Shown: in pieces, positions 1 through 64,000 of the stretch
Layout of the letters: the number at the start of each line of letters is the position of its first letter
Position numbering within the stretch: the stretch's first letter is position 1
Source: a phage
Reading direction: 5' to 3' (one strand)
DNA length: 64,000 bases
Sequence record: PZ495249.1
The notes under the pieces: model-generated
Seen by the model: only the letters and a program-made list of their open reading frames with translations
What the model was told of the DNA's origin: nothing
Database searches by the model: none
Translations under genes and position numbers: made by a program

Positions 1-33
1 TGGGCGCAATGTCTAATAGTTATTTCCTATCAA

Positions 34-219
34 TTAAATATGATTGATAGCCACTACCTGATCAGGCTTAACACGGTTTTTTAGATTGTCAATCAAAATC
101 TCACCGTTATCAATCCCCAGGATCACGCCATTAACCATAAAGCCCCATTGATCACGATAACGCGCTTTTAAGCGCCCTCCGCGCTGTTCTATGGCCTTTT
201 CTATTTGTTCCAATGTCAT
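34..219 (-). CDS. hypothetical early protein (61 aa)
   Basis: track ORF; GGAGG upstream of ATG; part of leftward small-gene array. Confidence 0.55.
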   Translation of the reverse strand: MTLEQIEKAIEQRGGRLKARYRDQWGFMVNGVILGIDNGEILIDNLKNRVKPDQVVAINHI

Positions 220-284
220 TGGATAACCTCCGGTTAAAACTCGTTAGAAAGCGAAAGAGGCGCTATTCTGCGCCCCTTCTCTTA

Positions 285-422
285 TCACTCAATCCAGCCC
301 CGTTTCTCGGTGCGGTCGCGCTTTGTTTTGTTGCGCTTATCCCCTTTGCGGCTGGTATCTTCGTTCCATGCCTTGCGCGGTTTACCGTTACCCATTTTTT
401 CTACGTTGTTGGAACCATTCAT
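285..422 (-). CDS. small Lys/Arg-rich protein (45 aa)
   Basis: hand-called ORF below track cut-off; GAGGG RBS; leader hairpin upstream; frame checked against neighbouring track ORFs. Confidence 0.3.
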   Translation of the reverse strand: MNGSNNVEKMGNGKPRKAWNEDTSRKGDKRNKTKRDRTEKRGWIE

Positions 423-452
423 TTTTAAACCCTCGTTTTATTTTCAATGTTA

Positions 453-469
453 GCGGGAGAAGTTCCCGC
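453..469 (-). promoter_or_regulatory. leader/intercistronic stem-loop GCGGGA-N5-TCCCGC
   Basis: palindrome just upstream of RBS of ORF 285..422. Confidence 0.4.
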
Positions 470-484
470 CGTTGTTGTATCAGC

Positions 485-859
485 TTACGCTACGTTATGA
501 AACTTTGCAACCGCGATCAGTGACCCCGCCAGGTAAAGCCAGTAATTATCCCGCTCGCGGTCAATCGTTGCCTCGCGGCTGGTAGGCTTGAGATAACCCC
601 ACTCAATCAAAAGAGAATCAATCTCATTATAATAGTAAGCGTGGTTAATGTCTGACGGTAAACCCTGCAACCATGAGGCCATCGCTTTTAACACGTTGCC
701 ATTGTAGCGCTGCTGGTTTTCATAATACCAGTATTCAGAATTGAAACGGCGCATCAGTTCTGTAATCTTGCCCTCTTCACTGGTGATTAAGTCCTCTTTA
801 TGATCGTAAAACTCAATTGCTGCCAGGATGTAAGACTTGATTTTTTCTGCTGATTTCAT
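485..859 (-). CDS. hypothetical early protein (124 aa)
   Basis: track ORF; promoter and leader hairpin upstream. Confidence 0.6.
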   Translation of the reverse strand: MKSAEKIKSYILAAIEFYDHKEDLITSEEGKITELMRRFNSEYWYYENQQRYNGNVLKAMASWLQGLPSDINHAYYYNEIDSLLIEWGYLKPTSREATIDRERDNYWLYLAGSLIAVAKFHNVA

Positions 860-882
860 TTTGATAACCTTTTCATTGAGAG

Positions 883-899
883 GGGGAACCGCTCCCCCT
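883..899 (-). promoter_or_regulatory. leader stem-loop GGGGGA-N5-TCCCCC
   Basis: between promoter and start of gene 485..859. Confidence 0.4.
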
Positions 900-907
900 T
901 GAATACT

Positions 908-936
908 AATTTACTTTAAACCGTTTACCGTGTCAA
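908..936 (-). promoter_or_regulatory. sigma70-like promoter TTGACA-N17-TAAATT
   Basis: read on minus strand; upstream of gene 485..859; approximate coordinates. Confidence 0.5.
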
Positions 937-949
937 CCTGTTTTTAAAA

Positions 950-1312
950 TTATTCTTCGCTCTCTTCGGCTTCCAGGTCTGCGATCTCTTCCTCTAAGCT
1001 ATCGCGGCGCTCTTCCAGATCTTCCAGGTCGCTCGTTAACTCCTGATAGGCTGGCACTTCGTCAAGATCCATTGTCCCTTCATAGTCGCTTTTACCGCAA
1101 CGGTACGCCGCCGGATCAAGATTTTTCAGAGCATAGGACGGGCTAAACAATGATCCGCAAACGTCTATGTCTTCGTAGCAGTCATCGAGCATTGCATCAT
1201 ATTCCTCTTCGCTTGCTTCATAAGAGAAGTTGCGGATCTGACGCTCAGTTTCTGCAATATCACGGATCACACTTGCCAGTTCTGCGCGTTTCATTTCGAG
1301 GATAGTAGTCAT
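950..1312 (-). CDS. acidic early protein (120 aa, Glu/Asp-rich C-terminus)
   Basis: track ORF; consensus promoter at about 1380..1408. Confidence 0.6.
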   Translation of the reverse strand: MTTILEMKRAELASVIRDIAETERQIRNFSYEASEEEYDAMLDDCYEDIDVCGSLFSPSYALKNLDPAAYRCGKSDYEGTMDLDEVPAYQELTSDLEDLEERRDSLEEEIADLEAEESEE

Positions 1313-1379
1313 AATATTTTCTCTTCTGTTTAAGCGGGTGCATAATCCTATATTATGCTATTCCCGCCCCTTGATGAAT

Positions 1380-1408
1380 AATTTAATGCTTTTCGGTGAT
1401 GCTGTCAA
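1380..1408 (-). promoter_or_regulatory. sigma70-like promoter TTGACA-N17-TAAATT
   Basis: upstream of gene 950..1312; approximate coordinates. Confidence 0.5.
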
Positions 1409-1421
1409 CTGGTTATTGAAA

Positions 1422-1643
1422 TTATTTTTCTACTACCAATTGATACCAGGATTCAACATTGGTAAACACGATCCGTCCATCGTTACGCTCGGACATAAGC
1501 ATACAAGGCGATAACATACGCTCGGCGGCTTTACATTCAGCATAGACGGCGCTGATCTCACCTGGCTTGCTGTCATCAGCTTGGAAAGTGTCATTGATAA
1601 ACACGTTGCCAGCCACCAGGGAAATAATTGCAAATGTAACCAT
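1422..1643 (-). CDS. small secreted protein, signal-peptide-like N-terminus (73 aa)
   Basis: track ORF 1422..1655 trimmed to internal Met with GAGGT RBS; hydrophobic N-terminus. Confidence 0.5.
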   Translation of the reverse strand: MVTFAIISLVAGNVFINDTFQADDSKPGEISAVYAECKAAERMLSPCMLMSERNDGRIVFTNVESWYQLVVEK

Positions 1644-1644
1644 T

Positions 1645-1839
1645 TTAAACCTCACTATACCATGTTAAAAACTGCTGCTTTTCTGTTTCGGTAATATTGC
1701 GGTCTATACACAATTCACCATCATTGCAAGTGTAATCAAAAGCTAACGAAAGATTTTCAACACTGACAGATTTTTCATCCCACTCTAAAACCTCAGTTAG
1801 TTGGTTGAGTATACGTTGCATTTCGGATAGTGTCAACAT
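1645..1839 (-). CDS. hypothetical early protein (64 aa)
   Basis: track ORF 1645..1884 trimmed to internal Met with GAGGT RBS; longer form would run into the promoter. Confidence 0.5.
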   Translation of the reverse strand: MLTLSEMQRILNQLTEVLEWDEKSVSVENLSLAFDYTCNDGELCIDRNITETEKQQFLTWYSEV

Positions 1840-1883
1840 TTTAACCTCGTTAGATTGTTTGGTTTCTCTCTTCAATGGCTGCA

Positions 1884-1911
1884 TTATCTAACAGCCATTA
1901 CAGAAAGTCAA
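1884..1911 (-). promoter_or_regulatory. sigma70-like promoter TTGACT-N16-GATAAT
   Basis: upstream of gene 1645..1839; approximate coordinates. Confidence 0.45.
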
Positions 1912-2060
1912 CCGATCTCTTCTAATTTTTCTGTTCGCCAGGTATATTTGGTTAGCTTGCTTAACATCGCGCAACCTTCCGCATGAGTTAACGGCGAATC
2001 ATTCATGATCACTTTAACGCCTGTTTTATTGTTGACTACTACAACATTGTACTTTCTCAT
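1908..2060 (-). CDS. small hypothetical protein (50 aa)
   Basis: hand-called ORF; AGGAG 9 nt upstream of ATG; own promoter at about 2097..2124. Confidence 0.3.
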   Translation of the reverse strand: MRKYNVVVVNNKTGVKVIMNDSPLTHAEGCAMLSKLTKYTWRTEKLEEIG

Positions 2061-2096
2061 TGTTCCGGCTCCTGGTTTCTCTTCTCTATAGCGCCC

Positions 2097-2124
2097 ATTA
2101 TAAGGCGCTATAACGAAAAGTCAA
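2097..2124 (-). promoter_or_regulatory. sigma70-like promoter TTGACT-N16-TATAAT
   Basis: upstream of ORF 1908..2060; approximate coordinates. Confidence 0.5.
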
Positions 2125-2126
2125 CT

Positions 2127-2291
2127 TTATTTTTTCAGGCTCAAAGTGCCTTTGTTATCGGCATGAGACAAGCCAGGGAAGATCCAACCGTCTGCGCCTT
2201 TCACTGGTGCTTTAAGCTTCGCGCCTGTATTGGCGCTATTCACTTTACGGGCTACGTTGCGAGCGGCTTCACGGGTAGTCATTGCGATCAT
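2127..2291 (-). CDS. small hypothetical protein (54 aa)
   Basis: track ORF 2127..2348 trimmed to Met preceded by AGAGAGAG RBS; longer form would read through the leader hairpin. Confidence 0.45.
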   Translation of the reverse strand: MIAMTTREAARNVARKVNSANTGAKLKAPVKGADGWIFPGLSHADNKGTLSLKK

Positions 2292-2313
2292 GATGTTTCT
2301 CTCTCTTTGGTGT

Positions 2314-2335
2314 GGCGCGGGAACCATTCCCGCCC
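2314..2335 (-). promoter_or_regulatory. conserved leader stem-loop GGCGCGGGAACCATTCCCGCC
   Basis: between promoter and RBS; same sequence recurs at 3572 and 4492. Confidence 0.5.
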
Positions 2336-2346
2336 CTCTGATAAAC

Positions 2347-2375
2347 AATTTACGCTCTATTTAGTTCACTGTCAA
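2347..2375 (-). promoter_or_regulatory. sigma70-like promoter TTGACA-N17-TAAATT
   Basis: upstream of leader hairpin and gene 2127..2291; approximate coordinates. Confidence 0.5.
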
Positions 2376-2392
2376 GCTAATTTTGCGATAAT

Positions 2393-2506
2393 TTAAAAGC
2401 GGGTTACGATGAAATAGACAAGTGCTATCACCGCCCACGATGGAACCGCCAGGATCAGAGCATTAATAATGCCAGTGGTGAAGCAATTTGCTTTTTTGAT
2501 TAACAT
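2393..2506 (-). CDS. small hydrophobic protein (37 aa)
   Basis: hand-called ORF; single hydrophobic helix; promoter at about 2553..2582. Confidence 0.3.
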   Translation of the reverse strand: MLIKKANCFTTGIINALILAVPSWAVIALVYFIVTRF

Positions 2507-2552
2507 AGTGCATCCTCTTTGGTGTCGGCATCATTGCCGCCCTATGTGATGA

Positions 2553-2582
2553 ATTATGCGCCCCTCCTGGGCGCTTGTCAAT
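2553..2582 (-). promoter_or_regulatory. sigma70-like promoter TTGACA-N18-CATAAT
   Basis: upstream of ORF 2393..2506; approximate coordinates. Confidence 0.45.
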
Positions 2583-2585
2583 CCC

Positions 2586-3134
2586 TTATTTAAAATAATT
2601 TCGTAGGGCTTGCGCTGCCTCTTCCGGTGTCGGATGATACGGCGTGATCGCGTCCTCTTCCAGGACTACCGGATCAAGCTCCGGCTCTTCCTCCGGCGCG
2701 TTCTCTTCCTCCAGGAGTACAGATCCCGCCAGCTTATCGATCTTGCGCTGCGCCTTGTCTGCTTTCACGTCCAGGACTCGCAAGGCGCTACGATAAAGGC
2801 TCTCAGGCATCTTTCCCGCCTCATATGCTTTTGTAAGCGCTGCCACCTTGCCAGGGTACTCTAACAGCGTTTTAAACGCCGGATCTACCATCAGCAGGGG
2901 ATCGCCTTTCGCGTCATCTGCCGGATCTGCCGCCCCTGCAATGTCTGCCTGTCCATTTGGTAGCCAGCCTGGAACCGTGGCGCGGATCGCCGTGTTCCCG
3001 TTGTTACGCGCTACGCGCTGCCCCACTTGCTCGCCACTGTAGCCGCTTGCGTCATCCAGGAGATCAGGCGGGATCACCCTCCAATCATCCTCGTCATGCT
3101 TAACCCACGATTGAATAACATGCTCACGCCCCAT
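2586..3134 (-). CDS. hypothetical early protein (182 aa)
   Basis: track ORF; GAGGGG upstream of ATG. Confidence 0.6.
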   Translation of the reverse strand: MGREHVIQSWVKHDEDDWRVIPPDLLDDASGYSGEQVGQRVARNNGNTAIRATVPGWLPNGQADIAGAADPADDAKGDPLLMVDPAFKTLLEYPGKVAALTKAYEAGKMPESLYRSALRVLDVKADKAQRKIDKLAGSVLLEEENAPEEEPELDPVVLEEDAITPYHPTPEEAAQALRNYFK

Positions 3135-3137
3135 AGG

Positions 3138-3398
3138 TTAACCCCTCGTTACTAACTCACATACACGGTAAAGGCTCCCCGCATCTTTTGAAGGTAGCCA
3201 CCCGATCCGATACTTCCCGATCTCAACCTTCGTAACGTCCTTTACTTCGGCGTTACGGTGATTAAAGATAGTGTAACCGCCCCCACTCCGCTTGTAAACG
3301 TTTTCTTTAAACGTCATTGCATATCGTGCGAGATCATAGGCTGTTGAATCCATAAAGGCGATAACCTCGCCTTTACAGTTTAGAAACAATGGTTTCAT
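3138..3398 (-). CDS. hypothetical early protein (86 aa)
   Basis: track ORF; GGGGGAA upstream of ATG. Confidence 0.55.
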   Translation of the reverse strand: MKPLFLNCKGEVIAFMDSTAYDLARYAMTFKENVYKRSGGGYTIFNHRNAEVKDVTKVEIGKYRIGWLPSKDAGSLYRVCELVTRG

Positions 3399-3405
3399 TA
3401 CGTTA

Positions 3406-3552
3406 TTATTTCCCCCATCTGGTAAACCCCGCGCCCTGATTAGATTTTAACTCACGTTTCAAACGGGCGCAACGGCTCGCGATAGCGAAACGGGAGGGAG
3501 TTACAACGGTTGATCCGGTGTTGGTGTGGATTTTCATTACACGTTGTTTCAT
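3406..3552 (-). CDS. small basic protein (48 aa)
   Basis: hand-called ORF just downstream of promoter and leader hairpin; stop abuts start of next gene. Confidence 0.3.
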   Translation of the reverse strand: MKQRVMKIHTNTGSTVVTPSRFAIASRCARLKRELKSNQGAGFTRWGK

Positions 3553-3571
3553 AATCTTTCACCTTTGAGGA

Positions 3572-3593
3572 GGCGCGGGAACCATTCCCGCCC
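3572..3593 (-). promoter_or_regulatory. conserved leader stem-loop GGCGCGGGAACCATTCCCGCC
   Basis: between promoter 3603..3631 and ORF 3406..3552. Confidence 0.5.
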
Positions 3594-3602
3594 TTTGAGA
3601 TA

Positions 3603-3631
3603 ATATTAGCCCCATTCCTGGGACTTGGCAA
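3603..3631 (-). promoter_or_regulatory. sigma70-like promoter TTGCCA-N17-TAATAT
   Basis: upstream of leader hairpin 3572..3593; approximate coordinates. Confidence 0.45.
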
Positions 3632-3871
3632 CTATCTTACCGTAATTTTTTCACCTTTTACGATAATGTAAGTATGGCCTGAATTACTGTATTGATCGAC
3701 ATAGACACGGCGATCACGCCCCTGGAAATTAATTTTCCATTGAGTAGGTATTTTTGTACCATAGCCGGATCGTGTCTTAGAAAGTCCCGCCGTTTGCCAC
3801 CACAAAGGCGCTTCAATCGTCTCTACTTCCGCTAACAGTGAACCATCTTTTGCAATCAATAAAGTTTCCAT
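3632..3871 (-). CDS. hypothetical early protein (79 aa)
   Basis: track ORF 3632..3934 trimmed to internal Met with GAGAG..AAGAAG RBS; hairpin 3905..3924 lies upstream. Confidence 0.5.
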   Translation of the reverse strand: METLLIAKDGSLLAEVETIEAPLWWQTAGLSKTRSGYGTKIPTQWKINFQGRDRRVYVDQYSNSGHTYIIVKGEKITVR

Positions 3872-3904
3872 CTTCTTACTCTCTTCTGTTGGTGTAGGGG
3901 AATG

Positions 3905-3924
3905 ATAGCCCCTTTCGGGGCTAT
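3905..3924 (-). promoter_or_regulatory. intercistronic hairpin ATAGCCCC-TTTC-GGGGCTAT
   Basis: 8-bp GC-rich stem right after stop of gene 3938..4471; no clear U-run. Confidence 0.4.
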
Positions 3925-3937
3925 GGTCAAGCACTAT

Positions 3938-4471
3938 TTAGACGTTTTCAACAATACTTTTCAAGACGTCTACACCTTCCAGGAGATCACGCGCTGCACT
4001 GATCGCGGCTTCAATTGCATCCTCTTCGCCGCCGTGTTCTTTCCAGATCTCTTCTGCCGTGTCTAAGAGTGATCCTTCATCATCGTAGGAATAATCAAAA
4101 CCGCAACATACTACTTCACCGTCTAACAGGGTATGAGATCCGGCGGTAGCGTCAACCGTGAAATAGTAGTCATTGGCGGTAATGTCACGCGCTAATTGAC
4201 GCTGTAAACTTTCGTAAGCTTCACGGGACGGGTTAGCACGTCCTGCTTTCGCATAGTCTGCCGTGAGTTCTGCCAGCGTATACTGCTGAGGGATAGCATA
4301 TTTAAAGCTATTGCGATCTGCATCAGGGTTAGTAATAGTTACGCCGCCCTCGTGCGTGTCTGTCATTTTCCACTGATCCCCGAACTGGTCAAACGTGTAA
4401 GCACATACAACGTTAACAGTGAAATCAATGTTGTTACGGGAAAAGTTGAAAGTTTCAATGATATCAGACAT
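3938..4471 (-). CDS. hypothetical early protein (177 aa)
   Basis: track ORF; consensus promoter TTGACA-N16-TATAAT and leader hairpin upstream. Confidence 0.6.
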   Translation of the reverse strand: MSDIIETFNFSRNNIDFTVNVVCAYTFDQFGDQWKMTDTHEGGVTITNPDADRNSFKYAIPQQYTLAELTADYAKAGRANPSREAYESLQRQLARDITANDYYFTVDATAGSHTLLDGEVVCCGFDYSYDDEGSLLDTAEEIWKEHGGEEDAIEAAISAARDLLEGVDVLKSIVENV

Positions 4472-4491
4472 TTGGTTATCTCTCTTTAATT

Positions 4492-4512
4492 TGGCGCGGG
4501 AAACATTCCCGC
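4492..4512 (-). promoter_or_regulatory. conserved leader stem-loop GGCGCGGGAAACATTCCCGCC
   Basis: between consensus promoter and RBS of gene 3938..4471; no U-run, so not a terminator. Confidence 0.5.
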
Positions 4513-4525
4513 CGCCTATGAAGTG

Positions 4526-4553
4526 AATTATACGTTACTGGGTGAATCTGTCA
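4526..4553 (-). promoter_or_regulatory. sigma70 consensus promoter TTGACA-N16-TATAAT
   Basis: perfect -35 and -10 hexamers; upstream of leader hairpin and gene 3938..4471. Confidence 0.6.
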
Positions 4554-4562
4554 AGCGTTTAT

Positions 4563-4766
4563 TTACTCAATATCTAAAACTTTTTTCAGGCGGTTGATCT
4601 TCGCTTCGCGTTGCTCATGAGTGATCACGCACATTTCAACCAATGAATCAAGGAAAGCGGATACAATGCAATAGCCGTTAAAATCGTTTTCCTCTTCTTT
4701 CTCACAAAAGCCGTTCACGATCACTTTGATTGATTCAGTCGTCACTACTACATGTAATGTTGCCAT
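4563..4766 (-). CDS. hypothetical early protein (67 aa)
   Basis: track ORF; AGGAAG RBS; promoter at about 4818..4846. Confidence 0.5.
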   Translation of the reverse strand: MATLHVVVTTESIKVIVNGFCEKEEENDFNGYCIVSAFLDSLVEMCVITHEQREAKINRLKKVLDIE

Positions 4767-4817
4767 TTTCTTTTCTTCCTGTTATGCGGTGCGCCTCTCG
4801 CCTCGCCTTGTGTAGTA

Positions 4818-4846
4818 ATATTAGATCGCCGCCCCTATGCTGTCAA
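4818..4846 (-). promoter_or_regulatory. sigma70-like promoter TTGACA-N17-TAATAT
   Basis: upstream of gene 4563..4766; approximate coordinates. Confidence 0.5.
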
Positions 4847-4887
4847 CTACTACCATAAAATTTTTTATATATATTTCCCTGGTGCTT

Positions 4888-5067
4888 GAAAAATAAAAAA
4901 TTTTTTCACCTGGGAGTTCCCACAAAATTTTTTCGATTAGGTGGATCTCGTTTCGGAAATTTTCCTCTTACGTAAAACTCGTTACAAAAATTTTTCGACC
5001 TGGTAAAATCCGTTGGCGGAAAAAATTGAGATCCTAAAACTCAAATCAGCAAAAAATTTTCCTTGCG
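4888..5067. repeat. phased A-tract/T-tract array (AAAA(A)TTTT(T)C about every 30-35 bp, six copies)
   Basis: direct reading of the sequence; candidate intrinsically bent DNA. Confidence 0.5.
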
Positions 5068-5133
5068 CTTTCCTTGGTGTGGTGTATAGTGGTTATCAAG
5101 CCGCCACGGTGGAGGCACAAAGAGGAAATAACC

Positions 5134-5244
5134 ATGAAAGTTTACAGTGTATATGATGACGAAATTTGCAACCATTGCTATCACCCTAAGCGCTTAAAGT
5201 GGTGTTTTATCTGTAAGCAAGAGATGCAAAAACAGGGTAAATAG
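5134..5244 (+). CDS. micro-ORF with CxxC..CxxC zinc-ribbon pattern (36 aa)
   Basis: hand-called ORF; AGAGGA RBS; lone rightward ORF inside the non-coding control region. Confidence 0.3.
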   Translation: MKVYSVYDDEICNHCYHPKRLKWCFICKQEMQKQGK

Positions 5245-5246
5245 TG

Positions 5247-5276
5247 TTGACACGCCCCAGGGAACGGGGCTATAAT
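5247..5276 (+). promoter_or_regulatory. sigma70 consensus promoter TTGACA-N18-TATAAT (rightward)
   Basis: perfect hexamers; no obvious CDS downstream; fires into the repeat region. Confidence 0.5.
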
Positions 5277-5494
5277 CACCACATACAGAAGAGGACACGC
5301 CACCCCACGGCGTAAAGGCGGGGCTAACATACCAGGGCGCTGGTTGCAAGGTGGATCGCCGGTAGCTCGCCTCAAAAAAGTTTTGTAAAGATTGAATAAA
5401 GTGCTTGCGTCCTGGGTTGGTTGTGTTATTATGTATACATGGACAGGGGAACGGGGCTGGCGAGACAATCACCGGAGCTGCCCGTCATTCTGGA

Positions 5495-5595
5495 AATGCG
5501 AATGAGTCTCTTTTCGGTTTGTAGATGAGAATGATTCTCATTCAACTTTATAAACGAGAATGATTATCACTTGCAAATGAGAATGCTTATCATAC
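5495..5595. repeat. four operator-like near-palindromes GAGAATG(A/C)TT(C/A)TCA
   Basis: four spaced copies of an imperfect inverted repeat in about 100 bp. Confidence 0.5.
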
Positions 5596-5613
5596 TCATC
5601 CGGCAAATTTTCG

Positions 5614-5820
5614 AGAATTTTAAATTTTGCTTTTGGAAAAATGCAGATCGAAAAGTTAAAAAACTTTTAATAATTGGGGAATTTTTTGAAAATTTTAAAT
5701 TTTGGTTTTGGATTTTTCTGTGGTAAGATGCAGAAAAGTTTTAAATAATTCAGGGAAATTTTAAATTTTGCTTTTCAATATTTATTGAGCAACCTGGAGA
5801 AAAGTTTTAAATAGTTTGAG
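5614..5820. repeat. three tandem AT-rich direct repeats of about 70 bp
   Basis: GARAATTTTAAATTTTGSTTTTGG plus CAGAAAAGTTTTAAATA recur three times in the same order. Confidence 0.55.
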
Positions 5821-6049
5821 AGTGATTTTCAAAGTTTGTTTCCATATTGTTCGGACTGAGATGGAAATAGATTATCAAGTTATTACAACAACTTACAAGA
5901 TTGCTTAGAGTTTGATTTAAATATGGTGTTAAGAAGTTCAAACTGTGTCTATGAATTTACTGGTATGTTGGAGGTGAGGCTCCGAAATATTGAACCCCAC
6001 ACCCCTTATTCTAAAAACGAAAATTTTTAAAATATCAGATAATATCAGG

Positions 6050-6667
6050 TTAGCCTAACATCGGCAAGAAAAGTCGGTCGCCACTTAGAATTAGTTCTCT
6101 TTGAATTAATCCATAGATGACAAACCCGTGACCACACTTCTTATCCTCAGCATGAATCACATCGTAATAATCCATACCTAACTCCTGGTAGTGATAACCG
6201 TCGAAGTCTAACAGTGCAATTTTCTCACCATCATTAACCCGTTTCCATAAGTCTTTGAATGTATCTGTTTGCACCACTGCACGGGCGTACATTGGGAAGT
6301 ACAGGTTTCGACGGGCAGTGATGTAATCCAGTTTCTTGCCATCCCAGACACTATACAGAGGCTTTCTGCCTTTACCCATAGGGTAGCGTTCTGCTCTCCA
6401 GTTAGCCCAACCTGCTCGCGCCCATGTGTAATACGCTTCGGTTGGATCACCGTTCTCATCTACGTGCTCTTCGTACACTTTACTAAATTGCCAGGCGTTC
6501 TCCATATTCTTGGCTACAATGCCACCATACATAGGTATATCGCGCAGGTAGAACGGGCTAAGCTGCTGTCCGTATCCTTCTTTATCACGGCTGGTAGTGT
6601 TGACCACCTTAAACCCTTCCGGTACTTTGTCCCGCATACCAACCACGATTAGATTATCAAACTTCAT
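6050..6667 (-). CDS. hypothetical protein (205 aa)
   Basis: track ORF 6050..6739 trimmed to internal Met with GGAG-N6-ATG. Confidence 0.6.
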   Translation of the reverse strand: MKFDNLIVVGMRDKVPEGFKVVNTTSRDKEGYGQQLSPFYLRDIPMYGGIVAKNMENAWQFSKVYEEHVDENGDPTEAYYTWARAGWANWRAERYPMGKGRKPLYSVWDGKKLDYITARRNLYFPMYARAVVQTDTFKDLWKRVNDGEKIALLDFDGYHYQELGMDYYDVIHAEDKKCGHGFVIYGLIQRELILSGDRLFLPMLG

Positions 6668-6881
6668 TCTTATCTCCGTAGTTGTCGTGGTAGTATTGGA
6701 TGGCTTCTTCGAGATCCATTCCGCACATACCTGTTTCATTGATACTCACGGTGTATTTATTCTGATACCGTTGGATAACATTCCCTTCCTCGTCATGGCG
6801 AGTCCACCAACCTCCACCTGGGAGGATAGTAACCACATTGTTAAGGATAAAATCAAACATCTGTTCTTTAGTCAGTTTCAT
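6657..6881 (-). CDS. hypothetical protein (74 aa)
   Basis: track ORF 6657..6914 trimmed to Met with GGAGAAA RBS. Confidence 0.45.
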   Translation of the reverse strand: MKLTKEQMFDFILNNVVTILPGGGWWTRHDEEGNVIQRYQNKYTVSINETGMCGMDLEEAIQYYHDNYGDKNEV

Positions 6882-7098
6882 CAGGTTTCTCCGTAATCTC
6901 TTCGATAAAGGCAATCAGTGCTTGCCCTGCTTCATCAGCATTCTTGAGAGAGCGTTCGTAATTACTTGTCACTAAATCACGGCTTGCAGGATCAATCTGT
7001 GTGGGACGTAAATGATCCCACAGTGCCACCTGCCCTTCGTAGACACAGCAATTTTCAATCAGTGCTAATAGTTTCTGTTTTTCTGCTTGCGTAATCAT
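6868..7098 (-). CDS. hypothetical protein (76 aa)
   Basis: track ORF 6868..7143 trimmed to Met with GGAGGA RBS just after hairpin 7107..7134. Confidence 0.45.
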   Translation of the reverse strand: MITQAEKQKLLALIENCCVYEGQVALWDHLRPTQIDPASRDLVTSNYERSLKNADEAGQALIAFIEEITEKPDETD

Positions 7099-7106
7099 AA
7101 TTCCTC

Positions 7107-7134
7107 CACATGAAGAAAGCCCCTTTCGGGGCTT
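7107..7134 (-). terminator. rho-independent terminator
   Basis: AGCCCC-TTTC-GGGGCT stem followed by U-rich run on minus strand; after ATPase gene. Confidence 0.5.
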
Positions 7135-7139
7135 AGTTA

Positions 7140-8264
7140 TCACATAATCAGTGACAGGTTTGCACTTCGCGTTGTGCTTGGTTCCAGTACCACACGGAAG
7201 CTGTCGCCTGGTTCATCGCTGTACACCACCAGTTTACCACCTGCAATCAGGTCTGTCTTCCACTTCGTGGCGTTCAGGTGAATGCGTGGATCACCTTCAT
7301 CATCAATGATGACTGCGGAACATTCTTCGAATGCTTCCTGATTGTCCTGCGTTGCCGGACGCAGATAAACATCGAGGGTTTTGATGCCACTCAGGAATGA
7401 CATTGGATTGAATCCATGCCAGTTGCTAACCCAGTTCACTTCTGCCAGTTTACCGTTCACGGTGATATTGCTGATATCCCACTTGGCTTCGCCGCCCAGG
7501 GAAATACCCATCATATCCAGACACGCTTTGAAGGTCATGTCTTTGTAGAAGTTAAGCTCTTCCACGATGCCTTGAATCACATCGAAGGAGAGTTCCAAAC
7601 TCACATCCCACAGACGCTGGAAGCTTGCCTGATGCTCTTTATCATCGAGATTCTTATCCAGATAATCGAGCATTGTCTCCAGGGAGATCTTATCATAGTT
7701 GAAGCTGTAGAAGATACGGCTCGGACGGTTGATAAAGAACTCGGAGATGAAGCCGCTATTCTTGGTCAGAATAAACAGCTTGTTACCACTGCCTGTACCA
7801 TCCAAAAGCGTTAACAGCGCTTCCTGATCCTGTTTCTTCTCGTACACTTTGTCAAACTCATCGAAGATGACAATTGCTTTCTCTGCAATCTTGCTCATCA
7901 GTTCAATGAAATTGGCATCGCTATACGCTTGCGTTACCATAATAACTGGTAAACCCTCTGCTGCCAGTTTACGGCTAATCACCTTAGCCAGCATGGTTTT
8001 ACCGCTACCCTTTGTGCCGGATAAGAGAACACCTGTGTTCTTGCCCTGCTCCGCACGACGCTTGTAGGTAGAGATGATGTGCGATGCACGTTTCTCTGTT
8101 TCACCATACAGGACGCTTGGTACTCCTGTCAAATCCCCACGACTAAGGAAGTAGTTACCCAGTGGATCACGGCTCACTGTCCAGAAACCAGCAGGGAGAG
8201 TTTCGCTCTTGACACCTGCCTCTTTGTCCACTACTGCGATATCACCATAAATTGTGTATGACAC
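7140..8264 (-). CDS. P-loop ATPase (AAA-like), paralog of 24796..25956
   Basis: Walker A GTKGSGKT and Walker B IVIFDEFD; long blocks conserved with the 24796 gene product. Confidence 0.75.
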   Translation of the reverse strand: MSYTIYGDIAVVDKEAGVKSETLPAGFWTVSRDPLGNYFLSRGDLTGVPSVLYGETEKRASHIISTYKRRAEQGKNTGVLLSGTKGSGKTMLAKVISRKLAAEGLPVIMVTQAYSDANFIELMSKIAEKAIVIFDEFDKVYEKKQDQEALLTLLDGTGSGNKLFILTKNSGFISEFFINRPSRIFYSFNYDKISLETMLDYLDKNLDDKEHQASFQRLWDVSLELSFDVIQGIVEELNFYKDMTFKACLDMMGISLGGEAKWDISNITVNGKLAEVNWVSNWHGFNPMSFLSGIKTLDVYLRPATQDNQEAFEECSAVIIDDEGDPRIHLNATKWKTDLIAGGKLVVYSDEPGDSFRVVLEPSTTRSANLSLIM

Positions 8265-8278
8265 ATAACCCCCTTAAA

Positions 8279-8671
8279 TTATTTTTTAATCAACTGTGCT
8301 GCGTATTCAATCAGCCAAACTTTCGGTGCAATAGAGATGTAAGCCAACTGGAGAAGATTCGCGACAAGCATACTACCACCGACAGCTAAACCTACTACCC
8401 AGAAGATAAATTGTACGAAAGTACCCAACCCTTTTTCATACTGGTTCAGGTTTGGTTTGAATCTGTTACCCATTTTGCACAAGAACACCAGAATAACGAT
8501 ACCAACCACCATCCAAATCGAAACCTTCGCAATGTTCCACATGATAAGTTGATGGATAACTTCTGGAATTTGTTGTTTACCAAACTCCACAACATCGCTG
8601 ACGCTTTGTACTGTCACATCAATCATCTTGACCAGTAACTCACTTGCCTTTGCTTCGAGTGCCTCGTTCAT
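8279..8671 (-). CDS. membrane protein (130 aa)
   Basis: track ORF; AAGGAG RBS; hydrophobic segments. Confidence 0.55.
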   Translation of the reverse strand: MNEALEAKASELLVKMIDVTVQSVSDVVEFGKQQIPEVIHQLIMWNIAKVSIWMVVGIVILVFLCKMGNRFKPNLNQYEKGLGTFVQFIFWVVGLAVGGSMLVANLLQLAYISIAPKVWLIEYAAQLIKK

Positions 8672-8741
8672 GTTTTCTCCTTAGTGGATTAGTTTCTCTC
8701 AACAAGGAACACTTTACAGTGCTCCTCAGTGAAAGTCAACT

Positions 8742-9341
8742 TTATTTGAAGTTGCGCAGTACCAGGTTGGTATTCTGAATAGCGTTGATATCACGCTCAC
8801 TGTTACGAACCAGGAAAATACCGCCACCACTGGTGATCATGTCACGTTTAGCTACGAACACAGAGCGCAGGGACTGATCTTCGTTCAAAGCAACACAGAT
8901 ATCACCAGGTACGATGTTCAGGAATGTGAAGGTTTTATCGGTGTCCTTGCGGTACGTTGGCTGAGCCACACGAACACGCGCTGGTTTGCCGTTGAACAGC
9001 ACACGGATCGCATTACCTTTGATCTGGAACTTAGCTTTCGGTAGAACAGTTTCCAGAATGTTCGGGCGGGTAGAAGGGCTACGCGCTGTGCTAACCAGAC
9101 GGACATATTCACCTTGTTTTGGTTGCTCAACCATCACTTTCGCAGGTGCGGCAACAGGCGTTGCTTTTACGGTGGGTGCTTTCAGCTTAGCCATCTCACC
9201 TTCAACCTTCTCCAGCTTTTCCAGACGCGCATCAGCGAGAACAGACAAGCCGTATGATTTGGTTTCCAGATAATCAATACGTGCTTCCAGTTCAGCAACA
9301 ATCGCATCGTGAGTAGTTTTACGCATCAGACCAAAAATCAT
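8742..9341 (-). CDS. hypothetical protein (199 aa)
   Basis: track ORF; AGGAG RBS. Confidence 0.6.
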   Translation of the reverse strand: MIFGLMRKTTHDAIVAELEARIDYLETKSYGLSVLADARLEKLEKVEGEMAKLKAPTVKATPVAAPAKVMVEQPKQGEYVRLVSTARSPSTRPNILETVLPKAKFQIKGNAIRVLFNGKPARVRVAQPTYRKDTDKTFTFLNIVPGDICVALNEDQSLRSVFVAKRDMITSGGGIFLVRNSERDINAIQNTNLVLRNFK

Positions 9342-9355
9342 ATATTTCTCCTCTT

Positions 9356-9622
9356 TTAAAATTCAACACACTTGTCTAAGTGTTCCAGTTCAACTTCTGC
9401 CAAGGTTAGCATCTTAACTAAACCCTTGTCAATACCTAATTTGATTACTCCGTAATAATCACCAAACAAATCTGTGGGGCAGATCTCATGCTCAGTGACA
9501 ACCACTACCTCGTTACCAGCGACGTACTCACGCCACACCTTACCGCATTTCCACACATGATCTGCTGCATCATCAGAGATCATCTTCTGTTTAACTTTAA
9601 TCAAAACACCCTCGTTGTCCAC
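9356..9622 (-). CDS. hypothetical protein (88 aa), GTG start
   Basis: track ORF; first codon is GTG; overlaps stop of upstream gene. Confidence 0.5.
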   Translation of the reverse strand: MDNEGVLIKVKQKMISDDAADHVWKCGKVWREYVAGNEVVVVTEHEICPTDLFGDYYGVIKLGIDKGLVKMLTLAEVELEHLDKCVEF

Positions 9623-9846
9623 TCTTTACCAGAAGGATAATTACCTCGGCAAATCTTGCCGTCTGAATGCCAGTTTATGCTATCAGGGAACGTATGTCCA
9701 GCAATTTTTTCATGTGGGAGCCATTCTGTTGGCTTCTCATTCCCGTTGATCCACTTGAAACCAGCATCTTCAAGCAGTTCCAGTGCAAAGATCATATCAT
9801 CTTCACAATAAACCGTCATCTTCTGACCTTTAACGAAGTTCATCAC
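9601..9846 (-). CDS. hypothetical protein (81 aa)
   Basis: track ORF in tight array. Confidence 0.5.
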   Translation of the reverse strand: MMNFVKGQKMTVYCEDDMIFALELLEDAGFKWINGNEKPTEWLPHEKIAGHTFPDSINWHSDGKICRGNYPSGKEWTTRVF

Positions 9847-10178
9847 ATATCTCCGTAGCAGACGGTAATATCCATCTCTTTGCAGAGCTTATCCCAGGCT
9901 TGGCTACCGAAGCTGCGACCGCAAATGCAACTATATGCGAAGCAACATGCCGCATGGTACACTAAGGCTTCTGCATCTTCTTCGGCAGAAACTTCTTCTT
10001 GTTTGCCGTAACGCATATCGAACACCACTTTACCATCCTTTTCAAAAACATGCAAGTGGCTCTTAGCCTGGCTGTGGAGATCGGCATAATAAACACCGTT
10101 GGCACGTTTGTGCAACGAAACTTCAATATCGTTGTCAATCAGGTAGGACAGCATTTCTAATACGTTTGGGCTAAACAT
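9843..10178 (-). CDS. hypothetical protein (111 aa)
   Basis: track ORF; start overlaps neighbour stop. Confidence 0.5.
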   Translation of the reverse strand: MFSPNVLEMLSYLIDNDIEVSLHKRANGVYYADLHSQAKSHLHVFEKDGKVVFDMRYGKQEEVSAEEDAEALVYHAACCFAYSCICGRSFGSQAWDKLCKEMDITVCYGDM

Positions 10179-10187
10179 AATTTCTCC

Positions 10188-10595
10188 TTAGTTATACAGA
10201 TTGTTGAAGTATTTAGCAAAGAGTATACGCCCTTCGCGTTCAATGTCAAGACGTTCTGTACGTTTTGCAATATAATGTGGATCAGAGTGGTGGATGATAT
10301 CCTTACTTTGATCGAAAGCATCAATCATACGATCAACGACCCGCAGCCATTCCTTATCTGCCTGTTCAATCTGTTCTTCCGTATGCTCTCCCTGTGGGAC
10401 AGTTGGGAACATCTCACGCAGCAATAAACCAGGGACAGCGCGGAATGGATCATTCGCAATCACTACACGGAACTGGCACAACCCCTGAAAAATGATGGTG
10501 GCGAGAGTAGTATCCAGATCCAACACATCTTCTTTTTCCAGGATCACTTCGGTAATGGTGTCGCCTTTTTCATTCTTCATGTTCTTACTCCTCAT
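10188..10595 (-). CDS. hypothetical protein (135 aa)
   Basis: track ORF. Confidence 0.55.
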   Translation of the reverse strand: MRSKNMKNEKGDTITEVILEKEDVLDLDTTLATIIFQGLCQFRVVIANDPFRAVPGLLLREMFPTVPQGEHTEEQIEQADKEWLRVVDRMIDAFDQSKDIIHHSDPHYIAKRTERLDIEREGRILFAKYFNNLYN

Positions 10596-11055
10596 TTACA
10601 GCTTTCAATTTACGCAGGATGTTTTCCACTTCTGACATAGTTTTAGCTTCTTCAAGCTGGCTTGTCAAGCGAGTAATGATGCCTTTAATTACATCAGGAT
10701 TCGTCTTTGGCTCACGGCGGCGCAGAGCACTCATCTCTTCATAGTGCTTGTTCTCTACTTCCGTCACTTCGTTACGCCAATCCACTTCATCCATTGCGCC
10801 TTTACAGACGCAAGTGAAACCTGTCACATCGTAGTTGCCATAACGTGCAATGTTGGGTTGCAGAGGTAAGCCCTCGTTCCCGCAGTAGGCACACACTGGA
10901 CGACCATAAGTGCTGATCATTTTCGTGGGTTCAGCGTCACACTCACTATTCCAACTGATACGGTAGCTGGAACCATTATCACCATGTGAGGAACCAACAA
11001 AACCACGGCTAAAGCGGTCGTATGAACGTTCATCTGCGTAGTCAGGAATAGCCAT
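10585..11055 (-). CDS. hypothetical Cys-containing protein (156 aa)
   Basis: track ORF. Confidence 0.55.
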   Translation of the reverse strand: MAIPDYADERSYDRFSRGFVGSSHGDNGSSYRISWNSECDAEPTKMISTYGRPVCAYCGNEGLPLQPNIARYGNYDVTGFTCVCKGAMDEVDWRNEVTEVENKHYEEMSALRRREPKTNPDVIKGIITRLTSQLEEAKTMSEVENILRKLKAVNEE

Positions 11056-11068
11056 TTGAATTCTCCTC

Positions 11069-11362
11069 TTAGAATGCCAACACTTTCTTCGTTTCGGTAG
11101 GTGCAGTATCGAACAAGTCGATCACAAAGTCAAGCATTTTTATTAACTCGTTTGTGACATTAAACTCTTTATACGAACGGAGTTGAGTTTTCTCTTCTCC
11201 CACCTGGTGCAACACCTTAATCGGTGCATCCAGACGAATGTTACGATCTTCGTCCTCCTCGAAAGAAGCTAACCATTTCTCGTTAACACCGTGGATAGCA
11301 ATGATGATGCCATACCCTTCGGCTGTTTCTGAGATGTTCTTGGTAGATGCAATGATTTTCAT
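11069..11362 (-). CDS. hypothetical protein (97 aa), first gene of the leftward unit
   Basis: track ORF; AGAGGAG RBS; promoter at about 11392..11419. Confidence 0.55.
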   Translation of the reverse strand: MKIIASTKNISETAEGYGIIIAIHGVNEKWLASFEEDEDRNIRLDAPIKVLHQVGEEKTQLRSYKEFNVTNELIKMLDFVIDLFDTAPTETKKVLAF

Positions 11363-11391
11363 TTATTACTCCTCTTGTTTCAATACCGCCC

Positions 11392-11419
11392 ATCTTACTT
11401 GAAAAATATTTCATGTCAA
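11392..11419 (-). promoter_or_regulatory. leftward promoter TTGACA-N16-TAAGAT
   Basis: divergent pair with rightward promoter; -35 hexamers about 3 nt apart. Confidence 0.5.
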
Positions 11420-11422
11420 GTG

Positions 11423-11450
11423 TTGACTTTCATTTCTGGTTTGATAAGAT
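11423..11450 (+). promoter_or_regulatory. rightward promoter TTGACT-N16-TAAGAT
   Basis: 30 nt upstream of RBS of gene 11481..11969; strand-switch point. Confidence 0.5.
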
Positions 11451-11480
11451 TGTTGCATACAAAACGAGAGGAGACACCTA

Positions 11481-11969
11481 ATGTACAATCTGACCTGGAC
11501 TCAAGCCCAAGAAGCAATGCGTGAAGGTAAACGTGTTAAGAACAGCAACTTCACGGACGAAGAGTTCTTCTATATGGAAGATGGAAAGATCTGGGATGAG
11601 CAGGGCTACCCAATGGCTGGCTGGTATCGTGGCTACGATTGGCAGGAGGCAGGTTGGATGATCCTGGAAGACAACTTCAAACCTTTTGAAGAAGATATCT
11701 CAGAATCTGCCTGGAAAGAAGAAGAGATCCGTCTTACTGGTGCAGAACGCCAGAAGATGAAAGCTGTTATGCTTGGTGAAAACTATTCTGCACTGGAGGA
11801 GAAAGTTCTTGCACTTTACGCAGGGCAAGGTTATGATTTGGAAACTATGGATTGCTACGTTGGTATCACTCCACGATCTCCGACCTTACCTCGTGAAAAG
11901 GAGAACTACAACTTCCGTATCACGAAAGGTCGTGGTCATAACAAATTACAGAAGAGGAAAAAGAAATGA
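11481..11969 (+). CDS. hypothetical protein, N-terminus resembling DUF2829 (Tad2-like) fold
   Basis: track ORF; GAGAGGAG RBS; N-terminal W..A.EAMREGKRV...GW...DW pattern; first gene after rightward promoter. Confidence 0.6.
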   Translation: MYNLTWTQAQEAMREGKRVKNSNFTDEEFFYMEDGKIWDEQGYPMAGWYRGYDWQEAGWMILEDNFKPFEEDISESAWKEEEIRLTGAERQKMKAVMLGENYSALEEKVLALYAGQGYDLETMDCYVGITPRSPTLPREKENYNFRITKGRGHNKLQKRKKK

Positions 11970-12073
11970 TAACATTTCTGTTAGGGTTGGGTATCGGAAC
12001 ACTATTAGGATATATAGCTGTTGTTCTTATCGTTGGAGCAATAGCGGTTTTAATTTTAGATCTATTCAGTTAA
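11966..12073 (+). CDS. small hydrophobic protein (35 aa)
   Basis: hand-called ORF; ATGA start/stop overlap with upstream gene; one predicted helix. Confidence 0.3.
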   Translation: MITFLLGLGIGTLLGYIAVVLIVGAIAVLILDLFS

Positions 12074-12082
12074 GGAGCAGAG

Positions 12083-12256
12083 ATGACTAAATACTACCGG
12101 AACAAACATAACGATCTGATCTACTGGGTCCAGGATGATGTTGTGCTGTGTGACGATGATGATATGTGTGATACCATGCCATCAGCTTTCACTTTAGCCG
12201 AATTTGAGGAAGCACTGCTGGATACTTTTGCGTTTGAAGAAGTGATGGATGTATAA
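12083..12256 (+). CDS. small acidic protein (57 aa)
   Basis: hand-called ORF; AAGGAG RBS. Confidence 0.4.
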   Translation: MTKYYRNKHNDLIYWVQDDVVLCDDDDMCDTMPSAFTLAEFEEALLDTFAFEEVMDV

Positions 12257-12420
12257 TGACTATCTATCAAAATCAGTTTCGTGCTGTCATGCGTAAATAC
12301 GTTGGCAACAAGGGTTACGCCTCTACGGATGGTGGAGTCACTTGGTCTGAAAGCGGTACACCGGAAGAACTGATCAAGAAACTTCCATACTACAAAATTG
12401 TGAATAAAGGAGGAGAGTAA
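12256..12420 (+). CDS. small protein (54 aa)
   Basis: hand-called ORF; TAATG overlap with upstream ORF. Confidence 0.4.
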   Translation: MTIYQNQFRAVMRKYVGNKGYASTDGGVTWSESGTPEELIKKLPYYKIVNKGGE

Positions 12421-12421
12421 A

Positions 12422-12829
12422 ATGAAAAAACAATCTATCTTCAATACTGCTGTGGGTGTCCTCACTATCGCCTTAGCTACGGTTAGTCTTATTGGTTGTG
12501 AACAAGCTGCTGACGTTGCAAGCCGTAACATCGCCACCGCTGGCGATAACTTTGAAGTGTTGCGTTCTATTCACTTCATCAACACCCGTACAGATAAAGA
12601 ACTCATGCGTATCGAAGGTTACTGTGCGAAAGACAACAGTAGCACTGATCGTACACTGATCATCACCTGCCGAGATAAGGCCAACGGTTCCGTGAAGAAG
12701 CACTATATGGGGCTGTCTACCGACACCACCTACTTCATTGAACAAGTGGATGGTGCTCAGGTGAGCGTGGATCACACCCGTGTTATCTTTGCTCCACAAA
12801 CTCTGATCCCAAGTCTGGAAGTACGCTAA
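12422..12829 (+). CDS. lipoprotein (lipobox L-I-G-C)
   Basis: track ORF; signal peptide ending in LIGC; AAGGAGGAG RBS. Confidence 0.65.
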   Translation: MKKQSIFNTAVGVLTIALATVSLIGCEQAADVASRNIATAGDNFEVLRSIHFINTRTDKELMRIEGYCAKDNSSTDRTLIITCRDKANGSVKKHYMGLSTDTTYFIEQVDGAQVSVDHTRVIFAPQTLIPSLEVR

Positions 12830-13176
12830 TGGCTGAACTCACTGTACGTGAAAAGGTGATGAAAGCCGAACTGCAAAACATTGCCTGTGATCTGGGGTTA
12901 GACCACGAGACAGCGGGATTCTTGGACATTGTGAATGCAATCTTTGCATTACAACATCCGTGGATTGATGTTGATGGTATTGACAACATGCCATTTGGTA
13001 ACTGGATTGTCATTATGGCTGATGGTAAACATGGCGTTTGCCAGGTAGTACAAGGTGGTAGCGGTAAGTTTGCAGTGATCAATGGTCACTTCTACTTTGA
13101 CCTGGAACCAGTGGTAGCATACATGCCTATGCCTGAATATATCCCGAAAGGAGGTGTTGAATGTCCTTCTTCTTAG
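12829..13176 (+). CDS. hypothetical protein (115 aa)
   Basis: track ORF; TAATG overlap with upstream gene. Confidence 0.55.
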   Translation: MAELTVREKVMKAELQNIACDLGLDHETAGFLDIVNAIFALQHPWIDVDGIDNMPFGNWIVIMADGKHGVCQVVQGGSGKFAVINGHFYFDLEPVVAYMPMPEYIPKGGVECPSS

Positions 13177-13298
13177 GTATGAACTTGATGTTCATGGTGG
13201 CGTGTAACATTGCCGTTTGGTTGTTCAATAGTCCTGGCTTGGGGCTTGTTTTCTTAGGTTGTCAGGTTGTTTGCTTGTTCTTATCATTCTTGGAGTAG
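13161..13298 (+). CDS. small hydrophobic protein (45 aa)
   Basis: hand-called ORF; GGAGGT RBS; overlaps end of previous gene in another frame. Confidence 0.3.
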   Translation: MSFFLGMNLMFMVACNIAVWLFNSPGLGLVFLGCQVVCLFLSFLE

Positions 13299-13306
13299 GA
13301 GGTTTT

Positions 13307-13738
13307 ATGACAGATATCATTCGCGCTAAATTCGAGGAACTTCACCCGTACAAAGAGGGTAGCAACAAGAGCCTCTACGAATCGCTGTACGCGATCTTCA
13401 AGGAAGGATGGGAAAACGGTAAGTCTTCTCGTGAAAACACGCCAGAGAGCGATACAGGCCGTCGTTATGGCTTCTGCATCCCTGTTATGGAGTTTGAACG
13501 AGGTTGGGGTGCTAAACACGATGGCTACATGGTTGGTTTTACCATCGAAGATATTAAAGCCCGTCAGGAGATTTTTGAAAGAACCAATTCTGACGATTAC
13601 GGCTTGTACTATGCTCGCCCTAATGAATTTACTCCTGTGGAGTTGACAGAAGAGGCAATTGAAGCTTTAATGTTAGCTACCGACAGACACTGTACGATCT
13701 GGTTTGATTATGCAGAACAATTTGCAAAAGGAGAATAA
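13307..13738 (+). CDS. hypothetical protein (143 aa)
   Basis: track ORF 13259..13738 trimmed to Met with AGGAGG RBS. Confidence 0.6.
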   Translation: MTDIIRAKFEELHPYKEGSNKSLYESLYAIFKEGWENGKSSRENTPESDTGRRYGFCIPVMEFERGWGAKHDGYMVGFTIEDIKARQEIFERTNSDDYGLYYARPNEFTPVELTEEAIEALMLATDRHCTIWFDYAEQFAKGE

Positions 13739-13739
13739 C

Positions 13740-14015
13740 ATGCAGAACAACGTCACACCACGCGCTAATATTTCAGATCACATCATCGAAACTGCTGATG
13801 GCAGTTTGTTGTTACTGAAAGATCCTGTTGACTGGAAAGAGGGTGAAACTGTAAGAACAGCATCATCCTCCGTGAAAGGTGTTGACATTCGAGAGTTCTG
13901 TGCTGTATTCTGCAAGGACACAGGCATTCAACAAATTACCTTCGACCAAATGTATCAGATCTGTGAAGTGATGCTGCAAATGGAAGAAGCTGGAAAGGAG
14001 GTATTCCCTAAATGA
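13740..14015 (+). CDS. hypothetical protein (91 aa)
   Basis: track ORF 13704..14015 trimmed to Met with AAAGGAGAA RBS. Confidence 0.55.
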   Translation: MQNNVTPRANISDHIIETADGSLLLLKDPVDWKEGETVRTASSSVKGVDIREFCAVFCKDTGIQQITFDQMYQICEVMLQMEEAGKEVFPK

Positions 14016-14287
14016 GCAAACATCCATACTACCAACTGCTGGCGATGTTACGTAAACAGCGCAACAACATGATCGCAGACTTCCGTCACTTCAAACGGGA
14101 TCGTGTTAACCGTCATTGGATGCCACATAGTGCATTCTCTCATACGGTGACACGCTTCCGTCAGAAGATTAAGGAGATTGACAACCTGATCTTCTACAGT
14201 AAGCTGGCTATCCGTGTATCTCGTGAAACCGGAGTGCAATACCTATACGATCATGAGAACAACCGTATCTACTTTGAACTCCCGTAA
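14012..14287 (+). CDS. hypothetical basic protein (91 aa)
   Basis: track ORF; ATGA overlap. Confidence 0.55.
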   Translation: MSKHPYYQLLAMLRKQRNNMIADFRHFKRDRVNRHWMPHSAFSHTVTRFRQKIKEIDNLIFYSKLAIRVSRETGVQYLYDHENNRIYFELP

Positions 14288-14428
14288 ATAAATGTCACCA
14301 GGGTATTGACTTTCGTTAAAAAGTATGCTACCCTAACCCTGAAAGGTGACGAGCGAAGCGAGTGTGATTTATCTATTCGTTCCTGACACTCGTAGAGTGG
14401 AAGGGACGGATAGCTTAGAGGAGGAAAT

Positions 14429-14695
14429 ATGGATGTAATGACTATGAGATTCATAGTGATCTTCTTGATTATCCTGGTAGGTTTAGTTATTATACCTGCT
14501 GGTTTATGTCTTTGCTGGATGCGTAAGTATGGTGATAATGGTAGATGGTGGATGTTACCTGTATTGTTAGTTTACCTTTACCTATTCTTCAACTATTCTA
14601 ATCTTCTCATGCCTGAGAGATGGACATTGAAGCCAGTGGAAGTGTATCGCTGTGAATGGAAAACTGAATATATACCTAAATACCCTATTGACTAA
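14429..14695 (+). CDS. membrane protein (88 aa)
   Basis: track ORF; GAGGAGGA RBS; two hydrophobic segments. Confidence 0.55.
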   Translation: MDVMTMRFIVIFLIILVGLVIIPAGLCLCWMRKYGDNGRWWMLPVLLVYLYLFFNYSNLLMPERWTLKPVEVYRCEWKTEYIPKYPID

Positions 14696-14714
14696 CTGAT
14701 CAGAGAGGATTACT

Positions 14715-14924
14715 ATGACAATCAGCACAACAAAGTTACCAGCTAACAAGGACAGACCGGATGATCGTCCATACGAAGTTACTGCTTACGATGACATGAT
14801 TCTGATTGAACGTGACAGTAATTTCTTGTATGATTACGAATCTATGGCTCTAACCAAAGAACAAGCCCTGTGTCTCGCTCGATACATCATGGGTAAGTAT
14901 GGAATCAAAAACGAGGAGGTATAA
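14715..14924 (+). CDS. hypothetical protein (69 aa)
   Basis: track ORF; AGAGGA RBS. Confidence 0.5.
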   Translation: MTISTTKLPANKDRPDDRPYEVTAYDDMILIERDSNFLYDYESMALTKEQALCLARYIMGKYGIKNEEV

Positions 14925-14925
14925 C

Positions 14926-15153
14926 ATGCAAATCGAATATCCTGTGTTTCGTCGTAAAGGCGTGAAAGCCAAGTTCAACCTGGATCAGTATGCAGGCTAC
15001 AGTGTGGCTGAATGGGATACTTGTCGTATCCACCTGACGAACGGTAACACCGTTCACACGGCGTGGTCGCCGGAGCACCTGGAACGCGCTATCGAGCGTG
15101 CGGAGAAAGCCGAGATTGAGGCGGAGAACTGCCGTTGGGATCTTGAGGACTGA
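14926..15153 (+). CDS. hypothetical protein (75 aa)
   Basis: track ORF 14899..15153 trimmed to Met with GAGGAGG RBS; terminator follows. Confidence 0.5.
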   Translation: MQIEYPVFRRKGVKAKFNLDQYAGYSVAEWDTCRIHLTNGNTVHTAWSPEHLERAIERAEKAEIEAENCRWDLED

Positions 15154-15158
15154 TAACA

Positions 15159-15183
15159 AAGGGGCGTAAGCCCCTTATTTTAT
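15159..15183 (+). terminator. rho-independent terminator
   Basis: GGGGC-GTAA-GCCCC stem plus T-run. Confidence 0.55.
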
Positions 15184-15193
15184 AGGAGATGTT

Positions 15194-15634
15194 ATGAACC
15201 TGATTGAACTGTTAGGGGGAATTAAATTCCCATCAGATGTTAAATTTGTCAGCCAAGATGAAGATGGTGTGATAAATATGTACCACTCAGATCCTGAGCA
15301 ACGATCTGTCGAGCAATACTGGACATGTAAATTCTTCCTGCAATACTTAGAAGGTGAAGACGGTGAAGATCTCTATCTGCCATTGGCAGATGACTTCCGT
15401 ACTGCACTTCTGACTGTTGTTGATGGTAAAGTGGCAGGTCTTGCTTATGGTTGTGTGAATGCCCCTCCCAAACCAAAAGCTGAGTTCAAAATTCTCTTGT
15501 GTCAGGAAGATTTTGATTATATGATGGATGGCATGGAGGTTGCTGAACTCACGGTAGGCATTGTCAACCAGATCCTGAAAGAGCAGGGTGTAGATATTGT
15601 CTTTGCAGTAGAAGACAGTTCTGACGAAGAATAA
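15194..15634 (+). CDS. acidic hypothetical protein (146 aa)
   Basis: track ORF; TAGGAG RBS. Confidence 0.6.
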   Translation: MNLIELLGGIKFPSDVKFVSQDEDGVINMYHSDPEQRSVEQYWTCKFFLQYLEGEDGEDLYLPLADDFRTALLTVVDGKVAGLAYGCVNAPPKPKAEFKILLCQEDFDYMMDGMEVAELTVGIVNQILKEQGVDIVFAVEDSSDEE

Positions 15635-15651
15635 TTGATAAAGGAGATCCC

Positions 15652-16722
15652 ATGAAAGTAGGCTTAATTTTCGGTAAATTTGCACCACTGACAGCAGGAC
15701 ATGTCAACTTCATCCGTATGGCAGTAGAGTCGGGCATTGATCGTCTGTATTTGTTCCTGTCTTTCGACCAGAAGTTCAACGACACTCAAACTCCGTGGAT
15801 GCAGAAGCGCCTTGGCCTCACACAACGTTTGTGGGATCTCAAGTCTCTTATCGAAGACTCTGGACTCACTCGCAAAGTGATCGTAGACTACGTGGACGAG
15901 TCCAACATTCCTGGCTACCCAGAAGGTGGTAAGGCGTATGCTGAGTTGATTCGTGCTAAGATCCCCGAAGGAGAGGTGTTGACACACGCATTCTCTTCTG
16001 AGCCGGAGTATACTGCCTACTTCTCTGAGTATTTCCCAGAGGTGGAGCATGTTGTGCTGGATGCAGAGCGCAGCGGAGTAGATATTTCTGCTACACGCAT
16101 CCGTACCAACCTGCGGGACAACTTCGAGTATCTTTCCGAGCAAGCTAAACCTCGCTTTGTCAAGCGTGTGGCTATTATCGGTGTAGAAAGCACTGGTAAA
16201 TCCACGATGACCGAGCGTTTAGCTCACCACTACGCAACAACGTCTACGCCTGAGATCGGGCGGGACATTTGCGAAGAGTTATTCTGTGGTAGTGAATTCC
16301 TAATGGATCGTGAAGCGTATCTCAAAGTTGCTATGGCACACCGTATGGAAGAATATATGCACTCCAACGAGGCACACGTTGTCCACATCTCGGACACCAC
16401 CAACTTGATCACGCACTTCTCCGGTATTTGTTCAGGCAAACTGTATCTGAACGACCATATGTTCAGGGCTTTATCTCGTGAAGAAGCTAACACCTTCTAT
16501 GACCTGGTGTTGTTCCTGTCTCCAGAAGTCGAGTGGGTAGAAGATCCTCTGCGACTGCAAAATACGCCACGGAAACGACTTGACACACATAATTTCCTTG
16601 ATATGATGGTGACTGAACATTATGTCGGTCGTGTTCCTGTTGTTCACATCACGGGTACGGACTATGAAGATCGTATCAACCAGGCTATTAAAGCCATTGA
16701 TAAACTTTTAGCGGAGGGTTGA
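15652..16722 (+). CDS. nadR: NadR-like bifunctional NMN adenylyltransferase / ribosylnicotinamide kinase (no HTH domain)
   Basis: N-terminal nucleotidyltransferase motif GKFAPLTAGH; C-terminal P-loop GVESTGKST; AAAGGAG RBS. Confidence 0.8.
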   Translation: MKVGLIFGKFAPLTAGHVNFIRMAVESGIDRLYLFLSFDQKFNDTQTPWMQKRLGLTQRLWDLKSLIEDSGLTRKVIVDYVDESNIPGYPEGGKAYAELIRAKIPEGEVLTHAFSSEPEYTAYFSEYFPEVEHVVLDAERSGVDISATRIRTNLRDNFEYLSEQAKPRFVKRVAIIGVESTGKSTMTERLAHHYATTSTPEIGRDICEELFCGSEFLMDREAYLKVAMAHRMEEYMHSNEAHVVHISDTTNLITHFSGICSGKLYLNDHMFRALSREEANTFYDLVLFLSPEVEWVEDPLRLQNTPRKRLDTHNFLDMMVTEHYVGRVPVVHITGTDYEDRINQAIKAIDKLLAEG

Positions 16723-16724
16723 CA

Positions 16725-16898
16725 ATGTTTGGAAAACGTCTTAAAGTGTTGGCTACAGAACGAGCAGTACCAAAGCTGGAACTGCGTGAATATGAAATCG
16801 TGGTGCGCCACGGCAAAGAATGGATTGTTGACGGGTACGGCGGGTTTGTTCCGGTTAAAGAACTCCACCTTGCTAAGGTGACATTCGAAAGACTCTAA
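16725..16898 (+). CDS. small protein (57 aa)
   Basis: hand-called ORF filling the gap between nadR-like and the next gene. Confidence 0.4.
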   Translation: MFGKRLKVLATERAVPKLELREYEIVVRHGKEWIVDGYGGFVPVKELHLAKVTFERL

Positions 16899-16907
16899 GG
16901 AGGGTTT

Positions 16908-17093
16908 ATGAAAGTTGGAGATGTGTTGCGTTGTACTTACTCCGTGGACAGTGATTTCACGGTAGGAAATCTCTATGAGATCGTGTCTTTTGATAAGGAT
17001 GGTGATCCTATTTTGAGGGATAACGACGATTACACTGGCGGTATCGGTGTTGTCATGAATGGCACTCGTTGGCGTTTCGAGGAGGTTGAATGA
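16908..17093 (+). CDS. small protein (61 aa), tandem paralog A
   Basis: track ORF; shares MK.GD.(L/V)RCT..(S/D)D....G.LY pattern with next gene. Confidence 0.5.
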   Translation: MKVGDVLRCTYSVDSDFTVGNLYEIVSFDKDGDPILRDNDDYTGGIGVVMNGTRWRFEEVE

Positions 17094-17281
17094 AAATCGG
17101 TGATCGTGTAAGATGTACTCGCAGCGATGACTCTGAATTGTATTCGGTGGATACTCTCTATGTGATAGAAGGATTTGGATACGGTGGAATGTTGCTACGT
17201 GATGATAAGGGTGGTCTGGATCGCATTCCTATCCCGATGAAAGGTGCATTCTGGGATTTCGAACCAGTTTTAGAAAACTAA
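17090..17281 (+). CDS. small protein (63 aa), tandem paralog B
   Basis: track ORF; ATGA overlap with paralog A. Confidence 0.5.
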   Translation: MKIGDRVRCTRSDDSELYSVDTLYVIEGFGYGGMLLRDDKGGLDRIPIPMKGAFWDFEPVLEN

Positions 17282-17305
17282 TTTAATCCTAAAGAGGAGA
17301 TGAAC

Positions 17306-17998
17306 ATGAACTTATACGTTAAATCCACCTGGACTGACTTCTACGGCTGGAAACCTTTGGAATATCTTTGGTTGGTTATCTGTACTGCCAGTATCGGTGC
17401 GATCTCTATTGCGATGAACAGTACGCTGGTTGAGTTTATCTCCTCAGTAACAGGGATTGTAGGTGCAATCCTTGTGGCAAAGGGTAAAATTTCAAGCTAC
17501 TGGTGGGGTGTCATTGCTACGGCACTCTACGCATGGATCTCATACAAATACCAACTCTTCGGTGAAGCGATCATGTACACACTCGTGTTCCTCCCGATGC
17601 AGTTCTGGGGTGCAGTGGTGTGGAGTCGAAAGCTGAATGTAAGTGGAGATCGTGCAGATGTTATCAAGAACTACCTGACGACAAAGCAACGCATTTGGGT
17701 GAGCGTCGGTACGCTGGCAGCAATTGGGCTTTATGCCTTGTTCGTAGCCGAACTGAAAGGTAGTATGCCTGGTTTGGATTCTGCAACTGCAATCCTGTCC
17801 ATTCTGGCTACCACACTTATGATGTACCGTTATGCTGAGCAATGGTATGTTTGGGTGTTGGTTAACATCGTGGCAGTGGTCATGTGGATTCAGGCTACAC
17901 TACACCATGAAGGTGGTGGCGCAGCAGTGCTGGCAATGTGGGTAGCATTCCTGCTTAACTCTCTGTTTGGAGTGTACCAATGGCGCAAGCAAAGTTAG
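17306..17998 (+). CDS. pnuC: PnuC-family nicotinamide riboside transporter
   Basis: multi-helix membrane protein with PnuC-like W/Y-rich pattern; AGAGGAG RBS (alternative ATG at 17300). Confidence 0.8.
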   Translation: MNLYVKSTWTDFYGWKPLEYLWLVICTASIGAISIAMNSTLVEFISSVTGIVGAILVAKGKISSYWWGVIATALYAWISYKYQLFGEAIMYTLVFLPMQFWGAVVWSRKLNVSGDRADVIKNYLTTKQRIWVSVGTLAAIGLYALFVAELKGSMPGLDSATAILSILATTLMMYRYAEQWYVWVLVNIVAVVMWIQATLHHEGGGAAVLAMWVAFLLNSLFGVYQWRKQS

Positions 17999-18137
17999 TG
18001 AAATACTCCCTGTACGGGAGAATGGGTTGGGACAGTGAGCCAGTTTGTCTGCACACAAATCTTAGCGCGGTACAAGTGGCTCTTAAAATAGAACATTACC
18101 TCGCCACCTGGCGACATGTTGAAGTGAGGAGAGAATT

Positions 18138-18494
18138 ATGAGTTATCAAGAAGCATTAGAAGCAACAGGTGCGGAAGTGCTGGACTACCAGGAATTTGGT
18201 AGCTATCAGGGCGAATGGTTGGCTCTTGTACGAGTTAATGGTGTTCTCGGTGTAGCTGAGGGTTCCTACGGCTCCTGCTCTGGTTGTGACTCGTTTGAGG
18301 CAGAATTTGGTTGGGGTGATCGTGATGCTGACGACTACCAGGAGCGACTCGCTGATTTCGGCAATGGTTATCTTCCGGCTTGGTCGTTCAATGAATTAAT
18401 CTCTCGCCTGGAGTACCAGGTGGAGGAGTATTCATGGGGTGATTACGAAGAAATGTTGGAGAAAGTTAAGGCTTGGAAAGAAGCCTACGAGTAA
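18138..18494 (+). CDS. acidic hypothetical protein (118 aa)
   Basis: track ORF; GAGGAGAG RBS; strongly Asp/Glu-rich. Confidence 0.6.
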   Translation: MSYQEALEATGAEVLDYQEFGSYQGEWLALVRVNGVLGVAEGSYGSCSGCDSFEAEFGWGDRDADDYQERLADFGNGYLPAWSFNELISRLEYQVEEYSWGDYEEMLEKVKAWKEAYE

Positions 18495-18503
18495 GGAGGG
18501 ACA

Positions 18504-18881
18504 GTGAAAACAACGATTGAAGTTGATTTAAAATGGTATACAATGCGTCAGAATAACTCTGGTGGTTACTTCATCCGTAATGATGAAGTGAGAGACACGG
18601 TTATCATCCAAGCAACATCACCAGAGGATGCACAGAGTCGTGCTGATCGTATAACCTGTGGAAATGACTCATACTGTGAATGCTGCGGTGAACGTTGGTA
18701 CACTTGGTTTAGCTCAACAGATGGTGAAGAAGTACCAAGTTTGTACGGTACACCAATCGACGAATTAGATCGTGAATCTTTCCGTTATGATGCAGTGTTG
18801 TACTACTTTGACGGAACCAAGCGTTTCTATAAGTTTGGTACTGGGTTCGTACCTTACGAACAACTGGAGGATGATGAATGA
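18504..18881 (+). CDS. hypothetical Cys-containing protein (125 aa), GTG start
   Basis: track ORF; AAGGAGGG 4-5 nt before GTG. Confidence 0.55.
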   Translation: MKTTIEVDLKWYTMRQNNSGGYFIRNDEVRDTVIIQATSPEDAQSRADRITCGNDSYCECCGERWYTWFSSTDGEEVPSLYGTPIDELDRESFRYDAVLYYFDGTKRFYKFGTGFVPYEQLEDDE

Positions 18882-19240
18882 TTAAGTGGCTATTGGTGAT
18901 CGCGCTGTTTTTATCTGCTGGCGCGAATGCGCGGGAAGGATTCAAAGTGGTTGCCAATGGCACTAAATTCTTTACCTGGTATGGTGGTGTAGCTTTATAC
19001 CAAGATGAAGGTAAGGACATTCGTTGTAAGCTGGACAAGAGTACAAAATCAGTGGATCAGTGGGGCGATGCCTTTAAAGCCACTGGCTTTTATTGTGGGA
19101 AGGATCTCTTCATCCTTGTCAAAGAATACATGGACATAGACCGCCAACTCTTCATCACTCTCAATCCTGCGAAATTTGAAGAAAGGAAAACCTACAAAGT
19201 AGATTTGTTCCTGGAGTACAAAGAGGACGAGAAGAAATGA
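18878..19240 (+). CDS. secreted protein with signal peptide (120 aa)
   Basis: track ORF; N-terminus MIKWLLVIALFLSAGANA. Confidence 0.6.
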   Translation: MIKWLLVIALFLSAGANAREGFKVVANGTKFFTWYGGVALYQDEGKDIRCKLDKSTKSVDQWGDAFKATGFYCGKDLFILVKEYMDIDRQLFITLNPAKFEERKTYKVDLFLEYKEDEKK

Positions 19241-19614
19241 AAGTTTTAAATTTTTACCACCTTGGCAAGGTGATTCCAGAGGGAGCGACATACATTGGAC
19301 GTGCAATGCCCCACTTCGGGCTTAAAGCCTCCAAGTTTGCCAACCCTTTTAAGCTACAAGATGGAGAGCCAAGAGGCTCAACAATTCAGCGATACAAAGA
19401 ATGGTTGTGGGAACAGATACGTTCTGGTAAGATTACCCTTGAGGATTTACTGGAATTGGAAGGTCAAAACCTTGTTTGCTTCTGTGCTCCTCAAGCTTGT
19501 CACGGAGATGTGTTGGTTGCAGCCGTACAATGGGCGAGAAGAGAATGGGACAAACGTCACCCGCCATTTAAAGATGACTATTGGGTTTGGGAGGAAAATT
19601 ATGGTAACAGTTAA
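19237..19614 (+). CDS. hypothetical protein (125 aa) with CxC..CHGDVL motif
   Basis: track ORF; ATGA overlap. Confidence 0.6.
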   Translation: MKVLNFYHLGKVIPEGATYIGRAMPHFGLKASKFANPFKLQDGEPRGSTIQRYKEWLWEQIRSGKITLEDLLELEGQNLVCFCAPQACHGDVLVAAVQWARREWDKRHPPFKDDYWVWEENYGNS

Positions 19615-19831
19615 AGTGTTTGCCTATAAAGATGATTTGGGGATTGACTGCGAAGATTTCGTGGTTAATGATGGCATACTCTTTCCATTGGGAGAATCCA
19701 AGGATGAAGAAGATCGGAAAGCAACGGCTATCCGTTGTGTGAAAGGTCACTTTTACGGCTTAAATGCCGATCAGAACATGGACAAGAAAGCAGTCCTGAT
19801 TGCAACCTATACCTTCGAGGAGGAAGTATGA
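19601..19831 (+). CDS. hypothetical protein (76 aa)
   Basis: track ORF 19295..19831 trimmed to Met 103 with GGAGGAAAA RBS. Confidence 0.5.
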   Translation: MVTVKVFAYKDDLGIDCEDFVVNDGILFPLGESKDEEDRKATAIRCVKGHFYGLNADQNMDKKAVLIATYTFEEEV

Positions 19832-20202
19832 ATCAAACAACACAAGATATTGATATCTTCAAACTAACCATGCTGGCAGATCGTCCAGCCACCATTTACC
19901 ATGATCTGGATAAGAACGATACCTTCATCTACATCGGTGCAGAACGTTTCACAATTCCGCATGGTTCAATGGCACTCTCCCGACCAGGAGATCACCCACT
20001 GAAAGAAAAATTCAGAGGCTTCGGTTTCGCACAGGATGTTAAACTGGATGGTTGGATCAAAGTGTTCCAGATGGATGAACACTACCTGGTGATGTTCGCC
20101 ACAGAGAAGTTCACGGAGCAACCAGGGGAACCTGATGCAGTGAATGATATCATCCTGCTCAAAGCAGGTAACGCACTGGATGACGTTAAAGCCCTAAGCT
20201 AA
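19828..20202 (+). CDS. hypothetical protein (124 aa)
   Basis: track ORF 19735..20202 trimmed to Met with GGAGGAAG RBS. Confidence 0.55.
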   Translation: MNQTTQDIDIFKLTMLADRPATIYHDLDKNDTFIYIGAERFTIPHGSMALSRPGDHPLKEKFRGFGFAQDVKLDGWIKVFQMDEHYLVMFATEKFTEQPGEPDAVNDIILLKAGNALDDVKALS

Positions 20203-20211
20203 GGAGGCAAG

Positions 20212-20721
20212 ATGTTTTTTGATGTTTTCTCACCTTTGGTTGAATCTTCAAGCCAAGCGGTTATTTACCCTGAGTGGGATGAACGTGAAGAGTGGATTGA
20301 AAACCACGATTACGATCCGACAAATGTAAACTGGTGTAGCCTGGATGTTCATAACTTCAAACGTGATACAGGCATCTTAAAATATTACGCTTTCTACACG
20401 GTGGATAACATCTACGAATACTTTGTGTTCCGTAGTTTGATTATCCATCTGAACAAACTTGGTGGTCTGGAGGGTAAAGGTAGTTTCACTTTAGGCCACT
20501 ACATCCCCTTTAAGAAAGGGGGCGTTCACTTCCCCAGTAATTGGATCATTCAAACTCAACGTGAGAACTCTCACGCTGGAGATAAATTGCCGGAGAAAAA
20601 AGAAAAATGGACATGGGAAGAGCAGAAAGATTATATCTTCAAGCACTTACCAGAAGATTTGAACGGTGAGTATGCAGAAATCACTATAAAACGTATGTTG
20701 CAAGTGATGGACTTTTACTGA
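20212..20721 (+). CDS. hypothetical protein with possible HNH-like (His-Me finger) motif
   Basis: track ORF; AAGGAGG RBS; GHYIPFKKGG...N....REN pattern. Confidence 0.55.
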   Translation: MFFDVFSPLVESSSQAVIYPEWDEREEWIENHDYDPTNVNWCSLDVHNFKRDTGILKYYAFYTVDNIYEYFVFRSLIIHLNKLGGLEGKGSFTLGHYIPFKKGGVHFPSNWIIQTQRENSHAGDKLPEKKEKWTWEEQKDYIFKHLPEDLNGEYAEITIKRMLQVMDFY

Positions 20722-20730
20722 GGAGGAACA

Positions 20731-21192
20731 ATGAGTAAACGTTTTGGACGAAACCAAAAACGCAAAATGCGTGAAGCTCTGGCTGCACAGCAAGAACAAT
20801 TAAATAAATTGCAGAGAGATCTTGACAACAGTCGTAATGAGAATAGAATGGAGCGCGAATGTCTTGAAATGACATGCGAACTCCTGGGAGAATATTTCCC
20901 AACCCTCATGCCTAAAACCAAAGATGTAAATTACCTTCCAGTACAATTAGCTCGTACATCTGGTGAAGATATCTACAATATGATGGCGACTATTCACACC
21001 TTACGAGGTATTGAGTATCGTGCTGACCTCGACAGATTACGAGATACTATGTATATCCGTGTCTCTACACCGGAAGGTGGTACTGTGGCATATAACTGGC
21101 AGTTTAGAAATCTGCCCTCACACATCATGGAGCGAGTATTGGAACGAGATCTGATTCCCATGTTAGTGAATGAAATTAAGAGAGGAATGTAA
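20731..21192 (+). CDS. coiled-coil protein (153 aa)
   Basis: track ORF; GAGGAGG RBS. Confidence 0.6.
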   Translation: MSKRFGRNQKRKMREALAAQQEQLNKLQRDLDNSRNENRMERECLEMTCELLGEYFPTLMPKTKDVNYLPVQLARTSGEDIYNMMATIHTLRGIEYRADLDRLRDTMYIRVSTPEGGTVAYNWQFRNLPSHIMERVLERDLIPMLVNEIKRGM

Positions 21193-23006
21193 TGGCTAAA
21201 AGCGAACTAAGTTTTACACCGACTGACGAACAATTTGCAATTGAAGGTGCGTTCAAAGAGAACCGATTCACCACCATTCAAGCTAAATCTGGATCTGGTA
21301 AAACTTCCACATTGTATATGCTGGCAAATGGTACGGATGATAAGATCCTGTATCTGGCATTTAACAAAAGCATGGCAGAAGAAGCCCGTCGCAAGATGCC
21401 GGATAATGTAGAATGCAGAACATTGCATTCCATATGCTACCAGCAACTGGATCAGTCTCTGCGTCACAAGCTGACACGTCCAGAAGGTGCATACGTTAAC
21501 GTGGCAGGAACGGGTAACGAGATTGCCAAGAAGTTCAAAATCAATAACTTGATTGATAAAAATGGGAAAACTCTGCTCACTCGTGCAATGATTGGTTTGA
21601 TGATCAAGCAAACTGTGGGTAAGTTTGAATTCTCCGACGATGCTCACCTGGGGCGTAAACACTTCCCTACTGTGCATCTGGCAGATATTAAACGCAAAAA
21701 CATCAATGAAAACAAACTGATTTCAGAGGTGGTTACGTATGCTAAACAGCTTTGGCGTGAACGTATTGATCCTAAGTCAGAAACAATCATGACTCACGAC
21801 ACCTATGTGAAACTGTTTGAATTGTCGGGTAAAGACTTGGGATACGATATCATCTTTGGTGATGAGTTCCAGGACGTTAACCCTGCGTTCCTGTCCATCC
21901 TGCGTAATGCCAAGGCAGCTAAACGCATTGTGGTGGTAGGGGATGAATTCCAGAGTATCTATCAGTTCCGTGGTAGTCAGAACATGATGAAAGAAACCTC
22001 CACCTACGGTGTAGAACTTCCTCTGACAGCATGTTTTCGATTCGGTCCGAAAGTGGCAACTATCGCCAACATGATCCTGGAAGATAAAGAACCGCTGGCT
22101 CACCCGCTGGTAGGTAAAGGTTATGATACAACGGTAGGCAGTTATGTCTCTGATATGGTGGATTACACCAAGCCGTATACAATCATCTTCCGTAAAAACC
22201 TGACACTGCTGATGGAAGCAATGGATCGTATCGCTGATGGTGAGGAGATTATCATCAACGTTGACACCAAAGACTTTATCTCAATGGTGGATAGCGTGAA
22301 CGCTCTGCGTCGTGGTGATATTGAGAAGGTGAAACACGAAACAGTGTTACCATATGCAAACTGGGATGAGTTTGTAGAGTGCGCTGAGAGCGATCCTGAC
22401 GCGAAACGACTGCTTAACGTAGTTGTGAGTGGGAAAGCGAATACAATCGCTCACACCCTGCGTACACATCGAAATTCACCTACTGCGAAGGTGACGCTCA
22501 CTACGGCTCACAAGTCAAAAGGTCTGGAGTGGGATCAGGTAGTTGTTGCTAACGACTTCCCTTCCAACTATGATAAGAAAACAGGGGAATGGGTGGGTTT
22601 GGAAGAAGCAGAGCGTAACCTGTTGTACGTAGCCCACACTCGTTGTATCAAATGCTTACAGTGGAACAGCACTGTTCAAGAGATTATTGATATCAGGGGT
22701 GTAGCGCAGGAGAAAACTGCGCCCCCAAAGGAGAAGCCGCTTAAAGGCGGCATCCCCATCGAAAATGTTCGCTTAGGCGTGTTTGGTGCTGGCTGTACGA
22801 CAGCCAGTGATATCAAGTGCTTCGTAGCAGATAGCTTCGATGGTAACGATAACCACCTCCAGGCTTACGAAAGTTGGCTTGAAGATGGTGACGGTGAATT
22901 CCTGGGAGAGATTGATTTGATGCCGGACTTGTCCCGTAGCAATGACCTCTTAGGACGCATCGAAAGAAAGATAGCAATGGAAAACTATGACGGAGATACC
23001 TGTTAA
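21192..23006 (+). CDS. UvrD/PcrA-like superfamily 1 DNA helicase
   Basis: Walker A AKSGSGKT; Walker B FGDEFQD; helicase C-terminal motifs; 604 aa. Confidence 0.8.
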   Translation: MAKSELSFTPTDEQFAIEGAFKENRFTTIQAKSGSGKTSTLYMLANGTDDKILYLAFNKSMAEEARRKMPDNVECRTLHSICYQQLDQSLRHKLTRPEGAYVNVAGTGNEIAKKFKINNLIDKNGKTLLTRAMIGLMIKQTVGKFEFSDDAHLGRKHFPTVHLADIKRKNINENKLISEVVTYAKQLWRERIDPKSETIMTHDTYVKLFELSGKDLGYDIIFGDEFQDVNPAFLSILRNAKAAKRIVVVGDEFQSIYQFRGSQNMMKETSTYGVELPLTACFRFGPKVATIANMILEDKEPLAHPLVGKGYDTTVGSYVSDMVDYTKPYTIIFRKNLTLLMEAMDRIADGEEIIINVDTKDFISMVDSVNALRRGDIEKVKHETVLPYANWDEFVECAESDPDAKRLLNVVVSGKANTIAHTLRTHRNSPTAKVTLTTAHKSKGLEWDQVVVANDFPSNYDKKTGEWVGLEEAERNLLYVAHTRCIKCLQWNSTVQEIIDIRGVAQEKTAPPKEKPLKGGIPIENVRLGVFGAGCTTASDIKCFVADSFDGNDNHLQAYESWLEDGDGEFLGEIDLMPDLSRSNDLLGRIERKIAMENYDGDTC

Positions 23007-23194
23007 TGGACGGAAGTTCAATTCTGCACAAAGTATTAACCTGGCTTGAACAAGAAGTAGAAAAAGGCTTGCATGATCCCTCAGTGGATGCTAAAGTAGA
23101 GTCACTTTTGAAACTTGGCTGGACAAAGACCAAAGAACAACTCATCGAACTCGTTGAGAAGTGGGATGGCACTGAGGACAGTTTGAAGAAATAA
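23006..23194 (+). CDS. hypothetical protein (62 aa)
   Basis: track ORF; terminator immediately downstream. Confidence 0.5.
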   Translation: MDGSSILHKVLTWLEQEVEKGLHDPSVDAKVESLLKLGWTKTKEQLIELVEKWDGTEDSLKK

Positions 23195-23197
23195 TAC

Positions 23198-23219
23198 ATG
23201 CCCCTTCGGGGGCATTTTA
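23198..23219 (+). terminator. rho-independent terminator
   Basis: ATGCCCC-TTCG-GGGGCAT stem plus TTTT. Confidence 0.55.
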
Positions 23220-23232
23220 CAGGAGATAACTT

Positions 23233-23445
23233 ATGTGTGAGAATGACACTATTGCTTTTGGAATGAATGCAGCAGAAATCGTGTTGACAATTTTTGCATT
23301 TGGTTCTATCATTGCCTTAGCTGTTGTGATGATTGCCTATCTTAACGGACATATTTTTGCCGATGCTGAAACTAAAGCAACCAGAGGTACTCTCACAAGA
23401 GAACAGATCTCAGAACTGCATAGCCACATGATACGCAAAGAATAA
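23233..23445 (+). CDS. small membrane protein (70 aa)
   Basis: track ORF; AGGAGA RBS; one hydrophobic helix. Confidence 0.5.
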   Translation: MCENDTIAFGMNAAEIVLTIFAFGSIIALAVVMIAYLNGHIFADAETKATRGTLTREQISELHSHMIRKE

Positions 23446-23460
23446 TTAAAGGAGAAAAGA

Positions 23461-23895
23461 ATGAGCATTGTAACTCAAATGAAAGCAGATCGTATTCTGG
23501 CACGTACCACAGATAAAGGTGCGTTCGCCCTGTTAACCAATATCATCGGTGAGTTTGATCTCGCTCGTACTCAGAAAGCGAATCTGGGTAAATCCGAAGA
23601 CGATATCATGATCAATATCGTAAAAGTCGGGATTGCTCACACCAAAGAAGAGATTGCTTCTCTGAAAGCTGTATCTGCTTCCCAGGCACGTATCGAACGT
23701 GCAGAGCGCGATGTTATCGTACTGGAGCGCTATCTGCCGGAAATGCTGTCTGAGGAAGACCTGCGTTTCATTGCAGAAGAATTTGCTCTATCTGGTAAGA
23801 AAATGCCCGATATGATGAAACACCTGCGTACTGATTTCCCTAACCAGTACGATGGTAAACTGGCTTCCACTATCGCTAAGGAGATCTTGGGATGA
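23461..23895 (+). CDS. GatB/YqeY-domain protein
   Basis: track ORF; AAAGGAGAAAAG RBS; YqeY-like helical pattern (..LERYLPEMLSEEDL..). Confidence 0.65.
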   Translation: MSIVTQMKADRILARTTDKGAFALLTNIIGEFDLARTQKANLGKSEDDIMINIVKVGIAHTKEEIASLKAVSASQARIERAERDVIVLERYLPEMLSEEDLRFIAEEFALSGKKMPDMMKHLRTDFPNQYDGKLASTIAKEILG

Positions 23896-24728
23896 ATATT
23901 TTAAAAATTGCTTTTGATGACAAGCAGCTTGATAAAGAAAAACTGCAAAACGTCTTAGATGCTATTCAAACTGATCACATTTTCTGGGAGAATGCTGATG
24001 AATTTATTCTCTTTTCAAGAGACGGGGAATTCACATGGCTTGAAAAAAGCGGAGATACCATTTCTCTTGGTGGTGGTGCAAATCTACCTGGTGGAGTTGA
24101 GGTGGTTGATTTTGATGTGTGGTACAAAGAGGCTATGAAAACACTTGGAGAAGAAACAATTACCGATAAGAAAGAAGATAAAATTATCGGTATTCCAGAA
24201 GGGTTTATCTATCACGATGGTAAATCTGTCGTAGGTGACAAAGATCGCAAAGTGAAGATCGTAGTTCGCGAGGGGGATGTATTAGATGGTAGGGTGGGAG
24301 AATTCCGTTGGAATCATTACGGCAATGACCGAGATATTGTAGGTTATAGATTCTTGGATGACAAGCCAACACCTGTACGTAACCCTCGTCCACGCTATCG
24401 TAAACGTACTCGTCAGAAGCCAACCGTGGCTAAAACTATCGTCCGTGTACTTTACACCACGCAGCAAGTGTACACGTTTAAAAACGTGCGCAGTGTGCAG
24501 GTGATCGATGGTACGGTGTACATCCAACATGAGCGGGAAGTCACCGAAGGTATTAAAGAGAGCATCGAAACTGAGATCGATGAAAAACTGCTGATGGCTG
24601 TAGTGATCCACGATGTGGGTAATCGCTCAAGCTTCCTGCGTAACATTGACGGCTCCTGGGATTACCAGGCAGAAGATGGTACGGTGATCAATGGCGGTAA
24701 ACAACTCGGTCGAATTTTTAAAAAATAA
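23892..24728 (+). CDS. hypothetical protein (278 aa)
   Basis: track ORF; ATGA overlap. Confidence 0.6.
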   Translation: MNILKIAFDDKQLDKEKLQNVLDAIQTDHIFWENADEFILFSRDGEFTWLEKSGDTISLGGGANLPGGVEVVDFDVWYKEAMKTLGEETITDKKEDKIIGIPEGFIYHDGKSVVGDKDRKVKIVVREGDVLDGRVGEFRWNHYGNDRDIVGYRFLDDKPTPVRNPRPRYRKRTRQKPTVAKTIVRVLYTTQQVYTFKNVRSVQVIDGTVYIQHEREVTEGIKESIETEIDEKLLMAVVIHDVGNRSSFLRNIDGSWDYQAEDGTVINGGKQLGRIFKK

Positions 24729-24795
24729 GAGTTGATTTTCACAGGGGAGGTTGATATACTTCCCCTACACTTTAAAGAGAAAGAAGGAGAAATAC

Positions 24796-25956
24796 ATGTT
24801 CACACAATTCGGTAGCCAAATCTTCCTGCGTCAGAAATCCGGTGTTGATATCGACGTAATTCCAGCGGGTACTTATGGTATCGGCGTTACAATGGAAGGT
24901 GCGTTTTATCTGTACCCTAAAAACGATATGGAAGTGCCAGCCGTAACCTACGGCGACACAGATGACAAGTCCGAACGTATCATCAAGACGTTCCTGAGCC
25001 GTGATGGTAAGAACACTGGTGTTCTCCTGGAAGGTACTAAAGGCAGTGGTAAAACCCTGCAAGCGAAAATGCTGTCAGTGGCACTGCGTAAACAGGGCAT
25101 CCCTACCATCTCCATCGGTAGCCCGTTCAACGGTGAAGCGTTCATCAACTTCATGTCGAAAATCAAACAGCCGATCATGGTGATGGTGGATGAATTCGAT
25201 AAGCTTTATGCTGAGAAAGAACACCAGGACGGTCTGCTTACTCTGCTGGATGGTGTCGGTGGTTACAACAAACTGTTCGTTCTGACCAAAAACGATGGTT
25301 ATGTTTCTGAATTCCTGCGCAACCGACCAAGCCGTATCTTCTATAGCTTTAGCTATAAGAAACTGCCTAAGTCTACGCTGGATGATTACCTGGATAAAAA
25401 CCTGGTAAACAAAGCGTTCGTTGCAGACTTCGAAACTCTGTACAACCTGTCAGCAGATCTGAACTTCGACGTAATTCAGTCGCTGGTAGAAGAACTGAAC
25501 CGTTACCCTGACGATAAGTTCTCTGATGCGCTGAACCTGATGGGTATTTCGATCAACGAAGGTAGCCGTTCTGCCAAAGAGATTAAAACTCTGAAAGTGA
25601 ATGGTGTAGATCGTCTGCAAGATGTCCGTGGATTCGATCTGTCTGGAATGTCAGCACAGTCCCTGTTCCAGGGCGCTAAGTTCCAGATCAACGTAGACCA
25701 CAAAGAAGGTACTGAACGTCTGCCTAACATGAAAGGTGTTGTTACCCTTGACCAGCAGGACGCTGACGGCGATTGGTACTATGATTGCGACAAGATCTTC
25801 ATCAGCTACGATGAGAAGAGCATTAAGAGCATGGGCGGAGATGGTTATCACTTCGTGTTCGCTCAGGGCGATAACGTCATTGAGATTGAGGTGAAACAGA
25901 AAGAAACCCTCAACTACATGGATTACGCCTTCTCAGGCGCAGGTTACAACTACTAA
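24796..25956 (+). CDS. P-loop ATPase (AAA-like), paralog of 7140..8264
   Basis: track ORF 24751..25956 trimmed to Met with AAGGAGAAA RBS; Walker A GTKGSGKT; Walker B VMVDEFD. Confidence 0.75.
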   Translation: MFTQFGSQIFLRQKSGVDIDVIPAGTYGIGVTMEGAFYLYPKNDMEVPAVTYGDTDDKSERIIKTFLSRDGKNTGVLLEGTKGSGKTLQAKMLSVALRKQGIPTISIGSPFNGEAFINFMSKIKQPIMVMVDEFDKLYAEKEHQDGLLTLLDGVGGYNKLFVLTKNDGYVSEFLRNRPSRIFYSFSYKKLPKSTLDDYLDKNLVNKAFVADFETLYNLSADLNFDVIQSLVEELNRYPDDKFSDALNLMGISINEGSRSAKEIKTLKVNGVDRLQDVRGFDLSGMSAQSLFQGAKFQINVDHKEGTERLPNMKGVVTLDQQDADGDWYYDCDKIFISYDEKSIKSMGGDGYHFVFAQGDNVIEIEVKQKETLNYMDYAFSGAGYNY

Positions 25957-25960
25957 TTGA

Positions 25961-25986
25961 AAGGGGCGAAAGCCCCTTTCTTGTTT
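25961..25986 (+). terminator. rho-independent terminator
   Basis: GGGGC-GAAA-GCCCC stem plus TTTCTTGTTT; after ATPase gene. Confidence 0.6.
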
Positions 25987-25995
25987 GGAGGATTT

Positions 25996-26187
25996 ATGGC
26001 TCAGTTTTATTTCTATAAAGATCAGATCGATAGTGCAAAGGGGTTCGTAGAAAAGAGTGATCGAGATACTCGTGAAATGCTCGGTACTCTGGTGGAAATC
26101 CTACAAAGAAAAGAGTTGCTTTCTGATAGAGACATTGCTAATATTGTTGGCATTGAACCGTATGAGTTAGAACGCGCACCTTTCTAA
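25996..26187 (+). CDS. hypothetical protein (63 aa)
   Basis: track ORF 25957..26187 trimmed to Met with GGAGGA RBS; longer form would include the terminator hairpin. Confidence 0.5.
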   Translation: MAQFYFYKDQIDSAKGFVEKSDRDTREMLGTLVEILQRKELLSDRDIANIVGIEPYELERAPF

Positions 26188-26197
26188 GGAGGAAACA

Positions 26198-26803
26198 ATG
26201 AAACATAAGCTGATCGTCAACCTGCCACGCACCAACGGTGAACCTCTTGGTGTTCCAGTGGAGAAGGTGTGGAAAGCGCACTTTCATCTCACCCTGGCAG
26301 ATGTAAATAGTGAACAACTCATGGAGGCAGCAAAATTGATTGGTGCAAAATGTACCACAATCGATCTGCACCGTGATACTCAGTCACAGCGTGACCGTAT
26401 GCTCACTAAATACCAGGCGGGTATTGAGACAGATCTTATGTTGGATTGTGTAGCAAAACTCGAAGACGCTGGATTCAAGGTGGTACGCTATAAACTGGAA
26501 CGGATGTTCCGACATATTGCGTGTGTGATGTTTATGGATCTCAGTAAAGAGCATTACGGGGAAGTTCATATCAAAACTCCCGCCAGTACGCCGGAAATTG
26601 ACACTGGCTTCTTCCGTATCTCTTCCAATGCCGAAGAGGTTGATTATCGCTTCTATAATGCCCGTTTGTATTCCGCAGAAGATAAGTTGCGTTTCAATGA
26701 GGCGTATGGTATGCTTCTGTTAAATGGAATCGAAATGAAGAGCTATCACGTAGAACAAGTGATAGTAGATAGTAACTTAAACCTTGACGCATGGTGGGCT
26801 TAA
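26198..26803 (+). CDS. hypothetical protein (201 aa), possible 2H-phosphoesterase-like H-x-T-x motif
   Basis: track ORF; AAGGAGGAAA RBS; single HLTL motif only. Confidence 0.6.
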   Translation: MKHKLIVNLPRTNGEPLGVPVEKVWKAHFHLTLADVNSEQLMEAAKLIGAKCTTIDLHRDTQSQRDRMLTKYQAGIETDLMLDCVAKLEDAGFKVVRYKLERMFRHIACVMFMDLSKEHYGEVHIKTPASTPEIDTGFFRISSNAEEVDYRFYNARLYSAEDKLRFNEAYGMLLLNGIEMKSYHVEQVIVDSNLNLDAWWA

Positions 26804-26804
26804 T

Positions 26805-27464
26805 ATGACAATCAAACACATCTCTTTTGACGTATGGAATACCCTGATCACTGCTAATCCTCGTTATGCTTACGAGCGTACAGAAATTATTTCTTACTTT
26901 GGCGGAGTAGCTCCAGAAGAGGCAGATGCTGCCTATGCACACGTCAAACGTGTGTTGGATATGAATGCTGAACACATGTTGTGTGGTGATCAATATCACG
27001 CATGGTGGGCGTTGGGTAGACACTTGGGTGTAGATCGAAAATCAGCAGAGCAGATGAAAAAGTATTCTGAGATGGCTTTCCTGGTGAATCCACCACACCT
27101 GAGTATGGATTTGGTTGACCAACTGATTAATCTGGCGATGGATTATGAGTTGAGCATTAAGAGCAATACCAACTTCATTCCTGGATATATTCTGGCACAG
27201 GCTGTCGGTTTTGATCGTATGCCCTTCTGGGCTTTCATGCACTTTTCTGATAACTGGGAAATGTGTAAACCTGATAAACGCTTCTTTGACCAGACAGTTC
27301 TTCGATCTTACAATCGCCAGCTTCAACCTGACGAAGTGTTGCACATCGGAGATAGTGAAATTTTTGATGGGAAATGTGTTGACGCAGGATTTAATTTCTG
27401 TCACATTAAGAACCCACAAGACCTGTTAGAGAAACTGCAAAAAGGAGAAATCATCAATGCGTAA
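26805..27464 (+). CDS. HAD-superfamily hydrolase-like protein
   Basis: track ORF 26784..27464 trimmed to ATG; motif I ISFDVWNTLI (atypical second position), motif III KPDKR, motif IV GDSEIFDG. Confidence 0.65.
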   Translation: MTIKHISFDVWNTLITANPRYAYERTEIISYFGGVAPEEADAAYAHVKRVLDMNAEHMLCGDQYHAWWALGRHLGVDRKSAEQMKKYSEMAFLVNPPHLSMDLVDQLINLAMDYELSIKSNTNFIPGYILAQAVGFDRMPFWAFMHFSDNWEMCKPDKRFFDQTVLRSYNRQLQPDEVLHIGDSEIFDGKCVDAGFNFCHIKNPQDLLEKLQKGEIINA

Positions 27465-28290
27465 CCAGAAACAACACTTCGCCCATGTCTTTAGCGACCT
27501 GACTGTTGCTTGTTTTAATACTGCCGACTACTCACGTCTGAAATTCGGTAGTAATCAAGCTGCGAAGCGTATGGGACGTAAACTGGCAGAGAGCTTCTAT
27601 GAAGCCCACAAACTGCGTCTGTTGAACGAACAGTTCGTGGTGATACCTTCGCCTTACAACTACGTTAAAAACGCAGCTACGGTGTTGTCAGAGCATTTTG
27701 TAGACCATCTCAACTATCTGATGAACCGTATGGGTGGTGCTTACCCAATTGAGTGGGATATCATCCATCGTAAGGTAAGTTACATTAATGATTACGGCTT
27801 CCTGAGTAAGGAAGATCGTAAGGCTCTGATCGATGGCGACACGTTCTCCATCAATAAAGACTTTTGGGGCAACAAGAATCTGATCTTCATTGATGACGTG
27901 AATATCACAGGAACCCATGAGGATAAGCTGATTGAGATCCTGGATGCAGAGAATGTAACTAACGACACATTTTTCCTGTACTTTGCCAAGTATAACGGCA
28001 ATGAGGCAAACACCGAAGCGGCGCTGAATTTCAGCGACATTAACAGTGTCTCTGCATTTGTGCAGATGATCAAGGATGAACCAGATGCCAAGTGTTTGGT
28101 ACGTCCAATCAAATATCTGATGAGCCAGAGTGAGATCACATTTAAGGTGGCACTCAGCCAGCTTCCGCTATCTTATGTTGAAGCACTCTACTTCGGCTGC
28201 CTGGCGGAAGGTTACAACAGCATTGAGAAATATGAAGAGAACTTTGAGTTCTTGGAACACTTCTTTGAAAGTAACATCTTGAACAAGTAA
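27457..28290 (+). CDS. type I phosphoribosyltransferase-fold protein
   Basis: PRPP-binding-loop-like LIFIDDVNITGTHEDKL; AAGGAGAAA RBS. Confidence 0.65.
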   Translation: MRNQKQHFAHVFSDLTVACFNTADYSRLKFGSNQAAKRMGRKLAESFYEAHKLRLLNEQFVVIPSPYNYVKNAATVLSEHFVDHLNYLMNRMGGAYPIEWDIIHRKVSYINDYGFLSKEDRKALIDGDTFSINKDFWGNKNLIFIDDVNITGTHEDKLIEILDAENVTNDTFFLYFAKYNGNEANTEAALNFSDINSVSAFVQMIKDEPDAKCLVRPIKYLMSQSEITFKVALSQLPLSYVEALYFGCLAEGYNSIEKYEENFEFLEHFFESNILNK

Positions 28291-28299
28291 GGAGAGAGA

Positions 28300-28857
28300 A
28301 TGCTAAGAGAGATTAAAGAAATATGGGCTTCTGATGCAGGACGTATTGCAGTATCTGCTGATGGTACATACGAAGTGATATTTAAACACATCACCAGGGT
28401 AGATGATGAGGGAGGGGTGTTTGCTCTGGTTGAAAGCAACATGCGTGATGGTGGTATCTTCAGTGATTTTGCTATTATTGGTGGGCGTCAGAAAATGTTT
28501 TGGAAATGCGAATATGCCAAGGAGTTAGACTATCCCGAAATGACACTGGATATATCCGCAGCAGTACATGCCAGTCGTTATGTTAATCAACCTCGTGGTG
28601 TATTTGAGGTAATGGCTTATCTCACTTCCGAAACCGGAGAATGTGCAGATTGGCTGGTAAACCCTGATCGTCAGAAAGAAGATCTCTTGGGAGAGTGTGC
28701 TGACGTTATTATCTGCGCATTGGACCTTGCACTGATGCACAAGAAGTCAACCAGTGGTCTTGATGGTCAGGAACTGGCAGACGAAGTGATCAGTCATCTC
28801 AATGATCTGCTGAAAGTTAAAGCTGAGAAATGGTTGGATAAACATGCAGCAGATTGA
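28300..28857 (+). CDS. hypothetical protein, possibly MazG-like helical NTP pyrophosphohydrolase
   Basis: track ORF; AAGGAGAGAGA RBS; ECADVIICALDLALMH helix. Confidence 0.55.
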   Translation: MLREIKEIWASDAGRIAVSADGTYEVIFKHITRVDDEGGVFALVESNMRDGGIFSDFAIIGGRQKMFWKCEYAKELDYPEMTLDISAAVHASRYVNQPRGVFEVMAYLTSETGECADWLVNPDRQKEDLLGECADVIICALDLALMHKKSTSGLDGQELADEVISHLNDLLKVKAEKWLDKHAAD

Positions 28858-29332
28858 ACCTATTCAATACCGAGAAGGAGATCTTCTTGTCGCAGCTTCG
28901 GAAGGTGAAGTAGATGCGATTGCGCACTGCTGCAACTGCTGGAACACAATGAGGAGCGGCATTGCTCCCAAGATTAAGGCTAAATGGCCTGATGTGTACG
29001 CCGCAGATTGTGCAACTATTAAAGGCGACAAGTACAAACTTGGTGGCTACAGTAAAGCTGTAGTTGAGGATGGTTTCCTGACTGTCTACAACCTGTACGG
29101 ACAGTACGGGGATAGTAAACGAGATCAAGGCATTCGTGACCTGAATTACAATGCCATCTACGATGCACTGGATGCGATGGGAGCAGACCTGGTAGCCAAT
29201 GGTGCAAGACGTGTGGGTTTACCCCTGATCGGTTGTGGCTTGGCTGGAGGTAAGTGGTCTGTCGTTGAGGCCATGATCAAAGAAACTCTGACGCTGAGAG
29301 GCTTAGAGGTAATTGTTTATCAATTGAAGTAA
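28844..29332 (+). CDS. macro-domain (ADP-ribose-binding/processing) protein
   Basis: GDLL...VDAIAHCCNC and GLPLIGCGLAGG motifs typical of macro domains. Confidence 0.7.
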   Translation: MQQIEPIQYREGDLLVAASEGEVDAIAHCCNCWNTMRSGIAPKIKAKWPDVYAADCATIKGDKYKLGGYSKAVVEDGFLTVYNLYGQYGDSKRDQGIRDLNYNAIYDALDAMGADLVANGARRVGLPLIGCGLAGGKWSVVEAMIKETLTLRGLEVIVYQLK

Positions 29333-29342
29333 GGAGAAAATT

Positions 29343-29546
29343 ATGGAGTTTATTGTAGGATTGTTATTTCTGGTGGTCATATTCCTGATTTGCCTGATCC
29401 CAACGTGGTTGCTGATGTTGGCATATAACTACATTGTTGTGCTCGTTGGTCATCCTAACTGGGAAATCCCTGTCACGCTGTTGAGTGTGGTATGTGTCGC
29501 ATTCATTCTGACAGTGATCCGTGGAATATTCCGAGGTCGAAAATGA
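29343..29546 (+). CDS. small membrane protein (67 aa)
   Basis: track ORF; AAGGAGAAAA RBS; two hydrophobic helices. Confidence 0.5.
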   Translation: MEFIVGLLFLVVIFLICLIPTWLLMLAYNYIVVLVGHPNWEIPVTLLSVVCVAFILTVIRGIFRGRK

Positions 29547-29758
29547 AAAGAATTTTGTTGACTCTGGCTCTCGTCCTCGGTACTATGGGGACAGCTAACG
29601 CCGATGAGGTGAGAGTGAATCAGGTTTACGATGGTTGGGATGCTGTGAATAAGATCTTCATCATGCAGGATGATCAGAACCACAAGTTCTGTTACATCGT
29701 AAGCAATTCGAGCGGTTCAGTTGGTATGTACTGTTTCGATAAAGAAAGTTCAAAATAA
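29543..29758 (+). CDS. small secreted protein with signal peptide (71 aa)
   Basis: track ORF 29492..29758 trimmed to Met with GAGGT RBS; MKRILLTLALVLGTMGTANA. Confidence 0.5.
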   Translation: MKRILLTLALVLGTMGTANADEVRVNQVYDGWDAVNKIFIMQDDQNHKFCYIVSNSSGSVGMYCFDKESSK

Positions 29759-29839
29759 CGCTTGACTCTGTGCGAAAAGAGAGTAAAGTATAAGTTATCA
29801 AGAGGGAGATAGGCTCCCTCTTCAAAAGAGGAGAAAAAC

Positions 29840-30820
29840 ATGACTCATTTCGGATTCCCACTGCTGGATATCGCAGTGCTGGTTGGTGTACTGGTACTGT
29901 CAATCGTAGTGGACTTCTTCGGTCATAAGGAGAATAAAGAGATTGGTATTAAAAGTGCGCTGGCATGGTCAGCATTCTGGATTGCCCTGGCGTTTGCGTA
30001 CTACGGTTTTATTTGGGTAGAGTACGGTAAAGAATTTGCTTCCCTCTTCCTAAGCGGGTATGTATTAGAGAAGTCCTTGTCGGTGGATAACCTGATGGTG
30101 TTCATGGCAATCTTTGCAAGTTTCGGTATCAAATCGACACACTTGCAGCATAAGATTCTGCTTTGGGGTATCGCAGGTGCAATCGTCTTCCGTGGTATCT
30201 TTGTAGCAGCAGGTACTGCACTGTTCAACCTTCACTGGTCTGTACAAGTGTTGTTCGGTTTGATTGTCGCATGGTCTGCAATGGCTATCATCAAAGGCGG
30301 TGAGGATGAAGAAGATGTGGATTACTCCAAACACTGGGCTACCCGTTTGGTTGGTAAGATCCTTCCGGTTCATCCGGCTCTTGATGGCGAGAAGTTCATC
30401 ACGATCAAAAACAATATCAAATACGCAACTCCAGCCCTGCTGTGTGTGTTCGTGGTAGAGTTTACTGACGTAATCTTCTCCTTCGACTCTGTACCTGCGG
30501 TGATCGGTGTGACACAAGAACCTCTGCTGGTTTACTCTGCGATGCTGTTCGCAATCCTGGGTTTACGTGCTTTGTTCTTCGTGCTGAGTGTTGCAGTTAA
30601 GTATCTGGTTCACCTGGAGAAAGCAGTGGCGGTGGTCCTGGTGTTTGTTGGTGCTAAACTGATTTACCACCCGTTCGGTGAAACGTTACATGCTAAGTGG
30701 GCGTTCCTGCCACACGATATCTCAGCCAACGTTAGTCTGTATATCGTACTGGGTACTTTGGCACTGGGTGTTCTGGCAAGCCTGGTCTTCCCTGAAAAAG
30801 AAGACGAAGCAACAGCTTAA
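29840..30820 (+). CDS. terC: TerC-family integral membrane protein
   Basis: LEKSLSVDNLMVF and FSFDSVPAVIGVT...AILGLRALFF motifs; about 9 helices; terminator downstream. Confidence 0.85.
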   Translation: MTHFGFPLLDIAVLVGVLVLSIVVDFFGHKENKEIGIKSALAWSAFWIALAFAYYGFIWVEYGKEFASLFLSGYVLEKSLSVDNLMVFMAIFASFGIKSTHLQHKILLWGIAGAIVFRGIFVAAGTALFNLHWSVQVLFGLIVAWSAMAIIKGGEDEEDVDYSKHWATRLVGKILPVHPALDGEKFITIKNNIKYATPALLCVFVVEFTDVIFSFDSVPAVIGVTQEPLLVYSAMLFAILGLRALFFVLSVAVKYLVHLEKAVAVVLVFVGAKLIYHPFGETLHAKWAFLPHDISANVSLYIVLGTLALGVLASLVFPEKEDEATA

Positions 30821-30825
30821 TCAAA

Positions 30826-30850
30826 AGAGCCTCCTTCGGGAGGCTTTTGT
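30826..30850 (+). terminator. rho-independent terminator
   Basis: GCCTCC-TTCG-GGAGGC stem plus TTTT; after terC. Confidence 0.6.
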
Positions 30851-30864
30851 ATAAGGAGAGAGAA

Positions 30865-31062
30865 GTGAAAATCTTAAAAGTGATCTGGATCGTGTTTGAA
30901 AATATTTGTTACGCAATCGGATTTTTATTTTTGTTCACGGTGTTGACAATGGTACTTAACGGAGGTACTATTGAAATCATGAAAGACGGGAAGCAAACAT
31001 ATTGCTACTCGACCGATAAAACTAAATGTGAAATTTCAAGCGAGGAGAACAAACATGACTAA
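30865..31062 (+). CDS. small membrane protein (65 aa), GTG start
   Basis: track ORF 30847..31062 trimmed to GTG preceded by AAGGAGAGAGAA. Confidence 0.45.
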   Translation: MKILKVIWIVFENICYAIGFLFLFTVLTMVLNGGTIEIMKDGKQTYCYSTDKTKCEISSEENKHD

Positions 31063-31618
31063 TATGAAACTGGTACTGGGTGCTGTGATCGTTCTGGGTG
31101 CAAGTATGCTGGCAGGTTGTGATGACGATGTTCCAAAACAAACTCAATACGTCCCTGCTCCTCAGCAGCAGATGGTGGATGAGCAATACGTTAACCAACC
31201 AGCGCCTCAAGTTGTTCAGGCGGCTCCTGCTCCGGTTATCGTTCAAAGCGGCGGTCATGATTCGGGTGTTGGTGATTTTGCCACTGGTATGATCCTGGGT
31301 CACATGATGAGCGGTGGTGGTAACGGTGGTGGTTATAGCAATAACTCCAGCCGTACCACGATCATCAATAACAACACCGTAGCACAGCCTCGTAGTGGTA
31401 GTAGCTATTCCAGCAAGACCACTCGTTATTATAACAACAGCGGTAAGCAGGTGTATCAAACGCAGTCCCGTCCGACTATGAGCACTAACAGCGCATACTC
31501 GGCTAAGAAATCCTACTCCAGCCCAATGAGTAGCTATAGTAAACCATCTCGTAGTTATAGCAGCAGCAAGAGCTTCTCCTCAAGTCGTAGCAGCTTTAGC
31601 TCAAGTCGTCGTCGCTAA
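31055..31618 (+). CDS. lipoprotein with Ser/Tyr-rich C-terminal tail
   Basis: track ORF 31028..31618 trimmed to Met with GAGGAGA RBS; lipobox LAGC. Confidence 0.65.
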   Translation: MTNMKLVLGAVIVLGASMLAGCDDDVPKQTQYVPAPQQQMVDEQYVNQPAPQVVQAAPAPVIVQSGGHDSGVGDFATGMILGHMMSGGGNGGGYSNNSSRTTIINNNTVAQPRSGSSYSSKTTRYYNNSGKQVYQTQSRPTMSTNSAYSAKKSYSSPMSSYSKPSRSYSSSKSFSSSRSSFSSSRRR

Positions 31619-31630
31619 TAAGGAGGCAAT

Positions 31631-31870
31631 ATGTTTAAGAATGCAAAGAAAGGTGATATCGCAGTAATGGTTGACACAGACTTCTCGGCACACGGGGATA
31701 AAGATCAACTGGAAATCGTCCTGGTTGACGAAGACGGTATCTACGTCTACGATCCGAATGACCGACTGCTGTTTCAGCACGAAAGTGGCGTTGAATTCAG
31801 CTTCCTTATTGATTTTGATGGCACATTAGCAGGACGTGAGCCAGCAATTAAAGAAATCATTCCGCAGTAA
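31631..31870 (+). CDS. hypothetical protein (79 aa)
   Basis: track ORF; AAGGAGG RBS. Confidence 0.55.
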   Translation: MFKNAKKGDIAVMVDTDFSAHGDKDQLEIVLVDEDGIYVYDPNDRLLFQHESGVEFSFLIDFDGTLAGREPAIKEIIPQ

Positions 31871-31939
31871 GGTTGACTTTTGCTTAGAGGGATAATAAAG
31901 TCCCTCTCGTCAAGAGAAACCAATAACAAAGGAGAGAAC

Positions 31940-32503
31940 ATGCAACTTATCGTAAATAATGTGTACCACCTGACCGGAGAAGGTTTCGCGGAGAGTGTTC
32001 TGGAAGATAACAGCAATCTTTTCAGACTTGTTCGCATTGAAAACAACGGTGATTGGGTGTTTAAGGGTGTAACAACAGGAACTACTCAATTCTCTGGTGC
32101 TGATATGGTGAAAACTGGTGAAGCCGTTATTACGCCAATGTACCCAGTTCTTCAAACAGAAAAACCAAAACGTGCCAAACGTAAAAAGGGTGAACGAAAC
32201 AAAGCCCCAACTGTAAATAAAGCGACAATTACTTTCACAAGTGGAGAGCAGTATACAGTGAAAGACTTTATTTCCATCGAAGTAACTGCTGAGAAGGTTG
32301 TCTTTATCATGGAAGATAACTGGAAAGATACTGTAAACTACCGTCAAGCAATCACCGTACCTAATGATGATGTTGCGCGTGTCAAAGTCCGTGGTGTTAA
32401 CCATCAATTTGAACTGGATATGTCACTCACCAACTTGGGGACTGTGATCCTCGAAGCTGAGGGTGCAGAAATGTACACATCCTCCATTAACATGACTGTA
32501 TAA
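31940..32503 (+). CDS. hypothetical protein (187 aa)
   Basis: track ORF 31880..32503 trimmed to Met with AAAGGAGAGAA RBS. Confidence 0.6.
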   Translation: MQLIVNNVYHLTGEGFAESVLEDNSNLFRLVRIENNGDWVFKGVTTGTTQFSGADMVKTGEAVITPMYPVLQTEKPKRAKRKKGERNKAPTVNKATITFTSGEQYTVKDFISIEVTAEKVVFIMEDNWKDTVNYRQAITVPNDDVARVKVRGVNHQFELDMSLTNLGTVILEAEGAEMYTSSINMTV

Positions 32504-32513
32504 GGAGAAAGAA

Positions 32514-33617
32514 ATGTCTAAGAGTCCATTCCTGAATGCCGTGAAAGGCAATAAGCATGGTGCAAGTGTTCTGACCACTGTTGATGACAAACGCTCTGCA
32601 CTGGCTCCAAGTGTGCTGGAAGCAAGCCCTGTGTTTGCTCCGGCAGTTGTTAAACCTGTACCTGCTCTTCCTGCAATGAGCCGCAAGGAGATTGATGGAG
32701 TGGGCGCTGAGGCAGGACTAACTCTGCGTAGCCTCAACAGCGAAGTGCTGAAACACCAACGTGGTAATCAAGGCGGGGAGATGAATGAACGCCTCACTGC
32801 CCTGATTAAACAGGCTAAACAGCTTGATCCTTCTTCAATCAAGCAGTCAAAAGGCGTTGGTAAATTCATCAAGAAGATCATGGGGCTGAAAGAAGATCTG
32901 TTTGCTGAGTACGACAACGTTAACAACCGTATTGATGTTCTGGTGAAAGAACTGGAAGGTGATGTACGTAAAGAGGAAGATTCACTTGTCTATCTGGAAA
33001 AACTGAAATCCGCTATTGCTCAGTACGCCATGAGCCTTAACCGTGATGTGGAACTCCTGACGGACACCTACGCAAAAGAGGAAGCACGTTTCTTGAATAC
33101 ACCAGAGGAACAAGTGGAAACTCGTACCGAGATCCGTGATACCCTGGATATTCTGGAGATTCGTATTGCTGACCTTAAAGCACTGCGTCTGCTGTGTGTT
33201 CAGATGGGACCACGAGTGAACAGTATGATCAAGGTTAGCGAGATGCTTATGCGATCTGCTCGTAACATAGTGAACAACGTTATTCCGGCTTACTCTGCAA
33301 ACTTCTCAATGTATATTGAGAGCTTACGCCAGGCAGAAGCTGGTAAAACTCAGGCTAATGTGTTGGATGAATTCAACACTGCAATTCAAATGGGGAGCGA
33401 TTTGGCTGCACAAAACATTATCAATGCTACGGCTCTGTCTAACCGTCAGATTCTGGACATTGAAACCCTGCGTAAAGATCAGGAAAACCTGGTTAAAATG
33501 CTGGAAGAAACCAACCGCATCAATACCGAGGCTCGCGCCGCTCGTATTGATTACATCAACGAGGTTCAATCCCTGGAAGATGGGATGATCCAAAAAGTCA
33601 AATCTGGCTTAGTGTAA
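32514..33617 (+). CDS. TelA-like (toxic anion resistance family) helical protein
   Basis: track ORF; AAGGAGAAAGA RBS; all-helical 367 aa; C-terminal ILDIETLRKDQENL..EETNRIN pattern recalled from TelA/YaaN proteins. Confidence 0.6.
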   Translation: MSKSPFLNAVKGNKHGASVLTTVDDKRSALAPSVLEASPVFAPAVVKPVPALPAMSRKEIDGVGAEAGLTLRSLNSEVLKHQRGNQGGEMNERLTALIKQAKQLDPSSIKQSKGVGKFIKKIMGLKEDLFAEYDNVNNRIDVLVKELEGDVRKEEDSLVYLEKLKSAIAQYAMSLNRDVELLTDTYAKEEARFLNTPEEQVETRTEIRDTLDILEIRIADLKALRLLCVQMGPRVNSMIKVSEMLMRSARNIVNNVIPAYSANFSMYIESLRQAEAGKTQANVLDEFNTAIQMGSDLAAQNIINATALSNRQILDIETLRKDQENLVKMLEETNRINTEARAARIDYINEVQSLEDGMIQKVKSGLV

Positions 33618-33626
33618 GGAGAAAAC

Positions 33627-33833
33627 ATGCGAATTCGTATTTATAAACTGGAAGATGGGTATGTAGCTGTTCGTTATGATGATGAAGAGCAGTTTGCAGG
33701 GAACAGTGATCATATTTTATCTTTCCCTAATCTGGAGCCTGTGTTGGCTGTTGGTCGTGAACTCTATGGTTATGACCAGTGTTCAGCAGAACGCTTTGAT
33801 GAACTTGAGTTGGTCAAGGAGTTTGAGGTATGA
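33627..33833 (+). CDS. hypothetical protein (68 aa)
   Basis: track ORF; AAGGAGAAAAC RBS. Confidence 0.5.
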   Translation: MRIRIYKLEDGYVAVRYDDEEQFAGNSDHILSFPNLEPVLAVGRELYGYDQCSAERFDELELVKEFEV

Positions 33834-34069
33834 AGATTGCTCTCGTAATTGCCGATTGCGGTGATGGTAGCGCCACTATTCGTTTCTTCAAAGATGTTGA
33901 CTTTGCGGAGAAGATCGCTTACCATGATTACTTCTGTGAAGAGTTAGCAATGAGCGAAGGTGGAACAATCATCGAAGTGCCTGATGACTTCAAACCACCC
34001 GCTGGTTGGTCAGATCAAGACTATCGTGAAGAAGTAGAACGTGCAGGGTTGGATTTAGACGATGAGTGA
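33830..34069 (+). CDS. acidic hypothetical protein (79 aa)
   Basis: track ORF; ATGA overlap. Confidence 0.5.
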   Translation: MKIALVIADCGDGSATIRFFKDVDFAEKIAYHDYFCEELAMSEGGTIIEVPDDFKPPAGWSDQDYREEVERAGLDLDDE

Positions 34070-34268
34070 TAAAATTGTCTTGACACGCGAAGAGTTGAAG
34101 ACTATCATTGAAGACGCATTCATAGATGGTTGGAAGCAAGGGCAAGAATCGGATTGGTACGATGCAGAAGACTTTTTGCACTACCACGCCAATCCAGATG
34201 GTTCTGAGGAAGAAACTCAGTCTGAAACAACCATCGCAATCAAAAACTTAATGGAGGAAAAATTATGA
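34062..34268 (+). CDS. hypothetical protein (68 aa)
   Basis: track ORF; overlaps neighbours. Confidence 0.5.
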   Translation: MSDKIVLTREELKTIIEDAFIDGWKQGQESDWYDAEDFLHYHANPDGSEEETQSETTIAIKNLMEEKL

Positions 34269-35059
34269 GCGAGAAAATTAGTCTGGTGAAACGTCAGGAA
34301 CAACTGGTAATCAGCCTGAAAAAGAAAAAGATTGCACAGATCGTACTGCGCGTTGCATCTGCACTGGATATCTCCGGTAGTATGCACAGCCTATATCGTA
34401 ACGGGACTGTTAGCGATTTCGTTGGTAAACTCCTGCCGTTCGGTATGCAGTTTGACGATAACCAGCAGATCGATATGTGGGCGTTCAACAACTACTCTTC
34501 TGAACTGCCGCCAGCTACCGCTGACGTGTACGATGACTATGTAGGTAAATGTATGCGTAACGTATCCATCAATGGTGGCACGAGCTACGCACCAGTTATC
34601 CAGGCGATCTACGACGAATACTTTGGCTCTACGCCAATGAAAACTGTATCTCGTGAAGTTGAGGTACAAGAGCAGCGTCCGGTGAGCGGTTTCTTTGCCA
34701 AACTGACAGGTAAAACTGAAACCGTTACTGTCAAGAAAACGATCACAGAACAAGTACCAGATACCTCTGCGCCTGTGGATACCACACCTGCAATGGTGTT
34801 CTTCCAGACTGATGGTGAGAACAATGACGAATCCGCAGTACGCGCTGTACTGAACCGTAACAAAGGTAAACCTATCTACTGGTTCATGGTTGGTGTTGGT
34901 AATGCTCGCTTTAGCTTCCTGAAAGCTCTGGCAAATGAATACGATAACGTAGCTTTCATCGGCATTGATGACCTGGATCTGTCTGACGAGCAACTCTATG
35001 ACAAACTGCTGTCTGATGAGTTTGGTCAGTGGGTTGAGAAAGTAGGTGCAAAAAACTAA
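34265..35059 (+). CDS. von Willebrand factor A domain protein (TerY-like)
   Basis: MIDAS motif LDISGSM; vWA fold pattern; directly upstream of TerD. Confidence 0.75.
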   Translation: MSEKISLVKRQEQLVISLKKKKIAQIVLRVASALDISGSMHSLYRNGTVSDFVGKLLPFGMQFDDNQQIDMWAFNNYSSELPPATADVYDDYVGKCMRNVSINGGTSYAPVIQAIYDEYFGSTPMKTVSREVEVQEQRPVSGFFAKLTGKTETVTVKKTITEQVPDTSAPVDTTPAMVFFQTDGENNDESAVRAVLNRNKGKPIYWFMVGVGNARFSFLKALANEYDNVAFIGIDDLDLSDEQLYDKLLSDEFGQWVEKVGAKN

Positions 35060-35164
35060 AAATAGTTGTTGACTTACCCGAAGAAATACGTAGAATAGAT
35101 TACATCAAAGGGGAAGAGCGGTTCTTCCCCCCAGTAAATGAAAACAGAAAGAAGGAGAACATAC

Positions 35165-35767
35165 ATGTCTGAGAAAATTTCCCTGAAAAAAGGTTCCACC
35201 GAAAAGATCTCCCTGAAAAAGATCGCACCTCTGCTGAAAGAGATTCGTCTGGAATTCTCCTGGAAATCATCCACTAAACTGGATCTGGACGTAAGCGCAC
35301 TGGTGTGCCGTCATAATGCCTCTGGTAATCCAGAAATGCTGTCTGCCCGTCACCTGGTTTGCTATGCAAACAAAGTTGATCCAGAGCGTTCAACCTTCGC
35401 TGGCGAAGATGTTCGTGATGGTACTGGCAACCTGGAGCAGATCGATGTTACTCTGAGTAAAATCTCCCAGAATGCAGATGAAATTGCATTCGTGATCACC
35501 ATCGACGATGAAACTGGTCAGAAGCGCCTCGGTCATGCCTCCGAAGGTATGCTGAAAATCTTCGACGCAGAACGTAACGTCGAGATCCTGGACTTTGACT
35601 TCCTTGCACCGGAAGTTGCTGGTAACACCATCTGTCACGTAGCTTCGCTGGTTCGCGAAGATGGCGAATGGAAACTGAAAGCCTACGGTGTTGGTAAAGC
35701 AGGTATGGATATCTGTGATGTGGTGGTAGCATTCGGTGGTGACGTCAACTGGTTTGACTGCCCGTAA
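35165..35767 (+). CDS. terD: TerD-domain protein
   Basis: track ORF 35138..35767 trimmed to Met with AGAAGGAGAA RBS; TerD pattern ISLKKG..LDLDVSAL..GEDVRDGTG..EWKLKAYGVG. Confidence 0.8.
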   Translation: MSEKISLKKGSTEKISLKKIAPLLKEIRLEFSWKSSTKLDLDVSALVCRHNASGNPEMLSARHLVCYANKVDPERSTFAGEDVRDGTGNLEQIDVTLSKISQNADEIAFVITIDDETGQKRLGHASEGMLKIFDAERNVEILDFDFLAPEVAGNTICHVASLVREDGEWKLKAYGVGKAGMDICDVVVAFGGDVNWFDCP

Positions 35768-35782
35768 GGATTAATCTGCCAC

Positions 35783-35800
35783 GGAGGGCGCAAGCCCTCC
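35783..35800 (+). terminator. GC-rich hairpin (weak terminator or RNA-processing site)
   Basis: GGAGGGC-GCAA-GCCCTCC stem without T-run; after terD. Confidence 0.35.
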
Positions 35801-35828
35801 CCACTGAAACTTAAAGAAGGAGAATAAA

Positions 35829-36482
35829 ATGAGTGCATTAGAGAAACTGCGTAGCCTGTTCGAAGAAGATTTTGTTATTGATGTGGACTACAACGCAGCT
35901 AAGAGCCGCAAAGCTACAGCTTTATTTCAAGATGTAAGGGATATGGGTATTCATTTCACCGTCTGCGAGAATTTTGAAGATACTTGGATGGGTAAAACTG
36001 GTTTCACAATTGATAACTGGAACTATATGGGTATCAAAGACGGTGACACCGAGATCGATGACTGCGACTGGAGTGATCGTGATCCTCTCGAAGTAGAAGA
36101 GTTTGAAGAGATGGTTAGTGCAGCAATATCGGAATTCCAGTATCTGCAAAGTTTACCATCTTCAACCACTCTTGCAGTAGGTGTAAATACTGCTCCAGTG
36201 GCAATCGTGTTGGGTGATAATCTGGTAGTTAGCGGTGGTGTAGTTGTCGTCAACTATAAAAACGGTAGTTCTTACCACCTGGAACATGACGGTAAAGCTA
36301 CTCTGATCGTCGCAGACAAGGTGGTAGTCACAGAGCGTACTTTCCTGAAAGATGGTCAACCAGCCTACGAGCGTGTGACTGTCAAACTGGAATCTCTGGA
36401 TAATATTCAGAGCGACACCCTCAAGCTCACCGTCCTTGAAGATGGCGCTAAAGTGGACTTCACCACCACTTTCACACTGTAA
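35829..36482 (+). CDS. hypothetical protein (217 aa)
   Basis: track ORF; AGAAGGAGAA RBS; terminator downstream. Confidence 0.6.
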   Translation: MSALEKLRSLFEEDFVIDVDYNAAKSRKATALFQDVRDMGIHFTVCENFEDTWMGKTGFTIDNWNYMGIKDGDTEIDDCDWSDRDPLEVEEFEEMVSAAISEFQYLQSLPSSTTLAVGVNTAPVAIVLGDNLVVSGGVVVVNYKNGSSYHLEHDGKATLIVADKVVVTERTFLKDGQPAYERVTVKLESLDNIQSDTLKLTVLEDGAKVDFTTTFTL

Positions 36483-36488
36483 CATGAG

Positions 36489-36512
36489 AGGGGCGAAAGC
36501 CCCTTTCTCTTG
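36489..36512 (+). terminator. rho-independent terminator
   Basis: AGGGGC-GAAA-GCCCCT stem plus T-rich tail. Confidence 0.55.
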
Positions 36513-36569
36513 CAAAATCCTCCCTCCTGTGATAGAATAATAGTTCGTAAAACAAAAAGGAGGCAAAAT

Positions 36570-37094
36570 TTGCTGATACGAAACTTTGTAACAATTGCGT
36601 TACTATCATTAACTGCTTTTACATTTACACCTGTAATCGGCGTTGCCGAAGCTGCAAACGTAAAGACCGCTAAAGTAGTCCACAAGTGTACAAAGCGAGA
36701 TACGAAAGAAAATCTTTTAGCTTGTGCAATGTACGCAGAGAGCCGTAACCAAGGAAAGAAAGGAATGGCTGCTGTCGGTAATGTTGTTCTGAATCGTGTT
36801 AACGATCCTCAGTTCCCTAAGACCGTCAAAGGTGTTCTCTTCCAACCAGGACAATTCTCATACACGTATAAAGGCGCATTTAATGTCGTCGAAAAGGACA
36901 GATGGCAGGAGGCAAAGCATATTGCTGATCGCTTAATCTACCTTGATAAGAACTTCCCCGAAGCTCGTGATGCAACAGATGTAACGAAAGGGGCTAAGTA
37001 TTTCAAAAAGAAGAATATCCGTACCCATTGGGAGAAGGATATGATCTTGGTGTACCGTTACAAGGAACATCAATTCTATATACCTAAGAGCTAA
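36570..37094 (+). CDS. SleB/CwlJ-family cell-wall hydrolase with N-terminal signal anchor (endolysin candidate), TTG start
   Basis: track ORF 36510..37094 trimmed to TTG 6 nt after AAGGAGG; CAMYAESRNQG...GNVVLNRV...FQPGQFS hydrolase motifs. Confidence 0.7.
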   Translation: MLIRNFVTIALLSLTAFTFTPVIGVAEAANVKTAKVVHKCTKRDTKENLLACAMYAESRNQGKKGMAAVGNVVLNRVNDPQFPKTVKGVLFQPGQFSYTYKGAFNVVEKDRWQEAKHIADRLIYLDKNFPEARDATDVTKGAKYFKKKNIRTHWEKDMILVYRYKEHQFYIPKS

Positions 37095-37103
37095 GGAGAA
37101 AAT

Positions 37104-37385
37104 ATGCAGGATAGACATGTAGTGGTGGCGAGTTATTTGATGATTGGACTCACTGAGGAGGATGCTCTGTACATCCGTAAACACCTCGAAAGTTATGGTC
37201 AGATGTTCGTGGAGGAAGATGAGAACCCAAACGTGTTTCACGTAGAGGTTATTCACGACTCTATCTATCCTTGCATAGCTCTCAAGGTTGATGCAGAGGT
37301 GTGGGAACGTTTTTCACGATCTCACGACATGGTAGAACTCAGTGCTACGATGGCACAGAATAACATCTTGGGAGCAGTACATTGA
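37104..37385 (+). CDS. hypothetical protein (93 aa)
   Basis: track ORF; AAGGAGAAAA RBS. Confidence 0.55.
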   Translation: MQDRHVVVASYLMIGLTEEDALYIRKHLESYGQMFVEEDENPNVFHVEVIHDSIYPCIALKVDAEVWERFSRSHDMVELSATMAQNNILGAVH

Positions 37386-37609
37386 TGGCAGATATCATCG
37401 AAGTTAATTTTCGTACTAAGAAACGTATTGAGAAGTACACAATCCTGAAAAATGTTTGCGTTGTGTGTTTCAACAGTGTAATCTATGACTCTCGTCGGGA
37501 AGATAACTCCCCGTATATTGAACTTGAAAAGAACAAAGGCAATTGTATCTGTAAAGATTGTGCCGTAGCCATTAAGGAGGTTGTTGATGCAAACGAATGG
37601 GACAAATGA
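37382..37609 (+). CDS. Cys-rich small protein (75 aa)
   Basis: track ORF; CVVC...CICKDC pattern. Confidence 0.5.
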   Translation: MMADIIEVNFRTKKRIEKYTILKNVCVVCFNSVIYDSRREDNSPYIELEKNKGNCICKDCAVAIKEVVDANEWDK

Positions 37610-37784
37610 TGTAGAGGTGTTTGATGACCTGACTCAGGTGACAGACGAGAAGCTCTTGAAGCTGCGCGATGTGGCTGGTGATCATCTCCAGGAGACTTTC
37701 ACAGAGTACATGGCTGCACGAGATCGCTCTATTGCCATTCAGTTGGAGCTACAGAATCGTGGCATTGTGAAGCCTAAAGATTAA
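37587..37784 (+). CDS. hypothetical protein (65 aa)
   Basis: track ORF 37581..37784 trimmed to Met after AAGGAGG. Confidence 0.45.
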   Translation: MQTNGTNDVEVFDDLTQVTDEKLLKLRDVAGDHLQETFTEYMAARDRSIAIQLELQNRGIVKPKD

Positions 37785-37846
37785 TAGGCAATACCGATTG
37801 GACATTTCCACTGATCGGTGCTAAATTAACATTACAGGAGGGAGAA

Positions 37847-38410
37847 ATGATCTTCCACATTACTCCCTATCTTTCTGGTGATATCGGCAAAGGCATCAAC
37901 GATACCATCCGTGAACTGCCGGAAGATAGTTGGATTTGCTTGAGGGATATCGACACGATGTTCCTACTACCAGAACAACCGATGTGGCTTGAAACCCTCG
38001 TCCGTTCTAACCCAGAGTATGATGTTATTGGTGCATCATGCAACCGCTTGGGATCTACTTACCAATTGTTCGGTAACGAAATAAGTGACGATTCAGACAT
38101 ACGCAATCACATAGAAATTGCGAAAGCAGCCCGAACAGCCTGGGGCAATAGCATTGAAGATGTTCCTCTGGGAGTACCACTTGCAGGATTCTTCTTATTA
38201 TTCAGGAAGAGTTTGTGGCAAGAAATTCCATTCGAAGAAAGATCTATTCAATTCGATTTAATCTTCTCTAATACTCTACACGCAGCAGGAAAGCGATTAG
38301 GAATCATGCGAGGAATGTATCTGTTCCATACTTATCGTCTTGGAGCAATCGATCCACGTAGAGCCATTTCGCATCTCATTCACTGCCAGGATATGGAGAA
38401 GGTAATATGA
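37847..38410 (+). CDS. hypothetical protein (187 aa), possible sugar-nucleotide transferase
   Basis: track ORF; CAGGAGGGAGAA RBS; heads a three-gene block with two glycosyltransferase-like paralogs. Confidence 0.55.
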   Translation: MIFHITPYLSGDIGKGINDTIRELPEDSWICLRDIDTMFLLPEQPMWLETLVRSNPEYDVIGASCNRLGSTYQLFGNEISDDSDIRNHIEIAKAARTAWGNSIEDVPLGVPLAGFFLLFRKSLWQEIPFEERSIQFDLIFSNTLHAAGKRLGIMRGMYLFHTYRLGAIDPRRAISHLIHCQDMEKVI

Positions 38411-38436
38411 TTGATAATTTAAGGAGGATGTTAAAC

Positions 38437-39405
38437 ATGCTTGTTCATAAGCCCCGCTTATATTGTGATAACAAGTTAGGGAGTGGGTGCGACTATCACC
38501 GAGTGGTGATGCCTTTTGCTGATAATAAATTCAAACCAAAAGAGAATGTATTGGTGTTCAACCGTATTTATTCTCGTGGTGCAGAAGAGGTTCGCCGTCT
38601 GAAAGAGCGTGGTGTTAAAGTGGTAGTAGATTTAGATGACTTCTATGAACTTAACCCTGAGCATTACCTGGCAAGCGTGTTCACAAGTCACACACAGAAC
38701 ATCATTGACATGGTGAAATTAGCAGATATTGTTATCGTCACCACTGAATATCTGGCTTACAAGGTAAGGCCACTGAATAGAAATGTGGTGGTTATCCGTA
38801 ACGCACTGCCTTTCGACACTGGTCAGTTTACCCTGAGTGAAGATAAAGAGTCAGACACTCCGCTGATATGGGCGGGTGGTGCAAGTCACTATCCTGATCT
38901 ATCTCTTGTCTCGAACAGTTTTGATGATGATTTGTTAACAATTGCCGGATATGAAGAGCACAAGTCTGCTCCTGCTGGTAGTCATCAGCAATTGACAACT
39001 GCCGAGTGGAGAAAAGTCAGACGTAAGCTACCAAATGCACAATACAAACCAGCAGTACATCATTTAGGCGAGTATATGTCGGTGTACGATGGTCATGCCG
39101 TAGCTATTGCTCCCTTGGTTGATAACGACTTCAATGCTTGTAAAAGCAACTTGAAGATCCTGGAGGCAGGAGCTAAGGGACTACCTATCATTTGTTCTAA
39201 GGTGTTACCATATTATAATCCGGTGGATGCTAACGTGGTGTTTTATGCTGAATCCCGCGCAGAATGGCACTACGAGGTGGTGAAACTTCTTCGTAATCCA
39301 AACTACGCAGAGGATCGTGGTTTAATGCTTGCAGAACACGTCAGAACACATTACAATCTTGATGATGCAAATGAATTGCGCCGACAAGTGATCGAAAGTT
39401 TATAA
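38437..39405 (+). CDS. putative GT-B-type glycosyltransferase, paralog 1
   Basis: track ORF 38407..39405 trimmed to Met after AAGGAGG; C-terminal KSNLKILEAGAKGLPIICS motif. Confidence 0.6.
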   Translation: MLVHKPRLYCDNKLGSGCDYHRVVMPFADNKFKPKENVLVFNRIYSRGAEEVRRLKERGVKVVVDLDDFYELNPEHYLASVFTSHTQNIIDMVKLADIVIVTTEYLAYKVRPLNRNVVVIRNALPFDTGQFTLSEDKESDTPLIWAGGASHYPDLSLVSNSFDDDLLTIAGYEEHKSAPAGSHQQLTTAEWRKVRRKLPNAQYKPAVHHLGEYMSVYDGHAVAIAPLVDNDFNACKSNLKILEAGAKGLPIICSKVLPYYNPVDANVVFYAESRAEWHYEVVKLLRNPNYAEDRGLMLAEHVRTHYNLDDANELRRQVIESL

Positions 39406-39413
39406 GGAGTTCT

Positions 39414-40358
39414 ATGCCTAACATTGTGCTTGACACACGCGACGGACATAATTATAGTGTCTGTGATTTCCATAGAATTATCCTTCCATACAAACGAGCG
39501 CTCACCATTAACCCACAACACAATATCTTCGTGTTCAATGGTGTGCCTACTCGTGGGAAGTCAGGATTCCTGGCTCTCAAACAACTTGGTTTCAAAATGG
39601 TTATGGATCTTGATGACTCTCTACATATTCCAGAAGGACATATGCTTGAGGACTTGTTTGATACCCGTATCCGTGATGACCTCAAGTGGTTTTTGGAACG
39701 GAGTGATTTGGTAACAACAACTACTCCTGCTCTCCAGAAAGAACTCTCAGAATATAATGACAACGTGCATATTGTGCCGAATGGTTTGCCTTTCGATGAA
39801 TGGCAATTCACCATAACAAAGGATCGTTATTCTAAGAGTCCACTGGTGTGGGCTGGCAGTGAAACCCATAAACATGACTTGGCAATCCTACCGCCCCTCG
39901 GTAAGATGCTAACACTCTGCGGATTCCGTAGAGACAAAGAAGAGCTAAGTAGCTTGCAATGGATATTGATACGAGAAGATATTCAACCTGATTGTATCTA
40001 TGAAGGTGTCCGACCATACGCCACTTACATGGAATCGTATGACGGTCATCAGGTGAGCATTGCTCCACTTGTGGATAATCCTTTTAATAATGCAAAAAGC
40101 AATCTCAAGATTCTTGAGGCTGGAGCCAAAGGCTTACCGCTGATTTGTTCTCCTCGTGAGAATTATTTCACCGAAGAGTTTAAGGATCTGGTTTACTTTG
40201 CCGATTCATTATCCGAATGGAAAGATCTGGTAGAATACTTAGTAGAGTCTCCAGATATTTGTGTTGAAAAGGGAATGGCCTTAGCCAAATATGTACGTGC
40301 TCAATACAGTATTGACGCATTAAACGAGACTCGTAGATTACTTATTGAGAGGTTGTAA
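39414..40358 (+). CDS. putative GT-B-type glycosyltransferase, paralog 2
   Basis: track ORF; AAGGAG RBS; same C-terminal motif (KSNLKILEAGAKGLPLICS) and overall colinearity with paralog 1. Confidence 0.6.
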   Translation: MPNIVLDTRDGHNYSVCDFHRIILPYKRALTINPQHNIFVFNGVPTRGKSGFLALKQLGFKMVMDLDDSLHIPEGHMLEDLFDTRIRDDLKWFLERSDLVTTTTPALQKELSEYNDNVHIVPNGLPFDEWQFTITKDRYSKSPLVWAGSETHKHDLAILPPLGKMLTLCGFRRDKEELSSLQWILIREDIQPDCIYEGVRPYATYMESYDGHQVSIAPLVDNPFNNAKSNLKILEAGAKGLPLICSPRENYFTEEFKDLVYFADSLSEWKDLVEYLVESPDICVEKGMALAKYVRAQYSIDALNETRRLLIERL

Positions 40359-40627
40359 TGAACACATTCGATTTTGAATATAACTTGCCGTCCGGCACTC
40401 CTGTAATTGTCGAAGTAGATTTCTTCTACGAAGAACCAAATCCATTGTCTCGTGAAAGTGATTGGGACTTCTACGGTGGACTCATCATTGATGATGTTCG
40501 TGTCTATGATGGAATGGAAGAAATATCCAACGTAAGTATTACAGGTGCAGAAATAGCTTTCCAATTTAAGAAATACAAGGAAGACTTGGAACTTAATTAT
40601 GTAATGGAGAGCAACGAATATTTTTAA
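40358..40627 (+). CDS. hypothetical protein (89 aa)
   Basis: track ORF; overlaps stop of upstream gene. Confidence 0.55.
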   Translation: MNTFDFEYNLPSGTPVIVEVDFFYEEPNPLSRESDWDFYGGLIIDDVRVYDGMEEISNVSITGAEIAFQFKKYKEDLELNYVMESNEYF

Positions 40628-40639
40628 CAGGAGAAACCA

Positions 40640-42409
40640 GTGACACATGTTGTAAATAAGTACGGCTTTAATATTGATTTGAGTCGAGAAGGTCACACTG
40701 GTTGTCCACGTTGTATGAAGAATGGTAGAGATCGTTCACAGAATAACTTGATGGTATATGGGTTAGATAGTGGCGGTGAGCACAAAGGAGCACACTGCTT
40801 CTCATGCGAATTTACCATTCCGAGTCAAGAATGGTTGGATGAACACGGTGAAGAAATTGAAGAGGAGGATATCTTGGGAAGCGAGTTCAACCCACAAATT
40901 CATGATAAACTGAAAGAACAAACCGGAACAAACCCACGAGGCTATCGTGGAATCCGAGAAGATATTTCAAAACCCCTGGGTGTACGTTATGGTTATGATG
41001 CTGAAACAGGCAATGTGACAGACACATATTATCCAACCACTAAGAGCTATCAGATCGCAGGTTATAAACACCGCATTGATCCGAAAGACTTTACGCAACC
41101 CGTAGGGGAAACAGGTAAAGAATGTGACCTGTTCGGTGAGTTTAAATATCGAAACCACAGTGGTACAATCGTCATCGTAGGTGGTGAGCATGACATGCTT
41201 GCAGCTACACAGATGCTGATGGATCATAACAAAGGTGGTAAATACCCTGTGCCAGCCGTTGTCTCTGGTACATGCGGTGAGAGTTCCCTGCACAAGCAAC
41301 TGCAATCACGCTACAAGTTCCTTGATCAGTTCAAGAAAATCATTCTCTGCATGGACAATGATGATGCTGGTAGAGCAGCAGTAGAGAAGTGTGTTAAGAT
41401 TCTACCTCGCAACAAAGTGTACGTGATGGACTTAACTGAGGTTAAAGATCCTAATCAGGCACTTGAAGAAGGGAAGGTTGATCACTTCATTGACCGATTC
41501 TTTAAAGCGAAGATGTACACCCCTGCTGGTGTATACGCATCAAACGTCCTGTACGAGGCTGCATTGGAATGTTTGGAGGCTAAGGTCATAACCCTACCGC
41601 CATTCATGCGACAGGCTGCTAACATGCTTGGAGGCGGTTTGGTGGAGGAAGAGATTACTGTTATTCTGGCTAAAACCAGTATCGGTAAAACTCTCCTGGT
41701 GAATGAGATCACCAAACACATTATCATGGCGCACCCAGAGCATACTCTTGGCGTTCTTTCCTTGGAGGCAACGTACAAGAAGTATTCTCGTAACTTGCTG
41801 TCATCTTTCCTGCACATTCCTCTGCACCGTAAAACGGCAGAAGAGAAACAGGAGATCCTGAAAGCGAATGAGGAGAGAATTCGTAACTTCTACGAGCACG
41901 AAGACGGCACTCCACGTTTCTACGTGTGTGATGACCGAGGAGCTAACGTAGACGTTATCAAGGAAAAGGTTCTGGAGATGATCATCTACTTCGGAGTGAC
42001 AATCCTTGTTATCGACCCTTATTCTGACTTGCTTTCTGGTATGGATGTTTCCGCGCAGGAAGAACTCGCAACTTGGCTGAAACGTATTATGAAAGAGTAC
42101 GGTATCACTATTATCGTAATCTCTCACGTTAAGAAGTCTTCCAATAACAGCAATGAACACATTGTGGAAGATGATGCAATGGGTAGTAGCTTCCTGGCTA
42201 AAGGTGCTGGTATCACCATCGCACTGGAACGTGACAAACAAGCAGAAGATCCAATGGAACGAAACCGTACATATTGCTACATCCTCAAGAACCGTGAGTT
42301 CTCTGAGACAGGTGCAGCAGGTAGTTTCTTCTATGAAATCAAGACTGCTACCCTTCATGATTACGATCAGTACATGAACAAACTGCCTGTACCCGAAGGT
42401 AGTTATTAA
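40640..42409 (+). CDS. bifunctional DNA primase/helicase (T7 gp4-like), GTG start
   Basis: N-terminal Cys4 zinc ribbon; TOPRIM-like acidic motifs (MDNDDAG); C-terminal P-loop KTSIGKT. Confidence 0.85.
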   Translation: MTHVVNKYGFNIDLSREGHTGCPRCMKNGRDRSQNNLMVYGLDSGGEHKGAHCFSCEFTIPSQEWLDEHGEEIEEEDILGSEFNPQIHDKLKEQTGTNPRGYRGIREDISKPLGVRYGYDAETGNVTDTYYPTTKSYQIAGYKHRIDPKDFTQPVGETGKECDLFGEFKYRNHSGTIVIVGGEHDMLAATQMLMDHNKGGKYPVPAVVSGTCGESSLHKQLQSRYKFLDQFKKIILCMDNDDAGRAAVEKCVKILPRNKVYVMDLTEVKDPNQALEEGKVDHFIDRFFKAKMYTPAGVYASNVLYEAALECLEAKVITLPPFMRQAANMLGGGLVEEEITVILAKTSIGKTLLVNEITKHIIMAHPEHTLGVLSLEATYKKYSRNLLSSFLHIPLHRKTAEEKQEILKANEERIRNFYEHEDGTPRFYVCDDRGANVDVIKEKVLEMIIYFGVTILVIDPYSDLLSGMDVSAQEELATWLKRIMKEYGITIIVISHVKKSSNNSNEHIVEDDAMGSSFLAKGAGITIALERDKQAEDPMERNRTYCYILKNREFSETGAAGSFFYEIKTATLHDYDQYMNKLPVPEGSY

Positions 42410-42412
42410 TAA

Positions 42413-42432
42413 AAGGGGCGCAAGCCCCTTGA
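42413..42432 (+). terminator. hairpin, weak terminator
   Basis: GGGGC-GCAA-GCCCC stem with short T-run; after primase-helicase. Confidence 0.4.
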
Positions 42433-42448
42433 CTTAGAGGAGAGAATT

Positions 42449-42766
42449 ATGATACAGTTAAAAGGTTCCGTAACGACAGTCGAGAGAATGGATGTAGAAG
42501 TTACCCCGCAGGAACTATCCAAACACACAATAAAGAACTTCACCCCTTACGAAATAACCCGCATGGCTTATGCAAGTTGGCTTGCTGGCAAGGGTATGGG
42601 GACAGATGTTCAACTCAAACAAAATTCCCTTGGTGCATATTATTTTCAAGAGTATGAAAATAATGGGAGCCATTATTCAGGTTATTACGAAGTGAGTAAT
42701 GCATACAAGGAAGGTGACGAAGTTATTTGGGAGCAATTCCATCAGCTACTTAATACATTAAAATAA
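42449..42766 (+). CDS. hypothetical protein (105 aa)
   Basis: track ORF between primase-helicase and polymerase. Confidence 0.55.
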   Translation: MIQLKGSVTTVERMDVEVTPQELSKHTIKNFTPYEITRMAYASWLAGKGMGTDVQLKQNSLGAYYFQEYENNGSHYSGYYEVSNAYKEGDEVIWEQFHQLLNTLK

Positions 42767-42778
42767 TTAGGAGGGAAA

Positions 42779-45364
42779 ATGGGAGCATTTACTTTCGACA
42801 TTGAAAGTAACAACTTGCTTAATGATGAGAGTGTGGATTACCTGTCAAGTCCTTATCGACTGAAAGACAGTTTCGAGATGCACTGTATTGTATGCGAGAG
42901 TCATGACACCGGAGAGATTATTGCTTTCCACGATGGAGACAAGTATCACTTCGATGGTCGTCCTTACGTAGAGACTGACGGGAAATACACTTACAGCCTG
43001 TTAGAATACGAACATCAGGATTACACCCATTTTCCAATGAGCGCATTCCGAGACTTCGTTAAAGGCACTGGTGTATTTGCCAACAAACCTCAGTACAAGA
43101 TTACGAAAGTAGTTGGTCATAACATTATCAACTTTGACTTGTTAGCCATTAAACTCTACTTTAAAATGAATTACAGCGTGAAATACAATACTTGGGATAA
43201 TCAGGATGTAGAAATCTGTGATACCATGATCCTGAGTAAAGTGCTGAACCCTGACCGTTTCGGTGGTCATAGCCTGGCGGAATTATCCAGCAAGGCAGGT
43301 GGTGATGTTAAGCTTGACTTCCGTAAAGATATTCCGGTTGAAGATCGATTCAAAACGTTTGCAGCAGACATGCTCTATTACTGTATTTACGATAACAAAT
43401 CGAACACCGCCGTATATAAATATCTGATGGAAGAATGGGGAGACTACGATAAATGGGCGGAACCATTTATTCTTGAACAACGTATTGCTGATATTATCAC
43501 TCGTCAGGAACACCGTGGCTTCGCTTTCAATATGAAACAAGCCGAAGAGAATATAAAAGATCTTGATTCTAAGATGGAAGCGTGTAGACTTGAGGCTGAA
43601 CCTATTCTTCCTCCGAAACCTGCAACGAAAGGTTATCTGAAAGACTTCATTCCGCCTAAACTCCAGTTTAAGAAGAATGGTGATCCAACGAGTAACATTA
43701 CGAAGTTTGCAGCTAAGCATGGTGGTGAACTGGTTGAACGTGAAGATGGATGGTGGTTGATCGCCTTGGATAAGGAAATGAAACTTCCTATCTCCAGTGA
43801 AGAGCCAATCTGTGAACCTACTGTTCCGGCTACACTGAACGACACGACACACATCAAGAACTGGCTGGTAGGATTAGGCTGGAGTCCTTCTGAGTACAAA
43901 GATAAAGACATTACGTTGAAGTCTGGTACTAAGATTAAAAAGGACGAGGCGCAGATGGAGAAAGCGATTCGCGATTACGTGGATCAAACTTTAGCATCAA
44001 ACTTCTGTCAAGATCGTTGTGACCACCTTGAATGTACGCCTGAAACTCTTGAGTGGAAGCTGCGTGACCGTATTGCTAAGGCAAAAGGTAAAGGTGTGAA
44101 GGTATTGACTAACCCATCATTCACCAAGGGGCAGGAGAAAGAGATTTGTCCTAACTTGGCTGAACTGGGTGAGAAGTTCCCGTATGCTACCCAGATCGTG
44201 GAATACCTGACGTACAAACACCGTCGAAACTCTATTCTCGGTGGTGGTGCAGATTGGGAAGATGATGAAGAGGATCAGGAATACAACAAAGGTTATCTTG
44301 CAGCAGTAAGGGCAGACGGGCGTATTCCAACGCCAGCGGCAACGTGTGACGCTGCTACTTCTCGTATGAAACACCGTCTTGTTGCTAACATTCCTCGTGT
44401 AACCTCTCTATACGGTTTCCAGATGCGTAACATGTTTGGTGTAGAGGTTCCGGCATACTTCCAGATTGGTTATGACTTTGACTCACTTGAGGCGAAGATT
44501 GAATCACATTACTGCTGGAGATATGAAGCAGAGCCGCATGAATATTGTAACGCTCTTCTGTTAGAAAAGCCGCACGATGTTCACTCAATGATGGCACGAC
44601 GCATTACAGAAACTATCGGACGTAAGTTTGAACGTGCTCCGGCTAAATCTGTTAAGTATGGTATCACATACGGCGCTCAGGCTGCGAAGGTGGCTAAGAC
44701 AATCGGTAGTGATATGCACACAGGCCAGATGGTTTATGATGCATTCTGGGAAGCTGCAAAGCCTCTCGCATTACTGAAAGAACGTCTGCATGACTTCTGG
44801 GTTAAAACAGGTAAGAAATACATTCTCGGTATCGACGGACGTAAAGTGCCTACCCGTTCTGCTCACGCTATCCTGAACTCACTTTTCCAGAGTGGCGGGG
44901 TAATCTGTGCGAAACGTGCAATGGTGATTTACGACGACCTGATCGAAGAAGAAGGGCTGGCAGTTGACTTCTTTGTTGACGATTGGAAAAACAAATCCTT
45001 CGTGCAGCAAATGATCGCTTACCACGATGAAGCACAACTTGAGGTTACTCGTGACCTGGTTGAGTTCAAATGGTTCTCCAAAGAATCTCTGGGCTGGATT
45101 CAAGTTGAGGATGAGAAAGAGCAGGAACGAATCGACAAAGAATGTATGGCTAAAGTAAATGCGTGGAAAGCTGAGGAAGAAACTCGTACTGGTAAGATCT
45201 GGGCTAACGTACACGAATCTCCGAAAGGTGGTTGGTTTACTGGCTACAGTCGTGCAGGTGAACTGGCATCCATCGCAGTTAAGAAAGCAGGTGAATTCTA
45301 TGGCCTGAACGTAGAACTGACAGCAGGTTATGACTTAGGTAATTCCTGGGCGTCCTGTCACTGA
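42779..45364 (+). CDS. family A DNA polymerase with 3-prime to 5-prime exonuclease domain
   Basis: Exo motif FDIESNNL; polymerase motif B-like KSVKYGITYGAQ; HDEAQ motif C; 861 aa. Confidence 0.85.
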   Translation: MGAFTFDIESNNLLNDESVDYLSSPYRLKDSFEMHCIVCESHDTGEIIAFHDGDKYHFDGRPYVETDGKYTYSLLEYEHQDYTHFPMSAFRDFVKGTGVFANKPQYKITKVVGHNIINFDLLAIKLYFKMNYSVKYNTWDNQDVEICDTMILSKVLNPDRFGGHSLAELSSKAGGDVKLDFRKDIPVEDRFKTFAADMLYYCIYDNKSNTAVYKYLMEEWGDYDKWAEPFILEQRIADIITRQEHRGFAFNMKQAEENIKDLDSKMEACRLEAEPILPPKPATKGYLKDFIPPKLQFKKNGDPTSNITKFAAKHGGELVEREDGWWLIALDKEMKLPISSEEPICEPTVPATLNDTTHIKNWLVGLGWSPSEYKDKDITLKSGTKIKKDEAQMEKAIRDYVDQTLASNFCQDRCDHLECTPETLEWKLRDRIAKAKGKGVKVLTNPSFTKGQEKEICPNLAELGEKFPYATQIVEYLTYKHRRNSILGGGADWEDDEEDQEYNKGYLAAVRADGRIPTPAATCDAATSRMKHRLVANIPRVTSLYGFQMRNMFGVEVPAYFQIGYDFDSLEAKIESHYCWRYEAEPHEYCNALLLEKPHDVHSMMARRITETIGRKFERAPAKSVKYGITYGAQAAKVAKTIGSDMHTGQMVYDAFWEAAKPLALLKERLHDFWVKTGKKYILGIDGRKVPTRSAHAILNSLFQSGGVICAKRAMVIYDDLIEEEGLAVDFFVDDWKNKSFVQQMIAYHDEAQLEVTRDLVEFKWFSKESLGWIQVEDEKEQERIDKECMAKVNAWKAEEETRTGKIWANVHESPKGGWFTGYSRAGELASIAVKKAGEFYGLNVELTAGYDLGNSWASCH

Positions 45365-45368
45365 TAAA

Positions 45369-45390
45369 CAGGGGCGAAAGCCCCTTATTA
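45369..45390 (+). terminator. rho-independent terminator
   Basis: GGGGC-GAAA-GCCCC stem plus TTATTA; after DNA polymerase. Confidence 0.5.
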
Positions 45391-45402
45391 GAGGAGAAAA
45401 CA

Positions 45403-45633
45403 ATGAAATTAGTATTCCAAACAGACGACATTTTCATGTTCACAAAGGATATGGGAACATATACAGGTGGACAGATTATCATCCTGGGAGATAAAAACGG
45501 ATCATCATTTAATATCTTAGGTGACATTCGTAAGGATGGGGAAGAAAAACCTGTGACTGTAACAGGTTCAGAGAGTTGGTTAGAAACTTTATACCAAACT
45601 GGTGTTATCAAATTTATTGGGGAGAAAAAATGA
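45403..45633 (+). CDS. small protein (76 aa), tandem paralog A
   Basis: track ORF; GAGGAGAAAA RBS; C-terminal G.(I/V)K(F/L)(I/L)GE.K shared with next gene. Confidence 0.5.
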   Translation: MKLVFQTDDIFMFTKDMGTYTGGQIIILGDKNGSSFNILGDIRKDGEEKPVTVTGSESWLETLYQTGVIKFIGEKK

Positions 45634-45872
45634 AACTTGTAGAAACAGTAATCACTACCGTAGAATTTGAAGTAGGGGATGTAGTTATGTTCCTGGATGA
45701 AGTTGGCTTTTATAAATTGGGAGATGTAATTGTTCTCCGTAAAGATTCCGAGCCAGAGAGATTCAAAGCTGAGGGTGCAGGGTTTATTGCTGGAGAAGCT
45801 AATGTAACACAGAAATGGCTGCATGATCTTCTGAAAGAAGGTCGAGTGAAACTGTTAGGGGAGTTAAAATAA
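45630..45872 (+). CDS. small protein (80 aa), tandem paralog B
   Basis: track ORF 45576..45872 trimmed to Met after GGGGAGAAAAA. Confidence 0.5.
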   Translation: MKLVETVITTVEFEVGDVVMFLDEVGFYKLGDVIVLRKDSEPERFKAEGAGFIAGEANVTQKWLHDLLKEGRVKLLGELK

Positions 45873-46510
45873 TGGCATTATTCATGACCGTAGATAATCA
45901 AAAGCAAGCAGCATCAGAACTTCTTTCTAAATTGAAGATGGTAGATCCGTTTGCTATGATCGCAGGTGGTGCTCCTCGTGACTGGTACTTTAACACCGTT
46001 GCCAAGGACTTGGACGTATATCTCCGTCTTCCTAACCACAATACCATTGGATTGGTAACTTCCTTGGCTGCAATGGTGGGGATTAAAGATTTCTACCCTA
46101 TCGACAAGATTAAGGAATCAACCTACGCAGAATTACCTAACCTGAAATGGGTGTTTGAAGGTCGTTACAACGGTGTTCAAGTTAATCTGATGGTTATGGA
46201 GAAGGGTGTACGCGAAGAAATTATCAAAGATTTCGACGTGGCTATCTGTCGGGCATGGTTTGATGGGATCGAGTGTCATTACAATGAAGAATTTCAATTC
46301 TGTGTGAAGACTCGTGTTTGCCTGGTTCATGAGAACTACACTGGTAAAGAAGCCCACCTGCGTAAGATGGCTAAACGTTTCCCACAATTCATGTTCTATA
46401 AGAAAGTGGAGATCCCAGAAGAACCGGACGTGAGCTTTGACGCACCTCCAAGCCACGCTAAGGCTGCACCGCTTCCTCGTAAGCTGCCTGATTTCTGTGA
46501 TGAAATTTAA
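45872..46510 (+). CDS. Pol-beta-superfamily nucleotidyltransferase (CCA-adding-enzyme head-domain-like)
   Basis: IAGGAPRDWYF...DLDVYL matches the GG..RD...DxD nucleotidyltransferase signature. Confidence 0.6.
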   Translation: MALFMTVDNQKQAASELLSKLKMVDPFAMIAGGAPRDWYFNTVAKDLDVYLRLPNHNTIGLVTSLAAMVGIKDFYPIDKIKESTYAELPNLKWVFEGRYNGVQVNLMVMEKGVREEIIKDFDVAICRAWFDGIECHYNEEFQFCVKTRVCLVHENYTGKEAHLRKMAKRFPQFMFYKKVEIPEEPDVSFDAPPSHAKAAPLPRKLPDFCDEI

Positions 46511-46561
46511 TAAATAAGGGGTTGACAAGCCCCTCCATTTTATGTTAAGATGAGGACTTGA

Positions 46562-46960
46562 ATGACAGATTCACGCGCTAAAATAACAGTCGAGACTTCT
46601 TACAGTCGTGAGATGAACAGTCTCGTTCTCGTTGAGAAAGAAGCACTTCCGCAAGACAATTCGTTCTTCATACAACTCCTGAGTATCACTGGCGGTGCAG
46701 TACGTTTAAGTGTACGTATCGACGATTCTCAGTTCTCAGAACAAACTGTCACCCGTAAAGAATTTACCCTGTTGCAAGACACACTCCGAAATATCTTAGA
46801 TACTCCAGGCAAAGCCGGAATCATTAATCTTGGTGGAAACAAGATTCAACTTCTGCATTTTGAAAATGGTGAAATCGGTGTGGGTATTGGGAAAGGTAAA
46901 TATCTGTTAGAACCAACAGATGCAATTCTATTAAGAGAATTCTGTGTCAAAGTAATGTAA
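46562..46960 (+). CDS. hypothetical protein (132 aa)
   Basis: track ORF. Confidence 0.55.
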   Translation: MTDSRAKITVETSYSREMNSLVLVEKEALPQDNSFFIQLLSITGGAVRLSVRIDDSQFSEQTVTRKEFTLLQDTLRNILDTPGKAGIINLGGNKIQLLHFENGEIGVGIGKGKYLLEPTDAILLREFCVKVM

Positions 46961-46977
46961 TCCAAAGAGGAGAATAT

Positions 46978-47886
46978 ATGCCAGTAATTAATTCCGAAAT
47001 CGACCGCAAGACTAAACAAGAAGCATTCTGGGCTGAGGGTATTGTAGAATACGTTAAGCTGGATAAGTTTGCAGAGATGAAAGTCTCTTACATTAAAGTC
47101 GCTGGTCAGCCGGATAAGAAAATTGAGTCCACTCACAAAGCTTCCATTCTTCTGAAAGAGAAAGGTGCTGGTAAGGATGATCCAGGTGTTTGGATCGGTC
47201 TGGGTGATGTTAAGCTGCATCCAGAGCATGAAAATCTGCAAGTCAAGAAAGACGACCAGTGGGTGACTATCGAACGTGGTGTTGAAATTACACTGGACGT
47301 TAAGCCTAATGAATGGCAGGGTAAAACTTATTACCAATCATCCAAAGGTAAGATCTTCGTTGTATCTACCGAAGGTGTTCAAGCTGCTGCTCCGAAAGCA
47401 GGAAAAGGTGGTGATAGCACTCCAGCTAAACAACCGTTCAAGAAACGCGATACCGTAGGTATTGAAACTGGTCACGCTGTTAACGGTGCTCTTGAGCTAA
47501 TCCGTGGTGGTGTGAAAGGTGATGCCTTTGAACTCGCAGGTGTAGTACAGTCTGCCACTGTAACGCTGAAAGCAGAAGTTGCTAAGGCTCGTGGTGTGGA
47601 TATCACTGATTACGATCTGGGTGCTTCTGTCGGTCATGCTATCCTGAATGCTTGCCGTGATCACTCTCGCGATGATGTGACCATTGACGAACTGATTGAA
47701 GCTGCTCGCGATGTGCTGGCGCTATCTGATAAGGTGGCTGCTGCAATCCGTGGTGATGCTCCTGTTGCTGAATCCAAACCAGCCGCAGAGAAGCCAAAGA
47801 CAACTCGTAAGCCAAAAGAGGCGGTAAAAGCTCCTGAGCCAGAGCCAGAACCTCCAATGGACTTCGACGACGATATTCCTTTCTAA
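46978..47886 (+). CDS. ssDNA-binding-protein-like replisome protein with E. coli SSB-type C-terminal tip
   Basis: C-terminus ...PEPEPEPPMDFDDDIPF identical to the E. coli SSB tail tip; adjacent to polymerase and primase-helicase. Confidence 0.65.
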   Translation: MPVINSEIDRKTKQEAFWAEGIVEYVKLDKFAEMKVSYIKVAGQPDKKIESTHKASILLKEKGAGKDDPGVWIGLGDVKLHPEHENLQVKKDDQWVTIERGVEITLDVKPNEWQGKTYYQSSKGKIFVVSTEGVQAAAPKAGKGGDSTPAKQPFKKRDTVGIETGHAVNGALELIRGGVKGDAFELAGVVQSATVTLKAEVAKARGVDITDYDLGASVGHAILNACRDHSRDDVTIDELIEAARDVLALSDKVAAAIRGDAPVAESKPAAEKPKTTRKPKEAVKAPEPEPEPPMDFDDDIPF

Positions 47887-47890
47887 GGAT

Positions 47891-47928
47891 AAAAATAAAG
47901 GGAGCCTCTTTCGAGGTTCCCTTTTTTA
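47891..47928. terminator. bidirectional terminator at convergence of middle and late blocks
   Basis: 9-bp stem flanked by A-run on one side and T6 on the other; between convergent genes ending at 47886 and 47929. Confidence 0.6.
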
Positions 47929-49080
47929 TTACACAGCATTTACGGATAAGTAGGAGCTATCAGAAGCAACCACCGTACCTTGATATGTGGCAGTACATCC
48001 TATCCTGCACCCGCCATCGCCTACTCCAGTAATAAGACCATTACTATCAACCGTAGCCACTGTAGGATCTGTTGTGGTATAAGTGATAACCATATCTGAT
48101 AACGACGCTGCACCATCTGGTGTTATCGTTGCCACAAGTTGTTGTGTAGTCCCTACACTCATTGCACTCAAGCTTTCAGTGTACACGCTTAATGTAGATG
48201 CATAGCCTCCAGAACTATCAGAGAGCGTTGTTCCAACATTGTTTTTAGCTGTTAAACTTGCATCGAAACCACCTTCACTAACAAACGACATTAGCCCATT
48301 AGTATCAATGGTCATAATAGAAGTATTACTTGAAGCATAAACTTTATCTGTTATTGGTGCTCCGGTTGGAGTAACAGAGTATGTTAATTGTTTCGTGCCT
48401 CCCACTATTGCAATACCGATGGAATCTGTGGTAATGCTTGTGGCTGTCGGTACTATACTGGTCATGATAGTTAGATCGTCTATTTTACCACGCAGCATTA
48501 GCGCGTTATCTGTAGTCCCAGCAATACAGAAGGGATTAGCAGTATTTCCCCCGAAACCCTTAGAAATAGTTAAAACAGATCCGAGAAAGACATTATCTTT
48601 CTTCACATACAAGCTACTCCCTGACTTCGTTATTGTCAGTCGAAACCAAGTATTAACTGGTAGTGCAGCAGTCCCAAAACGAAATCTTTGGACTTCCCCT
48701 GTCGTGCTGTAGCCATCTATACTAACGGATGCGAATACTTGATACGTATTGTTTAAGGTTATCCACCAACTACCAGAACCAGCATTGTTATTCAAGTTAC
48801 CGCATAGAATAGCTTGAGAGGTGTTATCTAAATATAACCATGTGTCTATAAGTAGGTCGGTAGTAGTCCCAACCACAAGACCAGTAGGTAGGCCACCAGA
48901 CGGGTTTGTAACGGTTATTTTACTATTAGATGTTCCACTAAATATGAGCGAACCTTTCCCTGATGCCGAATCTGTAGACTCGGCAACACCTGCACCCAAG
49001 GTAACTACACCGAATTCTTGCAAGCGTTTAACGATGTAGTTTACGTAAGGCTTTCCTCCGGCGAGTAACACTTCAAGCAT
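47929..49080 (-). CDS. tail fibre/adhesin-like protein with Ig-like (Big_2-type) C-terminal domain
   Basis: TTDPTVATVDSNGLITGVGDGG Ig-like motif; Thr/Ser/Gly-rich; first gene of late leftward block. Confidence 0.65.
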   Translation of the reverse strand: MLEVLLAGGKPYVNYIVKRLQEFGVVTLGAGVAESTDSASGKGSLIFSGTSNSKITVTNPSGGLPTGLVVGTTTDLLIDTWLYLDNTSQAILCGNLNNNAGSGSWWITLNNTYQVFASVSIDGYSTTGEVQRFRFGTAALPVNTWFRLTITKSGSSLYVKKDNVFLGSVLTISKGFGGNTANPFCIAGTTDNALMLRGKIDDLTIMTSIVPTATSITTDSIGIAIVGGTKQLTYSVTPTGAPITDKVYASSNTSIMTIDTNGLMSFVSEGGFDASLTAKNNVGTTLSDSSGGYASTLSVYTESLSAMSVGTTQQLVATITPDGAASLSDMVITYTTTDPTVATVDSNGLITGVGDGGCRIGCTATYQGTVVASDSSYLSVNAV

Positions 49081-49089
49081 AAGTTCACC

Positions 49090-49758
49090 TTAACTAATAA
49101 ATGTATTAGGTACAGCAGGTAGATTCTGCTTACTTGTCGCCTCGTATGTTGCTTTCAAGACAGTCAGATAATTTTGTACCACAACACCCCATTGCTTCAT
49201 AGCTTCATCAATTAGGCCAAGGGTATCTGTTTTATTTAGTGGATTTGACACACCTTCTTTCAGATTGATCAGATAAGTATCGGTGGCAGTTCCGCTGGTA
49301 GCAGACGTTTTGATAATATTTAATAGTGCCATACCATCTGCTGTCATTTGCAGGGTGTAATTTTGACCTGCGTATGTAACAGTGATACCTGTGAAACCAT
49401 CTTGAATAAAGATGTTATACAAGTTAGCTGCTTGACCTTGTTTTCTTTGTGCAAGATCTGCTGCGGCTTCTTGTTCATCAAAATCACGTACAACATAAGT
49501 ACGGTAGAATTTACCATCTGCCCCTTGCACTGGAGTGACTTCTGTAATAACATCACCATCAGGAATAGGTGAATCGAAAATCACAGCATAACCAAACTCT
49601 TCAAGAATGTAATCTCGGCAAGGGTATGGATAACTGATGTTAGTGTTAGAAGCACGAATAGCAGGGAAATAAATAGGCCAAGAAAGATCAGCCATATTAA
49701 TTAACGGGGTGTAATCATAAACCAAAGTAAAATCTTCGATTGAAGTAGTTTCTTCCAT
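49090..49758 (-). CDS. hypothetical structural-module protein (222 aa)
   Basis: track ORF; GGAGGA RBS; between two fibre genes. Confidence 0.55.
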   Translation of the reverse strand: MEETTSIEDFTLVYDYTPLINMADLSWPIYFPAIRASNTNISYPYPCRDYILEEFGYAVIFDSPIPDGDVITEVTPVQGADGKFYRTYVVRDFDEQEAAADLAQRKQGQAANLYNIFIQDGFTGITVTYAGQNYTLQMTADGMALLNIIKTSATSGTATDTYLINLKEGVSNPLNKTDTLGLIDEAMKQWGVVVQNYLTVLKATYEATSKQNLPAVPNTFIS

Positions 49759-49770
49759 CGTATTCCTCCG

Positions 49771-49799
49771 AATAAAAGAAGAGGGGATTTCTCCCCTCT
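49771..49799 (-). terminator. rho-independent terminator
   Basis: AGAGGGGA-TTTC-TCCCCTCT hairpin plus U-run on minus strand; after collagen-like fibre gene. Confidence 0.55.
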
Positions 49800-49803
49800 G
49801 TTA

Positions 49804-52296
49804 TTAAGCGTAACCACCTGGTTTGAAACCAAGTAGGCTCGTTCCGTCCCATAACAGACTAACTGTGCAACGTCCAGTGGTGTAGGTTGGAGCCGTTCCA
49901 TCTGTCCAGTTGATTGTGTTAGTCCATGACACTGAACCTGTATTACCAGTGAAGATAACAACAATGGTCATCGCTCTACCCGCTGGTAGGTTAGTAATCG
50001 TTAGGGTTTTGCTTGATGCCAGAGAGACAGTAAACACTTGTCCCTGACTTGCGTCAAGTGTAGCAGTTGCAGTAGATACAGCCAAATCGTAACGATTTAG
50101 ACGAGTCCACACACCACCGCTTTGCATGTAATATCCATCTGTGGTAGGGGCTTTCGCCAGTGTTTCTACCCAAGCTGTATCTTTACGTGCATAAACTTTC
50201 CCATCAGCAGGAGCATCTGAGATTCCTGGAGAAGGAATCGTAAACGCTGTCCAACCACCGTCTTTACGAGCGTACATAGAGCCATCGCTTGGTGCGTCAT
50301 AGACGTTACCACCACCCATGTAACCCATAGAAGCCCAGTTAAGGCTGCTGGTTTTCTGGAAGAACTGTAGTGTTAAGGAGTTTAGGAAGTAGTCGCCTAC
50401 ACGTCCGTCAGCAGGTCCAGGGTTACGCTGCAATACGATCCACAGTGTACCTTGATCACCCTTATCACCTTTCACACCCTGCGCACCTTGCGGTCCCGCT
50501 GGTCCCTGGATATTACCTGCGTTCTGGTATGATCCATTTCCTGAGCTATCTACGTTCCAAACCCAGAAGTTGCCATCAATCAGATAACCTTCACCGATGG
50601 TTCCAGTTGCAGGAAGATCTGCGGTTGAATCAAGTTCACCAAGGATCTTAACCCCTGGTCCCATAGGACCTGGAATACCCTGAATACCTTGTTCCCCTTG
50701 AATACCCTGCTCACCCTGGATACCTTGTGGACCGCTGTTCACGCCCATATCGATCCAAGCTGTACCGCTCCAGATGTATGAACGCTGGTGAATGTAGTAC
50801 ATGTCACCTTGAATGTTACCAGTGGTAGGTAGGTCTGAGGTGTTACTTAGTTCACCCTTCGCATGAATAGAATTACCAGTGGCTCCTGTTGCACCTTGTT
50901 CCCCTTGGATGCCACGAAGAACACCCATATCCACCCAACCTTCACTCTTGTCAAAGTTTAGCGTATAGATGTAAAGATTGCCAGTGTCTTCTAAGCTATA
51001 TGCGCTACCGTATGGAGGCTTAACTGGAAGATCGCTTGCAGATGGTACTTGACCTTTAGCGGTGATTGAGATACCTTGTAGAACACCAGCGTTGAGCCAT
51101 TCACCAGTTCCTGCAACAGGATCTATTGCTACCCAAATATAGATGTATTTATCAGGACCGACTAAGTAAGCTGTACCATAATTAACATCTTCCGGCGGAG
51201 GTAATTGACTTTCGTTATCTACTTCACCTACGATGTTAAGACCTGTACCAGGAACACCTTGGATACCAGGTACACCTTGCTCGCCTTGGATACCTTGTTC
51301 ACCTCTATCTCCTTTATCTCCCTTCAGAGATGCAAGGAAATCGGCTTCGGAACCAAAGTTACCAGCATTAATCCAGATTTGGTAAGCGGAGTCCCCGTCT
51401 TTACCATCTGCACCGTTTGTACCAGCATTACCTTTGTCTCCCTTATCCCCTTTGTCGCCTTTCGGACCGACAATAGCTCCCATGTCCACCCACGCAGTAC
51501 CGTTAGATACGTAGAGGTAGGTTCCATAGCTCCATGCCTGAGATACGTTAGCTGGAGATGGTAGTGGCAGTAGTCCAGGATCAGAGATAGCACCCTGATA
51601 ATCAAATCCGTTAGCGTTTACACCAGGATCACCTTTCTGTCCTTGTGGACTTGGATCACCTTTATCGCCCTTGATGGATTGAACGAAGTCAAGCTCTGTA
51701 CCTGTGTTACCAACGTCTAACCAACTTTGATACGCAGATTTACCTTCCGGTCCCACTTGACCAACAGGCGACCATTGGATACTATCCCATACCCACATTT
51801 GCTCTTGAACAATATATGCATCACCAGGAGAGTTTCCTGTCATAGGTAGGTCGGATACAGAATCAAAGCTTCCTTTGATTACAAGACCACTACCTGTATC
51901 TCCTTTCAGAGAATCAAGCCATTCTTGTTCAGTACCGACGAAGCCATTATCTACCGCAATATCATATGCAGATTTACCAGCTTCTGGAATTTGTGTAGCG
52001 AGGTCGTCGATCTCTTGTTGAATAGTTGTGAACTTGGCATTGATAATAGCAATATCGTCAGCTTTACCAACGTTAACCCAAGTGTTAACACCGATGCCAC
52101 CTGTAGAACCAGGGGTAGAGTTTGCTGGAACGACTTTCGGTAAAGCGCCCTTCCATTGATAGTAGTTACCGTCTGTATCGTACAGTAATACTTCTCTTGC
52201 ATTTGTTAATGTAAAGCCAGCTACAAAGCTTCTACGCTTTCTGTAGGTAGCTTCGACCATATCAGCAATAGCGCTATTAGGTCTTGTTAGAATCAT
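49804..52296 (-). CDS. tail fibre protein with collagen-like Gly-X-Y repeats
   Basis: several Gly-X-Y runs (e.g. GPQGIQGEQGIQGEQGIQGIPGPMGPG, GPKGDKGDKGDKGNAGTNGADGKDG); 830 aa; GAGGAG RBS. Confidence 0.8.
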   Translation of the reverse strand: MILTRPNSAIADMVEATYRKRRSFVAGFTLTNAREVLLYDTDGNYYQWKGALPKVVPANSTPGSTGGIGVNTWVNVGKADDIAIINAKFTTIQQEIDDLATQIPEAGKSAYDIAVDNGFVGTEQEWLDSLKGDTGSGLVIKGSFDSVSDLPMTGNSPGDAYIVQEQMWVWDSIQWSPVGQVGPEGKSAYQSWLDVGNTGTELDFVQSIKGDKGDPSPQGQKGDPGVNANGFDYQGAISDPGLLPLPSPANVSQAWSYGTYLYVSNGTAWVDMGAIVGPKGDKGDKGDKGNAGTNGADGKDGDSAYQIWINAGNFGSEADFLASLKGDKGDRGEQGIQGEQGVPGIQGVPGTGLNIVGEVDNESQLPPPEDVNYGTAYLVGPDKYIYIWVAIDPVAGTGEWLNAGVLQGISITAKGQVPSASDLPVKPPYGSAYSLEDTGNLYIYTLNFDKSEGWVDMGVLRGIQGEQGATGATGNSIHAKGELSNTSDLPTTGNIQGDMYYIHQRSYIWSGTAWIDMGVNSGPQGIQGEQGIQGEQGIQGIPGPMGPGVKILGELDSTADLPATGTIGEGYLIDGNFWVWNVDSSGNGSYQNAGNIQGPAGPQGAQGVKGDKGDQGTLWIVLQRNPGPADGRVGDYFLNSLTLQFFQKTSSLNWASMGYMGGGNVYDAPSDGSMYARKDGGWTAFTIPSPGISDAPADGKVYARKDTAWVETLAKAPTTDGYYMQSGGVWTRLNRYDLAVSTATATLDASQGQVFTVSLASSKTLTITNLPAGRAMTIVVIFTGNTGSVSWTNTINWTDGTAPTYTTGRCTVSLLWDGTSLLGFKPGGYA

Positions 52297-52329
52297 TTAT
52301 TACTCCTCGTTCGATTATTAAACGGTAGC

Positions 52330-52360
52330 ATAGAAATTAAAGAGGGGATTTCTCCCCTCT
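52330..52360 (-). terminator. rho-independent terminator (same hairpin as 49780..49799)
   Basis: identical AGAGGGGATTTCTCCCCTCT hairpin; after tailspike gene. Confidence 0.55.
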
Positions 52361-52362
52361 AT

Positions 52363-55300
52363 TTACGTCGTTGGTACATCGTTTGGAGTTGGACGAATTA
52401 CCGCAGTGTTACCCACTGAAACATTACTTGCGTCGTTAGGAACAGTTTTAATTCTAATTCCAGCCGCAGTAGCTGTTTGAATAGGATCGGCAATATCAAT
52501 CTTGACAGGGTTTGTCCACAGGTCATTATCTTGATATGGTGCGCGGGTAATTACAGTATCGAGATCTGCACCACCTGCACCTGCCCCAGGAATACGGATA
52601 CGTGTTCCGGCTGATAATGGGTAATGGTATAACCAAGAAGCGTTTGTCGCCGTTCCATTTGGTACTAAGTTCTGAGCCAGTGATTTATCGCCAACAGTTG
52701 TTGCACGAATTCCGAATGCTGCAATATCTGGGATATATGCACCACTTGTCGTAACAAGGAAGAACGTGTTATCTGCTTTAACGATCATGTCACCTTTATC
52801 AAACTCTTTCCCAGTTGGGAAGTGCAGACCATCAATGTTTCTGCTTGGGTTAGCTTCCAGGTAATAAACCTTTCCGGTAGAACCAAGAAGAGCACCAATT
52901 CCGCCAGCGATGTTGGTATACATGTTGGCTTCAACGTTACAGTTGACACGGTGAATGTCAGAGTAACGGCAACGGCTCCATGCTGGACGACCACTAACCA
53001 TTGTGTTACCATTTGGGTAGCAGTTTACGTTAACCATTTCAAGAACAGATTTCTCGCGACGGAAGAATCCATCGTAGAATGTACCTGGTCCTGACTCTGG
53101 TTGACCAACACACTCGAAGCTGTTACAAGTGATGTTTGACATTGACAGCCAAGAAGCAATACCGAATAGCTGTAGTGCAGCACAACGGATGTTCTCGAAG
53201 CTCACACGGTTTTCAAATCCTGGTCCTGCTGAAACACCTGCGAACACACGCCCTGTGCGGGTATGAACGTTCTTAACAGAGTAGTTGAAGCAAGGGTTTG
53301 AAGGTCTACCTTGTGGTGGCTGAACTGGTTGTCCATCCGGTCCCAATACTGGGTTAGTACCCCACTCCAAGTAAATCAGACGGATATTACTTGCTGGAGT
53401 GTTAGCATCAGTTTTAGGTTCACCGTAAACACCGTCAATCGTGAAGTCTTTGCTTCCGTACATTACCACTGCACCTGTTGCTAAACCAGTACCTGTCGAA
53501 ACAGTCTGATCAGGATCACCGTGGATGTTCTCAATAGTAATGTTACGTCCAACTTCTACGTGAACAATTTGACGACAACGTTTTGCAAACACGTTGCGGA
53601 TTGTGATATTCTTACAGTATTGACTGTCTGGGATATCGTAACCATATGGTCCCTGTCCTGCCACACCGATACCGATACCCCAGTTGGAGTTAGCGATAGG
53701 AGCGTTTGTACCGTCAATGTTAGACAGATAGATGTTCTCGATCACACAACCATCATCATAGTGTTTACTGATAACGTTAAGTTCGATAGCATCACCTTGC
53801 ATATCCATGAAGGTAAGGTTGCGGAATACACCACGAGTTACAGGCTCACCAGTACCTTGTTGAAGAATACCGTATAAACCGTTTTTGAAGGTACAGTTGT
53901 CAATCTCGAATGTACCCGTGATTGGGTTGCCCTGGAATACCAGGCTACCAACTTGTCCTGCGCGTGGCGCACCGTCCCACAGGCAGTCGTAGATACGAAC
54001 TGCACCACCCCAATACATAACGCGAGCGTTACGGAAGGTTACACCTTCTAAGGTAGCATTTTGTAAACGATAGTCACGTTGACCACGGAATACACCACCT
54101 TTCAGCGTGATACCAGTGATATCAAAGCTGCTTGTAGTGAAAGTCATGTCACACCCGTAGGCGTTCAACACTTTCCCTTTGCTGTTAGCAGTTGCTGTCA
54201 GAGCCGCCTGGAAAGCTGCTTCTGGTGTGGTGTATTTTGAATTGTTCGCAAACTCAGACAAGTAAACAACGTCGAACAGATCGTTGAATACACCACCGTG
54301 TGGTGTTAGAAGCGCTTCTGTGTTCGTCAGAACCCAAGTGGTAGGGCTAACCCCTCCGCTGCTTTCTAAAGTGTCTGTAGCTGAAATTGTCTTAGGTAGA
54401 GTACCAGCCCAACGATAACGACCTGAACCCATACCGATAGTTTGGTTCTTGATAGTTAAAGTAGCTGCGTTACCGAAGCTCGTTGGCAGGTGAACAAATT
54501 GTCCACGTTCAACAGCCAGTGCAGCAAGGTCAACTGTACCACCTGAGTAAGTTAACACACCTGTTGCAGAAAGGCTACCGAAGTTACCGCTAATACCTAC
54601 TGGTAGAGTGTACGCTGCTTGGGTTGTAGGATCGTAAAGAGCCTTAATCCCTGTTAGAGACTGCCCTGTTTGTGCTAAACCAACTTCTGCATCTTTCAGA
54701 CCGAACTTACGTGCCACAATCTGTGTTGGAACTTTACTCATCTGAGTCGTCAGATCAGAAGTAGTAGTTTCCAGTGCAGTAACACGGTTTGCCAGGTTAG
54801 GATCGTTATCTGCGGCAGCTACAATTTTACCAATGTACGCAAACAGTTTGTTAGGTAGTCCAGTAGCAGGATCTAAACCAAGAGGTTCAGAAAGAATGAT
54901 CTTGCTGTCCTGAATAGTATACGCATCACCAACAATCTGCACAACCCCGTTGATAGTTACGATAGCACTATCAAACACGTATGGAGGGCTGATAACTTTC
55001 TCATAACCTGTTGCGCCAGTGTACAACCAAGGGTATACTTCGTTAGCAAGCTGTTCAGTTTTCATAGCCCAGAGAACCCAGTTATTATCTCCTACTGGAG
55101 TCCCTTGCATAGGGATTGGGTTAGCGGTTGTCGCTGTTGGAGCGTAGTAATACCCACTCAGAATCCCATTCTGGAAGAAACGGAGTTGGTTAAATACTGT
55201 TTCATTAGTACCTGCCGCCCAAGCGACAGGGCTTTTGAAATAGAAGTTATCAAGCAACGCTTTACGCAGCGTAGGAATTAAACCTGTTTCAGTTTCAACC

Positions 55301-55407
55301 GTAGCTGTCGCAGCACCGTTAATAACATCGTGCAACTGGTTAGAAGAGAAAATAACCAGGTCAACACCCTGATCGAGTGTTGTAGCAGGATATGTTGGAA
55401 ATGCCAT
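52363..55407 (-). CDS. tailspike / receptor-binding protein with parallel beta-helix-like repeats (candidate depolymerase)
   Basis: 1014 aa; repeated N.T..N pattern (NCTFKNG, NITIRNV, NITIENI) typical of pectate-lyase-like beta-helices. Confidence 0.7.
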   Translation of the reverse strand: MAFPTYPATTLDQGVDLVIFSSNQLHDVINGAATATVETETGLIPTLRKALLDNFYFKSPVAWAAGTNETVFNQLRFFQNGILSGYYYAPTATTANPIPMQGTPVGDNNWVLWAMKTEQLANEVYPWLYTGATGYEKVISPPYVFDSAIVTINGVVQIVGDAYTIQDSKIILSEPLGLDPATGLPNKLFAYIGKIVAAADNDPNLANRVTALETTTSDLTTQMSKVPTQIVARKFGLKDAEVGLAQTGQSLTGIKALYDPTTQAAYTLPVGISGNFGSLSATGVLTYSGGTVDLAALAVERGQFVHLPTSFGNAATLTIKNQTIGMGSGRYRWAGTLPKTISATDTLESSGGVSPTTWVLTNTEALLTPHGGVFNDLFDVVYLSEFANNSKYTTPEAAFQAALTATANSKGKVLNAYGCDMTFTTSSFDITGITLKGGVFRGQRDYRLQNATLEGVTFRNARVMYWGGAVRIYDCLWDGAPRAGQVGSLVFQGNPITGTFEIDNCTFKNGLYGILQQGTGEPVTRGVFRNLTFMDMQGDAIELNVISKHYDDGCVIENIYLSNIDGTNAPIANSNWGIGIGVAGQGPYGYDIPDSQYCKNITIRNVFAKRCRQIVHVEVGRNITIENIHGDPDQTVSTGTGLATGAVVMYGSKDFTIDGVYGEPKTDANTPASNIRLIYLEWGTNPVLGPDGQPVQPPQGRPSNPCFNYSVKNVHTRTGRVFAGVSAGPGFENRVSFENIRCAALQLFGIASWLSMSNITCNSFECVGQPESGPGTFYDGFFRREKSVLEMVNVNCYPNGNTMVSGRPAWSRCRYSDIHRVNCNVEANMYTNIAGGIGALLGSTGKVYYLEANPSRNIDGLHFPTGKEFDKGDMIVKADNTFFLVTTSGAYIPDIAAFGIRATTVGDKSLAQNLVPNGTATNASWLYHYPLSAGTRIRIPGAGAGGADLDTVITRAPYQDNDLWTNPVKIDIADPIQTATAAGIRIKTVPNDASNVSVGNTAVIRPTPNDVPTT

Positions 55408-55748
55408 TAATTTTTGTCCTTACTTTGTGTGCGTTTAGTTATTTCCTCTAACATCATCTGGATAGTCGCATTCTTGAGATCCATAATCTTTTCGATTTTC
55501 TGTTCAAGAGCGGTATTGTTTGCCATCAGAGTAGAGTTTATCTGGTTCAGCATCTGAGCAAGTTCGGCTTTCGTTGCGTAAGTTGATTCGACAAAGACGA
55601 GTTTCTTTTCTAATTCTCGATACTTGTCTTCAACTTCTTCTAAATCCGATGACATGTCATCAACTTTCTGTTTGAAGAAGAACCAGATAACACCAATTAA
55701 AGGGAGTATCGTTTCCTTTGCGATATCCCATAGTTCGGTAATTTGCAT
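55407..55748 (-). CDS. hypothetical protein with N-terminal hydrophobic helix (113 aa)
   Basis: track ORF; AAGGAG RBS; ATGA-type overlap with tailspike start. Confidence 0.5.
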   Translation of the reverse strand: MQITELWDIAKETILPLIGVIWFFFKQKVDDMSSDLEEVEDKYRELEKKLVFVESTYATKAELAQMLNQINSTLMANNTALEQKIEKIMDLKNATIQMMLEEITKRTQSKDKN

Positions 55749-55757
55749 GTGATCTCC

Positions 55758-56303
55758 TTATTTGGTTGGCAGGATAGGCCATTCAATATTAGTTGGATAG
55801 CCCTCTTGCGAAGTCACACGGCTTAGATATACCAAGTAACGTTGCAATTCTTTTAAGTAGGCAGCTTCTTCGTCAGTCATCATATCCAACTCTTTAGCCG
55901 CCTGTAACGGAGCCATAAGTTGAGAGACTTCGTTTTGTAATGTATCTGCTTTACTTTTTGCATTTGCAATCAGTTCTTCACGAGTTGGTATACGATCTTT
56001 TATTTTCCCTGTTCGAAGATCAAACACCTTGTTTTTGAAATCATCAATGACACCATCTAAATCAATATCGGCAATGCAAGCATTGATAGGCCACAAGCCA
56101 GATACATCCTTGGAGACGGATGTAATTACCCCAGACTGTTTATCGAAAACAATTTTCAGCTTATCATTATCAAACAAACGCTGGCATTCGTACCAATCTA
56201 CACCTTCTTGACTTTTCAGAAAAATGACGTTTAAAGTTTTCTGTAACTCCAGCTTGTCTTTATCTTCTGGGTTGTAAATTTTAAAATTTGTTAAAATAGT
56301 CAT
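55758..56303 (-). CDS. tail fibre assembly chaperone-like protein
   Basis: track ORF 55758..56327 trimmed to Met overlapping fibre stop (TAATG); Tfa-like C-terminus; sits immediately downstream of a fibre gene. Confidence 0.6.
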   Translation of the reverse strand: MTILTNFKIYNPEDKDKLELQKTLNVIFLKSQEGVDWYECQRLFDNDKLKIVFDKQSGVITSVSKDVSGLWPINACIADIDLDGVIDDFKNKVFDLRTGKIKDRIPTREELIANAKSKADTLQNEVSQLMAPLQAAKELDMMTDEEAAYLKELQRYLVYLSRVTSQEGYPTNIEWPILPTK

Positions 56304-57358
56304 TATAATTGTCCCACCGTGTACCAATTTCCGTTAACATTCTTCTGGACAGGTTTGAAATATAATGTATCCCCGCCAGGGTTTTCACCCTCGAAGTAAT
56401 AACCCATTACAAAACCGCCACCATCTGCTAAGACAGCCTGATTGTGTTTAATAATCTTCGTGTACGTCGCGCCTAAGCGGATATCTATAACACAGTTAGC
56501 AAGAGTCCAGTTCCAGTTGTTAGAGATCTGCCCTTGCAGGTAGTCCTGTACGTTAGTAATACGGTTGTTAACTGCACCAATCTGAGAGTTGATGTAGTTA
56601 GTTAGGTTGGTATTAACGTTGTTGATGTTGTTTTGCAACGTCGTCTGTAACGTGTTTAAACGTGAGTTTAAATAGTCTAAACGAACAAGCGCATTCTGGT
56701 TCACTGTATCCTGTGCATCGTTTGTACGAGGACTTGTCAGGGTAACATAACCACCATCCCACATAGTAACAACAGCAGTTTGAGCACCGTTTGCAGGGTT
56801 AATACGTGCCATTGATAAATAACCACCACCCGCATAAGTGGATGAGAAGTTACCATTAGTCTGACCAGCGAAATTCTGAAAGAAGATCGTTGCAGCATCT
56901 GTTGTGCTTGTACCACAGACATAAATATCACCGCCCCAAATACCACCATTACCATCTCGCTTAACTAATACGTTAGGAGTGACAACATTACTTGTAGCAT
57001 CTGAGATATTCGCTGATAAGTGGTTGTGACTGTTATCTACCACCTGAATTGAAAGAGTAACCTCTTTGTTACCATTCCAAGTTACAGAACCCGTGGCATC
57101 ACCAGCCATTGTAATCTTAGTACCAACAAGCGGAAGATAGGTGTTTGGTAACGTTGGCATGAAGTCATCTACGATGTAGTGAATCCATAATCCAAGGTTA
57201 TTCAGCAGCCAGTTTAATTCTTCGCAAGTCATAATTTGACCGAAGTCCATACCCACTGTGCGGATAGTTTCTTTCGGTCTAATCTTGTTTGTGTTCCCTG
57301 TCCCTGGAAGCGTTACTGTTTGTGTCGCCCAATCAGGGTAGTATGTTGGCTTAGCCAT
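56303..57358 (-). CDS. tail fibre protein (351 aa)
   Basis: Asn-rich coiled segment NNINNVNTNLTNYINSQIGAVNNRITNVQ; AAGGAG RBS; followed by chaperone gene. Confidence 0.6.
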   Translation of the reverse strand: MAKPTYYPDWATQTVTLPGTGNTNKIRPKETIRTVGMDFGQIMTCEELNWLLNNLGLWIHYIVDDFMPTLPNTYLPLVGTKITMAGDATGSVTWNGNKEVTLSIQVVDNSHNHLSANISDATSNVVTPNVLVKRDGNGGIWGGDIYVCGTSTTDAATIFFQNFAGQTNGNFSSTYAGGGYLSMARINPANGAQTAVVTMWDGGYVTLTSPRTNDAQDTVNQNALVRLDYLNSRLNTLQTTLQNNINNVNTNLTNYINSQIGAVNNRITNVQDYLQGQISNNWNWTLANCVIDIRLGATYTKIIKHNQAVLADGGGFVMGYYFEGENPGGDTLYFKPVQKNVNGNWYTVGQL

Positions 57359-57367
57359 TTAAACTCC

Positions 57368-57997
57368 TTACTCTATTTGCGCTATTAGCATACACATGCG
57401 TCCAGTTTCTTCTCCGGTAGATTCCATGTATAGGGAACCCAGGCCACCAATCCCATGAGGGGGCTTAGTCGCGTAATAGGAAGTGAAACCGAAAGCCGAT
57501 CCAGACTTCGCTCCTAAACGGTAGCTACTTAAAATTGGGAAAACGTTAAGCAGTTGCGCAATAGCCTGATCAGATTGCAGACACAAGTTATAAAAGAATA
57601 CGTCGAAGGTTTTGTTTAACCCAACGTATGTGTTAATCGTAGATCTATCTGTACCTGTGAAACGAGCGAAAATATCAATAATGTCGCCTCGTGTACCAGA
57701 GGATGCAACACGATATGCCCTGATTTTTAAAATCGTTCTATACTCTTCATCGTCAGAACCATTTCGTTCGATCCCCATTTCTTCACCGATGATATCGAGA
57801 TATTCACCTGTAGCAGTGGAGATCAAACGGTGTTTAGCAAGATAGATCATTGCCTGATCTATCTTTTGCTTTTCACTTGAAATGACGTAAAGGAGCTTGA
57901 CAATGTTTTCAGAAGATTTAAAATCTTCAATCAGGAGGTTTTTAACATCTTCATTGATATTATCCCAAGTCGTTACATGGTCAACACTCACTGCCAT
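57368..57997 (-). CDS. baseplate protein (P2 gpI-like position)
   Basis: track ORF; called from position next to the gpJ-like gene, in P2-like J-I-H-G order. Confidence 0.5.
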   Translation of the reverse strand: MAVSVDHVTTWDNINEDVKNLLIEDFKSSENIVKLLYVISSEKQKIDQAMIYLAKHRLISTATGEYLDIIGEEMGIERNGSDDEEYRTILKIRAYRVASSGTRGDIIDIFARFTGTDRSTINTYVGLNKTFDVFFYNLCLQSDQAIAQLLNVFPILSSYRLGAKSGSAFGFTSYYATKPPHGIGGLGSLYMESTGEETGRMCMLIAQIE

Positions 57998-57999
57998 TT

Positions 58000-59487
58000 T
58001 TAGACTCCGTATTCGTATGAAATGTTTTCAAGGTCGAATGATGGTACAACGTTGTACGCAGGAACGATATCGCTCTCAGTGTATTTACTGTCATCCTCAG
58101 TATTAAGTTTAACATAAACACGCAGAGAAGTCAAGCGTCCAAACGCCAGAGCGGAATAAATTACCCCTTTAATCTGGTCGTTAGTAACAGTTGAACCTAA
58201 TTCGAAGTAAGCTTGCAGGTCAGAGAGAGCCTTGACAATGTTTTCTCTTTCTGTCGTACTTAGAGTAGAACCGTTAGCACTCTGATAAACCAGTTTCAGA
58301 GAGTAAACTTGGCTATCACCTGGAGAGAAACGAATAATCTCTTGACCACCGTCTTCCGTTGTGATAGTAATAGCTGTAGTCCCATAAGTCAGGGTGTTGA
58401 TTGGCTTAGTGTCATAAATAACTTTAGCCACTTCCTCAGCGTTACCACCGAATACGATAGTTTGGAAAGTAAAGGCTGGTGCATATGTCTGATCGTGCAG
58501 TGTCGGGTTATCATAAATCTTAACCTTAGTTACACCGTCAGTTAACAGCAGAGCTTTGACAATCGCAGCACGAGTAGCAGCATTTGCTTCATCAAGGTTG
58601 TCATTGAAACGTGAACGGAATTCCGCATCGGTTTCAACATCACGACCTGGGGAGAATGCATAGAAGTTACCAGTGTCTAAGTAACCCGCAAATGTTGAAG
58701 AGATACCAGTGATACTCTCCACGCCAACAGGGTTATATCCAGCCTCTGCACCAACGACAGGAATTTCACTCCACTTAATTCCGATAGGAATGGAAGCGTA
58801 GAATTTCATTGGAGTAACAAGCCCAACGGGATTAACGTTATCTGAGGTATTAAAACCTACGTATACGTTGCTTGAATCGTTCCATACAAGGTTTCTATCC
58901 GTGATAGATACGTTTGCCTTAATGAAATTCATTAAGTCTGTAATGAACGTTGTAGAGTTCGGATTTAGCGTTTTACTGTTCAGACCACCATCACTTGCGT
59001 TCTGCATGTAGAATGTAATAGCGTTTACACCAGATCCTGTTGCGTTAGCCTTGGAAATAGTGTATGCTCCAATCTTAGCATTAAGCATGGTAGGAGTGCT
59101 GACGTAATATGTCAAGTCGTTATCTGCATTGAAATAGGTTTCTGTGCCTAATTCATAAGTCCAAGCAGCTTTGTTGTTTGTCTTAACGTAAGCATAACCA
59201 CTACCAGCAGATGCACCTTGGCGGTAGAAACCACGTTTAGAGAAAATCTCGTCGAGGTAAATACCTTCTGCGCCATCTAAGGTTTGCGTGTTATAGACAC
59301 CCTGCATACCTTCCCACAATGTGTAGTCGGTGTATGCAACAATGCGGAACAACTGCCCGAAAACCGTATCTTCGGAAGTTGCAGTGTCTGCCCCGAAAGT
59401 GTTTTTCAGGGAAGTCATGTAGTTATTCAGAATGTCATCGAATGTCGGGATTACAAATCCCGCATCTGTTAGGCCATAATCTGCCAT
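58000..59487 (-). CDS. baseplate wedge protein (gpJ-like)
   Basis: 495 aa; AAGGAGGA RBS; position between spike/wedge genes and fibre genes. Confidence 0.55.
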   Translation of the reverse strand: MADYGLTDAGFVIPTFDDILNNYMTSLKNTFGADTATSEDTVFGQLFRIVAYTDYTLWEGMQGVYNTQTLDGAEGIYLDEIFSKRGFYRQGASAGSGYAYVKTNNKAAWTYELGTETYFNADNDLTYYVSTPTMLNAKIGAYTISKANATGSGVNAITFYMQNASDGGLNSKTLNPNSTTFITDLMNFIKANVSITDRNLVWNDSSNVYVGFNTSDNVNPVGLVTPMKFYASIPIGIKWSEIPVVGAEAGYNPVGVESITGISSTFAGYLDTGNFYAFSPGRDVETDAEFRSRFNDNLDEANAATRAAIVKALLLTDGVTKVKIYDNPTLHDQTYAPAFTFQTIVFGGNAEEVAKVIYDTKPINTLTYGTTAITITTEDGGQEIIRFSPGDSQVYSLKLVYQSANGSTLSTTERENIVKALSDLQAYFELGSTVTNDQIKGVIYSALAFGRLTSLRVYVKLNTEDDSKYTESDIVPAYNVVPSFDLENISYEYGV

Positions 59488-59735
59488 TAATCTTCCTCCT
59501 TCTTATCAGGGGCAGGTGTTCTGCCCCAACGTAGATCGATCAGATTCTTCATTAAGCGTGAAGGTGTGATCATGAAAACGAAAGCCCAACCCATCCACTC
59601 AGGGATCTCTTTTTCGATCCCTAAGAAGATGAACATTCCTGTCATGGTAAGCATTCCGACTGCGTTCCACACTTTGGTAGAACTAACTTTGCTGTTTGGA
59701 TAAGTACAAAACATTCCGATTAAAAATTTCTTCAT
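59487..59735 (-). CDS. small membrane-like protein (82 aa)
   Basis: track ORF; ATGA overlap; hydrophobic segments. Confidence 0.45.
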   Translation of the reverse strand: MKKFLIGMFCTYPNSKVSSTKVWNAVGMLTMTGMFIFLGIEKEIPEWMGWAFVFMITPSRLMKNLIDLRWGRTPAPDKKEED

Positions 59736-62566
59736 TGGTTTTTTCTCAAGTCAATGCCAATATCTGGTAGGCTTGACTGCGGATTCAGTTCACGGTAAAG
59801 TGCATACAGACCGAAGCCACGTAGCAATTCACCTGCGTGGAAACCGAAGAACATGCCGTTGTCCGTATTGGCGCGAGGTGCAACACTCCAGCTTCCGTTC
59901 ATTGGATGATTAGGAGTCAGAATGATGTAATTTTCTTGGATCAGTTCGAAGCAACGATCAGCCACAATACCGATGTTAGGAATTTGATTTTCCAGACCAG
60001 CAAGACCAACATAAGAACATCCAGCCATCCACAACGCTGACATGTGACTTGTGAAGTCATCAATAGGTGCAAGCACTGTTCCATCTGGGTTAAAGATGGT
60101 TGGTGTACGTCCATCATTATGATCCTGGAACCATTTCAGGTAATCAACCCAGTTCTTAACAACTGTCAGTAGTTTAGGTGGAATAGGCTCGTTACGAGCT
60201 TTTAGTTCGTGCAGACAACGTGCAGCACAATAGAATGCGCGAGCTTCGTATCCATCCCAAGCTTTCTCGTTCCAGTGTTTCATTGTGAACTCATTGGTGT
60301 CACCGTATTTCTTAGCATCCCAACGATCCCATACGAATGCTTGAGCCATAGGACCAGGCATTACAGGATTGAATGTTGTGTAGAACCATTGTTGAGCGTC
60401 ATAAAGGAAGTTGATACTTTCATTCAGACGTGTATAATCAATGTTCTGACCTTTGAAGCAATACAGAGTAGGGTACTGGTATCCTGGGTATGGAAGTCCA
60501 CGCCATCCATCAAACAAAGCCGTATTAGGGTCACTGATGTTGGAGAACGGGATAATACCAGGTGTGTAGTACAAACTGTTTAGCTTATAGTCGATGATTA
60601 CACAATCACCAAGTTTGGCATTGTACGGATTGCTTCCCTGTACCGTGATACGGAAATACATGGTATAATCATCACCACTCGTAGAGGAGTAGGTGGTAGG
60701 TACGTCATTAACGCAATACCAATCAATTTTACCATTTACACCGTTCACTGGATCTGTATCCAGCACCAGGTTGATTTGATCTACATGGCTTAAATCAATA
60801 ACAGATGGTTTAGGATCTGTCTCTGGGTGGTTAGGCTGATAAGCACTTAATTTGAAGCTTGCTGGAGTTAGGTTTAATGTAGACCATGCACCACCAGTTT
60901 TCGGAACCATAGCCCACCATCTCCATCCGGCAGCATCTGTAATCGTGATATTAAAATCATCGTTGTAAGATCTGTACGATAGAGACTTTAAGTTTGTTGT
61001 CTCAGCATCAAGTAACCAGAAACCGATAGTGATACCACCATCGCCATCCATTGTTGCACTGCAAATCTGATCACTAATTCCTGATAGAATGTTAGTAGTA
61101 TACTGGAATTGTACCACAGTATTATCACCCCAGTCAACAACAATTCGTGGATCTGCAATAATATATTGACCACCACCAGGAGGAGTTGAACGGACGAAGT
61201 TATATAGCGGAATATCCATTGACTGAATCGCTGTTGTACCTAATGGCAAACCACAACGATACTCAACTAAATCATTCTCAGTTTTTGATTTACTCAGTGA
61301 TAATTCAGGGCGGAACAGCAGACCATTACCTGCATCATCTACACCGGAGAATTGAACACGGAGTTTAGAATTCTGATCTACACGGAACCAGATTGCTTGT
61401 TGTTCCAGTGTAGTTTGTGCAGCCACATTCTGACGAATTGTGATATAACCCTTTGAGTCACGTCCATATACCGGAGTAGCATCTGAGGGGTATGTGTAAT
61501 CATAACTGATACCGTCAGTAAATGGAATAGCTGCCATTGTTGATTTACGGAAGAATTTATCAAAACGGTCAATATCTGAATAGTCGATACATACCATTAA
61601 TGAAGACTGCCAGCAAAGCCAGTATTTTCTTTCTCCAGTAATTTTATACATGATGTAGTTAACATCGCACCACCATGTCTCAGCATCCGAGGCATTGTCT
61701 GCGAAGTCAAGAGAAATAGGAACGTTCACAGGACGGTTATGCCACATTTCATTACGTCCCATTAAATATCCACCTTTATCCACCGGATTGCAAGTTGCGT
61801 AATTGAACTTGTGGTTTCCATTTAATGTTGTGTTCTTTAACTGAACTGTTCCATATTCGGCAACAGAATACCCTTCTTGGATAATATTTCCGTCCCAATC
61901 CACTTTACGTCCCAGGCGGTCGATAATCCAATCCACATCATATTGCTGTCCCTTAGCATCCCAGTTTGTTGATCCGTCAGCGTTAGCAGCATATACTGTT
62001 GCGTTAACAGAATTCCAACCTAAGTTACCGTCGAAAGCGAACCATGCTTTGTCCAGATATTCACCCCAATGCGGAGCACCGTGAGGAATAACAGTACGCC
62101 CGTTTGTCCATGTCATCATGCTTCCTTTGAAGCCACCATGAGTAGGATATCCGTCATCGGTTAACGGGTAGTGTGCCAGGCGCGGTTCTTTCCCGTTAAT
62201 GATCCAGTTAGGACGATATTTAGCCGGAGGATCAGGAATAGGTTGACCACCGAAGAAGTGATCAATATAGGCTTGCCAGTATTTCTTAGCAGAGTCTAAA
62301 TATTTCTTATCCCCCGTAGCAAGATATGCATAGGCACATCCAAGAATCAGCACTGATTGACCTTCGGTAGTAGCGTCACCATTTGGCTGACCTTCTTGAC
62401 CTGTCCAGTTAATAAAGTGTCTGTTGTTCGCTAATACGAATTGTGGGTTGAATACGTAGTGTTGAACTGTAGGATCAATAGTCAAACCCGTATTACGATC
62501 AAGGAACTGAATATGTCCCTCAATCAATTGAAAAGCATTGTCAATATTGTGCTGTGTTCTTGACAT
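59732..62566 (-). CDS. large baseplate-associated structural protein (944 aa)
   Basis: track ORF; AGGAG RBS; Trp/Tyr/Asn-rich; embedded in baseplate cluster. Confidence 0.65.
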   Translation of the reverse strand: MSRTQHNIDNAFQLIEGHIQFLDRNTGLTIDPTVQHYVFNPQFVLANNRHFINWTGQEGQPNGDATTEGQSVLILGCAYAYLATGDKKYLDSAKKYWQAYIDHFFGGQPIPDPPAKYRPNWIINGKEPRLAHYPLTDDGYPTHGGFKGSMMTWTNGRTVIPHGAPHWGEYLDKAWFAFDGNLGWNSVNATVYAANADGSTNWDAKGQQYDVDWIIDRLGRKVDWDGNIIQEGYSVAEYGTVQLKNTTLNGNHKFNYATCNPVDKGGYLMGRNEMWHNRPVNVPISLDFADNASDAETWWCDVNYIMYKITGERKYWLCWQSSLMVCIDYSDIDRFDKFFRKSTMAAIPFTDGISYDYTYPSDATPVYGRDSKGYITIRQNVAAQTTLEQQAIWFRVDQNSKLRVQFSGVDDAGNGLLFRPELSLSKSKTENDLVEYRCGLPLGTTAIQSMDIPLYNFVRSTPPGGGQYIIADPRIVVDWGDNTVVQFQYTTNILSGISDQICSATMDGDGGITIGFWLLDAETTNLKSLSYRSYNDDFNITITDAAGWRWWAMVPKTGGAWSTLNLTPASFKLSAYQPNHPETDPKPSVIDLSHVDQINLVLDTDPVNGVNGKIDWYCVNDVPTTYSSTSGDDYTMYFRITVQGSNPYNAKLGDCVIIDYKLNSLYYTPGIIPFSNISDPNTALFDGWRGLPYPGYQYPTLYCFKGQNIDYTRLNESINFLYDAQQWFYTTFNPVMPGPMAQAFVWDRWDAKKYGDTNEFTMKHWNEKAWDGYEARAFYCAARCLHELKARNEPIPPKLLTVVKNWVDYLKWFQDHNDGRTPTIFNPDGTVLAPIDDFTSHMSALWMAGCSYVGLAGLENQIPNIGIVADRCFELIQENYIILTPNHPMNGSWSVAPRANTDNGMFFGFHAGELLRGFGLYALYRELNPQSSLPDIGIDLRKNQ

Positions 62567-63039
62567 TAAATAACTCCTGCTGTCGCTAACTTACCTGTCC
62601 AGGTAGCGCCGTTGTCATAGCTGGTGAACTCGAAAGTGTCAACAGCCCCTTGTGCATAACTCAACACCGGATCACGTCCATAGCTCCACTTGACAGAAGG
62701 AGGCCATGATACTAAATTAGCACCACTGCCTTGTTTCAATGCCAATACAAACGTCTGAACCACGTTCGTAGTTACAGGAATGTTTGTGAAGCTGATTGTA
62801 CATGTTGAGGATGATAGTGTGGCAGTGAAATAGTCTGCCGTGTTTAAGTCTAAAGATAAAGCACTACCTACTGTTCCTCTTACAGAGAGGCGGTTACGCA
62901 CCACCCCTCCTCCGGCAAGAAGAACTTTCAAGGCAGTTTTCTTAGTGATACCCGCTTGGTCAGTAATGAAGAAATCATTATCTCCTACTGACGTTGTTTG
63001 GGAAAGATCACTAACCTTGATTGTTGTTAGATCTGCCAT
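62566..63039 (-). CDS. virion structural protein (157 aa)
   Basis: track ORF; ATGA overlap with downstream gene. Confidence 0.55.
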   Translation of the reverse strand: MADLTTIKVSDLSQTTSVGDNDFFITDQAGITKKTALKVLLAGGGVVRNRLSVRGTVGSALSLDLNTADYFTATLSSSTCTISFTNIPVTTNVVQTFVLALKQGSGANLVSWPPSVKWSYGRDPVLSYAQGAVDTFEFTSYDNGATWTGKLATAGVI

Positions 63040-63667
63040 TTATACTGTTAACTCCCATAGTTGCAGTAATACCGAAGCCATTATCATTCGCCAATGCTTT
63101 ACCACCCTCGTTGACCATGATTTTCTCAACGAGTCCTTCTTCAACCCATTCATTCCACCAGGTAGAATATGTTCCTCTTGGTAGCCCAACAAAGTTGATG
63201 AAGCGGTATAGACGGTTAGAAGAATCGACAATTTCGAATGCTTCACAAGTGATCGAAGCGTTATCATCCCCAGATTCAGGATAAATAAATTCTTCGGAAG
63301 GTTGTGTGTTAAATACTGAGGTAACAGTATCTGCACCAACTGTAACAGTGACATTCATAGAGTAATATCTTTCATCACGATCAAAGTAGGACGTGTATGA
63401 ATTGATATTGTCTACGTAAATGTTGTTAGCAATTTCAGCCAGGAAGATTCTGTCCACAACTTCTTTCTTCTTAGCCACACCTACAATTTCTTGGAGATAT
63501 GGTACACCGAATTGAGAATTTAGGAACCACTCTCCACGATATGTTTTAAGAGTGATACCTAAAGTTTGAGCAGCAATTTCCGTCTTCGTTGTCGTTAGTG
63601 TAAGATCCCCGTTCGCAAGAACGAGGTCATTATTACTACCTAACTTTAGATCAAATGGAATACCCAT
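63011..63667 (-). CDS. putative baseplate protein (218 aa)
   Basis: track ORF; GGAG RBS; N-terminal DL.L..NGDL.L....EI.AQTL.I.L.T..GEWF pattern. Confidence 0.55.
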   Translation of the reverse strand: MGIPFDLKLGSNNDLVLANGDLTLTTTKTEIAAQTLGITLKTYRGEWFLNSQFGVPYLQEIVGVAKKKEVVDRIFLAEIANNIYVDNINSYTSYFDRDERYYSMNVTVTVGADTVTSVFNTQPSEEFIYPESGDDNASITCEAFEIVDSSNRLYRFINFVGLPRGTYSTWWNEWVEEGLVEKIMVNEGGKALANDNGFGITATMGVNSINGRSNNNQG

Positions 63668-63669
63668 TA

Positions 63670-64000
63670 TTATTCTCCAGTAGGTGGATCAGATTCACGA
63701 GAACTATTACCGCTCTGAACGTTACGGACTGTGTGGGTGTGGTTATGGAATCCAATACCGTTACCATCAGTCATCTTACCGCTTTCGTCGATAATTAAGC
63801 CGTTAATGTTTACTACGCCACCTTTCCATGTTAACTTACCGCCAGAGATGGTTAATGTTCCTGTACCATCCGTGATAGTTATTCCAGAAGGTGTCATATC
63901 CATTTTCATGCCTTGGCTATTGTAAATGGAAATAGTACCTGTCGGGTCGAATGAGGCGTATGTATTTTTATTGTTTGAGATAACCACTTTATCGGAGTCA
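63670..64000 (-). CDS. baseplate central spike-like protein, 5-prime end outside window
   Basis: reading frame open to window edge (track start is GTG at 63987); C-terminal GIGFHNHTHTV His-rich motif as in gpV-type spike tips. Confidence 0.5.
   Translation of the reverse strand, partial: DSDKVVISNNKNTYASFDPTGTISIYNSQGMKMDMTPSGITITDGTGTLTISGGKLTWKGGVVNINGLIIDESGKMTDGNGIGFHNHTHTVRNVQSGNSSRESDPPTGE

Follow-up and report, generated by a model that had tools for sequence, protein, structure and literature searches.

Genomic locus of the glycosyltransferase cassette

Three tightly packed glycosyltransferase (GT) genes are located on the plus strand of the window, i.e. the whole 64,000-nt stretch of phage DNA analyzed here (PZ495249.1), at the coordinates given by the first-pass annotation. 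The first encodes a minimal GT-A-fold enzyme of 187 aa (GT-A; 37847..38410), the second a GT4-like GT-B enzyme of 322 aa (GTB1; 38437..39405) and the third an ancient GT4-like GT-B paralog of GTB1 with 314 aa (GTB2; 39414..40358). The mechanically called ORF of GTB1 opens at 38407. The start at 38437 that had been chosen in the first-pass annotation is right, since the ribosome binding site AAGGAGG lies about 8 nt before the ATG at 38437 and GTB1 homologues are 322-324 aa long. Downstream, the cassette is followed by an acidic 89-aa ORF (40358..40627, plus strand; phrog_4240, E=2.6e-26) with a start codon (ATG) overlapping the stop codon of GTB2. The genes for a primase-helicase (40640-42409) and a DNA polymerase (42779-45364) come next. 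Upstream, a Ter block (PRTase, HAD, Macro, TerC, TelA, vWA-TerF, TerD) and a SleB-like wall hydrolase are encoded. The Ter-associated PRTase and HAD genes are found about 10 kb upstream of the GT genes, with seven Pfam-annotated genes and other ORFs in between. The source of the window is a Stephanstirmvirinae-like (phi92-like) myovirus.

A sigma-70-like promoter element (37799..37827, plus strand) was found by consensus scan in the 62-nt gap before the GT-A gene. It reads TGGACA-17 nt-TAAATT with a TG extension, is kept in the E. coli and Klebsiella relatives (TTGGAC...TGCTAAAT) and has no second copy elsewhere in the window. In promoter and terminator scans, the region as a whole did not exceed the shuffled expectation. 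Judged by its sequence, the element would presumably act as an early or middle promoter of the cassette.

In every relative examined, the cassette occupies this position. E. coli phages, a Klebsiella phage and a soil relative (47-59% amino-acid identity) share the gene order TelA, vWA-TerF, TerD, hydrolase, GTs, 89-aa ORF, primase, polymerase, and the soil relative carries all four GTs of the larger cassette. The cassette is ancient and fixed in place. It ancestrally comprises four genes, of which the window has three and one Klebsiella relative has two. Identity to the E. coli phage orthologues amounts to 79% for GT-A, 77% for GTB1 and 83% for GTB2; GTB1 is 67% identical to its Klebsiella phage orthologue. 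GT-A and GTB1 form the universally conserved core, and GTB2 is absent from the Klebsiella-phage relatives. The additional gene of the E. coli and soil relatives encodes a 228-aa GT between GT-A and GTB1. This TAGT-like gene is absent from the window, and a homologue of it is found in the early region of the Klebsiella phage phi1_175008. The 89-aa ORF is located between GT cassette and primase in all relatives and has the same position in L001, L002 and L013; its functional partner may be either the GTs or the replisome.

The window cassette belongs to this group by orthology to phrog_14179 and phrog_7162 and by its position between TerD/hydrolase and 89-aa ORF/primase/polymerase. Named carriers are Justusliebigvirus/phi92-like phages and Phapecoctavirus, with NC_052653 gp079-082, the gene 163 region of phi92 and the BASEL phage EmilieFrey as examples. 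The genes are already annotated as glycosyltransferases in these relatives, with 'putative disaccharide synthase' as the label of the BASEL annotators for the GT-B genes. The window provides a further member of this known cassette. The E. coli relatives additionally encode rmlBACD among nucleotide-metabolism genes, and in the Klebsiella relative PQ360875, for which the whole genome was checked, rmlC and rmlD occur alone. The rml genes are not part of the window; by comparison with the relatives, rmlC/D probably reside in the rest of the genome.

The encoded glycosyltransferases

The description of the locus as encoding three sugar transferases, including a pair of GT-B paralogs, was borne out by sequence, profile and fold evidence. 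The products are soluble cytoplasmic enzymes, which folds, motifs and paralogy identify as one DxD-type GT-A and two GT4-like GT-B proteins. None of the GTs has a transmembrane segment, and all three are acidic (pI 5.3-6.2).

The GT-A protein matches a PHROG glycosyltransferase family (E=1e-102) and consists of a single alpha/beta/alpha GT-A domain of the GT2-like DxD class, including the DxD metal/nucleotide-sugar motif. D34-I-D36 and H161 are invariant in 26 family sequences, down to 32% identity, and the DxD residues probably bind the metal. Only PHROG families were matched, with no Pfam match at E<=1 and no NCBIfam match, and a profile search against the PDB returned noise only. Fusions of the family with further GT domains (TOD1/MUCI70, GT2) and with Methyltransf_24 recur, a mark of stepwise oligosaccharide synthesis with sugar O-methylation.

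GTB1 and GTB2 are colinear, as previously noted, with 37% identity over 323 residues (E=8e-74), and both carry the C-terminal KSNLKILEAGAKGLP(I/L)ICS motif pointed out before. The GT-B motif residues K228, S229 and E235 are invariant in 39 family members. In alignments, E235 coincides with the Glu that is conserved in the nucleotide-sugar helix of the GT4 enzymes TreT and TarM; the position eight residues before it is an Ala, beside the invariant K228-S229, so that the canonical EX7E pair is not kept. PHROG glycosyltransferase matches are strong for GTB1 (phrog_7162, E=7.6e-140) and GTB2 (E=1.5e-134). Pfam matches of GTB1 (Glyco_trans_1_4 and Glyco_trans_1_2) are weak, with 21.5 bits on PF13692 (cutoff 27), and GTB2 reaches 25.1 bits on PF13524 (cutoff 25). 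Single-sequence searches against PDB sequences gave noise only and NCBIfam gave nothing; the profile search against the PDB gave weak C-terminal GT4 matches only. Structurally, the GT-B proteins show two Rossmann-like domains with an inter-domain cleft. Their top structural matches include enzymes with small-molecule acceptors: sucrose-phosphate synthase, BshA, TreT, GlgM, tetrahydrobiopterin GT and SenB.

Candidate acceptors of the proposed glycan

The most likely function of the cassette, as we infer, is the sequential assembly of a short oligosaccharide. GT-A, GTB1 and GTB2 would act in series and build this glycan from nucleotide-sugars on an acceptor other than DNA. At least one donor would probably be dTDP-L-rhamnose, given that RmlC/RmlD are encoded by the two relatives in which rml genes were looked for, an E. 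coli phage and a Klebsiella phage. GT-A and GTB1 would provide the invariable core, with GTB2 and the fourth GT (missing here) extending or varying the glycan. As expected for a glycan of varying length or composition, the cassette comprises two, three or four genes. We assign a probability of about 0.75 to the acceptor not being DNA.

In the first-pass annotation, the adjacency to the replisome had been taken to suggest DNA-base glycosylation, i.e. GTs that place sugars on a modified base of the replicating phage DNA as an anti-restriction measure. The cassette indeed adjoins the genes for primase and polymerase, with which it probably shares a transcript, and the rml genes of the E. coli relatives reside among nucleotide-metabolism genes. 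The same idea has been proposed before for the phi92-like phage group (PMC7552041) and has been doubted elsewhere (PMC8594841, PMC10844046). The DNA GTs known from phages have either the GT-A or the GT-B fold, several of them act serially, and they also resemble BshA, MshA and PglH; the fold is therefore compatible with a DNA acceptor. Furthermore, the TET-associated GT family (PF20691) is matched below threshold by the fourth GT of the E. coli relatives (E=7e-5, 23.3 bits, cutoff 27.5). No relationship between this 228-aa GT and the 187-aa GT-A was detected by hhalign, and the weak TAGT hint therefore does not carry over to the window. No window protein matches the TAGT family, the TAGT-domain protein of phiRSL1 ranked 39 in BFVD, and the TAGT-like gene itself is missing, which argues against a DNA acceptor.

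Several further observations weigh against base glycosylation. In the window ORFs scanned, no ThyA-type hydroxymethylase/hydroxylase, TET/JBP enzyme or C5-methyltransferase was found, in line with the earlier remark that no base hydroxymethylase is visible in the window. None of these enzymes is annotated in the whole genome of PQ360875 either, where a ThyX-like thymidylate synthase bearing the ThyX motif stands alone. The lack of an enzyme for hydroxylated pyrimidines in both places argues against the DNA reading. So does the behavior of the E. coli relatives with the four-GT cassette and rmlABCD, as phi92-like phages are described as 'exceptionally susceptible' to RM systems (PMC8594841), a susceptibility echoed in PMC10844046. 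The window itself shows extreme restriction-site avoidance: 32/64 six-base palindromes are absent, compared to 50/2016 non-palindromic pairs, and CTAG does not occur at all, while EcoRI and EcoRV sites persist. Such a loss of half of the 6-bp palindromes is a signature of restriction-cuttable DNA. In the structural ranking of GT-B, the T4 alpha-GT is placed 15th, the T4 beta-GT 31st and the HY126 GT 37th. The GT-B fold is thus no nearer to the T4/HY126 DNA transferases than to ordinary GT4 enzymes. The acidity of all three proteins points in the same direction as weak evidence; charge as a proxy for DNA binding was dropped as too weak to weigh. No report of a nucleoside analysis for the phi92-like phage group was found in the literature. 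Overall, the anti-restriction system envisaged earlier is not supported, with the absence of an enzyme for a hydroxylated base from the scanned window ORFs and the checked relative, restriction-sensitive relatives and site avoidance all speaking against it, and is considered very unlikely. Sparse or site-specific DNA decoration after all, by a chemistry without known hydroxymethylase, appears highly improbable. Here, a rhamnose-containing glycan would be placed on a base activated by a divergent ThyX-like enzyme or another unrecognized protein; restriction sensitivity and site avoidance would persist, and the mark would serve packaging, self-recognition or evasion of non-RM defence.

Among acceptors other than DNA, the phage's own virion proteins are our tentative choice, short of even odds and by analogy to mycobacteriophage Che8. 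Distant homologues of the GT-A and GT-B families are located in multi-sugar cassettes (GT2, DegT, epimerase, GLF, deacetylase, TylF or Methyltransf_24), often accompanied by O-methyltransferases. In five separate lineages (L004, L015, L017, L018 and Cellulophaga phage phi18:2), they are found inside head/packaging modules. They adjoin the major capsid gene in L017 and lie between portal/MuF and protease/MCP in the cultured phage phi18:2. The head-module GTs of possibly temperate siphoviruses could alternatively be conversion morons. Counting against virion proteins as acceptor, the window cassette is part of a replication block behind a presumably early or middle promoter. That it lies away from the structural genes does not count against this reading, because gp108-110 of Che8 reside in the non-structural right arm. 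No methyltransferase is encoded in the window cassette, and no demonstration of a virion glycoprotein in Stephanstirmvirinae or other enterobacterial phages was found in the literature.

Two observations on virion proteins are recorded separately. An S/T-rich C-terminal tail of the tail sheath is present in some relatives; the S/T/N-rich tail was rejected as glycan acceptor, being absent in Phapecoctavirus, which keeps the GTs, and is a loose lead. Phage JEP7, of uncertain taxonomic placement, is reported to be without virion glycoprotein.

Remodelling of the host envelope is an unlikely alternative. Here, lipid-linked intermediates of host surface glycans (ECA, O-antigen, capsule or LPS core) would receive rhamnose or another sugar from the soluble GTs in the cytoplasm. 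The altered receptors would exclude superinfecting phages or keep progeny off debris, and GTs and upstream Ter system would form one envelope-directed block. The location directly downstream of the Ter block and the SleB-like wall hydrolase fits such a role, but this adjacency may be mere conserved synteny. Early expression, as suggested by the sigma-70-like promoter, and the different GT repertoires among relatives with different hosts are also consistent with it. The dTDP-4-keto-6-deoxyglucose of the host is an intermediate of the ECA pathway, and the presence of RmlC/D alone in the Klebsiella relative implies that this pool is tapped. Iyer et al. (PMC7824862) interpreted the Ter systems of phages as a means of superinfection exclusion, and clusters of phage GT and NDP-sugar genes as serving to modify host polysaccharides. 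However, no membrane protein or flippase is encoded in the cassette, nor is a polymerase or an initiating transferase. Within one lytic cycle of this virulent phage, the surface turns over slowly. Moreover, the space between portal and capsid genes, where distant homologues are located, is an unusual place for conversion genes.

A different cytoplasmic acceptor, i.e. a small molecule, or a non-structural protein or RNA of host or phage origin, modified as a host-takeover or anti-defence step, is distinctly unlikely. One example would be the nucleoside-like product of the Ter-associated PRTase/HAD enzymes, which are predicted to make nucleoside/nucleotide derivatives (PMC7824862). The upstream PRTase and HAD genes, the small-molecule acceptors of many top GT-B structural matches and the BASEL label point this way. 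The intervening genes speak against a direct linkage, however, and homologues are also found in phages that lack Ter genes altogether. The series of three to four GTs and the frequent association with methyltransferases are more suggestive of an oligosaccharide than of a simple glycoside.

Stephanstirmvirinae, with their conserved GT cassette and dTDP-rhamnose genes, are broad-host-range phages that are often picked for therapy and biocontrol cocktails. A glycan on virions would be the first case of virion glycosylation in enterobacterial phages and could affect antibody recognition and pharmacokinetics. If host envelope glycans are remodelled, a virulent phage would be using a novel means of superinfection exclusion. 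In general, GT genes near replication genes are insufficient to infer DNA hypermodification, for which restriction-site avoidance in the same sequence provides a cheap counter-test.

Comparison with known systems

The closest counterpart is the GT cassette of other Stephanstirmvirinae, with orthologous proteins of the same PHROG families at the same position. The difference lies in gene number, with three genes in the window, four in the E. coli and soil relatives and two at the locus in phi1_175008.

Systems with phage DNA GTs (T4 alpha-/beta-glucosyltransferase, HY126/RB69 5-hydroxycytosine arabinosyltransferases, TET-associated GTs) always include an enzyme that makes 5hmC, 5hmU or 5hoC, either a ThyA homologue or a C5-MTase plus TET. 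In contrast, no such maker is found in the window or the checked relative, and the window GTs are more like ordinary GT4 enzymes. Compared to bacterial GT4 retaining GT-B enzymes (sucrose-phosphate synthase, HepE, PglA/PglH, BshA, PimA, TarM, TreT), the window GT-B proteins are shorter (314-322 aa), with Pfam scores at or below threshold. The first Glu of EX7E is not conserved in their family, which has the invariant Lys-Ser beside it and its own invariant N-domain motifs CD(Y/F)HR and DLDD.

Spore-surface glycosylation in Bacillus subtilis presumably involves SpsA (GT-A), CgeB, which we take to be the source of Pfam PF13524, and the spsI-L (rml) genes. SpsA and CgeB have no close homology to the window GTs, and the system serves as an analogy and lead only.

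Che8 (gp108-110; also Corndog and Myrna) has a similar small cluster of soluble GTs including stand-alone GT-A enzymes of about 200 aa. Its gp110 is described as an essential glycosyltransferase for viral capsid glycosylation, and the cassette as responsible for the latter (PMC12363180). The Che8 cassette differs by lacking a GT-B enzyme; conversely, the window cassette lacks a Che8-type methyltransferase and belongs to a phage of a Gram-negative host. No homology between the window GTs and gp108-110 was detected (hhalign probability <1% in all three comparisons), and the likeness is one of architecture only. The GT2-Methyltransf_24/TylF fusion of Che8 gp108 mirrors the fusions and neighbors of the window GT-A family in other phages.

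Genomic locus and identity of the glycosyltransferase cassette

The window comes from a large virulent myovirus whose relatives include phi92 and phAPEC8 (Stephanstirmvirinae). Its glycosyltransferase (GT) region shares ~71% nucleotide identity with E. coli Justusliebigvirus genomes, and a wider 20-kb stretch is ~80% identical to the Klebsiella phages phi1_175008, KP13-26 and KP2025. Three tightly packed plus-strand genes form the cassette, namely GT-A (187 aa, 37847-38410), GTB1 (322 aa, 38437-39405) and GTB2 (314 aa, 39414-40358). The mechanical ORF start of GTB1 is 38407; the ATG at 38437, as placed by the first-pass annotation, is correct because AAGGAGG is found ~8 nt upstream and homologues measure 322-324 aa.

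All three proteins match PHROG glycosyltransferase families (E=1e-102 to 1e-140), and their assignment as transferases is sound. Pfam matches are weak for the two larger proteins (Glyco_trans_1_2, Glyco_trans_1_4, Glyco_transf_4) and absent for GT-A. AlphaFold models, built with homologue alignments, are confident, and no transmembrane segments were found in any of the three. GTB1 and GTB2 are colinear (37% identity across 323 residues, E=8e-74) and both contain KSNLKILEAGAKGLP(I/L)ICS, which bears out the paralogy and common motif described earlier. From the alignment, this motif is assigned to the GT4 nucleotide-sugar helix, in agreement with the nucleotide-sugar site initially proposed: E235 is invariant and occupies the position of the Glu conserved in TreT and TarM. 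Of the canonical EX7E pair, the first Glu has been substituted.

In relatives, the cassette has the same neighbours, with TelA, vWA-TerF, TerD and a SleB-like hydrolase preceding it and a conserved 89-aa ORF, primase-helicase and DNA polymerase following it. The Ter system of the window is nearly complete (26784-35767) and likewise conserved among relatives, one of them from a soil metagenome. It comprises a HAD hydrolase (26784-27464), a ComF-like PRTase_3 (27457-28290), a Macro domain protein (28844-29332), TerC (29840-30820), TelA (32514-33617), vWA-TerF (34265-35059) and TerD (35138-35767). The SleB-type cell-wall hydrolase between Ter block and cassette (36510-37094; Pfam Hydrolase_2, E=1e-21) is annotated as endolysin in relatives. 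Its longest ORF begins with TTG, and the first ~80 residues, outside the hydrolase domain, appear by eye to include a hydrophobic stretch. Elsewhere in the window, there are two NAD salvage genes (15652-17998). One encodes 356 aa with an AAA_28 domain at the C-terminus (15652-16722), its Klebsiella counterpart being annotated as nicotinamide-nucleotide adenylyltransferase; the other encodes the nicotinamide mononucleotide transporter PnuC (17300-17998). In the Klebsiella relative phi1_175008, genes for NAMPT, PRPP synthase and Sir2 are additionally present. Two genes for AAA/nSTAND3-like ATPases (7140-8264, minus strand; 24751-25956, plus strand) are possibly paralogs.

Cassette variation and probable sugar donor

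E. coli phages encode four GTs, i.e. GT-A, a 228-aa GT, GTB1 and GTB2. All four are also present in the distant soil metagenome relative (47-59% protein identity); therefore, four genes represent the ancestral state, and GTB1 and GTB2 arose by an old duplication. The 228-aa GT gene (locus L001, 7382-8068; L010, 13062-13694; L013, 8325-9005; coordinates local to each phage locus) is missing from the window cassette and has no copy in the remainder of the 64 kb. In Klebsiella phage phi1_175008, GTB2 is absent and a 228-aa GT homologue (35% identical) lies in the early region. A GT-B homologue occurs in 144 records of the isolate collection (270 places in total), with two each in E. coli phages and one in Klebsiella phages among the matches listed. 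GT-A and GTB1 form the constant core. The cassette is no new discovery in itself, since its genes already carry the labels 'glycosyltransferase' or 'putative disaccharide synthase' in RefSeq, PHROGs and the BASEL annotation. With three genes, it represents one variant of an already known and annotated cassette of putative glycan-building GTs, and its main interest lies in the identity of the glycan acceptor.

E. coli relatives encode RmlB, RmlA, RmlC and RmlD ~70 kb from the cassette, among genes that include ribonucleotide reductase, thymidine kinase and one resembling ThyX. The product of the latter, called 'thymidylate synthase' in relatives, is long (323 aa; L003, 1488-2459; L010, 36730-37698) and divergent, with a partial Pfam Thy1 match (E=4e-9), the ThyX-type motif HR..S....S.R and no PDB sequence match. 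In the whole genome of phi1_175008, RmlC and RmlD are kept (L010, 30306-31714) and RmlA and RmlB were not found, which implies that this phage relies on host dTDP-4-keto-6-deoxyglucose. What relatives share is thus the rhamnose-specific half of the pathway, and dTDP-L-rhamnose is therefore a likely donor for at least one GT. For the phage of the window, this is drawn from its relatives, as no rml genes lie within the 64 kb.

The cassette would most likely act as a cytoplasmic glycan assembly line, in which GT-A and GTB1 make a core glycan that GTB2, and the 228-aa GT where present, may extend or vary, using host NDP-sugars and phage-made dTDP-rhamnose.

Restriction-site avoidance and DNA as an improbable acceptor

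The first-pass annotation suggested, for the trio, an anti-restriction system glycosylating DNA bases, as had already been proposed for this phage group (PMC7552041). Such a role is improbable, and the acceptor is probably not DNA. Characterised phage DNA-glycosylation pathways all begin with a hydroxylated pyrimidine, made via a ThyA homologue or a C5-methyltransferase plus TET-type dioxygenase (PMC13326640; bioRxiv 10.1101/2023.12.21.572611). None of these was found among the window ORFs scanned, where a base hydroxymethylase had likewise been reported missing; the search beyond the window, in the complete Klebsiella relative, yielded no such annotated enzyme and the ThyX-like protein as sole candidate. 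Moreover, phi92-like phages are 'exceptionally susceptible' to restriction-modification despite 'putative dTDP glycosylation machinery' (BASEL study, PMC8594841; restated in PMC10844046). The fold alone is indecisive, as proven DNA GT-B enzymes likewise resemble BshA, MshA and PglH. The sole pointer towards DNA is that the 228-aa GT of E. coli phages matches the TET-associated GT family below threshold (PF20691, E=7e-5), but this protein is not encoded in the window and is unrelated to its GT-A.

The window is also purged of restriction sites. Of 64 six-base palindromes, 32 do not occur, compared to 50 of 2016 non-palindromic word pairs, and the median observed/expected ratio of the palindromes is 0.50. 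CTAG is absent (~107 expected) and GGCC occurs 21 times (101 expected). Missing palindromes include the BamHI, KpnI, PstI, SalI, XhoI, SacI, SphI, NcoI, PvuII, ScaI, XbaI, SpeI, NheI, AvrII, SmaI and ApaI sites. GATC is not avoided, and EcoRI and EcoRV, the type II systems restricting BASEL relatives, have sites at normal frequency. The same bias is seen in relatives; in the Klebsiella phages among them, palindrome avoidance is less marked and CTAG still occurs ~90 times per 50 kb, so its complete absence is peculiar to this phage. Blanket hypermodification would remove selection for site avoidance, which therefore argues against DNA as acceptor.

Putative acceptors and comparison with known systems

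Modification of lipid-linked host envelope glycans is the main rival, albeit an unlikely one. It is favoured by the position downstream of the Ter system, as Ter systems have been interpreted as superinfection exclusion by Iyer et al. (PMC7824862), by a GT repertoire that varies between relatives with different hosts, and by a conserved, putative sigma-70-like promoter upstream of GT-A, the first gene. RmlC/D would, in addition, tap an ECA-pathway intermediate. A small molecule or non-structural protein could also receive the glycan, which is possible but improbable.

A virion protein is the tentative first choice (probability roughly 0.35), because homologues reside in head modules and the architecture resembles that of mycobacteriophage Che8. 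The GT-A family comprises 1111 cluster representatives (E<=1e-3), and many of these proteins are fusions that also contain another GT domain (TOD1/MUCI70 or GT2) and/or Methyltransf_24. Distant homologues of both families are found in phage cassettes with several further sugar enzymes (GT2, GT-D-like, DegT aminotransferase, NDP-sugar epimerase/dehydratase, UDP-galactopyranose mutase, polysaccharide deacetylase, TylF or Methyltransf_24, Stealth), a set of functions typical of oligosaccharides built step by step. These genes lie within head/packaging modules in five separate lineages: between terminase and portal/capsid (L004), immediately downstream of the large terminase (L015), between major capsid and tail genes of a lambda-like siphovirus (L017), between small and large terminase (L018), and between portal/MuF and prohead protease/major capsid in the cultured Cellulophaga phage phi18:2.

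Among the tail sheath proteins compared (L014, 23015-24421; L020, 301-1707; L021, 301-1674), those of the Klebsiella relative and Justusliebigvirus VEcB have an S/T/N-rich C-terminal tail (...NRTSNSTTSNSSTTSS and ...NRTANSQNSNSSTVSS), a possible O-glycan acceptor that does not correlate with GT presence. The Phapecoctavirus sheath, from another Stephanstirmvirinae genus, ends ...NRTAN without such a tail.

Freeman et al. 2023, as summarised in PMC12363180, identified protein glycosylation in Che8, Corndog and Myrna; PMC12363180 also names Che8 gp110 and Corndog gp38 as essential capsid-glycosylation glycosyltransferases. Che8 gp108-110, encoded in the non-structural right arm, consist of a GT2-Methyltransf_24/TylF fusion and two ~200-aa GT-A enzymes. 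Although no homology to the window cassette is detectable, the two are alike in architecture.

Follow-up and report, generated by a model that had tools for sequence, protein, structure and literature searches.

A phi92-like myovirus with a T7-type replisome and a P2-ordered baseplate, an ordinary relative of the phi92/rV5-like phages and not an unusual mosaic

Phage rV5 encodes PolA together with a helicase of the gp4d type that has homologues in podoviruses (PMC3606486), and the gene set of BME3 comprises a helicase/primase, a UvrD/Rep protein, a polymerase and an SSB (PMC12210895). The Klebsiella phages KP2025, phi1_175008, KP13-26 and FKP3 have been assigned to a proposed genus, 'Sichuanvirus' (PMC11726925). 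In phi92/rV5-like phages, a T7-type replisome normally accompanies a contractile-tail baseplate in P2 order, a layout already in the literature, and the phage examined here is an ordinary new relative of that group, not an unusual mosaic. Within the window (the 64-kb stretch of DNA analyzed), positions 40640-47886 can be assigned with high confidence to the conserved replication block of a virulent phi92-like myovirus (∼150 kb, Stephanstirmvirinae), its pairing with the P2-ordered baseplate being ancestral.

The block begins with a fused primase-helicase of the T7 gp4 type, the phi92 gp161 homologue (40640..42409, plus strand; 589 aa, GTG start). Pfam domains Toprim_2 (residues 179-275) and DnaB_C (331-553) lie on one polypeptide with an N-terminal Cys4 zinc ribbon (CPRC 22-25, CFSC 53-56), and the TOPRIM and P-loop motifs are represented by GGEHD, DNDDAG and AKTSIGKT. 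The protein matched phrog_239 (1e-165), and T7 gp4 was its only PDB sequence match (gp4 residues 122-542 aligned, E 3e-26). The same fusion of zinc ribbon, TOPRIM and helicase is found in T7 gp4, but sequence identity is only ∼27%, as compared to 88% over the full length of gp161 from Paula (LR865361; like Escherichia phage phi92, a Justusliebigvirus). The uninterrupted family A DNA polymerase of the T7 gp5 type, homologous to phi92 gp159 (42779..45364, plus strand; 861 aa), matched PF00476, phrog_17 and phrog_403 and has intact motifs A (DFDSLE, 566-571), B (RAPAKSVKYGITYG, 619-632) and C (HDE, 749-751). Exo I (FDIES, residues 6-10) and a phrog_403 exonuclease match at 111-218 mark a 3'-5' exonuclease at the N terminus, and the Pfam matches included no 5' nuclease (5'-3') family. 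T7 gp5 is likewise a family A enzyme with the 3'-5' exonuclease and without the 5' nuclease domain, but is 157 residues shorter. It was also the only PDB sequence match of the polymerase (E 2e-19), in an alignment that spans residues 500-731 only and leaves the thumb region unaligned by sequence. Identity of the polymerase to relatives was 84-88%; in KP2025, by contrast, the enzyme is split and has an HNH endonuclease next to it. Both enzymes are thus as the original prediction described them, in a large myovirus as opposed to the podovirus virion of T7.

Smaller genes fill the remainder of the block. A 105-aa ORF (42449..42766, plus strand) occupies the variable slot that separates the primase-helicase from the polymerase; it has no match in Pfam or PHROG and is 59-66% identical to its counterparts in KP2025 and phi1_175008 and 74% to that in L012, but Paula lacks it and has an unrelated gp160 there. 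Two tandem paralogues (27% identity, E 3e-8) occupy a second variable slot after the polymerase, the first of 76 aa (45403..45633, plus strand) and the second of 80 aa from an ATG at 45630 (45630..45872, plus strand; weak phrog_31972 match). An HNH endonuclease fills this slot in L012 and KP2025. The phi92 gp158 homologue that follows is a Pol-beta-type nucleotidyltransferase-like protein (45872..46510, plus strand; 212 aa) with matches to phrog_10174 (5e-28) and phrog_1614, motifs GGAPRD (32-37) and DLD (46-48), and homologues that give weak PolyA_pol head matches. Between it and the SSB-like gene lies a conserved 132-aa protein homologous to phi92 gp157 (46562..46960, plus strand; phrog_16560, 1e-57), the position of which is kept in Paula, KP2025, Tr1, L011 and L012. 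Transcribed rightwards, the block meets the leftward tail-fibre/baseplate operon at a bidirectional intrinsic terminator (47897..47924), a hairpin with a 12-bp stem containing six G-C pairs, a preceding A-run and a trailing T-run; Paula has the same convergent blocks, with a terminator annotated at the equivalent position. Some 18 kb upstream of the block, the predicted UvrD-like helicase was found to be a UvrD/Rep-type SF1 enzyme homologous to phi92 gp198 (21192..23006, plus strand; 604 aa), with N- and C-terminal helicase domains (PF00580, PF13361, PF13245, PF13538), a phrog_1967 match (4e-158), a P-loop/Walker A motif (AKSGSGKT, 31-38) and a DExQ box reading DEFQ (224-227). It is 84% identical to Paula gp198, and the KP2025 homologue differs by a large insertion.

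The late region, on the minus strand, has the P2-like order of spike, gp25/W-like protein, J, I-like protein, fibre and chaperone, in line with the J, I, fibre and chaperone ordering of the original prediction. The end of the window cuts the spike gene, leaving the C-terminal part of a central membrane-piercing spike of the phi92 gp138/P2 gpV class (63670..64000, minus strand), its N-terminal part lying outside. The predicted gpV-like identity is borne out by matches to the phi92 gp138 structures 3pqh and 3pqi and to 21vq_t (E about 1e-36), by the PF21930 beta-helical trimerization domain (1e-25) and by a His-rich apex in which HNHTH aligns to HTHTH of phi92 gp138; the latter structure was reportedly solved together with that of P2 gpV. 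Next is a gp25/W-like baseplate wedge protein, the phi92 gp139 homologue (63011..63667, minus strand; phrog_4233, phrog_120), 74% identical to Paula gp139, which is annotated as a 'potential T4 baseplate gp25 ortholog'. P2 lacks the three genes that here separate W from J: two fibre/tail genes of 157 and 944 aa, homologous to phi92 gp140 and gp141 (59732..63039, minus strand; phrog_9017, phrog_2871), which are 73% and 80% identical to Paula and missing from KP2025, and a small hydrophobic protein of 82 aa, the phi92 gp144 homologue (59487..59735, minus strand; 83% to Paula gp144). The baseplate J/T4 gp6-like wedge protein, homologous to phi92 gp145 (58000..59487, minus strand), carries the Baseplate_J domain PF04865 and matches Phi92_gp145 in PDB 21vq_h (3.5e-287); the P2 gpI-like/Wedge-1 protein, homologous to phi92 gp146 (57368..57997, minus strand; phrog_4056), matches Phi92_gp146 in 21vq_D (5.5e-123). 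A tail fibre/connector, the phi92 gp147 homologue (56303..57358, minus strand; phrog_4465, 6e-78; 60% to Paula), and a fibre assembly chaperone in the slot of phi92 gp148 (55758..56327, minus strand; PF02413 Caudo_TAP 2e-16, phrog_136), only 23% identical to that of Paula, complete the series. Beyond the chaperone the locus again departs from P2, with at least four more receptor-binding genes; together with the three insertions, these give the multivalent adsorption apparatus of phi92. This distal set (47929..55748, minus strand) consists of a lipoprotein (55407-55748), a colanidase-type tailspike (52363-55407), a collagen-repeat fibre (49804-52296), a 222-aa protein (49090-49758) and a LamG/Ig-like protein (47929-49080); as compared to relatives, including Paula, the N-terminal parts are conserved and the distal parts divergent.

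Gene by gene, the 64-kb window lines up with phi92-like phages: tblastn found counterparts in Paula for 54 of its 70 ORFs, arranged collinearly, and 37.8-64 kb corresponds to phi92 gp166 to gp138. By megablast, the nearest DNA relatives are all Stephanstirmvirinae (75-83% identity). Identities to Paula, KP2025 and Tr1, respectively, were 88, 72 and 73% for the primase-helicase, 88, 85 and 84% for PolA, 87, 66 and 79% for J and 89, 72 and 85% for the I-like protein, so that replisome and baseplate proteins rank their partners alike (Justusliebigvirus above the Klebsiella phage KP2025); the SSB-like protein is 75% identical to that of Paula. Whether the tblastn query was the primase-helicase or J, the myovirus lineages retrieved and their order did not change (Justusliebigvirus, Phapecoctavirus, rV5-like, Rheinheimera Barba-like, Pakpunavirus-like), with 115 Rheinheimera Barba-like records in each. 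Replisome and P2-ordered baseplate (spike, W, J, I, fibre, chaperone) together are ancestral to the entire phi92/rV5-like assemblage and not a recent chimera.

Similarity is unevenly distributed along the window. Paula differs at the DNA level (∼77-79% identity over 26-60% of the query), and its early genes are far more divergent or missing. The 'Sichuanvirus' phages share the gene order, the NadR/PnuC genes and the 105-aa ORF and give the best DNA matches for 1-45 kb (80-83% identity, 40-62% coverage), but are more distant than Justusliebigvirus in the core replication and baseplate proteins and are devoid of gp140/gp141-type fibre genes. Genes from 485 to 37094 are 57-97% identical to KP2025, as compared to 29-85%, or missing, in Paula (examples for KP2025 versus Paula are 97 versus 74, 94 versus 35, 93 versus none, 94 versus 69 and 95 versus 80). 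From 39414 rightwards the ranking reverses, with Paula ahead of KP2025 in the glycosyltransferase (84 versus 37), the primase-helicase (88 versus 72) and the baseplate (J, 87 versus 66; I-like, 89 versus 72). By megablast, likewise, the top-ranked phages were those of Klebsiella across 1-45 kb and those of E. coli or Citrobacter over the rest of the window. We lean slightly toward interpreting this pattern as recombination within the subfamily, joining a 'Sichuanvirus'-like early arm to a Justusliebigvirus-like replication/structural arm near 37-39.4 kb. The rankings on which this interpretation draws are, however, against four reference genomes, and fast-evolving early genes could yield uneven similarity, though this alone would not reverse the ranking. 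A closer relative such as L012, with 89% DNA identity across the replication block, may also show the arrangement to be old and common to a whole lineage. Such recombination, the sole real mosaicism observed, is compatible with a conserved phi92-like block. Membership of an existing genus requires at least 70% intergenomic similarity (PMC11726925). Megablast coverage multiplied by identity reached at most ∼51% for any GenBank phage in any third of the window, which tentatively suggests a separate genus as judged from 64 kb of ∼150 kb.

The last gene of the block encodes a 302-aa SSB-like protein, the phi92 gp156 homologue (46978..47886, plus strand), composed of an OB-fold domain (1-135), a basic linker, a four-helix domain (158-257), a disordered linker and the acidic tip EPPMDFDDDIPF. 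This C-terminal dodecapeptide matches the E. coli SSB tip at 12 of 12 positions, and 86 of 90 homologues retain the tip motif (D-D-D-I-P-F); a subset of homologues carries 15-17 additional residues beyond the IPF terminus, which may mask or regulate the tip in those proteins. The beta domain of an AF2 model matched OB folds (SSB, PriB, RPA32, STN1), albeit weakly, and KP2025 and phi1_175008 annotate their homologues as single-stranded DNA-binding protein. No Pfam match, including to a PF00436-type OB domain, was obtained at E≤0.01, NCBIfam PRK09010 aligned to the tail only (20 bits versus a cutoff of 260), and PHROG lists the family under 'unknown function'. As a tblastn query, the OB domain of E. 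coli SSB gave no match, and a canonical SSB or gp2.5 homologue was undetectable in the window, the complete Paula genome and 100 kb of KP2025. Of the predicted T7-like module, the primase-helicase and polymerase stand; of its acidic-tailed SSB-like component, the OB fold and acidic tail (net charge −5, terminal Phe as in gp2.5) hold, but homology to T7 gp2.5 does not (hhalign probability 0.14%). The shared features are consistent with proteins that work alike without belonging to one family, the protein here adding a four-helix domain and bearing the host SSB tip in place of the gp2.5 tail. With E. coli SSB (PF00436) it shares the succession of OB domain, disordered linker and acidic tip.

Two interpretations of this protein are that it represents an uncharacterized phage SSB family, defined by an OB fold, a highly conserved four-helix domain and an exact host SSB tip, which we propose tentatively, or that, in place of acting as the replicative SSB, it presents the host tip as a decoy or adaptor and so titrates or redirects host SSB-binding proteins, which appears improbable. 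The host targets of a decoy would be nucleases, helicases, repair or defence factors. The identity of the tip over 12 residues would suit a decoy, as would an OB domain that is not basic and has weak structural matches, and a family in which the four-helix domain, with its duplicated GHA(V/I)(N/L)(G/N)A motif, is conserved best. However, the gene sits in the replication block beside the polymerase in all relatives, another SSB candidate went undetected in one complete relative genome (Paula), and, among OB-fold proteins, it is ssDNA binders (SSB, PriB, RPA, STN1) that match it most closely. The two roles can also coexist.

The original prediction took the mix of modules to indicate a mosaic genome, but that conclusion is unsupported because all modules cluster with the Stephanstirmvirinae, where the combination is standard. 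The alternative that a P2-like myovirus recently acquired its replication cassette from a T7-like (Autographiviridae-type) source is accordingly rejected as highly improbable: T7 proteins are the sole solved-structure sequence matches of the two enzymes, and the primase-helicase family occurs across podoviruses and myoviruses (3012 records, tblastn), but its identity is 24-29% to T7 and other podoviruses versus 71-88% within the Stephanstirmvirinae and 31-40% to other large myoviruses, relative distances to Paula, KP2025 and Tr1 are equal for replisome and baseplate, composition is unbroken across the block (GC 0.42-0.45, steady skew), synteny persists even where identity of the SSB-like protein falls to 41% (L011, a 140-kb metagenomic contig of conserved gene order), and the combination is already in print (PMC3606486, PMC12210895).

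By analogy to T7, the primase-helicase of the conserved phi92-like block would form a ring, unwind the fork and synthesize RNA primers, the polymerase would copy both strands, and the OB-fold protein would coat the lagging-strand template and contact partners through its acidic, Phe-terminated tail, the UvrD-type helicase serving as a putative accessory repair/recombination motor. Since the tail of the OB-fold protein reproduces the host SSB tip, its partners probably include host SSB-binding proteins, alongside or in place of phage enzymes. Should gp156-type proteins prove to be a new SSB family, a phage replisome of the T7 type would be linked to the interaction network of the host SSB as opposed to relying on a private gp2.5-style tail, and host SSB-binding proteins would be recruited or diverted by the phage replisome.

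The plus-strand gene at 40640–42409 encodes a 589-aa protein with Toprim_2 and DnaB_C domains, which matched phrog_239 ("DNA primase/helicase", 1e-165) and, among all PDB sequences, T7 gp4 only (8e-27). CxxC pairs at residues 22–25 and 53–56, the TOPRIM acidic motifs and a P-loop were all identified, confirming the T7-type fused primase-helicase of the original prediction. The 861-aa family A polymerase (42779–45364, plus strand; PF00476) likewise had T7 gp5 as its sole PDB match (2e-19), with Exo I at residues 6–10 and motifs A, B and C intact, as expected of the T7-type enzyme that had been proposed; the gene is unbroken here, in contrast to the split gene of the Klebsiella phage KP2025. A separate UvrD-like helicase was also recovered as predicted (21192–23006, plus strand; 604 aa), with both the N- and C-terminal UvrD domains. 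Its best solved-structure match was the human F-box DNA helicase FBH1 (1.4e-30), bacterial UvrD being far weaker (1e-6). The KP2025 homologue has 960 aa and its alignment covers only 57% of the query, consistent with what is probably a large insertion. PADLOC also matched this helicase to GajB models; the matches were judged to be generic UvrD-family similarity, and assignment as GajB was rejected.

The replication block also contains small slots whose content varies among relatives. The slot at 42449–42766 holds a 105-aa ORF common to the Klebsiella phages and to L012, an SRA-derived contig of 153.7 kb; an unrelated gene takes its place in Paula, a Justusliebigvirus phage (LR865361). The 0.5-kb slot downstream of the polymerase (45365–45871) is a variable hot spot, containing two tandem paralogous small ORFs of 76 and 80 aa in the window (27% identity, E 3e-8), an HNH homing endonuclease (phrog_953) in L012 and KP2025, and merely a 138-nt gap in Paula. 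A 181-aa minus-strand ORF (45279–45824) was treated as spurious because it had no family match and overlapped plus-strand genes. The product of 45872–46510, encoded next to the polymerase, resembles Pol-beta-type nucleotidyltransferases (GGAPRD...DLD). Two of its homologues, from the 140-kb metagenomic contig L011 (38% identical) and from L012 (89%), bear PF26128 "Gad2" (anti-Gabija) as a precomputed Pfam mark, which offers only a hint of Gad2 identity; the local Pfam copy returned no such match for the protein itself or for three homologues, and PADLOC had no match for the protein. The block ends at a strong bidirectional terminator (47897–47924), located within the 42 nt that separate the SSB-like gene from the tail gene converging on it. 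A promoter scan returned 14 sites as compared to 14.6 in shuffled sequence, and because this count is no higher than chance, no promoter is claimed.

The predicted P2-like late order and gpV-like spike were both borne out. The minus-strand genes are, in order, the spike (from 63670 to the end of the window; matching the phi92 gp138 structures 3pqh/3pqi at 1e-36), a gp25/W-like gene (63011–63667), J (58000–59487; PF04865), an I-like gene (57368–57997), a fibre (56303–57358) and a chaperone (55758–56327; Caudo_TAP). This arrangement corresponds to V-W-J-I-H-G of P2, but with three additional genes between W and J. Chains of PDB 21vq, a solved phi92 structure, matched the baseplate proteins (gp145, 3.5e-287; gp146, 5.5e-123). 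The minus-strand genes in the W–J gap (59487–63039) encode a 157-aa fibre-like protein, a 944-aa tail protein with no Pfam or NCBIfam match, and an 82-aa hydrophobic protein. The 157-aa and 944-aa genes are phi92 gp140/gp141-like and have no counterpart in KP2025, and so constitute an inserted receptor-binding module. The chaperone is 23% identical to that of Paula and 48% to that of Citrobacter phage Tr1, neighbouring baseplate genes being 85–89% identical, and the fibre tip and chaperone look to have been exchanged as a cassette. Amid the tail-fibre genes, a 222-aa ORF (49090–49758) matched only phrog_4998 (unknown function).

The window has a G+C content of ~44%, contains no tRNA genes over its 64 kb, and is organized in three strand blocks, minus up to ~11 kb, plus between 11.5 and 47.9 kb, and minus again over the remainder. 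Megablast queries with 40640–47886 and with each third of the window matched exclusively large myoviruses, all from the subfamily Stephanstirmvirinae or its neighbours and none above ~83% identity or 68% coverage, which makes the window a portion of a virulent phi92-like myovirus with a predicted genome of ~150 kb. Matches were to Tr1 and Justusliebigvirus at 40.6–47.9 kb, to the Klebsiella phages KP2025, phi1_175008, KP13-26 and FKP3 at 1–45 kb, and to Phapecoctavirus-type phages in the tail region. L012 was the closest sequence found, its replication block being 89% identical at the DNA level and its primase-helicase and PolA proteins 96.8% and 96.2% identical to those of the window. Judged by sequence comparison, the phage is a new, moderately divergent relative within a known subfamily (no GenBank phage exceeds 83% DNA identity), and within Stephanstirmvirinae it seems to connect the E. 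coli branch with the Klebsiella branch. Several records labelled Campylobacter phage, including MG065658 ("Campylobacter phage C7") and MG065644 ("A147"), have DNA matches to this enterobacterial-type group and contain rV5-like baseplate genes; their host labels look doubtful.

The combination of a T7-like replisome, a P2-like baseplate and a UvrD-like helicase had been taken to indicate a mosaic genome. This interpretation was not upheld, as all modules cluster with Stephanstirmvirinae, where the combination is already standard. The annotated genome of Paula, cross-referenced to phi92, has an identical gene set and order, running from gp198 (UvrD-like) through gp166–162, gp161 ("primase/helicase (T7-like)"), gp159 (polymerase) and gp158–156, and then to the convergent gp151–138, comprising fibres, chaperone, "T4 gp6 ortholog", "gp25 ortholog" and central spike. 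When 70 window ORFs were compared by local tblastn with the whole of Paula, with 100 kb of KP2025 and with parts of Tr1 and phi1_175008, the window was collinear with all four references. Replisome and baseplate proteins ranked three of these alike by similarity (values for Paula, KP2025 and Tr1, respectively: primase-helicase 88/72/73%, PolA 88/85/84%, J 87/66/79% and I-like 89/72/85%). Searches of 50,697 phage records by tblastn with the primase-helicase (3012 records matched) and J (894 records) recovered identical myovirus lineages in an identical ranking, namely Justusliebigvirus (~87–88%), Phapecoctavirus (71–81%) and rV5-like phages (~31–33%), followed by Rheinheimera Barba-like (115 records in each search) and Pakpunavirus-like lineages; primase-helicase identity to T7-like podoviruses was only 24–29%. 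Even with an SSB-like protein at just 41% identity, L011 keeps the order glycosyltransferase, primase-helicase, PolA, nucleotidyltransferase, small gene and SSB-like gene, beyond which lie convergent fibres, Wedge-1 and J. Published gene sets include PolA and a gp4d/DnaB-type helicase in rV5, with podovirus primase/helicases among the helicase homologues (PMC3606486), and a helicase/primase, UvrD/Rep helicase, polymerase and SSB in the Justusliebigvirus BME3 (PMC12210895). The gene order of Paula, the shared rankings and lineages, these published sets and the phi92 structure matches together argue that a T7-type replisome with a P2-ordered baseplate is ancestral and standard, not an unusual chimera. 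The interval 40640–47886 is an ordinary replication module of a known subfamily.

Exchange on a finer scale, between lineages inside Stephanstirmvirinae, is suggested by a switch in the nearest relative along the window. Genes from 485 to ~37.1 kb were 57–97% identical to KP2025 in local tblastn, Paula being far lower or without a match (e.g., 97 versus 74%, 94 versus 35%, 93% versus no match, 94 versus 69%, 95 versus 80% and 91 versus 72% for individual genes). From 39414 rightwards Paula was ahead (primase-helicase 88 versus 72%, J 87 versus 66%), with overall values of 84–89% for Paula and 37–72% for KP2025 across replication and structural genes. The ranking switch, near 37.1–39.4 kb, falls within three consecutive glycosyltransferase genes directly upstream of the replication block (37847–40358; phrog_14179, then phrog_7162 twice), the third of which is 84% identical to Paula and only 37% to KP2025. 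Recombination between lineages is the explanation toward which this pattern leans, if only slightly. The related Klebsiella phages have been placed in a proposed genus "Sichuanvirus" (PMC11726925). Elsewhere in the window, NadR-like NAD-biosynthesis and PnuC-like nicotinamide riboside transporter genes (15652–16722 and 17300–17998) are 81% and 88% identical to Klebsiella phages and have no match in Paula. Homologues of phi92 gp182, gp178 and gp172 (29840–30820, 32514–33617 and 35138–35767) are annotated in relatives as a TerC-like membrane protein, a toxic-anion-resistance protein and a TerD-like stress protein, and would represent a tellurite-resistance-like set within a virulent phage. ORFs 3632–3934, 8742–9341, 18138–18881 and 49090–49758 had no tblastn match in the four reference genomes.

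The predicted acidic-tailed SSB-like protein is present at 46978–47886 (plus strand; 302 aa) and terminates in EPPMDFDDDIPF, the final 12 residues being identical to the C terminus of E. coli SSB. Its description as part of a T7-like module held for the primase-helicase and polymerase and failed for this third protein, as profile comparison ruled out homology to T7 gp2.5 (hhalign probability 0.14%). A canonical SSB was similarly ruled out beyond the tail, homology to the bacterial SSB OB domain being undetectable. No other SSB candidate was detectable in the window, the complete Paula genome or 100 kb of KP2025. In the AlphaFold model (mean pLDDT 78), a beta domain (residues 1–135) and basic linker precede a very confident four-helix domain (160–257) and a disordered tail. 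None of 90 homologues found by database search had an informative name or a Pfam domain, and 86 retained a D-F-D-D-D-I-P-F-type motif; P301 and F302 were invariant in a 49-sequence alignment with identity down to ~30%. The exact sequence of this protein was not on record in public assemblies. Since a homologue is already named SSB in two GenBank records, the assignment is not new; the protein family is uncharacterized.

The most conserved part of the family is the four-helix domain (158–257), not the OB domain, and it exhibits a duplicated motif (GHAVNGA at 165–171 and GHAILNA at 219–225) with many invariant Gly, His and Ala residues. Because a fold search with this domain returned only generic helical matches (designed repeats, sigma-factor domains, DdrC), no function was assigned to it. 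The protein probably works like an acidic-tailed SSB, outside both the gp2.5 and bacterial SSB families, with a host-type tip. Chimeras of gp2.5 with the E. coli SSB tail reportedly support T7 growth, and by analogy the host-type tail could serve both phage and host partners. The DDDIPF tip is described in PMC5872125 as the conserved SSB-Ct that mediates essential interactions of SSB with partner proteins. Approximately 14 of the 90 homologues (e.g., P0037, P0041, P0053 and P0086) carry 15–17 residues beyond ...DDDIPF, with a consensus like APIGLQY..H....., which would bury the terminal Phe carboxylate normally recognized by SSB-tip binding pockets.

By analogy with T7, the ring-shaped primase-helicase would unwind the fork and prime the lagging strand, the proofreading PolA would copy both strands, and the OB-fold protein would coat ssDNA while its tail makes protein contacts; the UvrD-type helicase may act in repair, recombination or template clearing. 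Gene identities, catalytic motifs, gene order and the terminator at 47897–47924 were observed directly. The main outcome is the clearing of a false lead: a T7-type replisome in a large contractile-tailed phage is long-established and widespread (phi92-like, rV5-like, PAK_P1-like and Rheinheimera Barba-like phages), and such replisomes should not be flagged as chimeric in genome scans. A moderately divergent new relative that seems to bridge two branches has some value for taxonomy and phage therapy. The SSB-like protein, with its host-identical tail, is the sole part of the finding beyond routine annotation. A conserved, unnamed family with the exact host SSB tip could reveal how virulent phages encoding a polymerase and helicase of their own continue to draw on the replication and repair factors of the host.

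Follow-up and report, generated by a model that had tools for sequence, protein, structure and literature searches.

The gene examined here lies at the end of a primase/helicase-DNA polymerase block, which is its expression context, in 64,000 nt of phage DNA (record PZ495249.1; the whole stretch is called the window below). It encodes a minimal nucleotidyltransferase (NTase) of class-II type, and the ORF list gives the open reading frame exactly as the original prediction had described it. The features of the locus are as follows.

40640..42409, + strand: T7 gp4-like primase/helicase (Toprim and DnaB_C; Pfam PF13155 and PF03796)
42779..45364, + strand: PolA-type DNA polymerase, 861 aa (phrog_17, E 1.5e-110)
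45403..45872, + strand: two small ORFs between polymerase and NTase, 45403..45633 (76 aa) and 45630..45872 (80 aa)
45857..45863, + strand: Shine-Dalgarno-like AGGGGAG, 8 nt upstream of the NTase ATG, from reading of the sequence
45872..46510, + strand: minimal class-II-type (CCA/PAP-like) NTase ORF, 212 aa, ATG start; the end coordinate includes the stop codon
45890..46402, + strand: folded core, aa 7-177, a Pol-beta head and a small strand/helix 'neck' remnant (from secondary structure, pLDDT and conservation)
45962..46015, + strand: motif A, AGGAPRDWYFNTVAKDLD, aa 31-48, with the helix-turn GG, R36/D37 and metal-binding D46-x-D48
46184..46186, + strand: Asn105 at the canonical third-carboxylate position, strand beta5, placed by alignment
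46412..46507, + strand: Pro-rich tail with an acidic/hydrophobic tip (...LPRKLPDFCDEI), predicted disordered
46517..46551, + strand: terminator-like hairpin AGGGGTTGACAAGCCCCT with a T-run after it and, overlapping, a sigma-70-like promoter (consensus scan)
46562..46960, + strand: 132-aa ORF (phrog_16560, E 1e-57), without Pfam match
46978..47886, + strand: 302-aa ORF (phrog_4477), without Pfam match, C-terminus ...PPMDFDDDIPF, an SSB-type tip

The primase/helicase gene opens the replication block and is on the same strand as the NTase gene. The NTase had been placed next to the replisome, correctly, as nearby genes encode a primase/helicase, a PolA-type polymerase and a protein whose C-terminal tip is SSB-like. 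Neither the 76-aa nor the 80-aa ORF upstream gave a match in Pfam; the latter matched phrog_31972 weakly. The NTase ATG, as read from the sequence, overlaps the TAA of the 80-aa ORF as TAATG, which suggests translational coupling. Downstream, the terminator-like element begins 7 nt past the NTase stop, and its hairpin has 7 pairs, being a consensus match only. The overlapping promoter (TTGACA-18-TAAGAT, TG-extended) has 10/12 consensus matches, a count that says nothing on function. Judged from sequence, the NTase appears to be the final gene of its own transcription unit. The 132-aa ORF follows at offset +1 in 11/11 close loci and the 302-aa ORF at offset +2 in close loci. The 302-aa protein matched SSB PHROGs weakly, the matches being confined to its C-terminal ~30-35 aa (aa 267/272-302). 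It is a candidate phage ssDNA-binding or replisome-hub protein.

Head fold and motif A of the nucleotidyltransferase

A nucleotidyltransferase fold had been proposed for the protein, and it is the fold predicted by the AF2 model (pLDDT 83.8, pTM 0.76), which matches class-II CCA-, CC- and A-adding enzymes and E. coli poly(A) polymerase (PAP) almost exclusively. The alpha-beta-alpha-beta-alpha-beta core of the Pol-beta superfamily, with its hG[GS] helix-turn, is present, and 176-200 columns of the structural alignment are shared with the head and neck of class-II enzymes. The core ends in a conserved helix, H/Y162-K165-[KR]169-F170.

A six-frame translation of the whole 64-kb window was searched with the expression GG..RD.{6,10}D.D, and 200 codon-shuffled windows served as the control. 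There was one match in the window and none in the shuffled windows (0/200); the GGAPRD...DLD signature by which the gene had been noticed is thus real and not a product of chance. Motif A of the NTase can be aligned with GGAVRDxLLGxxxxDxD in CCA enzymes and in PAP, with the same spacing (GGxxRD-x8-DxD), and the metal pair of the superfamily, [DE]h[DE]h on strand 2, is present as D46-L-D48-V. Among 175 diverse homologues, G32, G33, D46 and D48 are 100% invariant, and conservation of A31, A34, R36 and W38 is 98% or more. Motif A (GG, R36 and D46xD48) is shown to be an invariant NTP/metal-binding motif. Y85 is also at least 98% conserved in these homologues and sits in the beta-turn loop between motifs A and B; in class-II enzymes this turn positions the primer 3' end (PMC7730189).

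Loss of catalytic Asp residues, which would count against the original prediction, is seen in part: motif A keeps both of its aspartates, but Asn105 occupies the third canonical acidic position, where the superfamily has its third carboxylate (h[DE]h). Asn105 aligns with D115 of Gp22 of phage fHe-Kpn01 ('EIDVLFSR'), a protein with an h[DE]h pattern at 114 (PMC7291057). The column reads Q in 135, N in 36 and D in 2 of the 175 sequences, and as Q/N make up 98% of the family, it cannot be taken for granted that the protein is catalytically competent. E96, on the strand adjacent to N105, is acidic in 66% of members and from its location might stand in for the third carboxylate. In the field, the class-II catalytic core is defined by the DxD pair alone (PMC7730189).

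Class-II parts lacking in the protein and its C-terminal tail

Beyond motif A, the NTase has in common with class-II CCA/PAP enzymes the Pol-beta head fold, the hairpin strand with the third-ligand position, a motif-B-like 'F-x-x-x-I-C/N', a motif-C-like strand-helix-strand and then the first neck helix; these enzymes are also its best structural matches and its significant profile matches. Class-II CCA/PAP enzymes have 370-465 aa, whereas the NTase is about half that size, and the view that it is too short for a complete CCA enzyme (E. coli Cca, 412 aa; PAP I, 465 aa) was borne out. The RRD, flexible loop, EDxxR, motif E and body/tail are absent or unconserved, the third carboxylate is Q/N and the 'TFR' arginine of class II is lost.

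In place of motif B (RRD...TINA), in which RRD binds the ribose (PMC7730189), the NTase has IKDFDVAIC; positions 119-122 are variable and only F121, I125 and C126 are conserved in the family. The class-II flexible loop is 10-20 aa long and lies upstream of motif B (PMC7730189), whereas ~6 residues (111-116) are found between strand beta5 and the motif-B region, in a stretch of low-confidence alignment. For the motif D template EDxxR, the protein has E160-A-H-L-R164. Position 161 is acidic in 2% of the family, position 164 is K, Q, R or D, and no ED..R motif D was found in the family in the hhalign register; in the human CCA enzyme D165 and R168 of this motif are non-substitutable (PMC11784652). 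Motif E and the C-terminal body/tail, which binds the tRNA elbow, are missing, as the folded core stops at about aa 177. The mapping of motifs B-D rests on family conservation and bridging through Gp22, because direct alignments covered motif A or had low probability: the profile-profile run against gamma-proteobacterial CCA enzymes and PAP extended over 168 columns at 31% probability, and when the family profile was set against E. coli Cca or PAP I as one sequence each, motif A alone aligned. Charge and pI were uninformative as a hint of nucleic-acid binding (median pI of the family core 6.4), the E. coli Cca head itself being acidic.

As modelled, the gene product is a stripped-down viral relative of CCA- and poly(A)-adding enzymes, with a catalytic head and what looks like a vestigial neck. 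Without EDxxR, RRD, flexible loop and body/tail it cannot be a canonical CCA-adding enzyme, and its nucleotide choice and substrate recruitment must differ. In the tail, pLDDT is below 50 at aa 191-198 and 208-212. Acidic tips (AWDDDNF, PWDEEF, DDIPW, DFCDEI) are seen only in the Stephanstirmvirinae-like clade, in 38/126 long-tailed members, and the tip is a possible clade-specific docking peptide.

Viral family, neighbourhood and relatives

Direct searches of Pfam, NCBIfam, PADLOC and PDB sequences with the single protein gave nothing useful, and family profiles were therefore required. With the family profile, CCA enzymes were matched at E 4.3e-4, the human mitochondrial CCA enzyme at 3e-3 and PAP at 9e-3. 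The 'nucleotidyltransferase' clusters phrog_10174 (E 5.4e-28, aa 5-129) and phrog_1614 (E 1.5e-24, aa 11-201) were matched, and the profile match to this viral small NTase family is full-length. Precomputed Pfam assignments carry PF26128.2 on 26/32 homologues. For PolyA_pol (PF01743), the NTase protein gave no match at E up to 10; homologues (13.8-19.9 bits) and Gp22 (19.2 bits) stay below its gathering threshold of 23 bits. The family comprises 2,845 representatives at 50% identity, with members of 175-220 aa, and is nearly confined to viruses, as 185,579 cellular species genomes yielded 11 loci, all on MAG contigs. Its thousands of 50%-identity clusters come from myoviruses, podoviruses, ICP1 and cyanophages, and include therapeutic-candidate Klebsiella, E. 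coli and Pectobacterium phages, where the gene is persistently kept beside replication genes. The NTase is a new member of a known, previously annotated but uncharacterised phage family: the literature yielded no characterised member and nothing on PF26128, only a report of Gp22 toxicity and comparative-genomics remarks. Some GenBank records label members 'putative tRNA nucleotidyl transferase/poly(A) polymerase'. Since these proteins lack what confers CCA specificity and tRNA binding, they should not be called 'tRNA nucleotidyltransferase/CCA-adding enzyme'; the defensible annotation is 'Class-II-like minimal nucleotidyltransferase, function unknown'.

The primase/helicase cluster phrog_239 is within 6 kb of the NTase gene in 40/62 dereplicated loci, and the PolA cluster in 32/62, on the same strand every time. 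One or the other is within this distance in 45/62 loci, and in 30/39 of those with full flanks. A 47-kb Zobellviridae podovirus has the gene beside its replication genes in the same arrangement as the window. In T7-like Pectobacterium phages it lies between helicase and DNA polymerase, and an H-NS/tRNA-binding protein gene is among the middle-region genes (PMC7693777). In ICP1 and vB_CoeS_P1 the gene is among small early genes and not beside the polymerase. Apart from replisome genes, no conserved partner genes were found around the NTase loci. The N-terminal extensions of 11 longer family members were compared with the two small upstream ORFs as a possible Rosetta-stone case; there was no significant similarity, and the extensions gave no match in Pfam.

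Among the closest described proteins are the small 'putative (tRNA/CCA) nucleotidyltransferases' of Autographiviridae (for example fHe-Kpn01 Gp22, 182 aa; Pectobacterium PP47 gp28 and Q19 gp24), which share phrog_1614, the size class, the head-only build and, within a gp4/PolA replication block, a position adjoining the PolA gene. The structural neighbours in BFVD include proteins of LKD16, PP2, DU_PP_II, Ninurta, Cd1 and phiAS7. Gp22 matches phrog_1614 at E 1.3e-39, and in KP34-like fHe-Kpn01 its gene directly follows PolA, overlapping the polymerase stop codon. Gp22 is toxic in E. coli (PMC7291057). It is distant from the window NTase (~20% identity, 14.6 bits), with a more canonical motif A/B (GGCIRD, FDCNLN) and Asp at the third catalytic position, whereas the 'AGGAPRDW' subfamily of the window has Q/N there and, in its own clade, a Pro-rich acidic tail. 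The 191-aa S. pneumoniae protein NP_344798.1 (PDB 2LA3, from structural genomics), which stands alone as a 'CCA-adding enzyme head domain', is bacterial and was not detectable by sequence with the family profile. MenT/AbiEii-type toxins are likewise small Pol-beta-fold NTases that are toxic on expression; MenT3 adds nucleotides to tRNA acceptor ends (PMC11541572), and these toxins may offer a functional parallel to Gp22 toxicity.

The suggestion of a nucleotide-signal synthase found no support, as PADLOC gave no match and the fold matches are nearly all class-II CCA/PAP; neither a CD-NTase/cGAS-like profile match nor the C-terminal helical lobe that completes the active site of those enzymes was found. 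MNT, MenT and RelA readings were likewise dropped, the PADLOC and fold searches giving them no support. RlaP is an RNA-ligase-associated Pol-beta NTase (PMC7824862); its profile match and RNA ligase adjacency were not seen here, the Pfam matches being weak ones to PolyA_pol.

Candidate activities of the protein

Template-independent tailing of RNA 3' ends is the most likely activity, at low confidence, with a replisome-tethered role as the main rival. We tentatively prefer a virus-specific minimal class-II-type NTase that acts as an RNA 3'-tailing or repair enzyme. A (d)NTP-Mg complex would be bound through motif A, and NMP would be transferred without template to a nucleic-acid 3'-OH, the end being held in place by the beta-turn loop with the invariant Y85. 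The acceptors would most likely be RNA 3' ends (tRNA, other small RNAs or messenger RNAs), because of the ancestry of the protein and the toxicity in E. coli of its distant relative Gp22. Activity would be timed to the replication phase, and in the window's clade the acidic C-terminal tip may bind a partner through which recruitment proceeds. In E. coli, overproduced PAP I is toxic, and by analogy Gp22 toxicity fits unregulated RNA tailing. However, Gp22 is distant and keeps the third-position Asp, so this toxicity may not carry over to the window NTase. The absence of an RNA-binding body/tail, a core without basic character, the unconserved motif B RRD and motif D, the Q/N at the third carboxylate position and the lack of linkage to tRNA genes all argue against RNA tailing, and a DNA-related role would suit the strong replisome-gene linkage just as well. 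If RNA-end tailing or repair is correct, the protein would serve as a new tool of small size and as a factor in host takeover or counter-defence.

A replisome-associated transferase that extends DNA or primer 3' ends with untemplated (deoxy)nucleotides is somewhat unlikely. Recruitment in the window's clade would go through the SSB-tip-like acidic C-terminal peptide, for end protection or processing or for gp4-type primer servicing, as examples. It draws on the primase/helicase or polymerase in 45/62 loci with PolA always on the same strand, on the like arrangement in the Zobellviridae podovirus, fHe-Kpn01 and T7-like Pectobacterium phages (PMC7693777), and on the loss of the ribose-binding RRD, which could relax NTP/dNTP discrimination (PMC7730189). 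The tail tips DFCDEI, AWDDDNF and DDIPW resemble the ...DFDDDIPF of the neighbouring SSB-like ORF, but the acidic tail is confined to one clade, and ICP1 and vB_CoeS_P1 carry the gene apart from the polymerase. The conserved gene order may go back to a common origin of one replication module and to like timing of expression, not to function; T7 keeps host-takeover genes around gene 5. We know of no class-II enzyme that acts on DNA, which counts against such a role. A bolder form, in which gp4/PolA-type phage replisomes have an unrecognised accessory enzyme in the 'AGGAPRDW' proteins, is unlikely. They would be class-II-derived terminal transferases with a DxD plus Gln/Asn site and relaxed sugar specificity, docked to the replisome (here through the SSB-tip-like peptide) and acting on DNA or primer 3' ends. 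If correct, this would make them the first in the CCA/PAP lineage to be directed at DNA and would add a new component to a well-studied replisome type. Any action of the family at the replisome would mean one more component of T7-type replication.

It is similarly unlikely that the acceptor is not a nucleic acid and that the protein, as a host-takeover or anti-defence factor, nucleotidylylates a protein or small molecule, or has a nucleotide signal as its product or substrate. The minimal single domain with a neutral core and no evident nucleic-acid-binding domain, the restriction of the family to phages, the small early-gene setting in ICP1 and vB_CoeS_P1 and the toxicity of Gp22 (PMC7291057) would suit this, and the family-specific invariant W38, Y85, Q10 and K165 with Q/N at 105 suggest a pocket unlike that of CCA enzymes. 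Replisome genes are, however, the sole conserved partners found, and PADLOC gave no match for the NTase. A pseudo-enzyme or regulator that keeps the NTP-Mg site in catalytically weakened form, and would sense nucleotides or serve the replication module as a structural accessory, is very unlikely. The Q/N third position, the lost 'TFR' arginine and the degenerate motifs B and D point that way, but both Asp and both Gly are absolutely invariant in a very deep family, as is typical of active enzymes, E96 might substitute, and the DxD pair alone defines the class-II core (PMC7730189). A bona fide tRNA CCA-adding or CCA-repair enzyme is the least probable of all, despite the nearest sequence and structure relatives being CCA-adding enzymes, the existing GenBank annotations and the full-length CCA enzymes of jumbo phages (PMC7824862). 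Besides the flexible loop required for A-addition, motif E and the C-terminal half that binds tRNA, it lacks the motif D Asp and Arg that are non-substitutable in the human enzyme (PMC11784652). A tRNA gene is within 6 kb of the NTase in 10/58 loci, so there is no linkage, and the 47-kb family-bearing phage has zero tRNA genes. FKP3, the closest complete phage, has 23 tRNA genes together with RNA-repair genes (an Rnl1-type ligase and a phosphoesterase), which favours CCA repair, but 22/23 of these tRNA genes encode CCA themselves. The proposal of a tRNA-repair enzyme is not upheld by these data. The RNA ligases of FKP3 are ~30 and 50 kb from the NTase gene. The heavy investment of this phage in tRNA and RNA repair was counted for the RNA-end reading.

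The NTase gene and its phage relatives

The nucleotidyltransferase (NTase) gene and its surroundings are arranged as follows.

40640..42409 (+), primase/helicase (Toprim + DnaB_C), first in the gene order
between primase/helicase and PolA (+), 105-aa ORF
42779..45364 (+), PolA, third in the gene order
between PolA and NTase (+), two small ORFs
45872..46510 (+), NTase, 212 aa, ATG start
aa 31–48 of the NTase (+), AGGAPRDWYFNTVAKDLD, NTase motif A
46517..46551 (+), hairpin/T-run and overlapping promoter, after the NTase
3′ of the hairpin/promoter element and 5′ of the 302-aa ORF (+), 132-aa ORF
46978..47886 (+), 302-aa ORF of phrog_4477, ending ...EPEPPMDFDDDIPF (...MDFDDDIPF)

AGGGGAG is located 8 nt 5′ of the NTase ATG, which shares TAATG with the stop codon of an 80-aa ORF upstream. 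A pattern built on the signature named in the original prediction, GG..RD.{6,10}D.D, has a single match when the 64-kb window is translated in six frames and none in 200 codon-shuffled windows. The predicted location beside the replisome was also borne out, with primase/helicase and PolA upstream on the same strand.

Parts of the flanking DNA match Citrobacter phage Tr1 as well as phi92-like and other Stephanstirmvirinae myoviruses at ~80% identity. Homologues of the NTase were found by tblastn in 198 phage records, with identities of 77% in Klebsiella phage FKP3, ~51% in phi92-like phages, ~36% in phAPEC8-like phages, ~30–35% in Aeromonas and Vibrio phages (among them ICP1 ORF223) and 29% in a Pseudanabaena phage. 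They are labelled 'hypothetical protein', 'nucleotidyltransferase' or 'putative tRNA nucleotidyl transferase/poly(A) polymerase'. The NTase matches phrog_10174 (E 5e-28) and phrog_1614 (E 1.5e-24), both named 'nucleotidyltransferase', and most homologues (P0001–P0031) carry the precomputed Pfam accession PF26128.2, of which a literature search found no mention. No match was obtained with the single sequence against Pfam-A, NCBIfam, PADLOC or PDB sequences. The family has been catalogued and annotated before, and the window protein is a new member rather than a new kind of element. For the family as a whole, the present analysis contributes evidence against the 'tRNA/CCA' label, the Q/N at the third-ligand position, the restriction to viruses and figures for the linkage to replisome genes.

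By exhaustive HMM search the family has 2,845 representatives at 50% identity (E ≤ 1e-3; 921 at 1e-10), almost all of them 175–220 aa long. A survey with one genome per species, covering 185,579 species of bacteria and archaea, yielded just 11 loci. All lie on MAG contigs, and three of the contigs are 131–148 kb, matching the size of the gene-bearing phage genomes. IMG/VR yielded 109 loci. The family is in effect virus-restricted. In a viral structure library the same fold was seen in many 167–215-aa proteins of T7-supergroup podoviruses (LKD16, PP2, DU_PP_II, Ninurta, Cd1, phiAS7, VEN) and in some giant viruses.

Three metagenomic members (P0037, P0038, P0048) carry one or two copies of a ~90-aa N-terminal module (MKIRV..SP.H...VQ..LF.AGY.W...). 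The modules are mutually related (E 1e-9 to 5e-15), with no Pfam match and no relation to the small ORFs upstream of the NTase. The unannotated records MG065639.1 (Campylobacter phage A150) and MG065650.1 (Campylobacter phage B15) are labelled Campylobacter jejuni phages; their homologues cannot be told apart by score from homologues in phi92-like and phAPEC8-like phages of E. coli, and their genomes are equally large, which suggests a wrong host label or contamination.

Fold and active site

An AlphaFold2 model made from 24 homologues (mean pLDDT 83.8, pTM 0.76) is ordered at residues 7–177 and disordered over the final ~30. The top 39 PDB matches of the model in Foldseek are all class-II tRNA nucleotidyltransferases (CCA-, CC- or A-adding) or E. 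coli poly(A) polymerase (PAP I), with E 2e-6 to 3e-4, 150–208 aligned columns and query-normalised TM ~0.5. A 133-member family profile matched CCA-adding enzymes (E 4.3e-4), human mitochondrial CCA enzyme (3e-3) and PAP I (9e-3), and several homologues match PF01743, all below threshold. The CCA/PAP-type head proposed originally is therefore correct.

Conservation was measured on an alignment of 175 diverse members. G32, G33, D46 and D48 are invariant; A31, A34, R36, W38 and Y85 are conserved at ≥98%, and Q10, D37 and K165 at >90%. In class-II enzymes, motif A (DxD) binds metal, motif B binds ribose, changing over from C- to A-addition requires a flexible loop of 10–20 aa, motif C is a spring element and motif D (EDxxR) is an amino-acid template with non-substitutable Asp and Arg; motif E and a C-terminal region binding the tRNA elbow are also found (PMC7730189, PMC11784652). 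Motif A is the sole class-II motif retained by the phage family. The RRD of motif B is unconserved, positions 119–122 vary and just F121, I125 and C126 are kept. The flexible loop is missing, since only ~6 residues lie between strand β5 and the motif-B region. Instead of EDxxR the window protein has E160-A-H-L-R164; 2% of members have an acidic residue at position 161, position 164 is K/Q/R/D, and the polypeptide stops after the first neck helix.

No biochemical characterisation of a family member was found in the literature search. The one pertinent experimental result concerns Gp22, a 182-aa distant relative in Klebsiella phage fHe-Kpn01: its expression is toxic to E. coli, and HHpred predicted it to be CCA-adding-enzyme-like (PMC7291057). 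Gp22 belongs to the same phrog_1614 (E 1.3e-39) but shares only ~20% identity with the window protein. N105 of the window protein aligns with the third catalytic residue of Gp22, in I114-D115-V116 of 'EIDVLFSR', an h[DE]h pattern (PMC7291057) resembling 'IIEVATFR' of PAP I. This column holds Q in 135, N in 36 and D in 2 of the 175 members, and at E96, on the adjacent strand, only 66% have an acidic residue. Thus, of the expected catalytic aspartates the DxD pair stands, but the predicted third-ligand position is an amide. The NTase is a class-II-derived Pol-β head with an intact NTP/metal motif, akin to CCA/PAP enzymes but with most of the defining CCA-adding features missing; the CCA-specificity and tRNA-binding determinants are lost in the phage family.

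Replication-gene linkage and candidate acceptors

FKP3 and phage muut have the same gene order as the window. ORFs of 91 related loci were called and clustered, the clusters were annotated by PHROGs, and dereplication at 90% identity left 62 groups. Within 6 kb of the NTase, a gp4-type primase/helicase was found in 40/62 groups, PolA in 32 (on the same strand in all 32) and another DNA polymerase in 7; any of these was found in 45/62, and in 30/39 among loci with full flanks. The next commonest neighbours are HNH homing endonucleases and a FEN-type exonuclease. The arrangement recurs in a 47-kb Zobellviridae podovirus, in KP34-like fHe-Kpn01, with an overlap between gp22 and the stop codon of the polymerase gene, and in T7-like Pectobacterium phages (PMC7693777). 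Exceptions include ICP1 and vB_CoeS_P1, with the gene among small early genes. Linkage to gp4/PolA replication genes is thus persistent. It is partly inherited, because the carrier phages share one replication-module type, and by itself is no proof of a role in replication. T7 keeps host-takeover genes around its gene 5. In T7-like Pectobacterium phages the corresponding middle region has a gene for an H-NS/tRNA-binding protein (PMC7693777).

The Stephanstirmvirinae-like clade alone has a Pro-rich, predicted disordered linker after the core (window 46412..46507; family alignment A1), ending in an acidic tip with a terminal F/I/W/L: DFCDEI in the window protein, and AWDDDNF, PWDEEF or DDIPW in other members. 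Distant members have a short terminal helix instead. The tip is similar to the SSB-type ...DFDDDIPF tip of the 302-aa ORF two genes downstream, and would plausibly serve as a docking peptide. It also recalls the docking tails of the SSB type and the T7 gp2.5/gp4 type. The 302-aa ORF itself has no Pfam match, and SSB PHROGs match just its last ~30–35 residues, ending in EPEPPMDFDDDIPF, in essence the C-terminal tip of E. coli SSB. The product may be a phage protein that binds ssDNA in a non-canonical way or acts as a replisome hub, mimicking the host SSB tip.

No tRNA genes were found in the 64-kb window or in the NTase-bearing 47-kb podovirus genome, and a tRNA gene lies within 6 kb of the NTase at only 10/58 related loci. 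In FKP3, ARAGORN detected 23 tRNA genes (19 annotated; record region 87.7–93.9 kb, locus L100). CCA is encoded in 22 of the 23; one tRNA-Met gene (record 93809-93883) lacks it, ending ...GGGTCAC with TAA next. De novo synthesis of CCA is thus not required, and at most repair might be. FKP3 also has a gene for a 668-aa 'RNA ligase' and, apart from it, a row of phosphoesterase, Rnl1-type RNA ligase and small ATPase genes that looks like a T4-style tRNA-repair cassette.

21753-23759 (FKP3 record, L099), gene of the 668-aa 'RNA ligase'
101834-103920 (FKP3 record, L100), phosphoesterase, Rnl1-type RNA ligase and small ATPase genes

RNA-end repair thus belongs to the biology of this clade; these genes are 30–50 kb away from the NTase.

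The NTase would catalyse template-independent nucleotidyl transfer to a nucleic-acid 3′-OH. An RNA 3′-end tailing or repair enzyme is the leading reading, favoured tentatively and at less than an even chance; RNA tailing ranks first because of the ancestry, the toxicity of Gp22 and the RNA-repair inventory of related phages. Overproduction of PAP I is similarly toxic in E. coli. Next comes a replisome-tethered NTase acting on DNA or primer ends, to which the linkage and acidic tip are relevant but which we consider unlikely; a DNA-directed, replisome-docked class-II transferase is rather less probable.

A non-nucleic-acid acceptor or an anti-defence role, ranked third, is similarly doubtful. 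A catalytically weakened NTP-binding accessory, for which the amide at the third-ligand position speaks and against which the invariant D46 and D48 speak, is improbable. Last is a true CCA-adding enzyme, very improbable given the lost determinants. Such 'putative CCA-nucleotidyltransferases' were listed in 37/46 Pectobacterium Autographiviridae, their role being left open there (PMC7693777). The tRNA-repair enzyme of the original prediction is disfavoured by the absence of motif D and the tRNA-elbow region and by the scarcity of nearby tRNA genes. Tailing or repair of RNA ends is retained as the preferred reading.

Other elements of the replication block

The hairpin AGGGGTTGACAAGCCCCT and the T-run following it (46517..46551, +) overlap a strong sigma-70-like promoter, TTGACA-18-TAAGAT, whose −35 box they include; together they form a predicted terminator and promoter in one element. 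At 2569..2586 (−) the hairpin recurs with 3 mismatches, against a chance expectation of 0.03 matches. HNH/AP2-type homing endonuclease genes are present in the replication block around the NTase at 19/62 dereplicated loci (from L008–L098), and relatives of the window PolA carry annotations as split ('part I') or intein-containing genes. Directly upstream of primase/helicase, within the replication block, FKP3 (L001 557-1932) and phage muut (L002 1-2734) have two to four glycosyltransferase genes, their window counterpart being probably at ~37847-40358; they could serve DNA or surface glycosylation.
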